NCBI GenBank assembly: GCA_019694475.1 | Contig: JAIBBX010000007.1 | Span: forward strand, 9,225-73,224 | Source: Parachlamydiales bacterium | Lineage (GTDB): Bacteria; Chlamydiota; Chlamydiia; Chlamydiales; SM23-39 | DNA: 64,000 nucleotides | Direction: 5' to 3' | Part shown: positions 1 to 64,000 of the stretch, one piece after another | Layout of the letters: each line of letters begins with the position of its first letter | Numbering within the stretch: position 1 is the first letter of the stretch | Position numbers and translations under genes: made by a program | The notes under the pieces: generated by a model | What the model was told of the DNA's origin: nothing | The model's database searches: none | Seen by the model: the letters and a program-made list of their open reading frames with translations, nothing else

Positions 1-1
1 G

Positions 2-151
2 CCAGCGCTCATCGGTGAAATGCTCTACGTTCGCGGAGAAATCGTCAAAGAGTCTCGCAAACTTGTTGAAATGAAGGCCACTATCCTTAAGACCGATGCA
101 TCCGGTAAATTGATTGCCCGTTCCACAGGAAAAGCGATGAGGATCAAATGA
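2..151 (+). CDS. 3' end of a CDS truncated by the window edge; the tail resembles a hotdog-fold (PaaI-type) thioesterase
   Basis: Frame 2 is open from the window edge to TGA at 149-151 and reads PALIGEMLYVRGEIVKESRKLVEMKATILKTDASGKLIARSTGKAMRIK*. The stop overlaps the next start (ATGA at 148-151). Confidence 0.35.
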   Translation, partial: PALIGEMLYVRGEIVKESRKLVEMKATILKTDASGKLIARSTGKAMRIK

Positions 152-1272
152 ATACTATAATTGTTGGCGGAGGGATCACAGGACTTAGCGCTGCATGGTT
201 TCTCCTAAAGAAGAATCCAAAAGCCAAAATCACTCTTCTTGAAAAAGAGAACCGTCTCGGCGGCTGGATCCGCACCTGTAATGAAGGGGGATTCCTCTTC
301 GAAAAGGGGCCCCGCACTTTCCCTTTCAGCCGCAATCCCCATCTTCTAGAACTTATCCAAGATCTAAAGCTTGAACTCATCTCCTCAGAGCCGGCAGCCG
401 CTAAGAGATTCATTCTCCATAAAGGCCATCTCCGTACTCCCGGTTCCTTTTTGCCGACCCTCATTCCCTATCTCATTCGGGAACTTTTCATCCGCCCATC
501 TACCTCCGATGACGAATCGATCTACGACTTTGCCGCCCGTCGTTTTAGTCCAAAAATTGCAGAAACATTCTTCGATCCACTCACTCTCGGTATTTACAGC
601 GGCGATATACGGAAACTATCCATCCGCGCCTGTTTTCCTGCGCTTTACAAATGGGAGCGCGAAAAAGGGTCTGTTGTGCGCGGCCTCTTTTCATCCCCCA
701 AAAATAAATCAAAAGCTAAAGGTCTATTTACGGTAAAAAGCGGAATGGAAACGCTCATCCATGAACTTGAGAAAAAACTCCCGATTGATATTGTACTTAA
801 CTGTTCTGTCGAAAAGTTCTCCGAACATGAAGTCATTGCAGGCGGGAAAACGTACCATGCCGATCGGGTGATCTCTGCTCTTCCACCACAATATTCCAAT
901 AGATCGATTTGGGTGGTTAATCTCGCCTATGCAGGCGATGTGCTGGTTAAAAAAGGCTACGGTTATCTCGTTCCCACTCAGGAGAAAGAATCTCTCCTTG
1001 GAGTGATTTTTGATTCGGCGATCTTTCCACAGCAAAACCGGACTTCAGAAACACGTCTCACTGCGATGGTTCGCCCAGAAGAGAAAGAGCCTCTAAAGGC
1101 AGCGCTTAACGCACTTGAACGGCATCTTGGAATTAACGCGCAACCTGTCCACACATCTACATTCCTTGCCAAAAATGCGATCCCCCAATTCGAAGTGGGC
1201 TGCACCTATACGGATGGGGTGTCGGTCGATGCATGCATTCAAAAGGCTGCGAAACTCATTTCACCCAGATAA
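148..1272 (+). CDS. hemY: FAD-dependent protoporphyrinogen oxidase (HemY/PPOX type)
   Basis: The N-terminus has a dinucleotide-binding fold, IIVGGGITGLSAAWFL...LEKENRLGGWIRT, typical of PPOX. At 374 aa it is somewhat short for the family. Confidence 0.75.
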   Translation: MNTIIVGGGITGLSAAWFLLKKNPKAKITLLEKENRLGGWIRTCNEGGFLFEKGPRTFPFSRNPHLLELIQDLKLELISSEPAAAKRFILHKGHLRTPGSFLPTLIPYLIRELFIRPSTSDDESIYDFAARRFSPKIAETFFDPLTLGIYSGDIRKLSIRACFPALYKWEREKGSVVRGLFSSPKNKSKAKGLFTVKSGMETLIHELEKKLPIDIVLNCSVEKFSEHEVIAGGKTYHADRVISALPPQYSNRSIWVVNLAYAGDVLVKKGYGYLVPTQEKESLLGVIFDSAIFPQQNRTSETRLTAMVRPEEKEPLKAALNALERHLGINAQPVHTSTFLAKNAIPQFEVGCTYTDGVSVDACIQKAAKLISPR

Positions 1273-2113
1273 CGTCCCAGTGGTGGACTCCGAAAGATTC
1301 GGGTTCAATCCACTCTTCTCTTCCCTCATCTCTACGATGAGGGGAGGGAATTGGATAGAAGTAAGTGTATGGAAAGGCGATGTTTTTAAACCCTTTTTGG
1401 TGCCTCTCTTTGAAAAATGCTTTCCTCAAACAACCGGGCCCCGAAACTGACATCACTTCATCAGGGGTTGTGCCTGGATTTCTTTTGGAAATTTCCTTTA
1501 AGCAGTACCTGAGAATGGGATGATCTGGAACAGAGGCAATGAGGGCATTGCCCATCGCAGGGGCCTGATCTTCATGGAAAGCAGCCTCTAACCCTGCATA
1601 AAAATCGCAAGTGGAGTGGATTGGATCAAAGCTCTTGAGACACTCAAAATCGGTGTCTACATAGAGCCCCCCATAATGAAGAAGGATATCGTAGCGAAGG
1701 ATGTCAGCTTTTTCTCCCACGCTGATCGCCCGTTCGAAGCGGGCCCGATCGGTGAAGGGGAAATCGGCGAGATCGGCATCTGTCCAGAGGCGGTATTCCC
1801 AGTCTGGGTTCTTCTCCTTCCAAGTATTTTGAAGACCTTTGTATTTTTCTGGAAACGGACCGCCAATCCAGATTTGGTGGATGATCTTCGGAATCTGGCC
1901 CTTCCCCTTTTTGGCCATCCCTTTTTCATAGAGATTTTTTAGCCATTTCCATCTGCGCCCTTGCTCATTTGAGTAGTAGTTAACGAAAGAAGAGCTCGCT
2001 TTACTCATGCTCGAATCAAACGAGATCCACTCAGAAGGGGCCCCCTTCTTGAAAACTGTGAAGTATAGGGAAATCGCGAGAATCAAAGCGAAAGGGACAA
2101 TCGATCTTTTCAT
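1256..2113 (-). CDS. DXD-motif glycosyltransferase (GT32 / PF04488-like) with an N-terminal membrane anchor or signal
   Basis: It has IPKIIHQIWIGGPFPEKY and GGLYVDTDFECL (DXD). The N-terminus is hydrophobic (VPFALILAISLYFTVF). Its 3' end overlaps the hemY 3' end by 17 nt in convergent orientation. Confidence 0.7.
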   Translation of the reverse strand: MKRSIVPFALILAISLYFTVFKKGAPSEWISFDSSMSKASSSFVNYYSNEQGRRWKWLKNLYEKGMAKKGKGQIPKIIHQIWIGGPFPEKYKGLQNTWKEKNPDWEYRLWTDADLADFPFTDRARFERAISVGEKADILRYDILLHYGGLYVDTDFECLKSFDPIHSTCDFYAGLEAAFHEDQAPAMGNALIASVPDHPILRYCLKEISKRNPGTTPDEVMSVSGPGCLRKAFFKERHQKGFKNIAFPYTYFYPIPSPHRRDEGREEWIEPESFGVHHWDVIWVK

Positions 2114-2195
2114 AAAGAGGAACTATACTCGTTCCAGTTGAATATTCTCAATTTTTGGCGCTTTGACGCTGGTCAAAATTGAGAAGATTCCTTTC

Positions 2196-3860
2196 TTAAT
2201 AGGAAGCGATGAGGCCGAGGTGGAATTTGCCGAAGCTAGTCCCTACGATGCTGTCTTTGTGAAGTTTGATCCCATAGTCAGCTCTGAAATTAAGATAACT
2301 TCCAAGTTCGTATCTAATCCCAGGGCCTATTCCCATGAGATACTCATCTTTTTTATCATTGGAAAGGGACGGATAGTTCCAGCCTCTTCCATAATCGAAG
2401 AAAATCAGAGCGGTGAAGCGTCCTCTCAACGAAGATTGTCTCCAAAGGCAGTGAGAGCCGCTCCAGCGCATTTCGACGTTTGAAATAAATGCGTTGTCCG
2501 CATTAAAGATCCTCTCGTCGTAGCCGCGAACTGTATCGTACCCGCCGATCGGCATCTGTTCACTCGGGAGGAGGGCGCCGCTCGCGCCTTGAAAGCGAAG
2601 GACGGGATTAAAAGAGAAGCCGCGTCCGAATTGAACTTCATCCGAGGCCATTAGACGGGCGTAGATATATTGGTTTATCGCTTTGTTGCGAAGGTTGTTG
2701 AAATCATTGTTGTTTCCTCTACCGAAAAGTTCACCTGGCGAGCCATACACATTGATTAAGCAAGATATCTTGTGTTTTTCATCTTGATAAGCGAGATCTG
2801 TCCCAACGACTAATTGGAAAAGATTAACGCTTTTATACACAATCGGAACAGAGTTTTCGCTAATGTATTCTAGGTTGTTGTTCATGTATTTATAATCCCA
2901 TCCGAAAATCATCTCGGTGAGCTGTGCGATCCAATTCTTACCCCATGGAAGGTGATAGCGGAGGGAGGCTTGTCCGGTAAAGCCGTCGTTTTTCAGATGG
3001 CCTGTTGGGGGCATGACTTCGCTGTTGAGAGAAGAGAGATCGGGATGAACAAAAGAGAATCCTCCGAAAAGAGTTAGCGTGTGATGGATCGGCAGCGGGA
3101 TGGAGTAGTTAAATGTATGGGCCTGGAACTGCCCGTAGTCGGATGATGTGGTGAATTGATACGAGAGGACATGGTCCCATCCAAAAACATTGCCCCAATT
3201 CACTCCGGCAAACCAGCGGGCTTGCCCTGTGAAGTCGTTGCCGGTGTTATCGCCGCCTGTATAGAATCTCCATGTGAGCCTATCGCGTGTAAGGAGAAGA
3301 ATATCTGTGGTGTTTTGTTCTTTCCCTGGAGCAAACGTTGCGTTTGTGATGCGGAACGGATTGCGGTTCATAAACGCAAGATCGGAGAGGAGGCGGTTTG
3401 TGTCGATTTGATCGCCCGGGCAAAGTTTGATATACCGCCTTAGTTGGCCGTCTCGAAAATGGCAGTTCCCTTGAAAGAGGATTTCTCCAAGGGAGGCTTC
3501 TACGACAACCATTTGGACGATCCCATTTTCTACTTCTTGTTCAGGAATTTCTACAGAAACGACAGGACGGTGATGCATCTTATAGTGGAGGAGGATCTTT
3601 TCTTTAATCCCTGAAAGAATTTGAGGTGAAATCTCTTTGCCAAAATATTCATTCTCGAGAATGGCCTCTAATTTGAATGGGGCTCCCGGCAAATCTACTC
3701 CGACAAGAATGATCCCTTTCTTTTCTTCATCGAGCGGAAGGGCCAGATCGTTTTCATTTTTGCAAAGAACAACCCCTCGGATTGTATTATTTTGTTTAGT
3801 TTCGACTCCAAAGCAAGCTGCAGCAGCAAGTGAGAGGAGGATGAGGAGATATCGGTTCAT
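2196..3860 (-). CDS. Two-partner-secretion outer-membrane transporter (TpsB, ShlB/FhaC/HecB family), copy 2
   Basis: 554 aa with signal peptide MNRYLLILLSLAAAACFG. It has a POTRA-like segment (VVVEASLGEILFQGN) and the barrel motif IGGYDTVRGYDE, and ends in an aromatic residue (LIASY). The ATG overlaps the stop of the upstream TpsA (ATGA at 3857-3860). Confidence 0.85.
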   Translation of the reverse strand: MNRYLLILLSLAAAACFGVETKQNNTIRGVVLCKNENDLALPLDEEKKGIILVGVDLPGAPFKLEAILENEYFGKEISPQILSGIKEKILLHYKMHHRPVVSVEIPEQEVENGIVQMVVVEASLGEILFQGNCHFRDGQLRRYIKLCPGDQIDTNRLLSDLAFMNRNPFRITNATFAPGKEQNTTDILLLTRDRLTWRFYTGGDNTGNDFTGQARWFAGVNWGNVFGWDHVLSYQFTTSSDYGQFQAHTFNYSIPLPIHHTLTLFGGFSFVHPDLSSLNSEVMPPTGHLKNDGFTGQASLRYHLPWGKNWIAQLTEMIFGWDYKYMNNNLEYISENSVPIVYKSVNLFQLVVGTDLAYQDEKHKISCLINVYGSPGELFGRGNNNDFNNLRNKAINQYIYARLMASDEVQFGRGFSFNPVLRFQGASGALLPSEQMPIGGYDTVRGYDERIFNADNAFISNVEMRWSGSHCLWRQSSLRGRFTALIFFDYGRGWNYPSLSNDKKDEYLMGIGPGIRYELGSYLNFRADYGIKLHKDSIVGTSFGKFHLGLIASY

Positions 3861-6295
3861 AAAATCTCCTTCATTATGCCGTTTTGTTCTCGAGGATATG
3901 GACGCAAAGTCTCATATTCCCACTGTTGGGGTTCGTCAAAGATCCAGAATTCGCGGCCGATGAAGCCAGGATAGTCGTAATCAAATAGCCTTTGTTGGAA
4001 TTCAAACATCGCTAAATCAAAGCTCGTAAGTAAAGAAGATGGAAAAGAAAATCCCTTATAGAAAATGGTGTAGGGGACTCCTTGGAATGAGCTAGGGAAA
4101 TAGATGCCCCAATATTCCTGCGTCGTGTTGACAAACTCCTGACCAGGGGTGAATTGGACTCCTTGCAGGTGTCCGAGGATACTGTTATTTCCCTGCGAGG
4201 CGGTGAAGATTCTCAAAGGTTGATTGGCAACAACATTAGTGAAGACCGAGGCTTGAGGCCCGATATAAAGGGAGCCATTTCCTATATGAGGCGGGGCTGG
4301 GTTTGCATTGTCGACGATGAGGCAGAGAGGAACTGAAGCTGTGAAGATAGTCGCATTTTCATTCAGAATAATATCCTGGCCCGCCATAACGTCAATGCTT
4401 CCAAGTATCCCCGAATGGACGATCCGGCCGTTGCTGTTGATCGTGATTGTCCCATTTGCTTCTATGAGCAGCTCTCCGTTTGTTGTTGCTAGGGTTGCCG
4501 TTGCTGTGGGAGCTCCCCCCGTGAGGGTAATATGATTCCCATTTATGTAAGTGAGATCAGAGCTTCCTGCGATCCTAGCTTGGCTGATCGGTGAAGCGGT
4601 AAGCGAGATATTGCCCCGCGCAGTAATCGATGAGTTTTCCAGACAGGTGATTGACGCTTCCGATGGTGTCGTCGGAGAAAAGCCTCCTTGGAGAGTGATA
4701 TTTTGATTAAACTCGGCTGTTAAATTGCCTCCAACCGTAATCGAAGCGTATCCGCTGTCTCCTAAGCTTCCTACTTGATTCAAATTCTTGCCTTGTAATA
4801 CTGCATTTTCAAGGGTTTGGATTTGGGCGTAGGCTCCTGTGACAGGGGTCAGCTGGGAACCGATTAGAGAAATATCTCCGACAGCACTGATGACGATCGC
4901 TCCTGTAGAAGAGTAGATCTCAGAGGGAGAAGGGCCTACCTGAGTCCCTGCCAGGATCGTCAGATTTCTTCCTGCGTCGATTGAGATGGCCCCGCTTGCC
5001 GTCTGGATAGCGGATAGCGCTTGTGTTACGGGGTTTGTCAAAGCATCGGGAGATCCAATGATTGCATCCCTTCCGGAGAGAAGGGAGATGTTTCCTGAAC
5101 CCATGCACTGGACCTGCTCTTCAATGATGATGTCGCGATCGGCGCTAAGCGTTAGCGAACCGGCTGAATTCCAAACAACCTGAGCTTGGACGAAAATATC
5201 GCCGGACCCAAAATTTCCTGCTGTAGTTTGGACCGTTACATCGGCCATTCCCAAGGCATTTGCCAGTTCCGTTGCGTCAAGTTCCCCGGGTGCTGAGGCT
5301 GGGTTGTAAACAGGGGGAATAAAGGGAGGGGAGCTCGCCCCAAAAGTCCCAATTGTCACATCGCCTGGGTCAAGCAAAAGCTTTCCTTGCACTCCCATCG
5401 GGGCCGAAGCGTCGATTTTCCCTTTATAGTCGAGAGTCCCTTTGCTTGAGATCTCGATGAATCCGCCGTTGCCTTGAAGAGCGCCTCCTCTTGCTGAAAC
5501 CATTCCGTAGAATCCGGTCGCCTCTTCTGAGAGAATAAAAATGTTTCCTCCATCGCCTTCGATGGCAGCATCGGCGCGGATGATAGAGCCTGGAGCAATG
5601 GCTGTTTGCTTTGATTCGAAAGATCCGATGGACACGTCGCCGCCCTTGAAATCCCCAGAGACATCTATCTCGGCGTTTTGGAACGTGCGAATGTATTCTC
5701 CGGAAATTTCAACCGTTCCCGAAGGGGCTCGAAGGGCTCCATCGATTTCTAGGATCCCTTTTGGGGCCACGAGGAAAATCCGCCCCCCCTCTTCTTTCGT
5801 CCCGAGGGCGTCAATTTTCCCTTTGTGTTGGATGGCAAGAGCAAAGGGGTTGATATTGGATGCTCCTTCCAAGGGCAAGATTGATATAGAGGAAAGCCCC
5901 CCCTCTTTTTTAAGGAGAGATTCAGGAGCTATATCGGCTGCAAAGGCCATGAAATTTGCCGTTTGTACAGTGCCATTTTCTCCTACAACGATCCCATTTG
6001 GGTTGATGAGAAAAACAGATCCATTGGCTTCGAGGCGTCCCAAAATTGCGCTTGGATTTCCGCTGGTTACTTTGTTGATCGCAACCGATTGGGCGTTCGG
6101 CTGCAGAAAGCGGGTGATTTCATCGAACCCGATTGAGAAATCGTCCCAAAGGATAATCGCTTCATCGGAAGTGCGTATCTCAAGCGAATTGAGGTCTAAC
6201 TTGGAAAATTCGGCTTCTCCATGTACAACTGCCGGCCCGCTTGGATTTCCTATAAGAGAGAAGGGAAAAAGAAGTGTAAGGATGATCCGTCTCAT
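3857..6295 (-). CDS. TpsA-type exoprotein (filamentous-haemagglutinin-like), 812 aa
   Basis: It has a signal peptide and a TPS/haemagglutination-activity domain (FLQPNAQSVAINKV...VFLINPNGIVVG), followed by GNGGFIEISS...GKLLLDPGDVTIG. The body is G/T/S/A-rich and looks beta-helical. The ATG overlaps the stop of the giant TpsA (ATGA at 6292-6295). Confidence 0.85.
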   Translation of the reverse strand: MRRIILTLLFPFSLIGNPSGPAVVHGEAEFSKLDLNSLEIRTSDEAIILWDDFSIGFDEITRFLQPNAQSVAINKVTSGNPSAILGRLEANGSVFLINPNGIVVGENGTVQTANFMAFAADIAPESLLKKEGGLSSISILPLEGASNINPFALAIQHKGKIDALGTKEEGGRIFLVAPKGILEIDGALRAPSGTVEISGEYIRTFQNAEIDVSGDFKGGDVSIGSFESKQTAIAPGSIIRADAAIEGDGGNIFILSEEATGFYGMVSARGGALQGNGGFIEISSKGTLDYKGKIDASAPMGVQGKLLLDPGDVTIGTFGASSPPFIPPVYNPASAPGELDATELANALGMADVTVQTTAGNFGSGDIFVQAQVVWNSAGSLTLSADRDIIIEEQVQCMGSGNISLLSGRDAIIGSPDALTNPVTQALSAIQTASGAISIDAGRNLTILAGTQVGPSPSEIYSSTGAIVISAVGDISLIGSQLTPVTGAYAQIQTLENAVLQGKNLNQVGSLGDSGYASITVGGNLTAEFNQNITLQGGFSPTTPSEASITCLENSSITARGNISLTASPISQARIAGSSDLTYINGNHITLTGGAPTATATLATTNGELLIEANGTITINSNGRIVHSGILGSIDVMAGQDIILNENATIFTASVPLCLIVDNANPAPPHIGNGSLYIGPQASVFTNVVANQPLRIFTASQGNNSILGHLQGVQFTPGQEFVNTTQEYWGIYFPSSFQGVPYTIFYKGFSFPSSLLTSFDLAMFEFQQRLFDYDYPGFIGREFWIFDEPQQWEYETLRPYPREQNGIMKEIL

Positions 6296-9200
6296 CTTCG
6301 AAAGCCCCCTTTTTTGTTTGGGATCCAGTAGAGAAGAGAGGGGCGTCGATCAGCGATCAAATCGTCAGCCCGGTCTTCGAGGAAGTAAACGTAATCGGCC
6401 AGCGTATACACCGGAGCATAGATCGATGGAACGAAGAAATAGGTATTTGGAATCAACTCGATGATCTCCTTAGGCGTGGGGGGAGTCGGCGCTGGGGGAG
6501 TAAAGCAAGATGTGATCTCAATGCCGTTAAGGGTGATAATGCAGGGGGGATTGGTGGGAATTTCATGGATTGTCCCATCGCCTGTTGAGCCGATGAAGTC
6601 CGCTCTTGAAGGGAATGGGCCGTTGGCTCCCGCAAAGATTTGGCCAAGCGCACTGACGGAGATTTCGTTCCCCAATACTCCGACATTTCCGTTCAGACCG
6701 TTGAAGCTTCCATCTCCTGTCAGAGAGATCAAATGGGGACCCATTGGATTGTTTTTAATCGTGGTATTCGAGACGAAATCAACCCCATGGGCAAGGATTG
6801 CATTAGTAAAGGTAATCTGCTCTCCATCTGCCGTGACCTGACCGATCTCTCCTGCCGCCAGTCCCACTTTCCCGATTGTGATTGTTCCAGAGCCTGTCGA
6901 GACGCTGAGATTTTCAATGCTCGTGCCGTAGACAGTGGGCAAGATGAAATCGAGGTTGTTGATCAGAATTGTAAAATCAGACCCGTTTGTGAGCTGGATA
7001 ACGCCCCCTAAGTTAAATAGGTTGCTATTCAGGAATGTCGTAATGACCGTGGGAAATCCGCCGCTCACATTCAAGTTCCCCGGAGCTGTATAGATTTGAG
7101 CGTCTGCAGTGTAGAGGGTCCCTGTCAAGTTGATATTGGAAGTTGAATTCGCGGCAACGGTCGCAGCTCCAGAGAGAGCTCCGCCAATATTAAAAAGGAA
7201 GACTGTACTTCCGTTGACGATTAAATTGCCCAGGGGCACGTTGCTTCCTACTGTGCCGTTGAGAGAGGCAGTTCCCGTACCGGCTTGGACAGTGAGATCT
7301 CTTCCCGCAACATCTCCATCGATTGTCCCATTGAATACGATATTGCCAGCGCCTAGGCCGCTTGTGACAGTGACGAGAGGGACTGTGTCGCGGATTACAT
7401 CGGAATTGATCGTGATGTCGCTGCCGATCGTCGTGATATTGGCTGAGAGAAGAAGAGTGCTTCCATAAGTAACGGTTCCGTTACTGAGGACGAAAGCGTT
7501 TTGATCGATGAATCCTCCATGGACATTAAGAGAGCCCAGGGCGGACATACCGCCTAGCGGGGCGAGAAAGACGACGTCGGGCAAAAGGGCGGTTCCCGTA
7601 TCTCCCCCTGTTACAGAGAAGGGAAAATTATTGTCGACAGTCGATGCAGCGCCAAAGAGTACTCTCCCCGCACCCGTCATGGCTCCGTTTGTCACATCGA
7701 TTGCGGAAGCTGCCGTCAGAGAAATGGGTCCCGAAAAGGAGACGTTTTGGTTACGGGTTGTGATATTGGCTCCGAGCTGCGTTCCGCTCATGGTCGTTTG
7801 AAGAAATCCTCCGTCAGCAAAGACATTCGCCCCCGAAGGAATTGTCAGCGTGCCGCTGTGGTTGACGGTGAAGGGGCCATTCGACCCCAGAGTCGTTGTA
7901 ACGGGCGCTGCAAATGAGAAGTTGACGCCGGTAAGATTAATCCCGCCGAGGGCATCGGTGTCGACATTGCTGGTGAAAGTCGCAGAGCCTGTTCCAGTTT
8001 GTGTAATCGTTGCAGCCCGGACAAATGGAGCGGTGACAAGCGATGCGGTGTTGATTACAAGATTTCCGATCCTTGTCGTTCCTCCGATATTGCCGCCGAA
8101 CGAGATCATCCCTGTGTCAGTGGTGAGAGTCAGGTTGCCTCCTCCGTCGATTGTGCTCGAGAAAGTAATGCCGGCTGCTCCTGGCGTTGTCTGGGTCGTT
8201 AAAACGGTAGCGCCGGATAAGGTCACAGCTCTTAAAAAGCTAATCGTATCGTTCGTTGTAGCAATGCTGCCAGCAAGCGTCACAGGGCCCGCTCCGTTTT
8301 GAGTAAAGGGTCCGTCAAGAGTCATCGTAGAGGCAAGATTAATCGTCAGTGTGCCGCTGTTTGTTACAGTAACAGGGCCTGCCGCGGTCGTATTCACCGG
8401 CGCTGAGAAAGTAACGTTCGTTCCTGTAATAGCAATCCCCGAAACGGTGTTGGTATCGAGAGCTCCGTTGAAGGTCGTCGTTCCTGTTCCTGCTGCTTGC
8501 GTGATCGATGCGGCGGTAATCGCGGCGGTTGTAACATCTGCCGCACTGTTGATTGTCAAAACGCCCAATCGGGTCGGAGTTCCTGCAGCCCCGGTTAAGG
8601 TAACATTTCCAAGTCCGGCGGTAAGCGAGAGATCTTGGCCGCCCGTGATCGTGCTGGAAAACAAAATGTTTCCTCCGCCCGAGTTCAATGCGATCGGAGA
8701 GACGGCGGGTGGGATAAGCGAAACAGCTCCTCCGAAGGAGAGATTCGCGTTTGCAGTCGTGACGTTGGCTCCGAGGAAAACAGGCCCTATCGTCTGAGTG
8801 AAGGCTCCTGCTGCGTTGATGGGAGCCGTCGTATTGATGGTCAGCGACCCGCTATTTGCGATCGTCACAACACCCGCCGCTGTCGTCGTAGCGGCGCCGT
8901 TCAAGACGAAGTTCGTTCCAGCGAGATTAATTCCCGCTGCGGTATTCGTATCCAAAGCGCCGCCGAATGTGGTGGTCCCGGAGCCAGTAGTTTGGGTGAT
9001 CGATCCAGCTGTGATAGCTGATGTTGTGACGTTGTTCGCGTTCCCGATCAGGAAGGTTCCGACACGCGTGCCACCCCCTACGATGCCGCTTAACGTGATA
9101 TCGCCTGTTCCAGAAGACAGGGTGAGATTTTCTGCGTTGGCGACTGTTCCATTGATTGTATTTTGGAAAATGATATTGCCGGCGCCCGCTCCCGTACTGA

Positions 9201-12200
9201 AAGCAGCGGATCCAGTCAAAGTGACGGCCCTTAAAAAGGTGATGTCGTCGTTTGTCGTTGTGATGTCGCCTGCTGTGCTTACCAGTCCCGCTCCATTTTG
9301 AGTGAATGCCCCATCGAGGGTCATATCTGCCGCCGCAGCGATCGAGAGGAGGCCGCTGTTTGTAATGGTGACAGGCCCTGCACTCGTCGTCGTCACTGTG
9401 TTATTGAAGGTGAATGCGCCGCCGGTTAGGCTAACCCCTCCAGCTGCATTCGTGTCGACAGTTCCCGTAAAAGTCGCCGAACCCGTTCCGTTTTGGGTAA
9501 TGGTTGCAGCTCGTACTTGGGGAGCCGTGACGGTCGACGCCGTGTTGATGACGAGGTTTCCGATCCGCGTAGTTCCTCCGATATTGCCACCAAACGAGAT
9601 CATCCCTGTATCGGTTGTGAGAGTCAGGTCTCCTGCGCCGTCGATTACATTCGAGAAGGTAATGCCCGCCGCACCGGGAGTCGTTTGAGTCGTCAAAACG
9701 GTGGAGCCGGATAATGTTACGGCTCTCAAAATGCTGATCGCATCGTTTGTTGTAGAAATGCTGCCAGCGAGCGTCACAGGGCCCGCTCCGTTTTGAGTAA
9801 AGGGTCCGTCAAGAGTCATCGTAGAGGCAAGATTGATTGTTAAAGTGCCACTGTTTGTGACGGTGACCGGGCCTCCTGCTGTCGTGTTGACCGGTGCGGA
9901 GAATGTGACGTTAGTTCCGATAACAGAAATCCCCGGCGCCGTATTGGTGTCAATCGCACCGCTGAAAGTAGTGGTAGCGGAGCCGGAAAGTTGCGTGATC
10001 GAGGCGGCCGTTGTTTGTCCTATAAGAATAGTGGCTCCATTCGTAATAGTGAGAACTCCCAGCCTTGTAACGAAGCCAACGGGTCCAAAAAGGGAAATAT
10101 TGCCGGTTCCTGCTGTGAGAGTTAAGTCGTATCCAACTCCTCCTCTAATGTTGCTTGAGAAGGTGATACTGCCAGCTCCGGCCCCAGTGTTGATGGTAAC
10201 CGGCGCAGTCAAAGTAGTAGTCCTTAAGACGCTCACGTTGTCGTTTGTAGTGGTGATATTGGCCCCGAGAAACACGCCTGCCAAACCATTCTGATTGAAC
10301 GGACCATCTAAGGTTATGGGAGCGCTAGAGGGAATTGTAAGAGTTCCGCTGTTTGTGATCGTCATGGGGCCGCCGGCTGCTGTCACAACAGGGCTGTTGA
10401 TAGTGATCACTGTTCCTGTGAGAGAGATCCCTCCGACAAGGGAGGTATCGAGGGAATTGCCGACCCCGCCGAAGGTCGAGGTGCCGGTGCCGGTTGTCTG
10501 AGTGATTGTATTGGCGCGGATGCCGTTGGTTGTGACATCAAATGCACTGCTGATCGTAAATGTTCCAAGCCGATTGGTGGCGCCAGCAGTACTGCTCACG
10601 ATGATATTTCCTGTCCCAGCTGTCAGGGTTAGGTTCCTTCCTGCGGCGTTGCCGTCTATCAGACCGGTAGCTGGAGCGTTCGGTAAAAAGGAAATATTTC
10701 CCGCTCCGGCACCTGTAGAGAGGGTTACAGTAGCGGCTTGAAGGCTCACATCGCCATTGAAGGTGATATTACTATTGGTCGTTGTGATGCTGGCTCCGGC
10801 AAGCTGAATCCCAGTGTTAGCCGTCGGAGATGTGTACGTCAGCGCACCTGTAATTGCTGCTGTAGAGTTCTGTCTTACGACTGTTCCTGTTGCCGAAAGA
10901 GAGCCAAGGGCCTGAGTATTGCCAATCGCCCCGGTAAATAGAATGGTTCCCGTCCCGGATACTACGCTTAAGTTCCGCGTATTGGCCGCGCTGTCGGCGT
11001 TGAGTGTGGTAGAAACTGTGACACTTGCTCCCGCACCCGAGAAAGTCGTATCGAGAACGGCGTTCGTCGTCGCGGAGCCTCCTGTAAAATTATCGATCAC
11101 GAGCGCGGCCGGTATCAAAATGGGAGTGCTGCTTGTATAAATACCCGCGGCCAGCCTGACAGAGCCACCTGATATGGAAATTGCGTCTGTATACACATCG
11201 CCACGGATGAGGCTTGATCCGGTCGTCGTCAGGTTTACATTTGCGAATTCCCCGCCGCCCATCGAACCAACCCGACCGAACTCGATGGTTCCCGCGCCTG
11301 TGGTGGCTAAACTCAAAGTATGCCCCATTCCAGTTCCCCGGATCGGGCTGAAGAGGATACTAAAGGCTCCCGAAAAATTTGTGAAAAATACGTTCGTTCC
11401 TGTCACGGAAAAATTCTTTCCTGCCGCCAGTAGAACCGATCCGGTGCCGCCGTTTGTGACCGTATCGAAAATGATTTGCCCCCCAGTGCTGCTAACAGTC
11501 GAAAGGGCTCCTGGAGGATTGATGTTGATATTGAACGCACCCCCTGAAGTGGCATTCCTGTAGGTTGCCGCCCCTGTACAGCGAGTGAAATTGCCGTTCA
11601 AGTTGATTGTATCGCGGGCTGTAACGGTTATTGCGCTGGCGCCAGCGGCCGCCATCGTTCCGATATCAGCAAAAGAGATCGTAGCTCCTGTGATGGTTAA
11701 ATTCCCCAGCCGGTTGACCGCCCCGATCGCCCCCGGGACTGTGACCGTTCCCGTCCCGCCTGTGATTGTGAGAGCCTTGCCGATCACATCTCCGTCGATC
11801 GTATTGCCAAAAGTAATATCTCCCGCCCCGGCTCCTGATGAAATGCTAATCGGGGTGGAGGCGCGCGATTGGACGTCTCCCGTCAGCGTAATAGCGGTGT
11901 TCGCCGTGATGATGTTATCAAAAAGGCGGATCCCCGTTGCTGGAGTCGTAGCGGTATAGCTGATGGGCCCGGTAATCGATACGAGCGCTCTTTGGTCGAC
12001 GATAGCGCCGCTCGCCGTGAAGCTCGTCAGTCCCGAGGCGGCATTGTTGAGGAGTACGGTTCCCGTCCCCGCCGTGAGAGTCAGGTTGCGCGTTCCGGAG
12101 AAAACACCAATGGTGCCAAGGGTGATGTCGGCCCCTGCTCCCGAATTGACTGTGCTCACGAAGCTGTTTGTTGTGGCGGGGCCTCCGGTGTAGGTTGCAA

Positions 12201-14505
12201 GTGTGACGCCGTTCGGGATCGAAATCGGAGTGCTGTCGGTATACAGGCTTCCTCCGAGTTGGATGGCGACTGGCGAACTGATAGTGATTGCACTCGAATA
12301 AATATCTCCCCTCAGAAAGATGTTTCCGGAGGCCGTTAATGACGCTGTTGCGAATTCCATCCCTCCCATCGATCCAATATTGCCCAATTCGATAATGCCG
12401 GCCCCTGTCGAAGCTGTGAGAGTTAGGTTGTGGTTCATCCCGGTGCCGCGGATGGGAGAAAAAAGGGTGCCTACTCCTGAAAAATTGGTGAAATAGATGC
12501 CTGCGGCTGTGACGGAGAGATCCTTGCCTAAAGAGAGGAGGACTGATCCAGTCCCGCCTCCAGTTACGGTATCGAATATAATATTATTGGTTGCATTAAA
12601 CACAGCCGTCGCAAGAGAAGGGTTGATTCCTATATTGAAGGCTCCCCCTGTGTTAGCGGATCGAAACGTGATGTTGGTAGCGCGATAATAATCGCCATTT
12701 AGGGTTATGGTATTACTTGCAACGATACTAACTGTCGATGCACCAAGATCGGTCGCTGTTCCGATGTTTGAAAGAGTAACGTTCGCTCCTGAGATCGTCA
12801 GAGGCCCGGTTGTCATCGCGCTATTTTCATAAGCCCCTGTGATAGTTACAGAACCTGTGCCCGCGGAAAAAGTTATTCCCGAAATGATGGATGGTAAAAC
12901 TTTCCCCGCAAAAAGAATATCTCCAGCGCCAGCTCCTGTCGTGAGGGTGACCCCCGCGTTCAGGGCGACATCGTTTAAGGCCCCGCCAGAAAAAGCAATA
13001 TCGCCCCCGTTAGTAGTGATAGCAGATTGCAATGTAGTTCCCGCCCCGGCTTGGAATGTGATCCCGATCCCTGCCCCTGCGATGCTGATGGCATTGACTA
13101 CCGTGATTGTGCTTGATGCGCATAGGACAACATTGGCGCCAGAAGCATTGATGGTGGCTGGAGCGATGGAGCAGGCAGAAGCCATATCGGTGCAGTCGGC
13201 TGCCTGGACGAGAGTGCAAAGACCTCCTATCGCAACTGTAATCGTATTAGGATCTAGCAGCCAGCTTCCTGCTTTACCCTTGGGCGCCATCGCATTTACA
13301 TGCCCTTCGGAAATAGCTAGTGATTGACGGCCCGACGTTTCGACAAAGCCTCCATTGCCGTTTTGCGAACCGCCTTGGGCAAAAATTTTCCCGTCGAAGC
13401 GCGTTATCCCATCAGCCCAAACGATGACTTTTCCCCCATCGCCGCTTGTATAGGCGTTTGATAAAATGGTTGAACCATTATCGATGGAATTGGTTATCGC
13501 AGTACGAGTAGAGCCTTCCCCTTTGTAATCGCCTCCTATGAGAACTGTCCCGCCGCCGAGATCGCCCGACGCATCGATTAGAGCGCCTTCTAGAAAGATA
13601 GAATCGCCCAATACTTTAACAGTTCCTCCAGACTCATGAAGAGATGCGGCGTCGAGAGTTCCAGCTACTCGGACAGAGCCGTCCCCATCGAGAACAATGT
13701 TCCTTGCTTGAATCAAACTCTCACTTAAAATCTCGATCTTCCCATCAATCTCGACAATCTCAGAGCCAAATTCAATTCCATCAGTATTGACAACGCTCTC
13801 GATCACCTGGCTTGCCATCTTAAGAGAAAGGAAAACTTCACTCGCCTCAATGGCCCCAGCAGCTTCAATCATCCCTTTTTTTAGGGCGCCGTCCAACGAA
13901 AAGCCAATCAGGCCATCTCCAGAAAAATCGAGAACGGCTTCTTCTGCCGATCCGAGGATTACTTTACCAAATGATGCTGTTATGAGACCGTCGTTTCGGA
14001 TCTTGGGAGCGAGAAGGACTACCGAACCGTCGGAGGCTGAGATTTCTCCTAATACATCGATTCGGTTTTCTTCCGAACCAGGAACTAGCCGGAAGAGGTA
14101 TTTGTCATCCAAGAAATCTTGCGGATCAATGTGAAGAACCGAGGCGATTAAAGAGCCTGTGTCAACTTTTGCATTCGGACCGAAATAGATCCCATTCGGA
14201 TTGACGAGGAATACTTTTCCATTTGAAGAAAGCTTTCCGAAAATCTCCGATGGCTTTTCTCCCCGAACCCGATTCAAGACCGATGCCTGAGTAGAAGGTT
14301 GGATGAATTGGACTCTTTCCTCATGTCCGATGTCGAACGATTTGTAGTCGAGGATCGCTTTGTCGGAAGCGATCACTTGGAGCGCTTGATTGTCAGGCTG
14401 GGAAATTTGTGCCGAGCCTGAATGGACCGAAATTTCTTGGGGCAAAGCAGCCAGCATCCCAGGAATCATCAGGAGGAGGGGGGAAAGAATGTTGCGCTGA
14501 CCCAT
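6292..14505 (-). CDS. Giant TpsA-type exoprotein (filamentous-haemagglutinin-like), 2737 aa
   Basis: One uninterrupted 8.2-kb ORF with signal peptide MGQRNILSPLLLMIPGMLAALP. The TPS domain reads FIQPSTQASVLNRVRG...VFLVNPNGIYFG...GNGGFVETSG...GSWLLDPNTITV. After that comes a long T/G/A/S-rich repeat region. It starts 12 nt downstream of TpsB copy 1. Confidence 0.9.
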   Translation of the reverse strand: MGQRNILSPLLLMIPGMLAALPQEISVHSGSAQISQPDNQALQVIASDKAILDYKSFDIGHEERVQFIQPSTQASVLNRVRGEKPSEIFGKLSSNGKVFLVNPNGIYFGPNAKVDTGSLIASVLHIDPQDFLDDKYLFRLVPGSEENRIDVLGEISASDGSVVLLAPKIRNDGLITASFGKVILGSAEEAVLDFSGDGLIGFSLDGALKKGMIEAAGAIEASEVFLSLKMASQVIESVVNTDGIEFGSEIVEIDGKIEILSESLIQARNIVLDGDGSVRVAGTLDAASLHESGGTVKVLGDSIFLEGALIDASGDLGGGTVLIGGDYKGEGSTRTAITNSIDNGSTILSNAYTSGDGGKVIVWADGITRFDGKIFAQGGSQNGNGGFVETSGRQSLAISEGHVNAMAPKGKAGSWLLDPNTITVAIGGLCTLVQAADCTDMASACSIAPATINASGANVVLCASSTITVVNAISIAGAGIGITFQAGAGTTLQSAITTNGGDIAFSGGALNDVALNAGVTLTTGAGAGDILFAGKVLPSIISGITFSAGTGSVTITGAYENSAMTTGPLTISGANVTLSNIGTATDLGASTVSIVASNTITLNGDYYRATNITFRSANTGGAFNIGINPSLATAVFNATNNIIFDTVTGGGTGSVLLSLGKDLSVTAAGIYFTNFSGVGTLFSPIRGTGMNHNLTLTASTGAGIIELGNIGSMGGMEFATASLTASGNIFLRGDIYSSAITISSPVAIQLGGSLYTDSTPISIPNGVTLATYTGGPATTNSFVSTVNSGAGADITLGTIGVFSGTRNLTLTAGTGTVLLNNAASGLTSFTASGAIVDQRALVSITGPISYTATTPATGIRLFDNIITANTAITLTGDVQSRASTPISISSGAGAGDITFGNTIDGDVIGKALTITGGTGTVTVPGAIGAVNRLGNLTITGATISFADIGTMAAAGASAITVTARDTINLNGNFTRCTGAATYRNATSGGAFNININPPGALSTVSSTGGQIIFDTVTNGGTGSVLLAAGKNFSVTGTNVFFTNFSGAFSILFSPIRGTGMGHTLSLATTGAGTIEFGRVGSMGGGEFANVNLTTTGSSLIRGDVYTDAISISGGSVRLAAGIYTSSTPILIPAALVIDNFTGGSATTNAVLDTTFSGAGASVTVSTTLNADSAANTRNLSVVSGTGTILFTGAIGNTQALGSLSATGTVVRQNSTAAITGALTYTSPTANTGIQLAGASITTTNSNITFNGDVSLQAATVTLSTGAGAGNISFLPNAPATGLIDGNAAGRNLTLTAGTGNIIVSSTAGATNRLGTFTISSAFDVTTNGIRANTITQTTGTGTSTFGGVGNSLDTSLVGGISLTGTVITINSPVVTAAGGPMTITNSGTLTIPSSAPITLDGPFNQNGLAGVFLGANITTTNDNVSVLRTTTLTAPVTINTGAGAGSITFSSNIRGGVGYDLTLTAGTGNISLFGPVGFVTRLGVLTITNGATILIGQTTAASITQLSGSATTTFSGAIDTNTAPGISVIGTNVTFSAPVNTTAGGPVTVTNSGTLTINLASTMTLDGPFTQNGAGPVTLAGSISTTNDAISILRAVTLSGSTVLTTQTTPGAAGITFSNVIDGAGDLTLTTDTGMISFGGNIGGTTRIGNLVINTASTVTAPQVRAATITQNGTGSATFTGTVDTNAAGGVSLTGGAFTFNNTVTTTSAGPVTITNSGLLSIAAAADMTLDGAFTQNGAGLVSTAGDITTTNDDITFLRAVTLTGSAAFSTGAGAGNIIFQNTINGTVANAENLTLSSGTGDITLSGIVGGGTRVGTFLIGNANNVTTSAITAGSITQTTGSGTTTFGGALDTNTAAGINLAGTNFVLNGAATTTAAGVVTIANSGSLTINTTAPINAAGAFTQTIGPVFLGANVTTANANLSFGGAVSLIPPAVSPIALNSGGGNILFSSTITGGQDLSLTAGLGNVTLTGAAGTPTRLGVLTINSAADVTTAAITAASITQAAGTGTTTFNGALDTNTVSGIAITGTNVTFSAPVNTTAAGPVTVTNSGTLTINLASTMTLDGPFTQNGAGPVTLAGSIATTNDTISFLRAVTLSGATVLTTQTTPGAAGITFSSTIDGGGNLTLTTDTGMISFGGNIGGTTRIGNLVINTASLVTAPFVRAATITQTGTGSATFTSNVDTDALGGINLTGVNFSFAAPVTTTLGSNGPFTVNHSGTLTIPSGANVFADGGFLQTTMSGTQLGANITTRNQNVSFSGPISLTAASAIDVTNGAMTGAGRVLFGAASTVDNNFPFSVTGGDTGTALLPDVVFLAPLGGMSALGSLNVHGGFIDQNAFVLSNGTVTYGSTLLLSANITTIGSDITINSDVIRDTVPLVTVTSGLGAGNIVFNGTIDGDVAGRDLTVQAGTGTASLNGTVGSNVPLGNLIVNGSTVFLFNIGGALSGAATVAANSTSNINLTGTLYTADAQIYTAPGNLNVSGGFPTVITTFLNSNLFNLGGVIQLTNGSDFTILINNLDFILPTVYGTSIENLSVSTGSGTITIGKVGLAAGEIGQVTADGEQITFTNAILAHGVDFVSNTTIKNNPMGPHLISLTGDGSFNGLNGNVGVLGNEISVSALGQIFAGANGPFPSRADFIGSTGDGTIHEIPTNPPCIITLNGIEITSCFTPPAPTPPTPKEIIELIPNTYFFVPSIYAPVYTLADYVYFLEDRADDLIADRRPSLLYWIPNKKGGFRR
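7500..11000 (-). repeat. Tandem in-frame repeats of about 166 aa inside the giant TpsA (at least 6 full units plus degenerate flanking units)
   Basis: The marker codons for I-T-Q sit at 7999-8007, 8497-8505, 8992-9000, 9493-9501, 9991-9999 and 10498-10506, giving spacings of 498, 495, 501, 498 and 507 nt. Units three apart are the most similar (offset exactly 1494 nt). A 64-nt stretch is identical between 8277-8340 and 9771-9834. Confidence 0.9.
10700..12900 (-). repeat. Direct duplication of a unit of about 370 aa inside the giant TpsA
   Basis: The segments ...FDTVTGGGTGSVLLSLGKDLSV...FSPIRGTGMNHNLTL... and ...FDTVTNGGTGSVLLAAGKNFSV...FSPIRGTGMGHTLSL... align throughout. The Met codons of the RGTGM motif lie at 12436-12438 and 11326-11328, an offset of 1110 nt. 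Outer boundaries are approximate. Confidence 0.8.
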
Positions 14506-14517
14506 ATCTAATTTACC

Positions 14518-16260
14518 TTATAAAAACCCTACGCTTACTTTGAAATAATAAAACGGGTTAGATGTTTTTTCTTTGGTAGTGATCGGGAATCCCACATCGA
14601 GAGAAAAATTCACGTTCCAAGGGCCAAAGACCCGTATGCCAGGCCCAGCGCCTGTCAGGTATATCGTTCTCGCCTGATCTTCTCCGCCTCCGTTCAGGAA
14701 GACGCCGCCCGTGTCGACAAATGCAAGAAGTTGAACGAATTCCTTCCATGACTTTTTCATTCCAGGAACCTTCTGGTCGACAAGCCCCGGGATCGGCGTT
14801 CTCAGCTCAAGGTTTGCAAAATAGCCATTATCTCCGAGAGCCGCTGCAAGTTCATAGCCGCGAACGGAATCAAAGCCCCCGATATAGATCTGCTCGGCAA
14901 GAGGGAGTTTATAAAACGTTCCTTGGCCTGAAAAATTGAAGAGGAAGAAGCTGTTTTTCGGAAGTTTTTGAATTCGTTTATAATCGAGATTGAAGATGGT
15001 AAATCTACCTCCTGCGCCTTCTCGGCTGCAGCGCGGATCGACCGCTTTCGAGCCTCCGAGAAAATGGGGGACCCCCACATAGAGAGTTGCGGATCCGATG
15101 TTGCGGCCCCAAAAGCGGTCGTTCCCATCTAAATCGATTCCTGCACCAAAAATTCTTAAACGGTCGACAGAAGCCGTTAGATCCAGAGCGAAGTTGAAGA
15201 GGTTTTTGTAATCAAACGTCGCATATACGTTGCAGTCCAGTTGTTTTTTTCTGACGGCGGCATGGGTCAGTTTTAATTCGGCGACATGAGAGTTGCCCTT
15301 AAGTCCCAAATCTCTTAAAGTTCCCACATTGAAATAAGCGAAAAGATACGAAATCTCGCCTCTAGTTCCTCTTGCGTTCAAAGGGAAATTGTAAACCAGG
15401 TCTGTGAAAGTAAGATCCGCTGGAGGAAATCCGAGCACTTCGGCCACACTAAACTTATCACCATAAACCAAACAATTGCCCCAATCAAAACGAGCCCCAG
15501 TCCGGCTGTCTGTTGTGATGAAAGATCCGTAGTTATTGTAGTCCCAATAGAGATGGATCGGCCGGGAATCTTTCACCTTCAGAATGATGTCCGCGCAGCC
15601 AAATAATGAGCTTTTCTTCAATAGCAGAGCTGCGTTCAAATCCATATTTTCGTTCAAAAGCAAAAGGGCCCTTAAAAGAGTTTCATAATGGACCGGTTTA
15701 TTCTGAAAATCGGTGAAATATCTTCGGACGAACGAATCGCTGTAAAACCGGTTTGATTCAATGCAGATCTCCCCGAGACATCCTTCGAGAATGGCGACCT
15801 TCAGCGTCTTATTTTCAATACTCTGAGCAGGAACATAGGCCCGCGCTAAGATGTAGCCTTGCGCTGCATATTTTGCTTTGATTGCCAAAAGAAGCGTTTC
15901 AATCTCGTGCATGGACATTTCACAGGGGACGTGACAAGACGCAAGCTCTTCAAGCGAGCAGTCAGAGAAGATCGTGTTTCCGGAAAAGGAGATCTTTTCT
16001 ATATAGACTTTCTTCCCCTTCGGTAATGAGAGAGTTTCGCTCGGAACTTCTACATCGAGAAGAGGGATTTCACGGTCAGGGGAAATTTCTTGAGCTCCCT
16101 CATATTGTTTTTCCAATTCCCTCTCGATGATCCCAGCCGAGGAAGATGGAGGGCCGACAAATACTGAGTAGAGGGAAAAGGGAAGGAGCGCGAAAATAAA
16201 TAAAGGAACGAATCTTAAAATTCGTATTTTCAGGAGAATGTTCGTCCAATATTTAATCAA
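14518..16260 (-). CDS. Two-partner-secretion outer-membrane transporter (TpsB, ShlB/FhaC/HecB family), copy 1
   Basis: 580 aa with an N-terminal hydrophobic signal. It has a POTRA-like segment (IEKISFSGNTIFS...YAAQGYILARAYVPAQSIENKTLKVAILEGCLGEI), the barrel motif IGGFDSVRGYE, and C-terminal KVSVGFL. Confidence 0.85.
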   Translation of the reverse strand: MIKYWTNILLKIRILRFVPLFIFALLPFSLYSVFVGPPSSSAGIIERELEKQYEGAQEISPDREIPLLDVEVPSETLSLPKGKKVYIEKISFSGNTIFSDCSLEELASCHVPCEMSMHEIETLLLAIKAKYAAQGYILARAYVPAQSIENKTLKVAILEGCLGEICIESNRFYSDSFVRRYFTDFQNKPVHYETLLRALLLLNENMDLNAALLLKKSSLFGCADIILKVKDSRPIHLYWDYNNYGSFITTDSRTGARFDWGNCLVYGDKFSVAEVLGFPPADLTFTDLVYNFPLNARGTRGEISYLFAYFNVGTLRDLGLKGNSHVAELKLTHAAVRKKQLDCNVYATFDYKNLFNFALDLTASVDRLRIFGAGIDLDGNDRFWGRNIGSATLYVGVPHFLGGSKAVDPRCSREGAGGRFTIFNLDYKRIQKLPKNSFFLFNFSGQGTFYKLPLAEQIYIGGFDSVRGYELAAALGDNGYFANLELRTPIPGLVDQKVPGMKKSWKEFVQLLAFVDTGGVFLNGGGEDQARTIYLTGAGPGIRVFGPWNVNFSLDVGFPITTKEKTSNPFYYFKVSVGFL

Positions 16261-16355
16261 AGTGAAAGCCCCAAAACAAGAATATACACAAAGAAAAAAT
16301 TTGTAGGTAGTGGATTTTCTGATTATTTTGAGGTGATTTTCGATTCAAATGCCAA

Positions 16356-16381
16356 GGGTAATATCAGGGTTGATATTACCC
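16356..16381 (-). terminator. Hairpin just downstream of the prolyl hydroxylase stop; possible weak terminator or attenuator ahead of TpsB copy 1
   Basis: The 11-bp stem is gggtaatatca / tgatattaccc with loop gggt. No clear U-tract follows on the minus strand. Confidence 0.3.
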
Positions 16382-16397
16382 CCGGCATTAACAGCTT

Positions 16398-17057
16398 CTA
16401 ACGGTATTTTTCCATCCGGATCCACTTATTCACAATCCACTTTTCCCCTTCTACGACAGGCGCTCCGCCATGCAGCGACATCGGGTCAGGCTCCCCTTCT
16501 GGATGGCAGTTATAAAACAGAAGAGCATCTCTTTTCTTGGGAACCACTTTGACGCCCGCCTCTGGGAAAACAGTTTCTCCTCCTTTAGCCGGTGTATTTA
16601 GATACATAACTAGGCTCGCATATCTCTGCCCTCCTACAAGTGTGCACTCTACGCCGCCAGCGGTTGATGTATCGAAATAGTCGTAATGAGGCTTAAATTC
16701 GCCCCCTTTTTTATAATGAAGAACTTGGAGCGGCTCCCCTTGATCAATCGAAGTTTTGGTCAGACGGGCGATCCTCTTTTCAACCCGATGCAGAATCGGA
16801 TCTTCAAAGTTTAATAAGTAGGCTCCATCGCTCGTTCTTTGATCGACAACCAAGCCATCTGACTGGTCTCCTTCGGGATCTACTACTACAGCTCGTTCGA
16901 GATTAGGGGTTGCTTCCCGAATGAAATATTCGCACTCCTCGTCTGTTAGGAAGTTATGAATGAGCATGATTCTCGGAGATTTGCTTAAGGTTTCAACAGT
17001 ATAGTCGCCGAAGACAAGCGAAGAAAAAATCATGAAAATCGGAATGAAAGTTCTCAT
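16398..17057 (-). CDS. Prolyl 4-hydroxylase-like 2-oxoglutarate/Fe(II) dioxygenase with an N-terminal signal peptide
   Basis: The pattern is that of the P4H alpha-subunit catalytic domain: HYDYF (HxD), GGETVFP, and HGGAPVVEGEKWIVNKWIR. The N-terminus MRTFIPIFMIFSSLVFG looks like a signal peptide. Confidence 0.8.
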   Translation of the reverse strand: MRTFIPIFMIFSSLVFGDYTVETLSKSPRIMLIHNFLTDEECEYFIREATPNLERAVVVDPEGDQSDGLVVDQRTSDGAYLLNFEDPILHRVEKRIARLTKTSIDQGEPLQVLHYKKGGEFKPHYDYFDTSTAGGVECTLVGGQRYASLVMYLNTPAKGGETVFPEAGVKVVPKKRDALLFYNCHPEGEPDPMSLHGGAPVVEGEKWIVNKWIRMEKYR

Positions 17058-17326
17058 CGGGATAATCTCCTTTTTTGAGAGAAGTTTAATTCAAATTAAA
17101 CCGATTTTCCGATTCTTAACAACAATTTTCACCCCCTCCAGATTGCCGCGGGTTGATTAATTAAATTTTGTGTTTATGTTTAAGTAGCTTACGTAGAGCT
17201 TCTTACGTTTTAAAATAAAGTCTACTAATTGTGGCGTAATGGTAATTGTAGTAATATGAATACAGGCGAGTTATTTAAATGTGACATCTCCTGATAATTT
17301 AATAATGTAAAAGATTGGAGGTTGTT

Positions 17327-17839
17327 GTGAGTATTAATCCAATAAGAAGAGATCCTGTGGCCCACGTGCCTAGATCTAGCAAAGCGAAGGGGATTTCCCA
17401 AAGCGCAGCTACGGCTGCAAAAGTAGATCAAGTCGTACAGCTGCCTGTTGTGAAGCAAACGGGCTTAAGAGGTAGACAAGTTGCTCTTCTAAAGGATGCA
17501 ACCGATCTCTCCAAAAATATACGAAAGAACTGGGACATGCTAGCCCCCGAAGAGTTGGCAGAAAAGATCATCGATCTAGAGGATCGAGTCACCCTATTGA
17601 AAGGAGATTCTCCAGAAGTGGCTAAGGTGGTGAAGGAGGCTCGGACGCTCCATTTCCGATTTGTATATCCTGTGGCATTAGAGCTTGAGACATCGGGCAA
17701 GTCGATGCCCCCCTCTTTTGCTAAAACAGTTTATCACGCGGCTAAGCAGGTTTTTGATACGAATTCAGTGGCTCCATTCAAACAATTGAGCCCAGTGCAG
17801 CAACAAGAAGTAATCCGAATAGCAATGGGAGGTAAATGA
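17327..17839 (+). CDS. Hypothetical protein (about 170 aa)
   Basis: GGAGG at 17317-21 lies 5 nt before GTG at 17327; the ORF track begins at the in-frame TTG at 17315. I recognised no family. The stop overlaps the next ATG (ATGA). Confidence 0.5.
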   Translation: MSINPIRRDPVAHVPRSSKAKGISQSAATAAKVDQVVQLPVVKQTGLRGRQVALLKDATDLSKNIRKNWDMLAPEELAEKIIDLEDRVTLLKGDSPEVAKVVKEARTLHFRFVYPVALELETSGKSMPPSFAKTVYHAAKQVFDTNSVAPFKQLSPVQQQEVIRIAMGGK

Positions 17840-18117
17840 TGAGTCCTGAAGTATTATCTCACGCTATGAAAAGTTATGTTGAGGCTTTAAAGCATCAGGT
17901 ATCTGTTGCTGAAGCTTTTTTCTTTGGCCAGCTTGTGGAGGGGATGAACGGTCTTCTCCAATTGCCGGAAGATGTTCGATTAAAAATTGATCAGCTGATC
18001 TGGGAGGCTGCAGGAGGGGCAGCTATAGATCCGACTGAAAAAGAGTCGCAATCGTTGATCGCAGCCGCCATCATGCACTCTGTGGAGGAGAGAATGGGCA
18101 TGTTGGAAGAAGATTAG
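17836..18117 (+). CDS. Hypothetical small acidic protein (93 aa)
   Basis: It is translationally coupled to the upstream ORF, has an acidic C-terminus (EERMGMLEED), and is followed by the 50-bp palindrome. Confidence 0.45.
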   Translation: MMSPEVLSHAMKSYVEALKHQVSVAEAFFFGQLVEGMNGLLQLPEDVRLKIDQLIWEAAGGAAIDPTEKESQSLIAAAIMHSVEERMGMLEED

Positions 18118-18142
18118 GGGAGTATTCCTAAAAGATTCTTCT

Positions 18143-18248
18143 GTCGATTTTCTGGATTATTTTGGCCGATTGTCGCTTCATTTGATGGGGGGTATATGCC
18201 CCCCATCAAATGAAGCGACAATCGGCCAAAATAATCCAGAAAATCGAC
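18143..18248. repeat. Perfect 50-bp inverted repeat with a 6-nt loop (106-nt hairpin or cruciform)
   Basis: Left arm 18143-18192 is gtcgattttctggattattttggccgattgtcgcttcatttgatgggggg. Right arm 18199-18248 is its exact reverse complement, and the loop is tatatg. Imperfect complementarity continues outwards to about 18117-18273. Confidence 0.95.
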
Positions 18249-18312
18249 GAAGCAATCTTTTAGAAACACTCCCTTGTTGATAAAAAAATGTTGAGGTTGT
18301 ACGTTTCTGCGT

Positions 18313-18893
18313 ATGACCTCGCACACAAAAAGTTTAATCTCGGCCCTTGTCGTAGCCTTCTTAGATAACTTTGGCTACAGCATTGTATTCATCCTCTTTG
18401 CGCCACTCATCCTGAATCCAGAGTATGGGTTTTTCTCTGGAGCTGTGAGCGTAGGGGTTAAGAATTTGTGGCTCGGGGTATTGGTTGGTATTTTTCCGTT
18501 TTTCCTCTTTTTCGGCGCCCCCTTCTGGGGGATGTCGGAGATCGCTGGGGGAGAAAACGGGCGCTTGTCATAACTCTTTTAGGTACTGTTTTTGGCCACC
18601 TGCTCACCGCGGTGGCCATTTTTTTTCAGAGTTTTGTCTTTCTTCTCGCTGCTAGGGCTGTTTCAGGGTTTCTCTCAGGAAATGTCAGCATTTGCCTTGC
18701 AACCATTTCAGATGTGAGTCCCGATCCTAAAACCAAGGGACGCAATTTCGGACTCCTCACTGTGTTTTTCGGAATGGGATGGATTTTGGCTGAGAGTAGG
18801 AAATTCAACGGCATTTGTTGGGGGATCAGAAGAGATGGATTTTTTTGCAAAAGAAAAGCGACCTGTTGGTGCTTAACAGGATGTACAGGATAG
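18313..18893 (+). pseudogene. Frameshifted and 3'-truncated MFS transporter remnant
   Basis: Frame A (18313-18573) encodes TM-rich MTSHTKSLISALVVAFLDNFGYSIVFILFAP...FGAPFWG. The canonical MFS loop motif GDVGDRWGRKRALV continues in another frame (ORF 18468-18893). The switch maps to the C5/G5 homopolymers at 18518-18531. Only about 5-6 TM segments are present before the sequence degenerates into a REP-like element. Confidence 0.6.
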
Positions 18894-18994
18894 GAAAGAT
18901 ATACAGGATGGATTAGATTCCGGCCTATGGCCGGGCCGCTTTTGGCGGCGTAAAAAACCATTCTGTCCATCCTAACCATCCTGTCCATCTTGTT
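18875..18994. repeat. REP-like imperfect palindromic element built from ACAGGATGG-type 9-mers
   Basis: The left half reads acaggatgt|acaggatag|gaaagatat|acaggatgg. The central hairpin is ccggcc-tat-ggccgg (18920-18934). The right half reads ccattctgt|ccatcctaa|ccatcctgt|ccatcttgt. The motif is the same as in the element at 24923-24990. Confidence 0.8.
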
Positions 18995-18997
18995 ATT

Positions 18998-19771
18998 TTA
19001 TTTTTGCAGGAGCTCCCGCTTCAGTAGAGCAAAAGCCAAAAACGGATCGCGCATCGGTATTTTTTCCCCGTTTACCATGAGATAACCTTGAGAAAATCCT
19101 TTTTGGATTTCTTCGATTGGATAAGCAAGATTTCCAGCAATTGCTTCCGAATACTCGATATTCGAAAGTCCTTCTTGCGAACCATAAGCGATGTAGATGG
19201 GAACGATGGTTCCAATCGTTCCGCTATCAGGCGCCATTTCGCCCAAATATTCGATGGATGATGGAGTAAGTCCAGTCTCTTCTTTCATCTCGCGCAACGC
19301 AGCTTGTTCACCAGTTTCTCCCATTTTGATCATTCCTCGAGGGATTTCGAGCTCCCAAGACCTTGTTGCATGTCGGTAATTCAGGTTCAGGGCGATTTTT
19401 CCATCAGGCATGATGGGAAGAACTGCAACACCAGCATGCGGGCTATGCAATTGGTTTTTCCAAACGAGGCGATCGTAGGTTCCAGGAGTCCCATTTGGAA
19501 AAACAACAGCGTCTCGGATCCAAATCCAATATTGGTCTTGAGCTACTATTCCCACTTTACTAAAGCTTGCCGCTTCTTTTTCAGAATAACCTTTTTGCAT
19601 GAGCTGCTGTTTTTGAAAGGTTTCGATTTTTTCGATGTGTTCAGGTTCGGCTACAATTTCGATTTCCCCTTTGTTATGGTCTCCAAAGGAAGAGCCGAGC
19701 CTTTCTAAAACATCGAGATAACTGATTTGACCTGCATAAATTGCAGTGGCGAAGAACAATAAGATCTTCAT
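18998..19771 (-). CDS. NUDIX hydrolase with an N-terminal signal-like peptide
   Basis: The Nudix box is GMIKMGETGEQAALREMKEETG. The N-terminus is MKILLFFATAIYAGQ. The ATG overlaps the stop of the upstream ORF (ATGA at 19768-19771). Confidence 0.75.
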   Translation of the reverse strand: MKILLFFATAIYAGQISYLDVLERLGSSFGDHNKGEIEIVAEPEHIEKIETFQKQQLMQKGYSEKEAASFSKVGIVAQDQYWIWIRDAVVFPNGTPGTYDRLVWKNQLHSPHAGVAVLPIMPDGKIALNLNYRHATRSWELEIPRGMIKMGETGEQAALREMKEETGLTPSSIEYLGEMAPDSGTIGTIVPIYIAYGSQEGLSNIEYSEAIAGNLAYPIEEIQKGFSQGYLMVNGEKIPMRDPFLAFALLKRELLQK

Positions 19772-20481
19772 AGATTTTGTACCTCATTGGCAATAGGTGT
19801 ATAAATTTCGCGATTATAATCTGGATTTCGAGTTATATCCAAGGCGCAAGCCTGAATTTCATGGAGAAAATCAAATTGATCCCTGTTGAAATTCACGGAG
19901 AACTCTGGATCGATGCATTTGAGACAAACAGCAGTCCTTTCGATGGGGGGAAGCGATCGGTAATGCCTCATGATTCCATCTATCTGTTGCCGATGCCGCT
20001 CATGCGAGGCCGGAAAGAGCTGGGGATTTGAGTTTCTCAATGAATGGACGATGTAGACTTCGGCGCACCACTTAAAACTATCGATCAGCGGATCGCCCTC
20101 TTCAGGCATGCCGCCGTTCATGATTAATTCTTTATAGGCTCTCTTTCTGTCCAAAGGCAAAAAGCTAAAAGCTTCTGTTAAGGCATTTTTGAATTGTTCA
20201 GTATCCCTTCCTTCTTGAGGAAAAGGAGCTGCATTTTGGAGTCTTTGGAGGTTATCATCTCCGCTTGGCGGCGCATAGCAGGTCCTGGTTATCAAAGAGA
20301 AGGGAAGCAGAATGATATCGGCGAATAGGGCGGGCAGGCTGAGAAGAATCGAGAGGGCGATCGTCCCGACTTTTTTGCATAAATCTAAGCAGTCTTGCGG
20401 GTAGTCCCAAGAAGATCTTTGGAATTCAAAAAGAGTTTTGGTTAGCTCGAATGGTTGGCTGGTAGCAAGTAGAGTTGCCAT
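19768..20481 (-). CDS. Hypothetical membrane protein with a bilobed hydrophobic domain (Inc-like)
   Basis: A hydrophobic hairpin, VGTIALSILLSLPALFADIILLPFSLI, lies near the N-terminus. The rest is soluble and I recognised no family. Confidence 0.5.
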   Translation of the reverse strand: MATLLATSQPFELTKTLFEFQRSSWDYPQDCLDLCKKVGTIALSILLSLPALFADIILLPFSLITRTCYAPPSGDDNLQRLQNAAPFPQEGRDTEQFKNALTEAFSFLPLDRKRAYKELIMNGGMPEEGDPLIDSFKWCAEVYIVHSLRNSNPQLFPASHERHRQQIDGIMRHYRSLPPIERTAVCLKCIDPEFSVNFNRDQFDFLHEIQACALDITRNPDYNREIYTPIANEVQNL

Positions 20482-20555
20482 AGATTTTTAACACCTATTG
20501 CTATATGATTGGCTCAGCACTTTAATCAAACTCAATTTATTTTTAAAGAAGATTT

Positions 20556-21245
20556 GTGAACGAATTCTTGTTCCTGGCCCATATTTGGATCGTCATCGGT
20601 TTTGCGCTTGGAGCCCTGCGTTTCGGAAGCGGGGCGTTGACCGCATTCATTGCTTTGCAAGGAGTACTGGCCAATTTATTTGTAGTGAAACAGATCCATC
20701 TTTTTGGTTTTTCGGTTACCTGCAGCGATGTATTTGCAATCGGCGGAATTTTATCTCTCAATCTTCTTCAAGAGTATTTTGGCAAAGATGCAGCGAAGCG
20801 CGCGGTGAAAATCTCTCTCGGCGCACTTTTGTTTTTTGCTGCAATGTCTCAAATCCATCTCCTCTATGCGCCCACAGCACTCGATACGACTCATGATTCT
20901 TTCCTGAACATTTTTTCATCTTCGATGAGGATTGTTGCCGCATCGCTCGCCACCTTTTTCATCGTGCAGCAGTTCGACGTCCGCTTTTTTTCATTTCTCA
21001 AAGGAAAATTGCCGATCCGGATCGCCATTTCTCTATTCACTTCTCAATTGCTCGACACGATCTTGTTCAGCGTTCTCGGCCTTTACGGACTTGTCGAATC
21101 GCTTTTCGACATCATATTCATGAGCTTTATGATCAAATGCCTCATCATTTTGGCAAGCTCTCCCTTCACCGCTTTTTCAAAAAGGTTTGTCAAACTCGAC
21201 ATTGAACATTTTTTGGCGAGCAAATCCGAGGAAGGCGCCCGATGA
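20556..21245 (+). CDS. yhhQ: YhhQ/DUF165-family queuosine-precursor transporter
   Basis: 229 aa polytopic membrane protein with the ...SQLLDTILFSVLGLYG... pattern. It lies directly upstream of tgt. The start is GTG at 20556 according to the ORF track. Confidence 0.6.
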   Translation: MNEFLFLAHIWIVIGFALGALRFGSGALTAFIALQGVLANLFVVKQIHLFGFSVTCSDVFAIGGILSLNLLQEYFGKDAAKRAVKISLGALLFFAAMSQIHLLYAPTALDTTHDSFLNIFSSSMRIVAASLATFFIVQQFDVRFFSFLKGKLPIRIAISLFTSQLLDTILFSVLGLYGLVESLFDIIFMSFMIKCLIILASSPFTAFSKRFVKLDIEHFLASKSEEGAR

Positions 21246-21253
21246 TTTTATTA

Positions 21254-21303
21254 TTTTTTTGCTCGTCAATATTGGCAACGAACCCTATTGACGAGCAAAA
21301 AAA
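21254..21303. terminator. Hairpin between yhhQ and tgt (T7-stem-loop-A7, bidirectional-terminator-like)
   Basis: tttttttgctcgtcaata (21254-21271) pairs with tattgacgagcaaaaaaa (21286-21303) around a 14-nt loop. There is no separate downstream U-tract on the plus strand. Confidence 0.4.
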
Positions 21304-21366
21304 TGATAAAAGCGCGGGCGCTCTTCCCGGAGATGCTGTCCAAAAATGTTTAATGTTGAGTTAGGA

Positions 21367-22494
21367 ATGAAGTTTCGGTTTGAATTAATACATAAGTCAA
21401 AAAAATCGCGAGCCCGGGTGGGCCGCATCCATACGCCCCACGGGATCATCGACACCCCGAATTTTGTCGCTGTCGGAACGAATGGCACGCTAAAGGCGCT
21501 CGATAACCGGATGGTTGATTCGATTGGTTTGCAGCTGATGTTCTGCAACACCTACCATCTTCTGCTCCAGCCCGGACCCGATGTGGTCCGAAGGGCAGGC
21601 GGCCTTCACCGCTTCATCAACCGGCAGATGCCGATCATCACCGATTCAGGCGGCTTTCAGGTGTTTTCTCTCGCTTACGGCTCGGTTGCTGATGAGCTCA
21701 AAAGCCGAGGGGCGAAAAAACGAGATGGCCATGTATTGAAAATTTCGGAAGAGGGTGTTCATTTTAGGTCCTATCGCGATGGAAAAAAAGTGCTGCTGAC
21801 GCCGGAGACATCGATCCAAACGCAAAAAGCGCTGGGAGCCGATATCATTATTCCTCTCGATGAATTGCCGCCATACCACATTGGCAGCGACCAGCTGCGA
21901 CGCTCGCTAGATCGAACCCATAGATGGGAGATCCGCTCTCTTCAGGAACACCTCAAAGATCCTCAAAACCAAGCGATGTATGCCGTGATCCATGGCGGAG
22001 TCGATCCGGAAATGAGAAAACTGAGCTGCGATACTTTGAGCGAGCAGCCGTTTGATGGATTTTCGATTGGCGGCTCTCTCGGAAAAACCAAAGAAGAGAT
22101 GGTGGGGATGCTGACTGCTCTTTTGCCAAGACTTCCCGAAGAAAAGCCGAATCACTTGCTGGGAATTGGAGATTTAGAATCGCTCTCTCAATGCATTCCT
22201 CTCGGCATCGATACTTTTGACAGCTCTTATCCAACTAGAGCAGCCCGCCACGGCCTTCTTCTAACTCAGGAGGGAGGGATCAAAGTGGGGCGAGGCGATA
22301 ATGCCAACCATTTCGCCCCGATCGAACATGAATGCACTTGCTGGACTTGCCAAAATTTTACATTGGCTTATTTGCATCATTTATACAAAGCCAATGAGCT
22401 CACTTTCTTCACATTAGCCACTGTGCACAATCTCCATTTCATGGTTGAATTGATGCGCAAAGTGAGAGAAAGCATTCTCCAGGATCAAATTTGA
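21367..22494 (+). CDS. tgt: tRNA-guanine transglycosylase (queuine tRNA-ribosyltransferase)
   Basis: MKFRFELIHKSKKSRARVGRIHTPHGIIDTPNFVAVGTNGTLK aligns with Tgt N-termini. It also has TDSGGFQVFSL and the zinc motif CTCWTCQNFTLAYLHHL. An alternative in-frame ATG lies at 21346. Confidence 0.9.
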   Translation: MKFRFELIHKSKKSRARVGRIHTPHGIIDTPNFVAVGTNGTLKALDNRMVDSIGLQLMFCNTYHLLLQPGPDVVRRAGGLHRFINRQMPIITDSGGFQVFSLAYGSVADELKSRGAKKRDGHVLKISEEGVHFRSYRDGKKVLLTPETSIQTQKALGADIIIPLDELPPYHIGSDQLRRSLDRTHRWEIRSLQEHLKDPQNQAMYAVIHGGVDPEMRKLSCDTLSEQPFDGFSIGGSLGKTKEEMVGMLTALLPRLPEEKPNHLLGIGDLESLSQCIPLGIDTFDSSYPTRAARHGLLLTQEGGIKVGRGDNANHFAPIEHECTCWTCQNFTLAYLHHLYKANELTFFTLATVHNLHFMVELMRKVRESILQDQI

Positions 22495-24845
22495 GCCCTC
22501 TTTTTTCGTAAGTTAACCATTGTCCAGTAGGATAAATCAGTTCCTGGGGTCCGGCTTATTCTTGGTCTACTCAAAGAGCCAACTTCCAATAAAGGATCAA
22601 AAGGAGGCTGCATGAGTTCTTCAAGAAGTATCGATTCTTCACTGCTGACTCGGTCAAAATGCTGATCATCTTTTTCTAAACAAATCTCTGGGTTGAAGGT
22701 GTCCATTAATAAGGTCTTATCCGCTGTAATCAACCAGCCTGAATCTCTGATTGTTTTTGCAATTAGAGGCAAGAATTGAGGATATTCTTTGGGAGCAAAA
22801 AAAGCTCCTTTCATAAAGAATGCATCGATTCCAGCATTCAATGCGTCACGCAAGAGAGGAGGATAGGTGCCGGGCTCTGTAATATCAGCTGTAAAGAACG
22901 TCAAACTTCTCATTTTAGGAGCAGGAGATCCAAAATATTGCCAAGGAAAGTCGATTCGGACTGCTCCATTTTGCAAAGGCGTCAGTTTTATTTCATTCAA
23001 GTTGACTCCTATCGCATTGAGATCGATGAACAGTTTCATTGGCAAGTCGTGCATAATCTGTTTGCCTTTTTCCCAAATACTCTGCGATCCGCTAAATCTC
23101 GTCCTATAAGTTACAAAGTTCGATTTTCTCTCCAATTCCTTTTTAGCTTTTTCAAGAGCGTCGGGCTTTTTCAGAAGTTGCAAAGCTTGTTGGAGTTGTT
23201 CGAAAGAAGCTTCAGTCAAATCGACAAAATATAATTCAGTACCGTTTGTGCTTTGCAATACGCTTGTTGCATCTGCTCCTGAGCAGCCATAGACCACTCT
23301 AAAATCTCGTCCATCCGGGTTGACTACTCTGGCAAGAGAGCGAAAATACGCGTTGATGCACGGATCCAATTCTTGCATGCGAGTGTCAATATCGAGAATC
23401 TGTCCATATTTGGCCTTCATATTTCTTGGCAGCTGAGCAATTAGGGATAAAGCTTCTGGAGAATTTCTCTCTCCATTGTCCATCAGTTCGCGCAAACGAT
23501 TCTTTATTTCTTCAAGGGGGCGCTGTCTTGTCAGCGCTGAAAATCCCATTCTTTCAACCAAGTCATAGGCTCTATGATGATCTGAATTGGAACCGTTAAA
23601 AATCTCCTGGAATCCACTATCTGCAAGAATAGGTTTGTAATCATCGAGATTCCAGGGACGGCACATGGCAGATCGTACCCAAGTCTCCAGATCATCAGGG
23701 AGGAATTCGGGAGGCAATTGCTTCATGGTATCGAGAAAATGAACAAGCTGTTGATCATTTTGTTTGAGCCTTGTTAAAACATCCGGATTTCCTGCCTTTA
23801 CAAGTTTATGAGCTTCTCTCCATCTAGGCATGATTGTCCTGTCTACATAATCAGCCACCTGTTCAGCTTCTAAAACAAGAACAGATTCTTTCGGGAGCAG
23901 ATCTTCAGTTATACAGATATCTTTGTGGAACTGCAGATAGGCTGGGTCAACAATATATTTAGTCCCATCCGGTCCAGTTACTTCGACGATATTATGCGCT
24001 GTAGCTAGAGTTGCTCTCGGCTCTAGGTCCGAGCGGCCCATAAGCCTTGTTTTGTATCCAAGAACCTGCAAAGCCACTTCCATTACGCTTGCGGCGACTA
24101 GCCCTTGGCGATTATATCCAGTTGGGTTGCGAAAAGTCAGCGGATCATCAGGACAATGGGCCACATATAGAGGGTAATCGCTAAGATAAGTGCGAGTGAC
24201 GAGACGAACGAAGGGAACCAGCTGTGCGGCAACAGCTGCGAGTTCATTTTTGAAAGGACCATTCGCCGGATCTTTGATCATCTTCAGATGCGTCGCTAAA
24301 CATCGGCGGATAAATGCGGCACCCTGTTTTTGAATTTTATCCTTAGATACTTTTGCCAGCCCATGTTGCGTTTGACTTGCTTGAAGAGCTTCGGGAGTCG
24401 TTTGAGCCGTCAAAGCATTTTTCAAGGTGAAAATACGTCCCTCGATGGCGCCTCTCATCAGATCTTCAATGGGTTTTCCATTCAGTACATCGGCGCAGGC
24501 TTCATAAAAAAGAGGCAAAAGTTCTGGCTTAAAAGTCTCTCTCAATCGTTCTAACAACGGAGTTTCCTCAAACTGCTTACCAACAGCCTCAGCATCGCCA
24601 GGAATAGCCGTGCTGAGAAAAACGGCGATCTCATGCATGAGGGTCTGATCGGCGATAAATGTTGCCAAATTCATGTTCAATTTAGGATTGAACATCGCAT
24701 CGATCGGCATAGAGGTGCGTATCATTTGCAAAACAGTGTCTCTGACTGTGCGGACTCTTTGATCTCCTTGCGATTGGATAGGAGCTGGTGGAGTTTTGTA
24801 GTCTTCTTCATATTCTTTGTCTTTTCTAATGCTTAAAGATGACAT
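22485..24845 (-). CDS. Large hypothetical protein (786 aa), effector-like
   Basis: Long uninterrupted ORF with a charged, low-complexity N-terminus (MSSLSIRKDKEYEEDYKTPPAPIQSQGDQ). The central and C-terminal regions are discussed under findings. I could not confidently recognise a family. Confidence 0.6.
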   Translation of the reverse strand: MSSLSIRKDKEYEEDYKTPPAPIQSQGDQRVRTVRDTVLQMIRTSMPIDAMFNPKLNMNLATFIADQTLMHEIAVFLSTAIPGDAEAVGKQFEETPLLERLRETFKPELLPLFYEACADVLNGKPIEDLMRGAIEGRIFTLKNALTAQTTPEALQASQTQHGLAKVSKDKIQKQGAAFIRRCLATHLKMIKDPANGPFKNELAAVAAQLVPFVRLVTRTYLSDYPLYVAHCPDDPLTFRNPTGYNRQGLVAASVMEVALQVLGYKTRLMGRSDLEPRATLATAHNIVEVTGPDGTKYIVDPAYLQFHKDICITEDLLPKESVLVLEAEQVADYVDRTIMPRWREAHKLVKAGNPDVLTRLKQNDQQLVHFLDTMKQLPPEFLPDDLETWVRSAMCRPWNLDDYKPILADSGFQEIFNGSNSDHHRAYDLVERMGFSALTRQRPLEEIKNRLRELMDNGERNSPEALSLIAQLPRNMKAKYGQILDIDTRMQELDPCINAYFRSLARVVNPDGRDFRVVYGCSGADATSVLQSTNGTELYFVDLTEASFEQLQQALQLLKKPDALEKAKKELERKSNFVTYRTRFSGSQSIWEKGKQIMHDLPMKLFIDLNAIGVNLNEIKLTPLQNGAVRIDFPWQYFGSPAPKMRSLTFFTADITEPGTYPPLLRDALNAGIDAFFMKGAFFAPKEYPQFLPLIAKTIRDSGWLITADKTLLMDTFNPEICLEKDDQHFDRVSSEESILLEELMQPPFDPLLEVGSLSRPRISRTPGTDLSYWTMVNLRKKRAQI

Positions 24846-24922
24846 TTCGTTTCCTCAATTGAGTCTTATTTTTTTGGATGCGAAATTCTAACGAACGCAA
24901 TAATTAATGTCATGAAGTTAAT

Positions 24923-24990
24923 AAGAAAACAGGATGGACAGGATAGCCCTTCGCGGATGCGAAGGGCTATCCTGTCCATCCTGTTTTCTT
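24923..24990. repeat. REP-like perfect hairpin (32-bp stem, 4-nt loop); probable terminator of the 24992-25462 gene
   Basis: aagaaaacaggatggacaggatagcccttcgc (24923-24954), loop ggat, then the exact reverse complement at 24959-24990. It starts 1 nt after the stop codon at 24992-24994 and contains the ACAGGATGG motif shared with 18875-18994. Confidence 0.9.
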
Positions 24991-24991
24991 C

Positions 24992-25462
24992 TTAAAGGAT
25001 AGAGCAGCAATGAGAAGGCTTAGGTTTGGCGGGTTTATTTAACACAACGAGCTGTTCGAGTCTCTCTGGAACATCGATCCCTTTTTCTTTCAGTTCAGCA
25101 TAAAGAGTTGTAATGCAAACTAAGGGGGCTTTATACAGATGGGCTGTATCGATAAAATATTGCGTCCTCTCCCAATACTGATCATATACCAAGTGCACAA
25201 CCGAATTTAAATCAGCGATTGTTCCCGGTTGGAGAGCGTCGAGCACATCCTTGTACACTACAGTCGCAAGCAAATGATTGGATGTGCGAATGGCTCCGGC
25301 AGCCTTTACTAAGATTCCCGACGGAATCATTTTCAATTCGTTTGGATTATTATAAATCAGTCCAATAACTTGATCCCAATTTTCAGCATTGACTGCTTGT
25401 ATAAGAGGAGACTGCTCAGCCAAAAGGATCTGCCTATGCAATTGGTCAATTTTTGTAACCAT
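24992..25462 (-). CDS. Hypothetical protein (about 157 aa)
   Basis: The ORF track extends to 25579, but that extension would overlap the fumC 3' end by 82 nt. The internal ATG at 25462 (MVTKIDQLHRQ...) avoids the overlap. I recognised no family. Confidence 0.45.
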   Translation of the reverse strand: MVTKIDQLHRQILLAEQSPLIQAVNAENWDQVIGLIYNNPNELKMIPSGILVKAAGAIRTSNHLLATVVYKDVLDALQPGTIADLNSVVHLVYDQYWERTQYFIDTAHLYKAPLVCITTLYAELKEKGIDVPERLEQLVVLNKPAKPKPSHCCSIL

Positions 25463-25497
25463 GGCCAAGTATTTTACACTGAAAGGGATCTTTCTAG

Positions 25498-26892
25498 TCA
25501 ATCGTGAGGATGTGTCATTTTCTTCGGATCGACTGCTTTGTCGAATTCTTCCGCGGTTAAACACTTGAGTTTGAGGCAAGCTTCTTTGAGCGAAATGCCT
25601 TCTTTGTGGGCAAGCTTTGCGATTTTAGCAGCTTTGTCGTAGCCGATGATCGGGTTGAGGGCCGTGACAAGCATGAGTGAGTTCTCGACGTATTTTGCAA
25701 TTTGCTTTTTGTCTGCTTTCAGATCTTCGACGCAGTATTTGCGGAAATGGTCGCAGCAGTCTTTGATGAGCAAAATGGAGTGGAGCAAATTGAATATCAT
25801 GAGAGGCTTGTAGACGTTGAGCTCAAAGTTGCCTTGCGAGCCGGCAAACCCGATGGCAGCATCGTTGCCGAAAACTTGGACTGCAACCATAGAAAGAGCC
25901 TCGCATTGAGTCGGATTCACTTTGCCCGGCATGATCGACGATCCAGGTTCATTTTCAGGGAGAATCAGCTCATGGAAGCCGCAGCGAGGCCCAGATCCGA
26001 GCCAGGCGATGTCGGTGCCAATTTTCATGAGCGAGCAGGCGGTTGTTTTGAGGGCGCCGCTTGCGAATACGATCTCATCGTGAGCCGATAACGCGGCAAA
26101 CTTATTTGGATGAGAACGGAAGGGCAAGCCTGTCAGTTTTGAGATTTGAGCTGTGGCCATCTCGGCAAATTTGGGATGCGTGTTGAGGCCTGTGCCTACA
26201 GCAGTTCCTCCGATGGCCAGATCATAAAGGCCGTCTAAGGCTTCTTTAATCCGTTTGATATCGCGATCGAGTAGAGCGACGTAACCAGAGAATTCTTGGC
26301 CTAAAGTGAGAGGGACGGCGTCTTGCAGGTGGGTCCGGCCGATTTTGACGATTTTGGAGAATTCTTTTGCCTTTTTATTGAGGGCATCCCGCAGCCTGCT
26401 CATCGCAGGAATGAGAGCATTATGCATTTCTCTCGCTGCAGAGATGTGCATTGCTGTCGGGAAGGTGTCGTTGGACGATTGAGACATATTGACATGATCG
26501 TTCGGATGGATGGGGTCTTTGCTGCCCAACTTGCCCCCAGCGATCTGGATGGCCCTGTTGGCGATCACTTCATTCACGTTCATGTTGGTTTGAGTGCCGC
26601 TGCCTGTTTGCCAGATTCGAAGGGGAAAATGCTCATTTAGCCGGCCCGAAATCACATCATCGGCCGCTTTGATGATCAAATCGGTCTTTTTCTTGTCGAG
26701 TTTGCCCAGCTTGTGATTGACGATAGCGGCCGCTTTTTTCAAGATGCCGAAGGACTGGATGAGTTCGGCAGGCATCAGGTTGTAGCCGATAGAAAAATGG
26801 ATGAGCGAGCGGGCTGTTTGCGCCCCATAATACCTATCCGCGGGCACTTTCAGCTGGCCCATGCTGTCTCTTTCTAGCCGATACTTCACCAT
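25498..26892 (-). CDS. fumC: Class II fumarate hydratase
   Basis: [29 protein letters not shown] matches the FumC N-terminus. The signature [16 protein letters not shown] is present. The true start is taken as the ATG at 26892 rather than 27168. Confidence 0.9.
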
Positions 26893-26974
26893 GGCTTTTT
26901 CATACTTAAAAGAGAATTTTGATGCGACAATTTTCCCACTCGGGTATAAAGTCATATTCAAATTTGGAGGACAT

Positions 26975-27790
26975 ATGGCCATATTTAAAGCTGAAAAAAT
27001 AAAAAAACGAGAGACCCCTGTTCTACTGCACCCACCAGTCATCGAATCGATCTTTGAAGTGCGCTGGGAAATTGAAAATGACCAGCAATCCGGTCGCATG
27101 CGCGATCCTTCATATCCAATGATGTATGGAAGCTTATATGAACGGCTGAAGAAAGATTTTCCAATCATCGAAGATTTGCCAAGCGTTCAGGCTCATCCTG
27201 AAACAACCCCTTTTGTGCCCCGCCACCGGATGCGCAAAGAGCGAAACGGCTATCCGCTCATCCAAGTTGGGCCTGGAATCATCACGGTCAACATGGCGAA
27301 AGGATATTCTTGGACTTCATTCCGCTCCCTCATTTTACGGATCGTTGAATCGATCATCGACCTTTATCCAACGAATTCAGTGCCGCTCAATTTCATCAAG
27401 ACCGAGCTGCGCTATGTGAATGGCATCCGGTTCGATATCGCCCGAGAAAATCCGCTTCAATTCTTGAATGAAAAACTGCATATGAAAGTGGAATTGGATC
27501 CAGAGATTTTTGAGCTCAATTCAATCAATGACCGCCCAAATTCTGTCGGATTGAACCTCTCTTATGTGCTCGATAAACCGATGGGGCATTTGGCAATTTC
27601 AGCCAATTTAGGACAATTTGAAGGCAAGCCCGCTTTCATCCAACAAACGGTGATTCAATCTTTTGGAGAATTGGCTCCATCTGATGTAGCTGGTTTTACC
27701 CCCTGGCTTGAAGAGGCCCATTCAGTTGCAGAAGGCTGCTTCCAAGTCTTTTGCAAAGGGGAACTGATGGAGAAATTCTGCGGAGCATGA
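26975..27790 (+). CDS. Conserved hypothetical protein (resembles the TIGR04255 family)
   Basis: GGAGG at 26966-70 precedes the ATG at 26975. The N-terminus ...[14 protein letters not shown] resembles that family as I remember it. The stop overlaps the mdh start (ATGA). Confidence 0.45.
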
Positions 27791-28770
27791 AAATCAAACG
27801 GATTGCAGTGACTGGAGGCGCGGGGCAAATTGCCTACAGCCTCCTCTTTCGAATCGCTAATGGCGATTTTTTAGGACCGAATCAACCTGTTGCACTGCAC
27901 CTCCTCGATCTCCCTCAGTTTGAAGGAGCTTTGAAGGGAGTGCAGATGGAATTGGATGATTGCGTCTTTCCCTTACTCAAAGAGGTGAAAGTGGGTAGCG
28001 ATGCTGAAGAGGTTTTTGGCGGCGTCCACTATGCCTTTTTGGTGGGAGCGAAGCCACGGGGGCCTGGAATGGAACGAAAGGATCTGCTTGCCGACAACGG
28101 AAAGATTTTTGTGGGGCAAGGCAAGGCTCTCAATAATGCTGCAAGCAAAGATGTGCGCGTGTTGGTCGTGGGTAACCCATGCAATACAAACTGTTTGATT
28201 GCAATGCATAATGCGCCAGATCTACCCCGCACAAGTTTCCATGCAATGACACGCCTCGATCAAAATCGGGGCGTTTTCCAACTGGCTCAAAAAGCGAATG
28301 TTCACACAACTGAAGTGACCCACATGACGATTTGGGGAAATCACTCTGCAACGCAAGTGCCTGATTTCCTTAACGCAAAAATTCATGGCGGGCCGGCGGT
28401 AAAGCTGCTCGATCGGAAGTGGCTTGAGACTGAATTTGTTTCTATCATCCAAAAACGGGGAGCTGAGGTGATTGCTGCACGGGGAAAATCGTCAGCGGCA
28501 TCTGCAGCGAATGCGGCAGTTGGTGCTTTGAAAGCCATCACTGAACCCACCCCTCATGGACAGTGGTTTTCTTCTGCTGTTTATACAGAAAATAATCCAT
28601 ATGGCATCGATGAAGACCTAGTCTTTTCCTTCCCTTGCCGATCAAAAGGCCAGGGAGATTTTGAGATTGTCAAAGGGCTTGAAATCGATTCCTTCTTGAA
28701 AGAAAAGATCGCAATCACGCAAAAAGAACTCATGGAAGAGAGAGATTTGGTGCGTGGGCTATTGAAATGA
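27787..28770 (+). CDS. mdh: Malate dehydrogenase (NAD-dependent, cytosolic-like type)
   Basis: It has [36 protein letters not shown] and IWGNHS. Length is 327 aa. Confidence 0.9.
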
Positions 28771-29927
28771 GAGAAGGCGTACTTTTTGAGATCACAAAAG
28801 ATTCATTGGAAACGGGCCTTAGAGGATTTCCTGTAGGGTATTGCGTCACTTCGTTTGTCGATCCAATGAAAGGACTGACTTATGTGGGAAGGCCGATTGC
28901 AGAACTTGCTGGCAAATCTCCCATAGAACTCATTTATCTGCTCTATTACGGCGAGATGGGCGACAAGAATCAAGTGGCCCATTTTCAGCATGAACTGAAC
29001 AAACGAGCCGTCTTGCAAGACGAAACGGTGAAGGCAATCGAAGCGTTGCCGAAAACCGGCCATGCGATGGACTCTTTTGCTGCTGCTCTGCTGATTGTCG
29101 GAATGTGCGAAGGGAAAGGCGATTATCGCGAAGATTGTCTAGATGTGATTGCGAAACTGCCTCACATTGTTGCATCCGTGATCAACAGCCATGCTGGTTG
29201 GGGAAAAACGCCCGATCCAAAGCCGGAAATGGGCTATATTGAAAATTTCGTCCACATGCTCAATGTGCCCGGAGCTAAAACACCTGAGCTTGTCCAGGCG
29301 ATGCGCCTTTTCAACGTGATCCATTACGATCATTGCGGCGGCAATTTGTCCACTTTTGTAGGAAAAGCAGTTGCGTCGGGAATGGAACACATGTACGGGT
29401 CGCTCGCAGCAGCAATGACAGCGCTTGCTGGGCCAAGGCACGGCAGAGCCAACCAAGATTGTTTGGAATTCGTCCAAAGTGTTCTCAATGATGTGGGCGA
29501 AAATGCGAAAGCGGCAGATGTTGAAAAACTGATCCGGAAAAAATTAGCTGCAAATGAACTTGTCTACGGCTTTGGCCATGCGGTCTTACGCGTTGAAGAT
29601 GCCCGGGCAACTGTTTGCTATAACTATTGCCAAAAACATTTCCCAAATCATCCTCTTGTAAAAATTGCCCTTCTTTTAAGAACGGAAGGGGCTAAAGTGC
29701 TGAAAGAAAATCCCAAAATTTCCGATCCATACCCGAATATTGATGCCATTACCGGTTCCATGCTGATGGCGGCCGGATTTCCATATCCCGACTATTATAC
29801 AGTCCTCTTCGGATTGTCTAGAACGGTTGGAATCGCGATTCAAATTGTTTACGAAAGATTAGAGGCCCGCGGAGGAAAAGGAACTCCGATTGTAAGGCCT
29901 CTTTACTTCTACAAAGCGAGAAAATGA
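28767..29927 (+). CDS. gltA: Citrate synthase family protein
   Basis: The citrate synthase signature region is [14 protein letters not shown]. Length is 386 aa. It is ATGA-coupled to mdh upstream and to pip downstream. Confidence 0.8.
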
Positions 29928-30880
29928 GAACCAAATATCCACCGATTGAACCCAACCGAACTGGGTATATCGAAGTGCCTGGCCATGAATTATACTGGGA
30001 AGAGAGCGGCAACCCGCGCGGCGTGCCGGTTATTTTCCTACATGGCGGTCCAGGTTCTGGAACAGAAGCAAGCCACCGAAGTTATTTTGATCCTTCTCTC
30101 TACCGAATTGTACTCATGGATCAAAGAGGCTGCGGCAAAAGCAAGCCCCATTCGAGTTTACAAGACAATACGACTTGGCATTTGGTTGAAGACATTGAAA
30201 AACTGAGAGAACACCTCAAAATCGAAAAATGGGTTGTGTTTGGCGGATCTTGGGGAAGCACTCTTTCTTTGGCTTATGCAGAAACACATCCCAGCAAAGT
30301 CCTGGCTCTCGTTTTACGCGGTATATTTCTCGGCCGGCCTAAAGAACTGAGATGGTTTTATCAATTTGGCGCGCATCATATTTTCCCAGATGAATGGGAA
30401 AAGTATCTCGATCCAATCCCTGCAAATGAACGGGGGGATCTCATGCAAGCTTATTACCGGAGGCTCACTTCGCCAGATCCTGCAATCCGCAAACGGGCTG
30501 CTTCTGCTTGGTCGGGGTGGGAAGGTGCTGCGTTAAAACTCATTTTCGATCCGAATCTCTTTTTGCAATTTACTGAAGATAGCCATGCAGATGCCTTAGC
30601 TCGGGTGGAGTGCCATTACTTTGTGAACAACTGCTTTTTCAAAACCGACAATTGGCTTATCGAGCATGCTCACGCAATCAAAAATATTCCCGGAATCATC
30701 GTGCAAGGACGCTACGATATCGTTTGCCCTATGGAGAGCGCTTGGGAATTGCATAAAGCTTGGCCGTCTGCTGAACTTGAGATCATTAAAGATGCAGGCC
30801 ACGCGGCAAGCGAGCCGGGTATCACGGATGCGCTGGTGCGGGCAACGGATTATTTTGGACAATTCTTCCGGTCTTCGTAG
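29924..30880 (+). CDS. pip: Proline iminopeptidase (alpha/beta hydrolase)
   Basis: It has HGGPGSG, the nucleophile elbow GGSWGSTL, and C-terminal DAGHAA. Length is 318 aa. Confidence 0.9.
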   Translation: MRTKYPPIEPNRTGYIEVPGHELYWEESGNPRGVPVIFLHGGPGSGTEASHRSYFDPSLYRIVLMDQRGCGKSKPHSSLQDNTTWHLVEDIEKLREHLKIEKWVVFGGSWGSTLSLAYAETHPSKVLALVLRGIFLGRPKELRWFYQFGAHHIFPDEWEKYLDPIPANERGDLMQAYYRRLTSPDPAIRKRAASAWSGWEGAALKLIFDPNLFLQFTEDSHADALARVECHYFVNNCFFKTDNWLIEHAHAIKNIPGIIVQGRYDIVCPMESAWELHKAWPSAELEIIKDAGHAASEPGITDALVRATDYFGQFFRSS

Positions 30881-31823
30881 GAATGAAAGTTCCTGTATCT
30901 ACGAACTTTCGCAAATGACCTGTCGCAGGATCAAACCACAGTTCGCTTTTTGCGGTATTGTAAGGCCAGCCTTTCATTGAAGTCAGCTCGGCTTTCAGTA
31001 GTCTCCCCATTCCGTCCACATCTTCCAATCCCAGTTTGGTCAGTTTGAATTTCATGACAAAAGGAGTTGGTTCAAGCCACCTTAATATCCAGCCAATCAA
31101 TGGAGGATAATCGGGAACCACGCCGTAAAATTCTAGTTCCTGGTCATTGGATAAAATAAACGGTCTGAATCCAATTGCCCTTTGTTGGATCCAAGGCCTT
31201 CCATCTTGAGGCAAGTCTAAATAGGTTCTGACGGGCGGGTTTTGCCCTTCGGCAATCGAAACTTCAACTTGCGCGGCGCAATCCATATTGCGTCGTACAA
31301 GATCCACTTTTTTGCCGCCGTATTGATAATGAAGCTCGCGCAAACTCAGATTAGGGTTGTAAAGCGAAGAAGTAGAAAATTCGAGAGCGTTCTGCGTTGC
31401 GACAAGAACATCGGGAAATGTTTCGACTGTCCAAGCTGTTCGGATTGGATTATTGTTAATTGTTTCAATATATCCAAAATGCTCGACAGGTCCTTCAGGG
31501 ATTCGGCCATCTGGTCTGTGAACGATGATTTCAGGAGGCGGAAGAATCTCTTCAATCTCATCGATTTCGGGGCAGAAAGGATCGGCCAATTTTTGCGGGC
31601 TGCCAAACGTTTGCAGGGCAATCCATATGATCGAATTGACAAAGGGAAGCATCAGGGCGGTGCCCTCGATAAGATAAACAATTCTTTCAGTTAAAGAGAG
31701 GGGGTTTTGCTCTAAAGATCGATCAACCCCTTTCCAAAAAAGATCTAAATACTCGCAGCCTTGGGCATAAGGCTCAAGGACATAGGTGTAAACCCATTGT
31801 CTGTCAACAGGAAAGATTTGCAT
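30822..31823 (-). CDS. Hypothetical protein with an Inc-like hydrophobic hairpin (333 aa)
   Basis: A bilobed hydrophobic segment, IVYLIEGTALMLPFVNSIIWIALQTF, is present. I recognised no family. Its 3' end overlaps the pip 3' end by 59 nt. Confidence 0.5.
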   Translation of the reverse strand: MQIFPVDRQWVYTYVLEPYAQGCEYLDLFWKGVDRSLEQNPLSLTERIVYLIEGTALMLPFVNSIIWIALQTFGSPQKLADPFCPEIDEIEEILPPPEIIVHRPDGRIPEGPVEHFGYIETINNNPIRTAWTVETFPDVLVATQNALEFSTSSLYNPNLSLRELHYQYGGKKVDLVRRNMDCAAQVEVSIAEGQNPPVRTYLDLPQDGRPWIQQRAIGFRPFILSNDQELEFYGVVPDYPPLIGWILRWLEPTPFVMKFKLTKLGLEDVDGMGRLLKAELTSMKGWPYNTAKSELWFDPATGHLRKFVDTGTFIPTKTGRIVQNNPLPAPAHP

Positions 31824-31850
31824 AGCGGCGCTATTATAGCTTCGAGCTGC

Positions 31851-32522
31851 CTAAAAAGGAACCACTTTTCTTTGCGATAATTCAGCTTTGATTTGATCGA
31901 CAGACTGGAAATGGATGCCATCTATTCCAAGCGCCCTTGCGGCCTCTATGTTTTCCAGCTTGTCGTCTATGAAAATGATTTGCTCGGGAGGAAGTCCGAT
32001 CCGTTCGATGAGGATTGCATAAGCTTCGGGATCTGGCTTTTTGCACATGATTTCACAAGAAAGAATGCAAGGATCGAACGGGTCGTAGAATCCAAATTCT
32101 CGAATGAGGTTGGCAAGCCGCTGATCGATATTGGAAAAGAGAGCTACCTGAGTGTTCGTTTCTTTGATCTGACTGACAAGTTCAAACATGCGGGGATTTG
32201 CTCCGAGATTGTCTTTCATGACAGTTTTGAACGATTTTGCCCAATTTTCGGGAAGCTGGATTTCATTTTCTTCCGCATATTTAAGCCAAAACTCTTCGTC
32301 GGTCTTGCCCATTTTGACCGCTTGTCTTTTGAGAAGATTTACTTGCTCGAATTCTTCGCTGTTTAAGGCGAAGGTATCTTGCAGGAATTGAACGATTGCA
32401 GCTTTATTCGGCTCATGTGTGAGCACTCCGCCGAAATCAAAGACAACCGCAACTTGTTTTTGAGTCATCTCATTCCCAAATAACAGAATATTGCAAAGGA
32501 GAGTAAGGAAAATCATCTTCAT
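31851..32522 (-). CDS. HAD-superfamily hydrolase
   Basis: Motif I is VVFDFGGVLT and motif IV is FIDDKLENIEAARALG. The start is ambiguous: ATG 32522 would add a signal-like peptide, while ATG 32468 gives a cytoplasmic form. Confidence 0.75.
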   Translation of the reverse strand: MKMIFLTLLCNILLFGNEMTQKQVAVVFDFGGVLTHEPNKAAIVQFLQDTFALNSEEFEQVNLLKRQAVKMGKTDEEFWLKYAEENEIQLPENWAKSFKTVMKDNLGANPRMFELVSQIKETNTQVALFSNIDQRLANLIREFGFYDPFDPCILSCEIMCKKPDPEAYAILIERIGLPPEQIIFIDDKLENIEAARALGIDGIHFQSVDQIKAELSQRKVVPF

Positions 32523-32607
32523 AAATCACCGCTCCAATTATAGCATGGACTATAATTTCCCGCTTCTCATAAAATATTCGGTCTCGAAAAATTTAAAGGA
32601 TATATTT

Positions 32608-33978
32608 ATGAATGTTACGTTACGCGATGTTGTGCAACTCTACCAATTTTTTTGCGAAAATGCTGACTTTAACAATGCTGATAATGTTAAAAACGCAGTC
32701 GTCGAATTAAGCCAAGTGAAAAACGAAAATGGGATTGATCAAAATAGAGAGCTGATTCGAGAGGCGAATCGATGTATGGCTGTGGCTGTGAATGCGATCA
32801 AACATTCTTATCGAGAGCAAGCAACGAGCGACTTATTGAAACGCATTGTCGGAATTTCAAATGAAAATCGAGGATTTGCAGAGTTGATGAAACATGTTGG
32901 GGCGGTTGCGAGAAAATATTTCCCGAACTCAACACATGTAGAGCCTGTTTTAAGCGGAAAAATTTTTAGGGGATGCACAACGTTATATAGCCTTGTGATG
33001 AAAAACCCTGATTATCAATACACCCATCCTTTTATCATGCAATTCCCTCAGGGCTTAATAAACCTTCTTAAGTCATTTGACGGAGGAGTTCCTCGCAACA
33101 TAGGAATCCATGCATTGAAGGGATTAGTGGTGAAATTGGAAAAACATCGAAAGGATGTATTGGATTTAGACCCAGATAATGCAGATCTCCAGTTTTTCGT
33201 GGATCAAATGATTGGCCTCAAAGGAAATGATGACGCTCAAGACCAATTTTATGAGCAAATCAAGAGCTGCATGAAGGCAGAGGCGATGGGTCTTGAATGC
33301 AGTATTTTGGAACATATTGATACGGAAGCCGCCAAACTTGTGGATCGTGAATCTGTAGAAGAAGGCGTTTCAGGACTCGCCCAGATGCGCGCTCAAGGTT
33401 TTGCTCATCAGAAAAACCATGGCGGAGGAGCTTTTATCTCTGGTCGATATGGTCTGAGAGGAAATAGCTCAGGACAGTTCTTTGGGGATGGCATTCTGGA
33501 TAATGGCAGCTCTCAGAAACTCAATGCATTTTCTGATGTGAGTTTGGATGCTGCAGATGAAAGCCTTCGAGAAAGACTGAAACAATTCGGAAGAAAAATT
33601 GTAGAGAATTTTTATCAGAGAGGTGAATTGCTCCAATATCGATTACACGTGATTGGCAAGGTGCTTAAAGAAATTCCTCTCGATGATCCTATCGATCAGG
33701 CTCGGATCACTGTGGGGGCGCTAATCAGGCATAAACTGCAAGAATATCCAAAGAAAAATAATCTTATGTTTGATCTGGATATAGCTGAGAAGGAAAGATT
33801 GGCGCCTCAGTTTGCCAAGGAGATTATCTTGTACGGCATTCAAAATCGCATTTTTTCAGTCCAGCAGGGAGCTTACCTGATTAGAGCGTATCGTTTAAAT
33901 GCAGATCCAGATATTGTTCGTGCGAGCTTAGAAGCGATTCAAAGTCTAGCCCCCCAAGATGAAGAAAAAAAGGAATAA
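32608..33978 (+). CDS. Hypothetical protein (about 456 aa)
   Basis: AAAGGA lies 7 nt before the ATG at 32608 (MNVTLRDVV...). The ORF track start at 32491 overlaps the divergent HAD gene. I recognised no family. Confidence 0.5.
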   Translation: MNVTLRDVVQLYQFFCENADFNNADNVKNAVVELSQVKNENGIDQNRELIREANRCMAVAVNAIKHSYREQATSDLLKRIVGISNENRGFAELMKHVGAVARKYFPNSTHVEPVLSGKIFRGCTTLYSLVMKNPDYQYTHPFIMQFPQGLINLLKSFDGGVPRNIGIHALKGLVVKLEKHRKDVLDLDPDNADLQFFVDQMIGLKGNDDAQDQFYEQIKSCMKAEAMGLECSILEHIDTEAAKLVDRESVEEGVSGLAQMRAQGFAHQKNHGGGAFISGRYGLRGNSSGQFFGDGILDNGSSQKLNAFSDVSLDAADESLRERLKQFGRKIVENFYQRGELLQYRLHVIGKVLKEIPLDDPIDQARITVGALIRHKLQEYPKKNNLMFDLDIAEKERLAPQFAKEIILYGIQNRIFSVQQGAYLIRAYRLNADPDIVRASLEAIQSLAPQDEEKKE

Positions 33979-33981
33979 AAG

Positions 33982-34317
33982 ATGGAGCCGATTGCATTTG
34001 CAGATTTCCAAAAAGTAGACATTCGGGTTGGAACGATCTTGGCAGTCCATGATTTTCCGGAAGCCCGAAAGCCGGCTTTTAAACTGGAGATCGATTTTGG
34101 AGATCTCGGTGTAAAACGCTCCTCTGCTCAAATCACGCACCACTACCGCAAAGAAGATCTCGTTGGAAGACAGGTGATTGCGGTTGTGAATTTTCCTCCG
34201 AAGCAGATCGGGAAATTCTTTTCCGAGGTGTTGACTTTGGGCTTGCCAGATGCAGAGGGACACGTCGTCCTTCTGCAGCCTACCCTTGGCGTCCCAAACG
34301 GGTCGCGCTTATTCTGA
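33982..34317 (+). CDS. csaA: tRNA-binding domain protein (CsaA/YgjH type)
   Basis: FADFQKVDIRVGTILAVHDFPEARKPAFKLEIDFG...QVIAVVNFPPKQIG is the typical OB-fold tRNA-binding sequence. Confidence 0.8.
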   Translation: MEPIAFADFQKVDIRVGTILAVHDFPEARKPAFKLEIDFGDLGVKRSSAQITHHYRKEDLVGRQVIAVVNFPPKQIGKFFSEVLTLGLPDAEGHVVLLQPTLGVPNGSRLF

Positions 34318-37164
34318 TTTAGGAATGAAGTGGATCAGGGCTGTCCAAGTTTTTGGATGGTTGATGAATTGGAGTTTGCGACGGCTTATCGAATAGGTTC
34401 GTTTTTCGTCTTCGCCCAGTCTTTCGATTGTAAATCTTTCACACCAGCCCAGATATTCATCTGCAGGATGCATTCCTTCAAGGAATTCATCGACGATGAG
34501 GGTTGCGCTTTGTAAAGCTGCGCTCAGACAGTCCTTATAAGAGATTTTGAAAGGGACGGCTGGAAGAAGCTGCGTCGGAAAATAGGTGCACCAAATTTCC
34601 TCTAGCGAATCGATGTATAGAGTTCCTGCAACAAAGAATGCGCCATTGAATGTCGCGAATGGGCTGATCGAATTGAGCTGCTGCCTTGCGGTATAAATGG
34701 AAATCGGAAATTGATTTGCATTGATAAAGCTTGTCGAATCAATCACGAATCGTCCGGGGCCAATTTGAGGGGGAGCGGGGAATTGATCGTCTACGACGAG
34801 TGTAATTGGACCTGCCGTGGTCGTTGCAGAAGAGTTGTTGATGAAGGAAATATCAACCCCGGCTTTAACGAAAATTCCAGTCGTTGCAGTGAGCGTTGTC
34901 GGGTCGAAGAAGATCGATTGAGGCGCCAGCATGGTCAAAAAGCCATTGGTTCCAGCAAAGGTTGAATCGATCGCGTTGATTGCGCCAGATACCGATTCGA
35001 TATAGGTATCAGCCAAACCTGAGATCGTACCCAAATTTGTCGAAATATTTCCCTGAGAGATCGCTGTTGTGTTTGCAGCTGAAAGGATCGAAGCGTTTCC
35101 TCCAAGAGCGGTTCCGGACATTGTGAGCGAATTTGCTGAGAAATAAACAGGTCCTGAAAATCCACGAATGACAGCGCCGCAATTAGCAGAAACTCCCGGA
35201 GAACCAGATCGCAAAGTAGCGCTGCCATTGACGATGATCCGTGTATCTGACCCACCTACAAGCGCAGCGAGAGTAAATACTCCAGGATTGGCTGATGGAG
35301 AACCTCCTTGCATGAAGAGATCTCCTCCTACTTGGACATTCAGTGGGCCTCCTCCTGAAGAAAAGAAATTAGTTCCTATAAATGCAACGGAAAGACTGTT
35401 TACAGGATTGACCGCTGTAGAAATTAAAGTTAAATCGCCATTGACAGAGAAATTCAAGGCGCCTCCTCCTGCAGCGAAAATGCTCGCGTTAGAATTCTCT
35501 CCAGGGCCTCCAAATAGATAAGCGCTACCTGTGAGCGTCATATTGATATCGCCGGTACTTATTGGAAGAACTTGTGCAGATTGAAAACTCCCGTTTCCAT
35601 TACCCAAGAGAGATTGTCTTGCATCAATGATGAGGTTGCGGGCTTGGACAAATATGGAGCCGCCATAAAAAGTATTCGCGAAATCTTTTCCTGCGACGAC
35701 ATTCGCGCTGCCGAGAAGTGTCATTGAATTTCCGGAACTGGCCTGAATGTAGAAGTCGCCATCCAAAATAAAATGCAAATCGCCTCTAAAGGTTTGAATT
35801 TCAATATTGCTTGGAGAGCCGGGTGTTGAATTCACGACCATTTGAACCCCTTTGGTCTCAATGATGAAGTCCCCGCTGGAAGTTGAATCTAACGAGTGCA
35901 ATTGACTTTTAAACCCAGGCTGAGAGCTCATATAGAGGACGCCATTTGGTGCGTTCACGGCGATTGAAGTTCCCGTGATGGGGCCTCCAGTAATTTCGAC
36001 TACAGCTGATTGAGAAGGGGTGGCTTGTATTCTGACATTGCCATTTGCCGAATTGAATTCGAGAGTTCCTCCAGCAGTGGGTTTGATATCGGCATTGATG
36101 ATCAATTCGTTGGTAGCGCTCAAAGTGAGTTTGGTCGGCATTGCCCATGTAACGGGCGAAGAAACGGTGATTTGTCCATTGCCGCCTGATCCTCCAGCTG
36201 TTGTGATGAAGACATCGGTCATGCCAAGAAGAGTGCCGAGTTGCGTTGCATCGACAGTGGCGGTCGGCCCTGGCGGGTCGTAAACTGAAGTGAGGGGAGG
36301 CGCTGGCATTCCATAGGTGCCAATGTCAATTTGCGATGGATCTAGAAGTAATTTTCCAGTTTTACCGTATGGCGCGCGCGTATCGGCAAGGCCGGCCATA
36401 TTTAGATGTTTAGGCGAAGAAACGTCGATGAATCCGCCATCTCCGTTGAGAGAGCCTCCTGTTGCGCTAATCAAACCGTAGACGGCTGTATGTTCATGGC
36501 TCCAGAGGATGACTTCTCCGCCATTGCCAGCATGCTCTGCATTGGCTGAAAGAGTCGCTTGAGGGCCGAGCCATATTCTTTGAGCTTTCGGAAAGTCCTC
36601 TTTGCTTCCGATGAAGATGCGTCCTCCGCCAGATGGGCAGGAAACATCTATCTGTGCTTTTCCGAGAATTGCAATTTCTTCTGCTGCAAGAACGATTTCG
36701 CCTTTCGGACATCGGATCTTTCCTTCCCACTCGATCTTGCTACCGCGATGTTCTAGGAAAGCGATTTTGTGCGAGGATTTGTAAACATCCGTATTTAGTG
36801 GCAAGGCCGAAGCGATAAATGAGGCTGTATCAATGCGAGCCTCTTTTCCGACAATGAGTCCATTTGGATTGATTAAAACGACTTGTCCATTCGATTGGAT
36901 TCTTCCAAATAGAGCGCTGGGCTCAGATGTTAGGACCCGATTCAATGCGATGGAAGAGGCGTCCTTTTGGGAAAAAATCACCTGCTCATTTGCATCGAGG
37001 GAAAAATTTTGCCAATCGATCCAAATATTTTCATCCGAGCGGATAGAAACTTCGCTGTCTGCATATTCAATTTGCCCGAGTCCTTGCACGATTTGGCCGT
37101 TTTGCGGCAATGCGCAAAGAAAGACGGGCAGGACTGGAAAAAGACAGCGAAGCCAAGCATTCAT
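34309..37164 (-). CDS. TpsA-type exoprotein paralogue (951 aa) with no adjacent TpsB
   Basis: It has a signal peptide (MNAWLRCLFPVLPVFLCALP) and a TPS domain (FSQKDASSIALNRV...VVLINPNGLIVG...NGDGGFIDVSS...GKLLLDPSQIDIG). Its C-terminal domain is homologous to that of the 812-aa TpsA. Confidence 0.8.
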   Translation of the reverse strand: MNAWLRCLFPVLPVFLCALPQNGQIVQGLGQIEYADSEVSIRSDENIWIDWQNFSLDANEQVIFSQKDASSIALNRVLTSEPSALFGRIQSNGQVVLINPNGLIVGKEARIDTASFIASALPLNTDVYKSSHKIAFLEHRGSKIEWEGKIRCPKGEIVLAAEEIAILGKAQIDVSCPSGGGRIFIGSKEDFPKAQRIWLGPQATLSANAEHAGNGGEVILWSHEHTAVYGLISATGGSLNGDGGFIDVSSPKHLNMAGLADTRAPYGKTGKLLLDPSQIDIGTYGMPAPPLTSVYDPPGPTATVDATQLGTLLGMTDVFITTAGGSGGNGQITVSSPVTWAMPTKLTLSATNELIINADIKPTAGGTLEFNSANGNVRIQATPSQSAVVEITGGPITGTSIAVNAPNGVLYMSSQPGFKSQLHSLDSTSSGDFIIETKGVQMVVNSTPGSPSNIEIQTFRGDLHFILDGDFYIQASSGNSMTLLGSANVVAGKDFANTFYGGSIFVQARNLIIDARQSLLGNGNGSFQSAQVLPISTGDINMTLTGSAYLFGGPGENSNASIFAAGGGALNFSVNGDLTLISTAVNPVNSLSVAFIGTNFFSSGGGPLNVQVGGDLFMQGGSPSANPGVFTLAALVGGSDTRIIVNGSATLRSGSPGVSANCGAVIRGFSGPVYFSANSLTMSGTALGGNASILSAANTTAISQGNISTNLGTISGLADTYIESVSGAINAIDSTFAGTNGFLTMLAPQSIFFDPTTLTATTGIFVKAGVDISFINNSSATTTAGPITLVVDDQFPAPPQIGPGRFVIDSTSFINANQFPISIYTARQQLNSISPFATFNGAFFVAGTLYIDSLEEIWCTYFPTQLLPAVPFKISYKDCLSAALQSATLIVDEFLEGMHPADEYLGWCERFTIERLGEDEKRTYSISRRKLQFINHPKTWTALIHFIPKSE

Positions 37165-37192
37165 CTAAATTATTTTTATCAAATTTGATGAA

Positions 37193-37975
37193 TTATTCCA
37201 AACGGGAAAGTCCCTTCCTCCTTGTTTTTTCAAACATCATTTTGAAGATCGATACCGAAGCGGTCAGATAAATGATATTAAGCGCTATGCTGATCCAAAA
37301 ATAATGTGCAGGGAAAGTATCGGTCGTCAGAATCGATCTCATCCCTTCAAAGATGTAGGTCGTCGGCATGCAAAGCGCAATCGATTGCGCCCATCCGGGA
37401 AGAACATCGAGAGGATAAAAAACCGAACTGAATGGAGCAAATAGGAATGCAATCATCCACGCAAACATTTCCACTTTGCTTCCCCAATAGATGATCATGC
37501 TGGAAGAGAGAAATGAAAGCGACCAGCCGAAAACAAGCAGGGATGCAGCAAATGGAATAAATGCCCAGCCCACCGTAAACACGTTGAGCGAAAAGAGTAG
37601 GTAGACCATAAGGGCGCCAAACGTGATGGTGATGACGAGTTTGCAAAGAGAGACGAGAATCAGTCCTGCAATCCATTCGGAGATTTTTAGAGGCGTGGAG
37701 AAAAGATTGACTAGGTTGCGGTGCCAAAACTCTTGCAAAAGGCTTACCGAAATATCCACTGAGCCGCGCCAAGCGATTTGCCAGAAGATTAGGCCCGTCA
37801 TCAAGACGAGAGGGAGCGATTCAACATGGCTTTGCCTTTGGATCCAGTAGGATGAAAGGCCCCAAAGCAAAATGTCGACGAGCGGCCAGTAGAAGAGATC
37901 GGAGAGCTGATGGATCCCTTTTTTGGCAACAAAGAAGTACCGTAAGAATACGCCGTAAATCCGGTAGAAGTTCAT
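37193..37975 (-). CDS. ABC-2 type transporter permease
   Basis: 260 aa with about 6 TM segments. It overlaps the upstream ATPase gene by 4 nt. Confidence 0.7.
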   Translation of the reverse strand: MNFYRIYGVFLRYFFVAKKGIHQLSDLFYWPLVDILLWGLSSYWIQRQSHVESLPLVLMTGLIFWQIAWRGSVDISVSLLQEFWHRNLVNLFSTPLKISEWIAGLILVSLCKLVITITFGALMVYLLFSLNVFTVGWAFIPFAASLLVFGWSLSFLSSSMIIYWGSKVEMFAWMIAFLFAPFSSVFYPLDVLPGWAQSIALCMPTTYIFEGMRSILTTDTFPAHYFWISIALNIIYLTASVSIFKMMFEKTRRKGLSRLE

Positions 37976-38892
37976 AGTGTTTTCTCTGCAATTTTAAGGA
38001 AGTAGTCCTCTAAAGAGGGTTCCTGGATTTGGATGCTGGCGTAAGAGACGCCTGCTTGCATCAGCTCATTGAGAAAACCAGGGATTATTTTCTCGTCCAA
38101 GGAGAGAGAAATGGCCCGGTGTTCAAGCTGATAGGTCAGTTTGTGTTTTTCTGCGAGGGCAACAGTTCGCTTCATTCCGTCGGTGATGGTGAGGCGGAGC
38201 TGGTAGAGCGAAACGCTTCGCGCAAGGTTTTCTGGCAAGTCGTCTGCGATGATTTTTCCTTTTTTAAGGAAGATAGTTCGATCGCAAAGTTCGGCCACTT
38301 CTTCCATTTTGTGGGAGGTAAACAAAATGGAAAGCCCTGTACGATCCCTTTCTTCTAAGAGGAATTTGCACACCTCTTGAGAAACATCGGGGTCGAGCGA
38401 TGCGGTAGGCTCGTCGAGGAGCACTACTTTCGGATTCGTGAAGAAAGCTTTCACCAACATGAGACGGGTGATTTGTCCTGCAGAGAGCGAGGAAATGGGA
38501 GAATGTTTTTTATCCATAATCCCAAACCGCTCCAGCAATGGATCGGTCCGTTTTTCGAAATCGGTGATTCCATAGTAGAGTCCAAAACATTTTAGGTTTT
38601 CCCGTACAGTTAGGATGTACGGAAGGCTTGTGTAGGTGCTCGCAAACGATACCGATTGCAAAACTTCGGATCGATGCTGGAAGAAGTCTTTTCCGAAATA
38701 GAGAATGGAGCCCGATGTTGCAGTCAAAGTGCCTAGCAGCATCTGGATCGTGGTTGTTTTCCCCGAACCATTTGGTCCAAGGAGTCCGAGAATTTCTCCC
38801 GGACTCAAGTCGAAGGAAATGCCGTCTACTGCGGTGTAGGGCTTTTTTTTGCCATACACTTTAGTGAGGTTTTTTACGCTTAAATTATACAC
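37972..38892 (-). CDS. ABC transporter ATP-binding protein (306 aa, with a C-terminal extension)
   Basis: Walker A is GLLGPNGSGKTT, the signature is LSAGQ, and Walker B is VVLLDEPT. Confidence 0.85.
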   Translation of the reverse strand: MYNLSVKNLTKVYGKKKPYTAVDGISFDLSPGEILGLLGPNGSGKTTTIQMLLGTLTATSGSILYFGKDFFQHRSEVLQSVSFASTYTSLPYILTVRENLKCFGLYYGITDFEKRTDPLLERFGIMDKKHSPISSLSAGQITRLMLVKAFFTNPKVVLLDEPTASLDPDVSQEVCKFLLEERDRTGLSILFTSHKMEEVAELCDRTIFLKKGKIIADDLPENLARSVSLYQLRLTITDGMKRTVALAEKHKLTYQLEHRAISLSLDEKIIPGFLNELMQAGVSYASIQIQEPSLEDYFLKIAEKTL

Positions 38893-39664
38893 AGTCTAAT
38901 CTCCTTTGGAGCCTGCGGATTGCATCCCATGCAAAAAATGCGGTGAAAGCAGAAAGCGCGCTGAAACTGGTCCAGAATGGGAGATATCCCTCCTGGCCGA
39001 GAGTGGCTGCGCGCATCCCTTCCATCACATAGAGGAGGGGGTTGATTAAATGAAAGTAACCCAAAGTTGGATACAGCTTTGCAATAGCGGCGTAAGAATA
39101 CCACCAGCCCCCAAAACTGTACATTGGGTTGATGACACGCACGAAAAGGTGCGTCAAGCTGCTCATGTTTTTCAGGATCGCTGAGAGCCAAAGAGCAAAA
39201 AATCCGAAAAATAGATTGCTCAAAATGAAAATCAGCGGCAACTCAATGAGATTGAACTTCGTTAACGAAAATTCGTTGAAGAGAAGCATTTTCCCAAGAG
39301 GGAACATGAGAAGGCTCAAGAGCGATGAAAGGATCGCCCAAGAAATGCCAAAATAGGAAAAAACCATCCATGAAGGAATTGGAAGGCTCAAGAGATAAAG
39401 AATCGACTTGTCTCCCTCGATATCGGCAAGCATGACGCTGACTTTTCCCATTACCTCAAAAAAACCAAATCCAGCAATGACTCCGACGAGCAGGAAGGAG
39501 CCATAATCTGATTCAAGTCCATAAGAGGGAAGAAAATATCCGAAAATCGTGATCGTTGTGAACATGAGGAGAGAAGTGTTGATCAACTTCCCCCAAAATT
39601 CTCCCTTGAAGACCCGAAGGTCTCGGCAAATCAAATGATAAACGGTAAGGCTATTTTGCAACAT
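38885..39664 (-). CDS. ABC-2 type transporter permease
   Basis: 259 aa polytopic protein. It overlaps the neighbouring genes by 14 nt and 8 nt. Confidence 0.7.
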   Translation of the reverse strand: MLQNSLTVYHLICRDLRVFKGEFWGKLINTSLLMFTTITIFGYFLPSYGLESDYGSFLLVGVIAGFGFFEVMGKVSVMLADIEGDKSILYLLSLPIPSWMVFSYFGISWAILSSLLSLLMFPLGKMLLFNEFSLTKFNLIELPLIFILSNLFFGFFALWLSAILKNMSSLTHLFVRVINPMYSFGGWWYSYAAIAKLYPTLGYFHLINPLLYVMEGMRAATLGQEGYLPFWTSFSALSAFTAFFAWDAIRRLQRRLDCV

Positions 39665-40394
39665 AATCTGACTCTTGCAAAAGTTTGATGAATACGTCTT
39701 CCAGACGGTGCATTTGATGCAATTTTTTCAAATTGTCTGGAGTGTCGATCGTTTTAACAGTGCCTGCATCGATGATGCAGACTCGGTCCGAAAGATATTC
39801 AGCTTCATCGAGATAGTGGGTCGTGAGGAGGATCGTCGAACCGCTTTTCTTCAGTTCCCGGATCTGATCCCAAAGCTGGCGGCGGATGTGCGGATCGAGG
39901 CCCACAGTCGGTTCATCGAGGATGATCAATTTCGGCGCATGCAAAAGCGTTCTCGCGATGAGAAAGCGCTGTTTGTAGCCGCCTGAAAGCACCGATGCTT
40001 TTTCGTTCGCATATTCATGCAGATGGAATTGATCCATCAGCTCTTTGGTGCGAGCGCGGATGAGCTCCGGTTTCATTCTTTGGTAGCGGCCGGCAAAAAG
40101 GAGATTTTCCTCCAACGTCAGAGAAAGATCTAGATTCGGTTTTTGCGGGCAAAATCCCACAATGCCTCGGTATGAGACGATGTCTTCATAGATCGATTTG
40201 CCTTCAAAAAGGATGTCGCCGGATGTTGGGGGATGAAGCCCCGCGATGATTGAAGAAAGGGTTGTTTTGCCTGCTCCGTTCACACCGAGAAGGCCGAAAA
40301 TTTCCCCTGACTTTAACTCAAAAGAGACGCCTTTAAGCGCCGCCTTTGTCTGATAATGTTTCTTCACTGACTGAACTTGGATCAGTGTCTTCAT
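39651..40394 (-). CDS. ABC transporter ATP-binding protein (247 aa)
   Basis: Walker A is GLLGVNGAGKTT, the signature is LSGGYKQR, and Walker B is LIILDEPT. Confidence 0.85.
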   Translation of the reverse strand: MKTLIQVQSVKKHYQTKAALKGVSFELKSGEIFGLLGVNGAGKTTLSSIIAGLHPPTSGDILFEGKSIYEDIVSYRGIVGFCPQKPNLDLSLTLEENLLFAGRYQRMKPELIRARTKELMDQFHLHEYANEKASVLSGGYKQRFLIARTLLHAPKLIILDEPTVGLDPHIRRQLWDQIRELKKSGSTILLTTHYLDEAEYLSDRVCIIDAGTVKTIDTPDNLKKLHQMHRLEDVFIKLLQESDYVAK

Positions 40395-40420
40395 AGAAAC
40401 TCGGGATATATATATTATGC

Positions 40421-40438
40421 CCTGAAGAATTCTTCAGG
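40421..40438. promoter_or_regulatory. 18-bp perfect palindrome in a divergent promoter region (candidate operator)
   Basis: cctgaagaattcttcagg lies 27 nt upstream of the ABC operon start (40394), in the gap before the divergent gene at 40558. Confidence 0.3.
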
Positions 40439-40557
40439 TGGATGGCGGACCCCTTCTAGAGAGGCTGGCAAATGATGAGGAAAGTGTTAGATTTTCATGT
40501 TGGACTCTAAACTTGTATTAAGTATAATCGAACTCCAAACTCAAGGTCAATATTTTT

Positions 40558-41367
40558 ATGAATTGGGCAGATGTTGAGAAATCGTTTTCGAGGGCGGTGG
40601 CATTATCATTTTCAAAAAAAAAGATGATGCTAACTTTTCCTGTTTTAGTTTTGTGCGGGATCCTTGTTGTTTTTTGCCGGGCTGTTGCATTTGAAGCAAG
40701 CGACTGGATCGCTATGAGCTTGGCTTTCCTGCCCATTTTGCTCTCTTCCGGAGTTCTTCTTGCTTTGGGCGTGCTCCTCATCCGGATTCACATCCATGAA
40801 GTGAAGCAGCTCCATTTAGGTTTTAGGCGTCTCATTGCGGGATCAGTCGATCTCATCATGGGGACCTCCTACTTGGCAATTCCTCCCATTTTGGCCTACT
40901 TGCTCCTTTGGATTGCGCTCGGTCTCTTCTTTCTCCTTCGGGAAATTCCTGGCATTGGCGATTTTTTCTCTGTGGTACTAGCTTTTGGCCCTTTCCTGCT
41001 CATTTTTGGATCGTTGCTCCTTTGTCTTTTCAATCTGGGCCTTCTCTTTTTCGTAGCTCCTGCGGCGGCTTTTCAGCCGTTTAAAAGAACTTCTTTGGCA
41101 AAGAGGGTGGTGGGACTTTTTCAAGGCCGCATCCTTAGCAGCATCAGCCTTTTCCTCCTGGCTCTGGCTCCCATCTTGCTTGTTGTAGGCCTGCTCACTT
41201 TATCGGCTCTTCTCGCAAATGCCTCTCCTGAAAAACCGCTCTCAATTGCGATGTCTTGGTTTTTCACCATGGTCCCTTTTGCAGCAGTCTTGACCCCGGC
41301 TGTCATCTTTTTCTTTAATTTCGCAGCTGAGAGCTATCAGCTTCTGCATCCCAAAACAAGCCCATGA
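40558..41367 (+). CDS. Polytopic membrane protein of unknown function
   Basis: 269 aa with about 7 hydrophobic segments. The stop overlaps the next ATG (ATGA). Confidence 0.55.
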   Translation: MNWADVEKSFSRAVALSFSKKKMMLTFPVLVLCGILVVFCRAVAFEASDWIAMSLAFLPILLSSGVLLALGVLLIRIHIHEVKQLHLGFRRLIAGSVDLIMGTSYLAIPPILAYLLLWIALGLFFLLREIPGIGDFFSVVLAFGPFLLIFGSLLLCLFNLGLLFFVAPAAAFQPFKRTSLAKRVVGLFQGRILSSISLFLLALAPILLVVGLLTLSALLANASPEKPLSIAMSWFFTMVPFAAVLTPAVIFFFNFAAESYQLLHPKTSP

Positions 41368-42179
41368 ATATCGCGATCGTTGGAGCTGGATATGTTGGAC
41401 TTGCAGCTGCATGGCATTTGCTCCAAAAAAATCATGACGTTACCGTTTTTGATGGAGGTCTTGGCGCTTCCCATGTTTCGACCGGTCTTCTCCACCCTGC
41501 TCCTGGACGTAAAGCGATCCCAACATGGAATTGGCAAGAGGGGATGGAGTCTGCCACTGAGCTACTCGAAATAGCAGGTTCCGATACTTTCCTTCGGAAC
41601 GGCATACTCCGTTTCATCGAGGGCGAAGAGCGGTTGATCCCGGAAGGAATTACGGTCTTTTCTAAAAAGTATTTAGCGGGATTAAAAAAGGCCTGTTCAA
41701 AAGCCACTTTCATCCAGAAGTGGGTGCATAGTTTGGAAGAGCTTGCAACTTTTGACCGCATTGTTTTGACCACCGGCGCAGAAAGTCTTGCTTGGGCAAA
41801 CCTCCCTCTTAAAAAAACGATCGGACAGTGTCTCATCTGCAGATGCAATGAACCCTTAACCGTGAGCCTTCTCGGACAAGGGCATATTACTCCGACCGAG
41901 GAGCCAGGAATTTGCCTTGTCGGTTCTACATATGAACACACAGAAAAACCTGACCCTCAAAAAGCGCTTGCTCTGATAGACCAGGTTGCCAAATTCTATC
42001 CGCCAGCCAAAGAGTTTAAGATCCTGGATGTTTTAACAGGAGTGCGGATCTCTCCTAAAGTAGGATACAAGCCGATCCTTCAAAAGATCGGTTCCAAAAC
42101 TTGGGTGCTGACCGGATTTGGTTCGCGAGGCCTCATTTACCACTCTCTTTTTGCAAAACTTCTTGCTTCTGACATTTGA
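41364..42179 (+). CDS. FAD-dependent oxidoreductase (DAO-like, short)
   Basis: The N-terminus MNIAIVGAGYVGLAAAWHLLQKNHDVTVFDGG is a Rossmann FAD/NAD motif. At 271 aa it is shorter than typical DAO proteins. Confidence 0.6.
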   Translation: MNIAIVGAGYVGLAAAWHLLQKNHDVTVFDGGLGASHVSTGLLHPAPGRKAIPTWNWQEGMESATELLEIAGSDTFLRNGILRFIEGEERLIPEGITVFSKKYLAGLKKACSKATFIQKWVHSLEELATFDRIVLTTGAESLAWANLPLKKTIGQCLICRCNEPLTVSLLGQGHITPTEEPGICLVGSTYEHTEKPDPQKALALIDQVAKFYPPAKEFKILDVLTGVRISPKVGYKPILQKIGSKTWVLTGFGSRGLIYHSLFAKLLASDI

Positions 42180-42222
42180 GAAGCATAAGATTTCCCGTTA
42201 AAATTTTTTCTGAGGGGGTCTT

Positions 42223-42663
42223 ATGACTGTACGGATCACGTATTCATGCCGAGCCGATGAAGCAGGGCTGCTGCCTCCTAAAATTTCCGCAAGGCATTCA
42301 TTAACGATTCCGGCCGATCGAGTCCGCGAACTTTTCCAAAAACATGCGCGGATTTTCTCATGGCTCTTTTTAGATTTGAAGATTCCAAGAGTTAGCTTCA
42401 ACGTTAAGCCCGAATTTACAAATCAGGATATTGATAAACTGATTCAAGCGTTTGCGAATTTTGCCAGATCCTCTCTTGATCGCAACGAATTCTTTAGATT
42501 GAAAATGATGGATGAAGCTTTGAATGGAAATCAGCCAACGATTTTCGGCGATATGATGGATAAAGAATCAAATGCGTGTCAAAAAGCGGCTGAAGGATGG
42601 GATCAAGAGCTCAATAAACTGAAATCTGAAAGGGGTGTTTTTGTAACCCTTGGATCTAGGTAG
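42223..42663 (+). CDS. Small hypothetical protein, paralogue A of a tandem triplet
   Basis: GAGGGGG precedes the ATG. It shares the pattern ...H.(R/K).F...(I/V)(A/D)(K/Q)(V/L)...FA...PT(I/L)F.D(M/S)M... with the next two ORFs. Confidence 0.5.
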   Translation: MTVRITYSCRADEAGLLPPKISARHSLTIPADRVRELFQKHARIFSWLFLDLKIPRVSFNVKPEFTNQDIDKLIQAFANFARSSLDRNEFFRLKMMDEALNGNQPTIFGDMMDKESNACQKAAEGWDQELNKLKSERGVFVTLGSR

Positions 42664-42666
42664 AAT

Positions 42667-43107
42667 ATGATTGCAAATATCAGCATTTCTTTAGCTGAAA
42701 TTCTCCAAAATGGTTTTCGATGCCAACAGCTGGTCACTTCTTTTGTTGGCATTTCAGCCGCACGAGTCGATCAAATTATGCAAAAGCATATGAAGTTTTT
42801 TCATTCTTTTATGTTAGCAGTACGATCTTCTGAAATTCATTTAACTGGGCCCACAGAAAACTTGAGTCTGGAAAAAGTTGCCCAAGTGGTTGCTTCTCTA
42901 GATGTTTTTGCAGAAAAAATTATTGAGAAGAGAAACGCGGTTGCACTGATCGATGAGGACTTGAACCGAAACGCGTATCCGACTCTTTTTACAGATTCAA
43001 TGTTCTGCCAGATTCGAAACATCGATAGAGAAATTTTTCTCGCGTATATTCGGATGTATGAAATCTGCAGAAAAGCGGGAATAGGAGTTGGGTTTTGGGT
43101 TTTGTAA
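42667..43107 (+). CDS. Small hypothetical protein, paralogue B
   Basis: It begins 3 nt after paralogue A and has the same length and motif set (KHMKFFHSF, KVAQVVASLDVFA, YPTLFTDSM). Confidence 0.5.
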   Translation: MIANISISLAEILQNGFRCQQLVTSFVGISAARVDQIMQKHMKFFHSFMLAVRSSEIHLTGPTENLSLEKVAQVVASLDVFAEKIIEKRNAVALIDEDLNRNAYPTLFTDSMFCQIRNIDREIFLAYIRMYEICRKAGIGVGFWVL

Positions 43108-43123
43108 AAATATTAGGGGGCAA

Positions 43124-43597
43124 ATGTCTGCGTATTTTACTGTCAATTTAAGAAATCTCCAGAGAAACGGAATGACGATTCCGCAAGTGGTTCCGACTTT
43201 TTCTGAAAATTTAAAGTCAGAACATGTAGATGAAGTGTTTCGGTGCCATTTGCAGGCATTTTTCAGATTTTTGGTAATTAATTCATCGTTTCGCTTGAGT
43301 TTGAAGGCAGATCCTGAAAACTTCACAAAAGAAAAAATAGCTAAAGTTGTTAGAGCGATGGAGGCGTTCGCCTCAGCAATTTATGAGGATCGATTTGGCT
43401 TAGAGATGAAGGAAAAGGATTTGGCTTTAAGCGGCGGGCCTACGCTCTTTTCTGACATGTTGGAGGGGCAACTAAAAGAGACTCAAAGCGAGCGCGAACA
43501 AGCAGCCAAAAACCTAGAACAAACTGCTTTAGACAATCACATCCAGATAGAATTATCGGTTAATGCAAGGATGTCCTCAGATACGGCAGGAAAATAA
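43124..43597 (+). CDS. Small hypothetical protein, paralogue C
   Basis: AGGGGG at 43115-20 precedes the ATG at 43124 (MSAYFTV...). Its motifs are CHLQAFFRF, KIAKVVRAMEAFA and GPTLFSDML. Confidence 0.5.
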   Translation: MSAYFTVNLRNLQRNGMTIPQVVPTFSENLKSEHVDEVFRCHLQAFFRFLVINSSFRLSLKADPENFTKEKIAKVVRAMEAFASAIYEDRFGLEMKEKDLALSGGPTLFSDMLEGQLKETQSEREQAAKNLEQTALDNHIQIELSVNARMSSDTAGK

Positions 43598-43771
43598 AAT
43601 AACGGCGCAAAGCGCGCCTGAAGATGACGCTTCGATGCGTTGCTAATGATAGGTATGTCGGGGATGTCCCGAATCTTATAATTCTGGGTTGCAGGGCCTC
43701 CCTGCATCATGCATATCATTCGAATCTTTTGTTGTTCTTTACGCGATTCTATATCGAGAAAGATTGTCTTG

Positions 43772-62936: not shown

Positions 62937-63789
62937 GGGGCGCTTTTCTCGCGTAGCGGGCGCTGCCGACTCGGGGCTTGATTGCGACGGCGATATGAAA
63001 ATCGTGGCCGTTCGGGTGTTCAGTAAGAAAATGTCTCCTGCGGAAATCTTCCAGTTCGGTGGATCGTACTTTGAAAAACCAAACTTGCTCCACTTCCGGC
63101 CAGCTCGAAGGCTCCATCGAATAAAGCCCCTCGATTTCAAAGGAGAATTCTTTGTTCAGTCCATCGATTTCATTGAGATAATGGAAAGCCGCTTCTCTTG
63201 CGGAGATAACTGGAATGTGCGCTCCTTCTGGAGCGTCGAATAAATTGAAGTAAGGAGGGCGAATCAATCCTTGCGCCTTCAAATAGGGGAGCATCATAGT
63301 GATGAACCGATTGTCAATATCCAGATAAATGAAGCCCTGTCCATTTTTCTTAAGAGTTCCTTTGCCGCGGCAAAGGGAGCGGAATAGAAAGGTATTGCCC
63401 GGCACAGGCCTTGCCTTGGCCATTTCATGGGTCTCTATCAATAGATAGGGAATCGGCTCGGGATTTTTTTTGTCGAGGGCTCCTCTGGAGAAATAGCGGG
63501 GAGGGGAAAAGCTTGCGGGCGGCGGTTCAACAGGCGGGGTCAGTTTTGGGGATGTAGATAAGGGGATCGGTTTACTGTCAGTGAAATCAAACAGTCCCTC
63601 AAACCGCTCTCTTAAAGCGAGAAGCCGCTCGGCAGCCTGTTTTTTTGCCTTCATTTTCGGACGCGACTCAGCGTGAGGGGTCAATACAGAGCCGCCCCAA
63701 CCCATCCGGTACCGCTCTTTTTGCGGAACAACGTCCGGATCTAAATTCAAAAAATCCTTAGTAATTCTTGATAGAAATGGGGATCGCAT
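62902..63789 (-). CDS. Hypothetical protein (295 aa)
   Basis: A long ORF with a Pro-rich linker (LTPPVEPPPASFSPP). I recognised no family. Its 3' end overlaps the convergent GT8-like gene by 35 nt. Confidence 0.5.
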   Translation of the reverse strand: MRSPFLSRITKDFLNLDPDVVPQKERYRMGWGGSVLTPHAESRPKMKAKKQAAERLLALRERFEGLFDFTDSKPIPLSTSPKLTPPVEPPPASFSPPRYFSRGALDKKNPEPIPYLLIETHEMAKARPVPGNTFLFRSLCRGKGTLKKNGQGFIYLDIDNRFITMMLPYLKAQGLIRPPYFNLFDAPEGAHIPVISAREAAFHYLNEIDGLNKEFSFEIEGLYSMEPSSWPEVEQVWFFKVRSTELEDFRRRHFLTEHPNGHDFHIAVAIKPRVGSARYARKAPLMRVNVAFLVA

Positions 63790-64000
63790 AAAATATTTTA
63801 ATCGTTTTGCGCATAAAAACGAACTAAAATAATTTATATTACGTTAGTTGTGTGTAACAAATTTATTTCAAAACCGAAGTTACAGGGTAATATAGACAGT
63901 CGGGGTGTTACGCTTCCGCTCCCTCAGGCGAGAAGCTCGTCCATCGGGCCGATTCGCTAGCGCTCATCTGCTCTGCGAGAAAAAGGTCCATTCAAGGACC

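Follow-up and report, generated by a model that had tools for sequence, protein, structure and literature searches.

Type Vb secretion (TPS) is usually described as one transporter (TpsB) and one cargo (TpsA). How, then, should a locus with two transporters and two cargos be read? In the window (the whole stretch of 64,000 nucleotides that was analysed), four TPS ORFs occupy about 14 kb, all on the minus strand, in the order tpsB1-tpsA1-tpsA2-tpsB2 (B-A-A-B). These comprise tpsB1 (14518-16260, 580 aa, with a TTG start), which encodes a B1-class TpsB transporter; tpsA1 (6292-14505, 2737 aa), which encodes a giant A1-type TpsA exoprotein; tpsA2 (3857-6295, 812 aa), which encodes a short TpsA exoprotein; and tpsB2 (2196-3860, 554 aa), which encodes a B2-class TpsB transporter. 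Coordinates here and below are those of the window, and each feature located by them lies on the minus strand. The first-pass annotation had reported this order, these positions and two ATGA stop/start overlaps; the four ORFs were found as described, and both overlaps can be read directly in the sequence. The reading we favour, and consider probable as a whole, is that the locus consists of two complete type Vb systems of different classes, fused as one four-gene cassette.

The junctions between the genes are tight. Only 12 nt lie between the B1 stop (TAA) and the A1 ATG. The A1/A2 junction is an ATGA overlap at 6292-6295, where the end of A1 (...CGA AGA TGA) contains the A2 ATG, and the A2/B2 junction is an ATGA overlap at 3857-3860, where ...ATT TTA TGA contains the B2 ATG, with an AAGGAG Shine-Dalgarno motif 8 nt upstream. 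Hairpins are found at both ends of the block. Upstream, a putative terminator formed by a 19-bp perfect hairpin (16348..16389) is located just past the stop of a prolyl-hydroxylase-like gene; the 140-nt spacer folds at -42.4 kcal/mol (z = -6.1; 0 of 200 shuffles as good), and the hairpin likely acts to insulate the cassette from upstream transcription. A second putative terminator hairpin (2140..2190) lies directly 3' of the tpsB2 stop (-24.1 kcal/mol, z = -4.1; again 0 of 200 shuffles as good) and likely terminates the four-gene unit. Because there are two interior ATGA overlaps and a 12-nt first gap, with strong hairpins only outside the block, the four genes can be read as probably a single transcription unit, in which case both fibres and both pores would be made together. 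A consensus scan for promoters and terminators returned sites no more numerous than in shuffled sequence, so a promoter inside tpsA1 is also possible.

Both outer genes encode TpsB transporters, as had been proposed. In Pfam searches, B1 scores 80.1 bits against ShlB (PF03865; cut-off 22.7), 54.9 bits against POTRA_2 (PF08479) and 34 bits against Omp85, and B2 scores 76.7 bits against ShlB. The shared POTRA and GG(F/Y)D(S/T)VRGY motifs noted earlier are likewise present: the loop-6 motif is GGFDSVRGY in B1 and GGYDTVRGY in B2, both of the (V/I)RG(Y/F) form that marks a TpsB, and V444, R445 and G446 are invariant across the B2-class alignment. The defining TpsB architecture, a 16-strand Omp85-superfamily barrel with two POTRAs, is indicated for B1 by Pfam and for B2 by Pfam together with an AlphaFold2 model (pLDDT 81) that has two POTRA domains and 16 barrel strands. 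Foldseek matches this model to FhaC 4ql0 (1e-23) and CdiB 6wim (TM 0.73-0.75), while sequence searches of the PDB match B1 to the TpsB4 POTRA domain 2mhj and to CdiB 6wim. A plug helix H1 and a linker of about 30 residues before POTRA1 are predicted for most TpsBs (PMC5422565). B1 is laid out as a signal peptide, about 53 residues, the POTRA domains and an Omp85-type barrel with the VRGY loop-6, and from their sequence those 53 or so residues look compatible with a plug helix H1 and linker. B2 has only about 10 residues between signal peptide and POTRA1, with no plug-helix/linker segment, and the sole N-terminal helix of its model is the signal peptide itself, predicted with low confidence.

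The two transporters are clearly not recent duplicates, a point on which the first-pass annotation was right. In partial alignments they share 22-27% identity, and a branch of 4.2 substitutions/site divides them in a tree of this genome's TpsBs. The genome encodes 15 TpsBs. Thirteen show 27-55% identity to B2; the remaining two, B1 and a paralogue, share 63% identity and match every other TpsB at only about 21-32%. B1 and B2 are thus members of two deeply separated TpsB classes. About 85 chlamydial orthologues of B1 can be found, at 40-63% identity.

The inner genes encode the cargos, and profile matches bear out their earlier naming as TpsAs. The TPS secretion domain of A1 (13735..14430, residues 26-257) includes an NPNGI motif; the A1 N-terminus scores 75.6 bits against TIGR01901 and, scanned alone, 100.9 bits against PF05860 on residues 26-257, and A2 scores 70.2 bits against PF05860 in Pfam. 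VNPNGIYFG and INPNGIVVG are seen in the A1 and A2 translations, as expected of TPS domains, and both signal peptides were called by eye. A1 matches EtpA 8vba (E = 4e-54, residues 6-682), HMW1 2odl and HxuA 4rm6. Its passenger contains an array (7516..10797, residues ~1237-2330) in which a repeat of about 166 aa occurs six to seven times, found by windowed self-BLAST and a motif spacing of 165-169 aa and including a recent three-unit duplication (84% identity), as well as an additional pair of repeats of about 370 aa at residues 500-1270. The repeats are rich in Gly/Thr/Ala. Together with the EtpA homology over residues 6-682, they suggest that the passenger is an elongated beta-helix, which would fold outside the cell into a long fibre built of repeats. 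Orthologues of A1 found behind B1-class genes in relatives are 3455-9950 aa long.

The C-terminal ends of the two cargos differ. The A1-type C-terminal module (6295..6648) contains a Cys pair, a proline-rich stretch and an aromatic tail (YVYFLEDRADD...WIPNKKGG), has no Pfam match and, across 91 representative clusters, sits at the C-terminus of every long matched protein. Its Cys pair, C2655/C2667 (C-x11-C), lies 70-83 residues from the C-terminal end and is kept in seven of eight full-length A1 orthologues, the exception being that of G094. In HMW1 and HxuA, a C-terminal disulfide loop locks the cargo in the TpsB pore (PMC5422565). By analogy, the A1 module, whose Cys pair and tail resemble this anchor, is a candidate periplasmic stopper or anchor: the loop and aromatic tail would probably remain within the periplasm or pore, keeping the fibre attached to the cell surface. 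A2 lacks a Cys pair of the A1 type and ends in a module (W..YFP...PYTIFYK) common to most TpsAs of the genome. Its AlphaFold2 model (mean pLDDT 84) has a beta-helix over residues ~20-750, and the top Foldseek matches are EtpA 8vbb (1e-17), HxuA 4rt6 and HMW1 2odl. Judged by fold and nearest relatives, both fibres would most plausibly serve the infectious stage as surface adhesins.

A further reading is a locus for contact-dependent inhibition or another kind of toxin delivery, with a toxin at the C terminus of a TpsA. In its favour, these are large TpsAs whose C-terminal regions vary, and gene orders like those of cdiBAI and bcpAIOB are both represented here. However, Pfam matches nothing in the last 438 aa of A1 or the last 513 aa of A2, and therefore no VENN-type pretoxin or toxin domain was recognised in either. 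No small immunity-type gene follows either tpsA; each overlap leads directly into another tps gene. Across orthologues and paralogues the C-terminal modules are conserved rather than polymorphic, and the TPS domains are nearest the EtpA/HMW1/HxuA group of adhesins and binding proteins. A toxin-delivery locus is accordingly a very improbable reading.

Which transporter serves which cargo can be approached by comparing genomes. Among the 103 genomes of the family, 17 carry B1-class genes, and an A1-type TpsA directly follows the B1-class gene in all ten loci inspected. The TPS domains of TpsAs adjoining B1-class genes form one clade (support 100/99), whereas that of A2 falls among TpsAs whose genes are linked to the B2 class. 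In G011, G023, G094 and G101, where the whole locus is readable, the B1/A1 pair occurs without another partner (A1 of 5056-9950 aa), and the sister genome (G010) holds a free-standing A2-like/B2-like pair at C72. Because each pair also occurs alone, the locus can be viewed as two self-sufficient systems placed head to tail. The pairing implied by the first-pass annotation, B1 with A1 and B2 with A2, thus gains comparative support from linkage and clade alike, and this co-occurrence and co-phylogeny suggest that B1 serves A1 and B2 serves A2. Promiscuous TpsBs have been described from other bacteria (PMC5422565). In the mechanism proposed, tpsB1-tpsA1 would be an old chlamydial pair in which the B1-class pore recognises the A1 TPS domain and exports A1; tpsA2-tpsB2 would belong to the genome's large second TPS class, with B2 exporting the short beta-helical A2.

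The cassette recurs. A second copy in this genome (G000:C9 462025-468048) has the same order, with A1' shrunk to a 98-aa ORF that consists of the signal peptide and conserved tail joined in frame; its junctions retain TGATG and ATGA overlaps. B1' in this copy is intact despite the reduced A1', an observation that fits poorly with A1 export as the only job of B1. The 98-aa mini-ORF is found in this genome only. B-A-A-B also occurs in the independently assembled sister genome (G010:C38), and two contigs (L058 and L059) of metagenomes from other samples show the order A1-tail/A2/B2, so the arrangement is not a misjoin. Among the three cassette lineages, identity is 62-63% for B1, 46-47% for A2 and 54-55% for B2, with all four genes equally diverged, while flanking housekeeping proteins are 86-93% identical. 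Each of the three cassettes has a chromosomal site of its own, and in every case the syntenic site of the sister genome lacks the cassette. For the cassette described here, the insertion/deletion unit is 14.27 kb (2128..16398), opposite 1.43 kb with an unrelated 445-aa gene at the G010 syntenic site. By blastn, G010:C121 3215-5178 corresponds to window 153-2127 (82% nucleotide identity) and 6610-8289 to window 16399-18132 (84%), with no homology between these two flanks (window 2128..16398 against G010:C121). The four-gene block is therefore inherited and relocated as one unit.

These data bear on whether the adjacency has any functional meaning. Two independent TPS operons could have landed side by side and be used separately in a genome where TPS genes are abundant, B-A and A-B orders and many orphans coexist, each half is found alone elsewhere, and the chromosomal slot itself is variable among relatives. 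We regard this as unlikely, since three lineages whose proteins are only 46-63% identical have retained both the gene order and its close junctions, the three sites and the insertion/deletion boundaries take in all four genes, there is no intergenic room for a promoter before tpsA2 or tpsB2, and the in-frame mini-ORF of the C9 copy preserves both overlaps.

Long linkage could instead mean that the halves depend on each other: A2/B2 may be accessory to A1 display, anchoring or function, or B1 may have a second role, with A2 or with the tail-only mini-protein. The equal divergence of all four genes and the intact B1' beside a signal peptide and conserved tail point in this direction. Yet B1/A1 pairs lacking A2/B2 are present in at least four other genomes, the A2-like/B2-like pair stands alone in the sister genome, the A2 TPS domain does not group with the A1 type, and the mini-ORF is restricted to one genome; interdependence is therefore quite improbable. 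A bolder version, which we consider doubtful, would make the cassette a co-adapted dual-fibre surface organelle, with A1/B1 and A2/B2 acting jointly and a role for B1 beyond A1 export, that is, a composite type Vb machine spreading as a mobile module in environmental chlamydiae. It might pair a long capture fibre with a short docking fibre, or need one unit for display of the other, and a wider role for B1 would explain why an intact B1' persists beside the 98-aa signal-peptide/anchor-tail ORF.

The preferred reading, two complete systems in one cassette, can be set against known systems. The closest sequences to the A1 and A2 TPS domains are those of HMW1A/HMW1B(/HMW1C) and HxuA/HxuB of Haemophilus influenzae and EtpBAC of enterotoxigenic E. 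coli; EtpA, HMW1 and HxuA are also nearest to the A2 model in predicted fold, and their passengers are beta-helical as here. Each of these has one transporter and one cargo, whereas this block has two of each, and A1, built of 166-aa repeats, is far larger than their cargos. Pasteurella multocida comes closer in layout: lspB/pfhB1 and lspB/pfhB2 (PM0056-PM0059) are two adjacent TPS units with a transporter for each large haemagglutinin-like TpsA, PM0058 presumably being the second transporter. However, that arrangement is B-A-B-A with two similar units, while here it is B-A-A-B with two TpsB classes (22-27% identity), and the junction overlaps and relocation as one cassette are features of the present locus. 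PM0057 and PM0059 have been described together with the haemolysin-activator gene 00056 (PMC3660278). Neisseria meningitidis has TpsB1/TpsB2 with TpsA1-3 and Bordetella has FhaC with FhaB and FhaS, with transporters ranging from specific to promiscuous (PMC5422565). These resemble the present genome in combining several TpsAs with at least two TpsBs, which bears on its 17 orphan tpsA genes, but they involve separate loci or one transporter for two cargos, not two classes in one coupled block. Both B-then-A and A-then-B orders are natural, as in E. coli cdiBAI and Burkholderia bcpAIOB (PMC5422565), and the cassette can be viewed as a B-A unit followed by an A-B unit, though without the toxin tip and immunity gene of those systems.

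Since tandem TPS units are already known elsewhere, the B-A-A-B cassette is a new arrangement of a well-known secretion system, a variant and not a new principle. Its interest lies in two distant TpsB classes and their cargos held in one coupled cassette, whose order is kept through deep divergence and relocation, and it offers a natural system for studying how TpsB/TpsA specificity persists when two systems are made together. Practical value is modest, as all the proteins are from known families and an adhesin function is suggested by relatedness.

The neighbouring genes lie outside the TPS system. The adjacent glycosyltransferase matches PF04488 (DXD) and has an N-terminal hydrophobic segment; in the sister genome it adjoins hemY-like and prolyl-hydroxylase-like genes with no TPS genes between, so the hydroxylase-like and glycosyltransferase genes do not belong to the system. 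The cassette contains no cytoplasmic glycosyltransferase of the HMW1C/EtpC type. What lies between the glycosyltransferase and hydroxylase genes differs from one relative to another.

The genome is chlamydial, as the first-pass annotation had supposed from context: close B1 homologues are named as Chlamydiota, Parachlamydiales, Simkaniaceae and Rhabdochlamydiaceae. The locus is not an exceptional single one, as the genome contains 15 TpsB and 28 TpsA genes, with 17 of the tpsA genes orphan and both B-A and A-B orders present. The further idea that large TPS proteins stand in for Pmp autotransporters survives in part. A genome-wide search for Chlam_PMP (PF02415), the repeat with GGA[ILV] and FxxN motifs that marks Pmp proteins, gave 0 matches, and neither A1 nor A2 has an autotransporter domain that would make it a Pmp (type Va) protein, but seven classical autotransporters (PF03797 beta-domains, with 0-2 GGA[ILV] motifs each) are encoded, and TPS proteins are therefore no simple replacement for autotransporters. 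The locus also bears on the surface biology of environmental chlamydiae, for which the one description we found mentions a single operon in passing: in Rhabdochlamydia helvetica, a TPS operon is reported that weakly resembles the haem/haemopexin system of Haemophilus (spelled huxA/huxB there), with no expansion, two transporter classes or four-gene cassette described (PMC6490308). In the present bacterium, an uncultured, obligate intracellular chlamydia, TPS genes make up about 6% of a 2.3-Mb genome, and across its relatives giant predicted fibres, the longest of about 9,950 residues, are accompanied by a dedicated, conserved transporter class.

The first-pass annotation described four two-partner secretion (TPS) genes in the order B-A-A-B, and co-directional minus-strand ORFs lie exactly where it placed them: tpsB1 (14518-16260; 580 aa, with TTG as the sole common start codon of the open frame), tpsA1 (6292-14505; 2737 aa), tpsA2 (3857-6295; 812 aa) and tpsB2 (2196-3860; 554 aa). 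The tpsB1 stop and the tpsA1 ATG are spaced by 12 nt, the longest spacer inside the block, and the two ATGA overlaps it reported are both present, at the A1/A2 junction and at the A2/B2 junction, the latter preceded by AAGGAG. The HMM check that it called for finds matches to ShlB in both transporters (Pfam; B1, 80.1 bits; B2, 76.7 bits) and to the TPS domain in both cargos (A2, 70.2 bits; the A1 N terminus, scanned on its own, 100.9 bits, with a further 75.6 bits for TIGR01901 of NCBIfam). The POTRA and VRGY motifs said to be shared by the transporters can also be recognized. The loop-6 motif reads GGFDSVRGY in B1 and GGYDTVRGY in B2; B1 matches POTRA_2 (Pfam, 54.9 bits), and an AlphaFold2 model of B2 (pLDDT 81) contains 16 barrel strands and two POTRA-like modules. 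At full length, this model matches FhaC (E = 1e-23) and CdiB (TM 0.73-0.75). All of them belong to known families and are unremarkable members of these.

The block is bounded by strong predicted hairpins, as folding of the flanking spacers yields a 19-bp perfect stem after the stop codon of the upstream neighbour (z = -6.1) and a stem after the B2 stop (z = -4.1). Hairpins outside and tight spacing inside would fit one transcription unit with translational coupling. Consensus scans of positions 1000-17600 were uninformative, with 14 promoter-like sites (15.8 expected from shuffles) and 19 terminator-like sites (16.4 expected). The upstream neighbour is a signal-peptide 2OG-Fe(II) oxygenase, prolyl-hydroxylase-like (PF13640; 16398-17057), and the downstream neighbour is a DXD glycosyltransferase (PF04488). 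A P4H/glycosyltransferase "modification island" was considered and rejected; because the two genes are neighbours also in the sister genome G010, where no TPS genes separate them, neither is counted in the system. A signal-peptide 2OG-Fe(II) oxygenase also adjoins tpsB1 in the G010 cassette (contig C38, about 25040-25999). The two oxygenases belong to different subfamilies; that of the window is conserved as a neighbour whether or not the cassette is present, and their shared position is possibly a coincidence.

The two TpsBs are far apart, and the earlier view that they are not recent duplicates holds. B1 and B2 share 22-27% identity over partial alignments, and when all 15 TpsBs of this genome are placed in a maximum-likelihood tree with BamA as outgroup, B1 groups with a paralogue of 63% identity (C9:462025-463728) on a branch that is 4.2 substitutions per site long. 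The remaining 13 TpsBs, B2 included, show 27-55% identity to B2. The interval between signal peptide and POTRA1 spans ~53 residues in B1 and ~10 in B2 (the latter from the model). An FhaC-type plug helix and linker is predicted in most TpsBs (Guérin et al. review, PMC5422565). The ~53-residue segment of B1 is compatible with such a helix and linker, and the difference between B1 and B2 is read from sequence and a single model.

Of 103 genomes in the family, 17 have B1-class genes, mostly one per genome; many of the matches are close to the ends of short contigs, and giant repeat genes fragment most short-read assemblies. An A1-type TpsA lies directly 3' of the B1-class gene in all 10 loci inspected. 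Where contigs are long enough, these cargos reach 3455 residues in G010 and, as giant single ORFs directly after a B1-class tpsB in four further relatives, 5056 (G094:C32, about 49666-64836), 6232 (G101:C1, about 2021276-2039974), 6579 (G023:C3, about 155561-175300) and 9950 residues (G011:C2, about 1149430-1179282). In these four relatives, no A2/B2 pair follows B1/A1. A tree of TPS domains places the nine TpsAs that adjoin B1-class genes in one clade (support 100/99), outside which fall the 27 other TpsAs of the window's genome that the tree included, and A2 clusters with TpsAs linked to B2-class genes. A solitary A2-like/B2-like pair can be found after murA at G010:C72. Based on this comparative evidence from loci and tree, each half of the cassette is a self-sufficient TPS unit. 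By the same comparisons, the B1/A1 pair is old and conserved, and A2/B2 belongs to an expanded second class.

The same block recurs. A second copy in this genome (C9:462025-468048) encodes B1' (567 aa), A2' (802 aa) and B2' (540 aa), and the 293-nt "gap" that separates B1' from A2' turns out to be an in-frame 98-codon ORF (C9:463728-464024), whose ATG shares bases with the B1' stop (TGATG) and whose stop shares bases with the A2' ATG (ATGA). The ORF encodes a signal peptide followed by the opening residues of a TPS domain and by the conserved tail of the A1 type; it is an A1 that has collapsed internally. In a search for tail-only mini-ORFs elsewhere, the sole short complete match (P0304) was this same C9 ORF; other short matches to the A1 tail look like pieces of longer genes. 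B1' itself remains intact next to this 98-aa, tail-only cargo. Possible reasons are that it serves A1 of the window cassette in trans, that A1' collapsed only recently, or that B1-class pores have a further role. A third cassette, in G010, has the same order (B1, 569 aa; A1, 3455 aa; A2, 843 aa; B2, 677 aa), and two contigs from metagenomes of other samples carry an A1 tail, A2 and B2, with A1 and A2 joined by an ATGA overlap or separated by 2 nt. A2 identity among the G010 cassette and these two contigs is 82-85%. Cassette relatives were located via A2 homologues; a search of genome contigs for related loci with B2 gave relatives of <=41% identity only and no cassette. The three lineages (window, C9 copy and G010 group) are mutually equidistant for each gene (B1, 62-63%; A2, 46-47%; B2, 54-55%), whereas the two genomes share 86-93% identity in their flanking housekeeping proteins. 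These equal distances, set against such similar flanks, mark the cassettes as old paralogous lineages rather than fast-evolving positional orthologues. In the G010 group, B2 orthologues are longer than B2 of the window, at 677-795 aa versus 554 aa, and have a duplicated N-terminal POTRA1-like segment (G010:C38, about 40731-42764; metagenome contigs L058:12502-14538 and L059:3612-5999).

Synteny with the sister genome delimits each cassette. G010:C121 matches the window at positions 153-2127 and 16399-18132 with 82-84% nucleotide identity, and the 14.27 kb between these stretches (2128-16398; the four genes with 68 and 138 nt) corresponds to 1.43 kb in G010 (C121:5179-6609) holding an unrelated, AAA-ATPase-like 445-aa gene. 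The G010 cassette, together with its secreted 2OG oxygenase gene, forms an 18.1-kb insert whose flanking genes are 153 nt apart in the window's genome (C9:197251/197404). A 9.8-kb segment contains the C9 copy, and G010:C83 has 1.4 kb in its place. The three cassettes thus occupy three sites, each absent from the syntenic site of the sister genome, and these three comparisons support the reading of the cassette as one unit. What fills the slot that separates the DXD glycosyltransferase gene from the hydroxylase gene varies, with the TPS cassette in the window and two different 445-aa genes in G010 and in the corresponding region of G011; the G011 gene (C1, about 81890-83230) was considered as the counterpart of the G010 gene and rejected on comparison. 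A dispersed repeat of ~130 bp, palindromic and MITE-like as judged by its self-match on both strands, is found at G010:C83:4478-4611, where the window's genome has the C9 cassette segment. Copies in the latter genome lie at C8:406935-407077, C8:503816-503947, C5:294859-294990, C9:412579-412710, C9:84371-84503, C2:4421-4552 and C2:28678-28809.

The norm in TPS is one transporter per cargo; exceptions include one TpsB with two cargos, promiscuous TpsBs and accessory genes, and both gene orders occur (PMC5422565). Neighbouring TPS units are likewise present in Pasteurella multocida (PMC3660278). In the literature on chlamydial TPS or filamentous haemagglutinin, our only find was a TPS operon of Rhabdochlamydia helvetica, mentioned in passing (PMC6490308), with nothing on expansions or cassettes. 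What is new here is that two distant TPS classes are fused in a single B-A-A-B block, that this block has persisted and relocated as a unit, and that B1-class transporters have a giant A1 as their dedicated partner. The neighbouring units of P. multocida presumably include a second transporter gene.

The first-pass annotation was right about the four-gene locus and only in part about its interpretation. Its chlamydial assignment is supported by the names on close B1 homologues (Chlamydiota, Parachlamydiales, Simkaniaceae or Rhabdochlamydiaceae). The cassette is not a lone locus but one of many: the assembly (2.29 Mb, 10 contigs) holds 15 TpsB and 28 TpsA genes, which total 136.6 kb or 6.0% of its length, for instance at C1:148839-154030, C5:74701-80096, C8:182783-191048 and C9:405364-445063. 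Eight B2-class transporters adjoin a TpsA (six in A-B order, two in B-A), three transporters have no adjacent TpsA, and seventeen TpsAs have no adjacent transporter, among them A3 of the window (34309-37164; 951 aa). Relatives carry between 0 and 28 TPS-domain genes. TPS adhesins had also been proposed as an alternative to Pmp autotransporters. A genome-wide search found no Chlam_PMP repeat, but seven classical autotransporters with a beta-domain (PF03797; 754-1116 aa, 0-2 Pmp-type GGA[ILV] motifs each) are present (C6:245975-248791, C1:158818-161277, C8:561977-565327, C5:224827-227094, C1:140380-142809, C9:11012-13276 and C9:100514-103306). In this organism, TPS proteins come as a large addition to the type Va proteins and do not replace them.

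Both cargos are read as adhesin-like or binding fibres. Residues 6-682 of A1 align to EtpA in sequence (E = 4e-54), and its passenger, rich in Thr, Gly and Ala, contains a pair of ~370-aa repeats and six to seven of ~166 aa, including a three-unit duplication that is recent (84% identity). This repeat architecture accounts for the large length differences among A1 orthologues. For A2, an AlphaFold2 model (pLDDT 84) shows an unbroken beta-helix over residues about 20-750, with EtpA, HxuA and HMW1 as its best structural matches. A contact-dependent-inhibition (CDI) toxin reading is disfavoured, as Pfam finds no toxin or pretoxin domain in A1 or A2 and no immunity-type gene follows. Within the final ~120 residues of A1 lie two cysteines spaced as C-x11-C (C2655 and C2667), a segment rich in proline and an aromatic tail. 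Of 8 full-length orthologues, 7 retain the Cys pair, and among 91 representative clusters the tail module is C-terminal in long (complete) proteins. In HMW1 and HxuA, the C-terminal domain carries a disulfide bond, remains in the periplasm and holds the cargo locked in its pore (PMC5422565); by analogy, the C-terminal module of A1 probably anchors it to the cell. Pfam gave no matches, even at E up to 1, for the C-terminal 438 aa of A1 and 513 aa of A2. The A1 tail is unlike the C-terminal module of most TpsAs of this genome, which A2, lacking the Cys pair, carries as W..YFP...PYTIFYK, modelled as the helix end, one alpha-helix and a disordered tail. Over ~110-130 aa and with no Pfam match, this module recurs in most of the 28 TpsAs as E.W..YYP...PFTIFYK.CL...LHPYNEFPGW...YYLRRR.LN..N.PK.WT, and in the window it can be seen at 3860-4250 (A2) and 34312-34700 (A3).

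Follow-up and report, generated by a model that had tools for sequence, protein, structure and literature searches.

Does a two-partner-secretion exoprotein that is encoded directly behind two ABC-2 exporter pairs, and away from any TpsB, belong to a functional module with those exporters, or is the linkage coincidental? The question is raised by a locus in a 64,000-nucleotide stretch of DNA (the window) whose source organism is an uncultured environmental chlamydia. The initial annotation left two readings side by side: that the exoprotein is secreted in trans by TpsB1 or TpsB2, the two TpsBs of the window, and its position is a coincidence, or that a component exported by the ABC-2 pairs works together with the exoprotein fibre. 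We find that the exoprotein, here called TpsA3, is very probably a lineage-specific member of an expanded TPS exoprotein family that occupies a variable slot 3′ of an old housekeeping ABC-2 operon, a juxtaposition without functional meaning.

Organization of the locus

The ORF list, Pfam and NCBIfam agree on five co-oriented genes, as had been proposed, arranged as two ATPase/permease pairs followed by a TpsA-like gene, and all five are intact in the ORF list. The features of the locus are as follows.

39651-40394, minus strand: ABC ATPase 1 (atp1), DrrA/NodI-like class, 247 aa (PF00005, 119 bits)
38885-39664, minus strand: ABC-2 permease 1 (perm1), 259 aa (PF01061, 32.9 bits)
37972-38892, minus strand: ABC ATPase 2 (atp2), 306 aa, GTG start (PF00005, 111 bits; weak PF13732 match)
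37193-37975, minus strand: ABC-2 permease 2 (perm2), 260 aa (PF01061, 40.6 bits)
37165-37192, minus strand: A+T-rich gap of 28 nt between perm2 and TpsA3
34309-37164, minus strand: TpsA3, 951-aa orphan two-partner-secretion exoprotein (TPS domain in Pfam and NCBIfam)
40521-40550, minus strand: sigma-70-like promoter of the ABC operon, TTGACC-18-TATACT (promoter scan)
31851-32522: HAD hydrolase (Pfam), in the variable segment between o333 and perm2; on the minus strand
32491-33978, plus strand: 495-aa ORF (o495) of no Pfam or NCBIfam family, in the same variable segment

Successive genes of the cluster overlap by 14, 8 and 4 nt, and 28 nt separate perm2 from TpsA3, exactly as first described. 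The closest TpsBs are TpsB1 (14518-16260), about 18 kb away, and TpsB2 (2196-3860), about 30 kb away. A search with PF03865 gave no match within 18 kb of TpsA3 and none on the contig besides these two, which bears out the claim that no TpsB is adjacent.

Two unrelated transporters of the DrrA/ABCA-like class

ABC_tran in both ATPases and ABC2_membrane in both permeases score above the Pfam cut-offs. The best NCBIfam model for ATPase 1 is TIGR01188 (drrA), at 228.9 bits below its cut-off of 312.45; the scores of the two pairs with this model are 228.9 and 197.7 bits, and TIGR01247 scores 24.3 against a cut-off of 223. Neither pair reaches a curated NCBIfam cut-off, so no named equivalog can be assigned. 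ATPase 2 has a weak DrrA-type C-terminal domain (PF13732), and its nearest solved sequences are the second nucleotide-binding domain (NBD2) of ABCA1 and ABCA4 and the Thermotoga structure 4yer; a search of the PDB gave no sequence relative for permease 2. A Wzt-type C-terminal carbohydrate-binding domain was found by Pfam in neither ATPase, and ATPase 1 has no C-terminal extension. Of the placements that had been suggested for the ATPases (DrrA, NatA or Wzt-like), the best models correspond to the DrrA-like one.

In their architecture the pairs resemble the DrrAB, NodIJ, YadGH and ABCA-type exporters, with a separate ABC_tran/Walker ATPase and a six-helix-type ABC2_membrane permease encoded by overlapping genes, with drrA and drrB as best models and with the ABCA1/ABCA4 domains as nearest solved NBDs; they differ in falling below all curated family cut-offs and in having no Wzt-type C-terminal domain. 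The tandem order seen in the initial annotation is correct, but the pairs are two unrelated transporters. The two ATPases share 33% identity and the two permeases have no significant similarity, and we reject a tandem duplication on these grounds. Judged by these comparisons and by their separate distributions (below), atp1-perm1 and atp2-perm2 are separate two-gene transporters in the DrrA/ABCA-like class, each conserved independently of the other.

The ABC pairs in related genomes

The atp1-perm1 pair is a conserved two-gene unit in 8 of 41 relatives, and perm2 is present in 19 of 41, at 55-83% identity. Relatives of perm2 number more than 581 and extend across Chlamydiales, Verrucomicrobia and Planctomycetes. 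We examined 80 named perm2 loci from Parachlamydiaceae, Rhabdochlamydiaceae and Chlamydiales and then from Verrucomicrobia and Planctomycetes. In 77 of the 80 loci kept, an atp2 homologue adjoins perm2 on the same strand, and two of the other three are cut by a contig end. This distribution identifies atp2-perm2 as an ancient two-gene unit, far older than its juxtaposition with TpsA3.

No TpsA-family match lies within 10 kb of perm2 in the 80 named loci, no TpsA flanks perm2 in 18 fetched loci of relatives, and none was found near the atp1-perm1 unit in six further relatives. The sets of 18 and 80 loci partly overlap, about 100 related loci having been fetched overall; the relatives are incomplete MAGs, and absence means not found among those searched. 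Conservation of the ABC-ABC-TpsA order in related genomes, which had been proposed as a check, was accordingly seen in none of the related loci examined.

The 18 loci share a genus backbone, o386-o318-o333-perm2-atp2-o269-DAO-MBL-HflX, and the gene downstream of perm2 varies by genome (o333, aconitase, amine oxidase, autotransporter, MreB or PDH-E1). In four same-genus relatives o333 directly adjoins perm2, and other relatives carry different cargo in the slot. From these neighbourhoods, the slot 3′ of perm2 is variable among relatives, with a TpsA occupant only here. On either side of the 5.3-kb variable segment we saw no convincing repeats, direct or inverted, the window contains no tRNA gene, and o269 and o333, like o495, have no Pfam or NCBIfam match.

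TpsA3 is an intact two-partner-secretion exoprotein

The TPS domain of TpsA3 matches PF05860 (76.7 bits; cut-off 33.5) and TIGR01901 (71.1 bits; cut-off 29.1) and carries the motifs LNRV...LINPNGLIVG, including NPNG; an alignment of 49 sequences shows no variation at N75, N99 and G102. Its N-terminus, MNAWLRCLFPVLPVFLCALP, is hydrophobic with one arginine. The AlphaFold model is all-beta (pLDDT 81.7), and a beta-helix is confidently predicted, including the conserved C-terminal region of the family, a stretch of about 250 residues that is common to the 29 chlamydial paralogues and is not described by Pfam. Foldseek places EtpA (8vbb, E = 1.3e-16), HxuA (4rt6, 1.8e-10) and the HMW1 secretion domain (2odl) among the top matches, and sequence identity to solved TpsA proteins is only 12-18%. 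TpsA3 thus shares with the type Vb proteins HMW1, EtpA and HxuA an N-terminal TPS domain with NPNG and a single, here predicted, right-handed beta-helix of about 900-1000 residues. It differs from them in having no adjacent TpsB, no HMW1C/EtpC-type glycosyltransferase, and the C-terminal region of the chlamydial paralogues.

At E < 1e-70, none of 40 relatives has an orthologue of TpsA3. Its closest homologue among 5.8 billion proteins is 41% identical, and the gene for it adjoins a phosphoribosyltransferase gene and another TpsA, with no ABC neighbour.

TpsA3 within a large TpsA/TpsB family

The 2.29-Mb genome encodes 29 TpsA paralogues and 15 TpsBs. The TpsA genes occupy about 5% of it, and both families together about 6%. 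As no TpsB lies within 3 kb of 17 of the 29 TpsA genes, the transporter-less state is the majority one; the description of TpsA3 as transporter-less is true but does not set it apart. Three TpsBs, in turn, have no nearby TpsA. In a poorly resolved tree of TPS domains, TpsA3 falls among the orphans, outside the clade that contains 10 of the 11 TpsB-linked genes.

Certain TpsBs accept several TpsAs as substrates, and secretion in trans is documented in other bacteria, shared transporters being exemplified by Bordetella FhaS with FhaC and by Neisseria meningitidis TpsA2 with promiscuous TpsBs (reviewed in PMC5422565). Like these proteins, TpsA3 has its gene at a distance from any TpsB, and a transporter with more than one substrate presumably secretes it in trans. 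The difference is one of scale, with 17 orphans and 15 TpsBs in a 2.3-Mb genome of obligate-intracellular type, where trans-secretion would be the counterpart of the documented cases.

Could TpsA3 instead be a stranded, non-secreted or decaying copy, whose TpsB and function have been lost and whose position is irrelevant? The missing neighbour and the lack of an orthologue in the 40 relatives would fit, and the family is not free of decay, since a stop codon breaks the frame of one other TpsA paralogue. However, the 951-codon frame of TpsA3 is intact, all conserved TPS-domain residues are present, and the predicted beta-helix is confident through to the C-terminal region. Furthermore, the 16 other orphans are intact, the three unpaired TpsBs are at hand, and trans-secretion has the precedents given above. 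We consider such decay improbable. From its intact TPS domain and the composition of the genome, the most likely route for TpsA3 is secretion in trans by a TpsB among the 15 that are encoded.

Which TpsB would serve is a separate matter. That it is specifically TpsB1 or TpsB2, and not one of the other 13, is suggested by their being nearest to TpsA3 and, for the divergent TpsB1, by its linked giant TpsA, which groups with orphan-class TPS domains. The tree behind that grouping is poorly resolved, however, and the three TpsBs elsewhere without an adjacent TpsA are equally good candidates. Only a small number of relatives have a TpsB1-type gene, and the relative G014, whose TpsA family is similarly expanded (about 50 candidates), has none; we dropped TpsB1 as a general transporter of the orphan class on these two grounds. 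Since the genome has 15 TpsBs, the partner of TpsA3 need not be either of the two in the window, and we regard the specific assignment as rather doubtful. The first of the original readings is thus supported in its trans-secretion and in its coincidental linkage, for which the lack of a conserved order speaks, and only doubtfully in its choice of transporter.

The perm2-TpsA3 junction and the case for a module

A sequence scan detected no promoter-like or terminator-like site in 37165-37192. Of the two signs against a link that the initial annotation had named, an order conserved nowhere else is seen in the loci examined, and a signal that separates the ABC genes from the TpsA gene is not. The RNA fold of the junction is no better than that of shuffles (z = 0.05), and the window holds no Rfam family. 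The length of the gap is ordinary, the genome median being 21 nt and 55% of gaps between co-oriented neighbours being 30 nt or shorter. Upstream, the 40521-40550 promoter lies inside a conserved divergent promoter region, the same sequence block being kept upstream of atp1 in one relative (G008) and upstream of atp2 in another (G012). TpsA3 is likely to be co-transcribed by read-through from the ABC operon, as far as such signals can indicate. A true operon could also look like this, with co-orientation, a short gap and no detected promoter or terminator, and TpsA3 may be co-expressed with the pumps in this strain.

These same features, the five co-oriented genes with their overlaps, the 28-nt gap and the signal-free junction, are what speaks for a real TpsA/ABC-2 module, in which the genes would be co-regulated because the TpsA3 fibre is modified or held in place by a lipid, glycan or anchor that one or both pairs export. 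The names of the nearest solved relatives add that pumps of the ABCA/DrrA class often move lipids. Several observations speak against a module. No locus examined in a related genome repeats the ABC-TpsA order, and the ABC pairs predate the juxtaposition by far and are distributed much more widely. The closest homologue of TpsA3 lies beside no ABC gene, neither ATPase has the Wzt-type domain, and for the other 27 testable TpsA paralogues no ABC ATPase is found within three genes. Furthermore, the adjacency is expected by chance: with the 28 testable TpsA genes placed at random, 71% of trials brought at least one of them to within two genes of an ABC ATPase. The pairing looks like chance since TpsA3 is a strain-specific newcomer behind two old, unrelated pumps. 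We judge such a module extremely unlikely. The second original reading, in which the pairs export a component that works with the fibre, runs counter to the same absence of the order and to the far greater age of atp2-perm2. The TPS review cited above (PMC5422565) makes no mention of ABC transporters.

A narrower version would have a TpsA captured at the end of the ABC-2 operon in this one lineage, co-expressed with it and acquiring a working link, for example through a lipid that the pumps export and that anchors the fibre or modifies it. This we hold to be very unlikely as well; if true, it would be a very young, strain-specific TpsA/ABC-2 module.

If TpsA3 is instead, as we propose, an orphan exoprotein in a variable slot, its transcript would arise by read-through from the ABC operon promoter, and the protein would be exported by Sec via its hydrophobic N-terminus. 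Its intact TPS domain would then be recognised by a TpsB encoded elsewhere, among the 15 of the genome, and TpsA3 would be shown on the surface or set free as a fibre, a beta-helix some 950 residues long that probably acts as an adhesin. The same would apply to the 16 other orphan paralogues. The ABC-2 pumps would export a small or lipid-like substrate independently of TpsA3.

Implications for the TpsA family of chlamydiae

The proposed TpsA/ABC-2 secretion module is not supported. The locus then comprises an ordinary orphan, from a chlamydial TpsA family that is large and unstudied, beside two ordinary ABC-2 pumps. Our literature search found no paper on chlamydial two-partner secretion. The family-wide picture is not particular to the TpsA3 locus. 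The 17 orphan TpsAs may form a distinct class that relies on a small number of generalist TpsBs, which would make a many-to-few type Vb network with a role like that of the Pmp autotransporters in Chlamydia; we consider such a network somewhat more likely than a young strain-specific TpsA/ABC-2 module. The chlamydial Pmp proteins are type Va autotransporters with a fused beta-barrel. They too form a large paralogous family of beta-helix surface proteins, evolve fast and account for several per cent of a small chlamydial genome, whereas the TpsA proteins are of type Vb with a separate TpsB, and the two are likened here by description, not by homology. With 29 TpsAs and 15 TpsBs, and with the orphans apart from the TpsB-linked genes in the tree, this family may be of interest for work on host attachment by environmental chlamydiae.

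Results

TpsA3 Is a Bona Fide TpsA behind Two Different Transporters

The five co-oriented minus-strand frames of the initial annotation, with overlaps of 14, 8 and 4 nt and a gap of 28 nt, match our ORF list exactly.

Genes of the locus
39651-40394, minus strand, ABC ATPase 1 (atp1), 247 aa; ABC_tran (Pfam/NCBIfam)
38885-39664, minus strand, ABC-2 permease 1 (perm1), 259 aa; ABC2_membrane
37972-38892, minus strand, ABC ATPase 2 (atp2), 306 aa, GTG start; ABC_tran
37193-37975, minus strand, ABC-2 permease 2 (perm2), 260 aa; ABC2_membrane
34309-37164, minus strand, TpsA3, 951 aa; TPS secretion domain PF05860 (76.7 bits), TIGR01901 (71.1 bits)

TpsA3 has a short, hydrophobic N terminus and the LNRV and NPNG motifs, and an alignment of 49 sequences shows its N75, N99 and G102 to be invariant. 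The AlphaFold model (pLDDT 81.7, pTM 0.70) is an unbroken β-helix over approximately residues 24-830, followed by a confidently modeled C-terminal region with a final helix at 880-898. In Foldseek searches of the PDB, the model matched EtpA (E 1.3e-16), HxuA (1.8e-10 for full-length 4rt6 and 7.7e-08 for the secretion domain 4i84) and the HMW1 secretion domain (6.4e-07), proteins that TpsA3 resembles in size and fold class. Together, the TPS motifs, the model and the structural matches identify TpsA3 as a bona fide TpsA.

With 33% identity between the ATPases and no significant similarity between the permeases, the tandem encodes two distinct transporters, and an origin by duplication was rejected. 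The drrA subfamily is the top model for both ATPases, ahead of NodI, GldA and RbbA, with all scores under the curated cut-offs; a Wzt-type carbohydrate-binding domain was found in neither ATPase with Pfam. Among solved sequences, ATPase 2 lies closest to Thermotoga 4yer and to the second nucleotide-binding domain of each of ABCA1 and ABCA4.

The Pump Genes Are Conserved without a TpsA

Permease 2 occurs in 19 of 41 related genomes (55-83% identity), in several families of the order, and permease 1 in just 8 of the 41. The surroundings of perm2 were fetched at 18 loci. The same-genus backbone runs o386, o318, o333, perm2 and atp2, and then a divergent o269, a DAO-type oxidoreductase, a metallo-β-lactamase-fold protein and an HflX-type GTPase; o333 directly follows perm2 in four genomes (G012, G004, G003 and G013). 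This ORF (30822-31823 in the window), the ancestral neighbor of perm2, has no assigned family, and its rate of evolution is far above that of its neighbors (compared genome by genome, 120-402 bits vs 440-490 for perm2). Elsewhere, the slot after perm2 is occupied differently.

Slot after perm2 in other related genomes
G001: aconitase
G008: amine oxidase, 420-aa ORF, HAD hydrolase
G010: HAD hydrolase and convergent autotransporter
G017: MreB
G011: pyruvate dehydrogenase E1

The G010 autotransporter (L026 6234-8531; 765 aa, PF03797) is a type V surface protein of a different type from TpsA. HMMs for the TpsA N and C termini matched no ORF across the 18 loci, among which the atp1-perm1-atp2-perm2 tandem recurs in G008 only.

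A search of GTDB species genomes with an alignment of perm2 returned more than 581 relatives. The 80 loci kept, a set partly overlapping the 18, range from chlamydiae (55-77% identity) down to Planctomycetes and Verrucomicrobia (35-46%); a same-strand atp2 homolog adjoins perm2 in 77 (two of the remaining three end at a contig edge), and none has a TpsA-family match within 10 kb. TpsA is also absent from six further atp1-perm1 loci.

TpsA3 itself has no match better than E 1e-70 in 40 relatives, and its best match among the searched genomes is a paralog in its own genome (35% identity). The closest homolog in 5.8 billion public proteins, P0003 (41% identity, 98% of the length aligned), lies on an 8.8-kb Logan contig from SRR21360038 (L041), flanked by a phosphoribosyltransferase gene and, in tandem with it (1329-8817), by a further TpsA-family gene that codes for at least 1441 aa; this contig holds neither an ABC gene nor a TpsB. 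Named TpsA3 homologs come from MAGs of Chlamydiae, Chlamydiales, Parachlamydiales and Anoxychlamydiales, and permease 2 has its closest named relatives in Parachlamydiaceae, Rhabdochlamydiaceae and Chlamydiales MAGs. With TpsA missing from all 18, 80 and 6 related ABC loci and no ABC gene near P0003, the TpsA/ABC-2 functional module suggested by the initial annotation is unsupported, and a conserved ABC-ABC-TpsA order was found in none of the fetched loci.

The proximity is also compatible with chance. Among 28 TpsA genes in a greedy set of 1921 genes, TpsA3 is the sole one with an ABC ATPase at most two genes away, and for the next nearest the distance is four genes; random placement of 28 genes put at least one so close in 71% of 20,000 trials. 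For the stricter case of a co-oriented gene immediately downstream of a permease, we estimate a chance of roughly 0.2 from random placement and a 63% co-orientation rate. Gaps between co-oriented neighbors in the source genome have a median of 21 nt and are 30 nt or less in 55% of cases, values somewhat shortened by the use of longest-ORF starts.

TpsA3 Is Likely Transcribed from the Pump Promoter

A promoter or terminator separating TpsA3 from the ABC genes, which would have argued against the module, was not seen: a consensus scan of the 28-nt gap and its surroundings found no such site, and RNA folding at the perm2-TpsA3 junction is no better than in shuffles (z = 0.05). The same scan placed a sigma-70-like promoter (TTGACC-18-TATACT) at 40550-40521, upstream of atp1. 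The block containing it, which reaches into the start of the divergent o269 gene, is strongly conserved and precedes atp1 in G008 and atp2 in G012 (window 40395-40570; L029 6390-6580; L023 10680-10860), which marks it as the pump operon's ancestral promoter region. Since it is retained both where atp1 comes first in the operon (source genome, G008) and where atp2 does (G012), atp1-perm1 was gained or lost precisely between promoter and atp2. The conserved pump promoter and the signal-free gap make read-through into TpsA3 likely, as judged from sequence. o333 has retained its own promoter-like element, in G012 as in the window.

The ABC operon carries a perfect 18-nt palindrome, CCTGAAGAATTCTTCAGG (40421-40438), in its 5′ leader, after the promoter and ahead of the atp1 start, as a possible operator or small hairpin; G008 has a weaker CCTGA...TCAGG form and G012 none.

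Orphan TpsA Genes Are the Majority in the Genome

The nearest TpsB genes were correctly placed about 18 kb and 30 kb from TpsA3, and PF03865 matches no other gene on the contig.

TPS genes elsewhere in the window
14518-16260, TpsB (TpsB1)
6292-14505, giant TpsA-family member, 2737 aa
3857-6295, TpsA, 812 aa
2196-3860, TpsB (TpsB2)

The 2737-aa protein has no Pfam match and belongs to the TpsA family by its N- and C-terminal matches (phmmer and family HMMs). A second TpsB1-TpsA2-TpsB2 arrangement, without the giant gene, lies at C9:462025-468048, and the two TpsB1 copies are 62% identical.

The source genome, that of an environmental chlamydia (2.29 Mb, 10 contigs, 45% G+C; the window is on contig 10), encodes 29 TpsA-family genes, found with phmmer and two family-built HMMs and sharing an N-terminal TPS domain and a conserved C-terminal region, and 15 TpsB genes. 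The TpsA genes sum to ~38,000 codons (~5% of the genome), and both families together to ~6% (e.g., C5:268489-271209, C8:226673-230965, C9:358489-362703). Seventeen TpsA genes have no TpsB inside 3 kb, so that the "transporter-less" state is that of the majority; three TpsBs have no TpsA inside 3 kb (C9:208208-209875, C9:241867-243672, C9:316331-317941). One paralog beside a TpsB (C9:404620-407313) is split by a TAA stop into ORFs of 649 and 239 aa, probably a pseudogene or a sequencing error.

A quick maximum-likelihood tree built from the TPS domains gathers 10 of 11 TpsB-linked TpsA genes in one clade (SH-aLRT 88), with the 17 orphans, TpsA3 included, outside it; the tree is otherwise poorly resolved. 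The paired/orphan label changes three times on this tree vs nine in shuffles, none of 500 shuffles being as low. The divergent TpsB1 type as transporter of the orphan class fails, as G014 has a comparably expanded TpsA family without it.

Discussion

Coincidental linkage with secretion in trans, the other possibility raised by the initial annotation, is very probably the best explanation of the locus. An ancient pump operon has at its 3′ end a variable slot, which TpsA3 occupies here, most simply as a strain-specific arrival. Its expected route of secretion is in trans, through a TpsB from another locus. According to a TPS review that makes no mention of ABC transporters (PMC5422565), there are TpsBs with more than one TpsA substrate as well as promiscuous ones. 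Both components of the locus, an orphan TpsA and a pair of ABC-2 exporters, are of known kinds.
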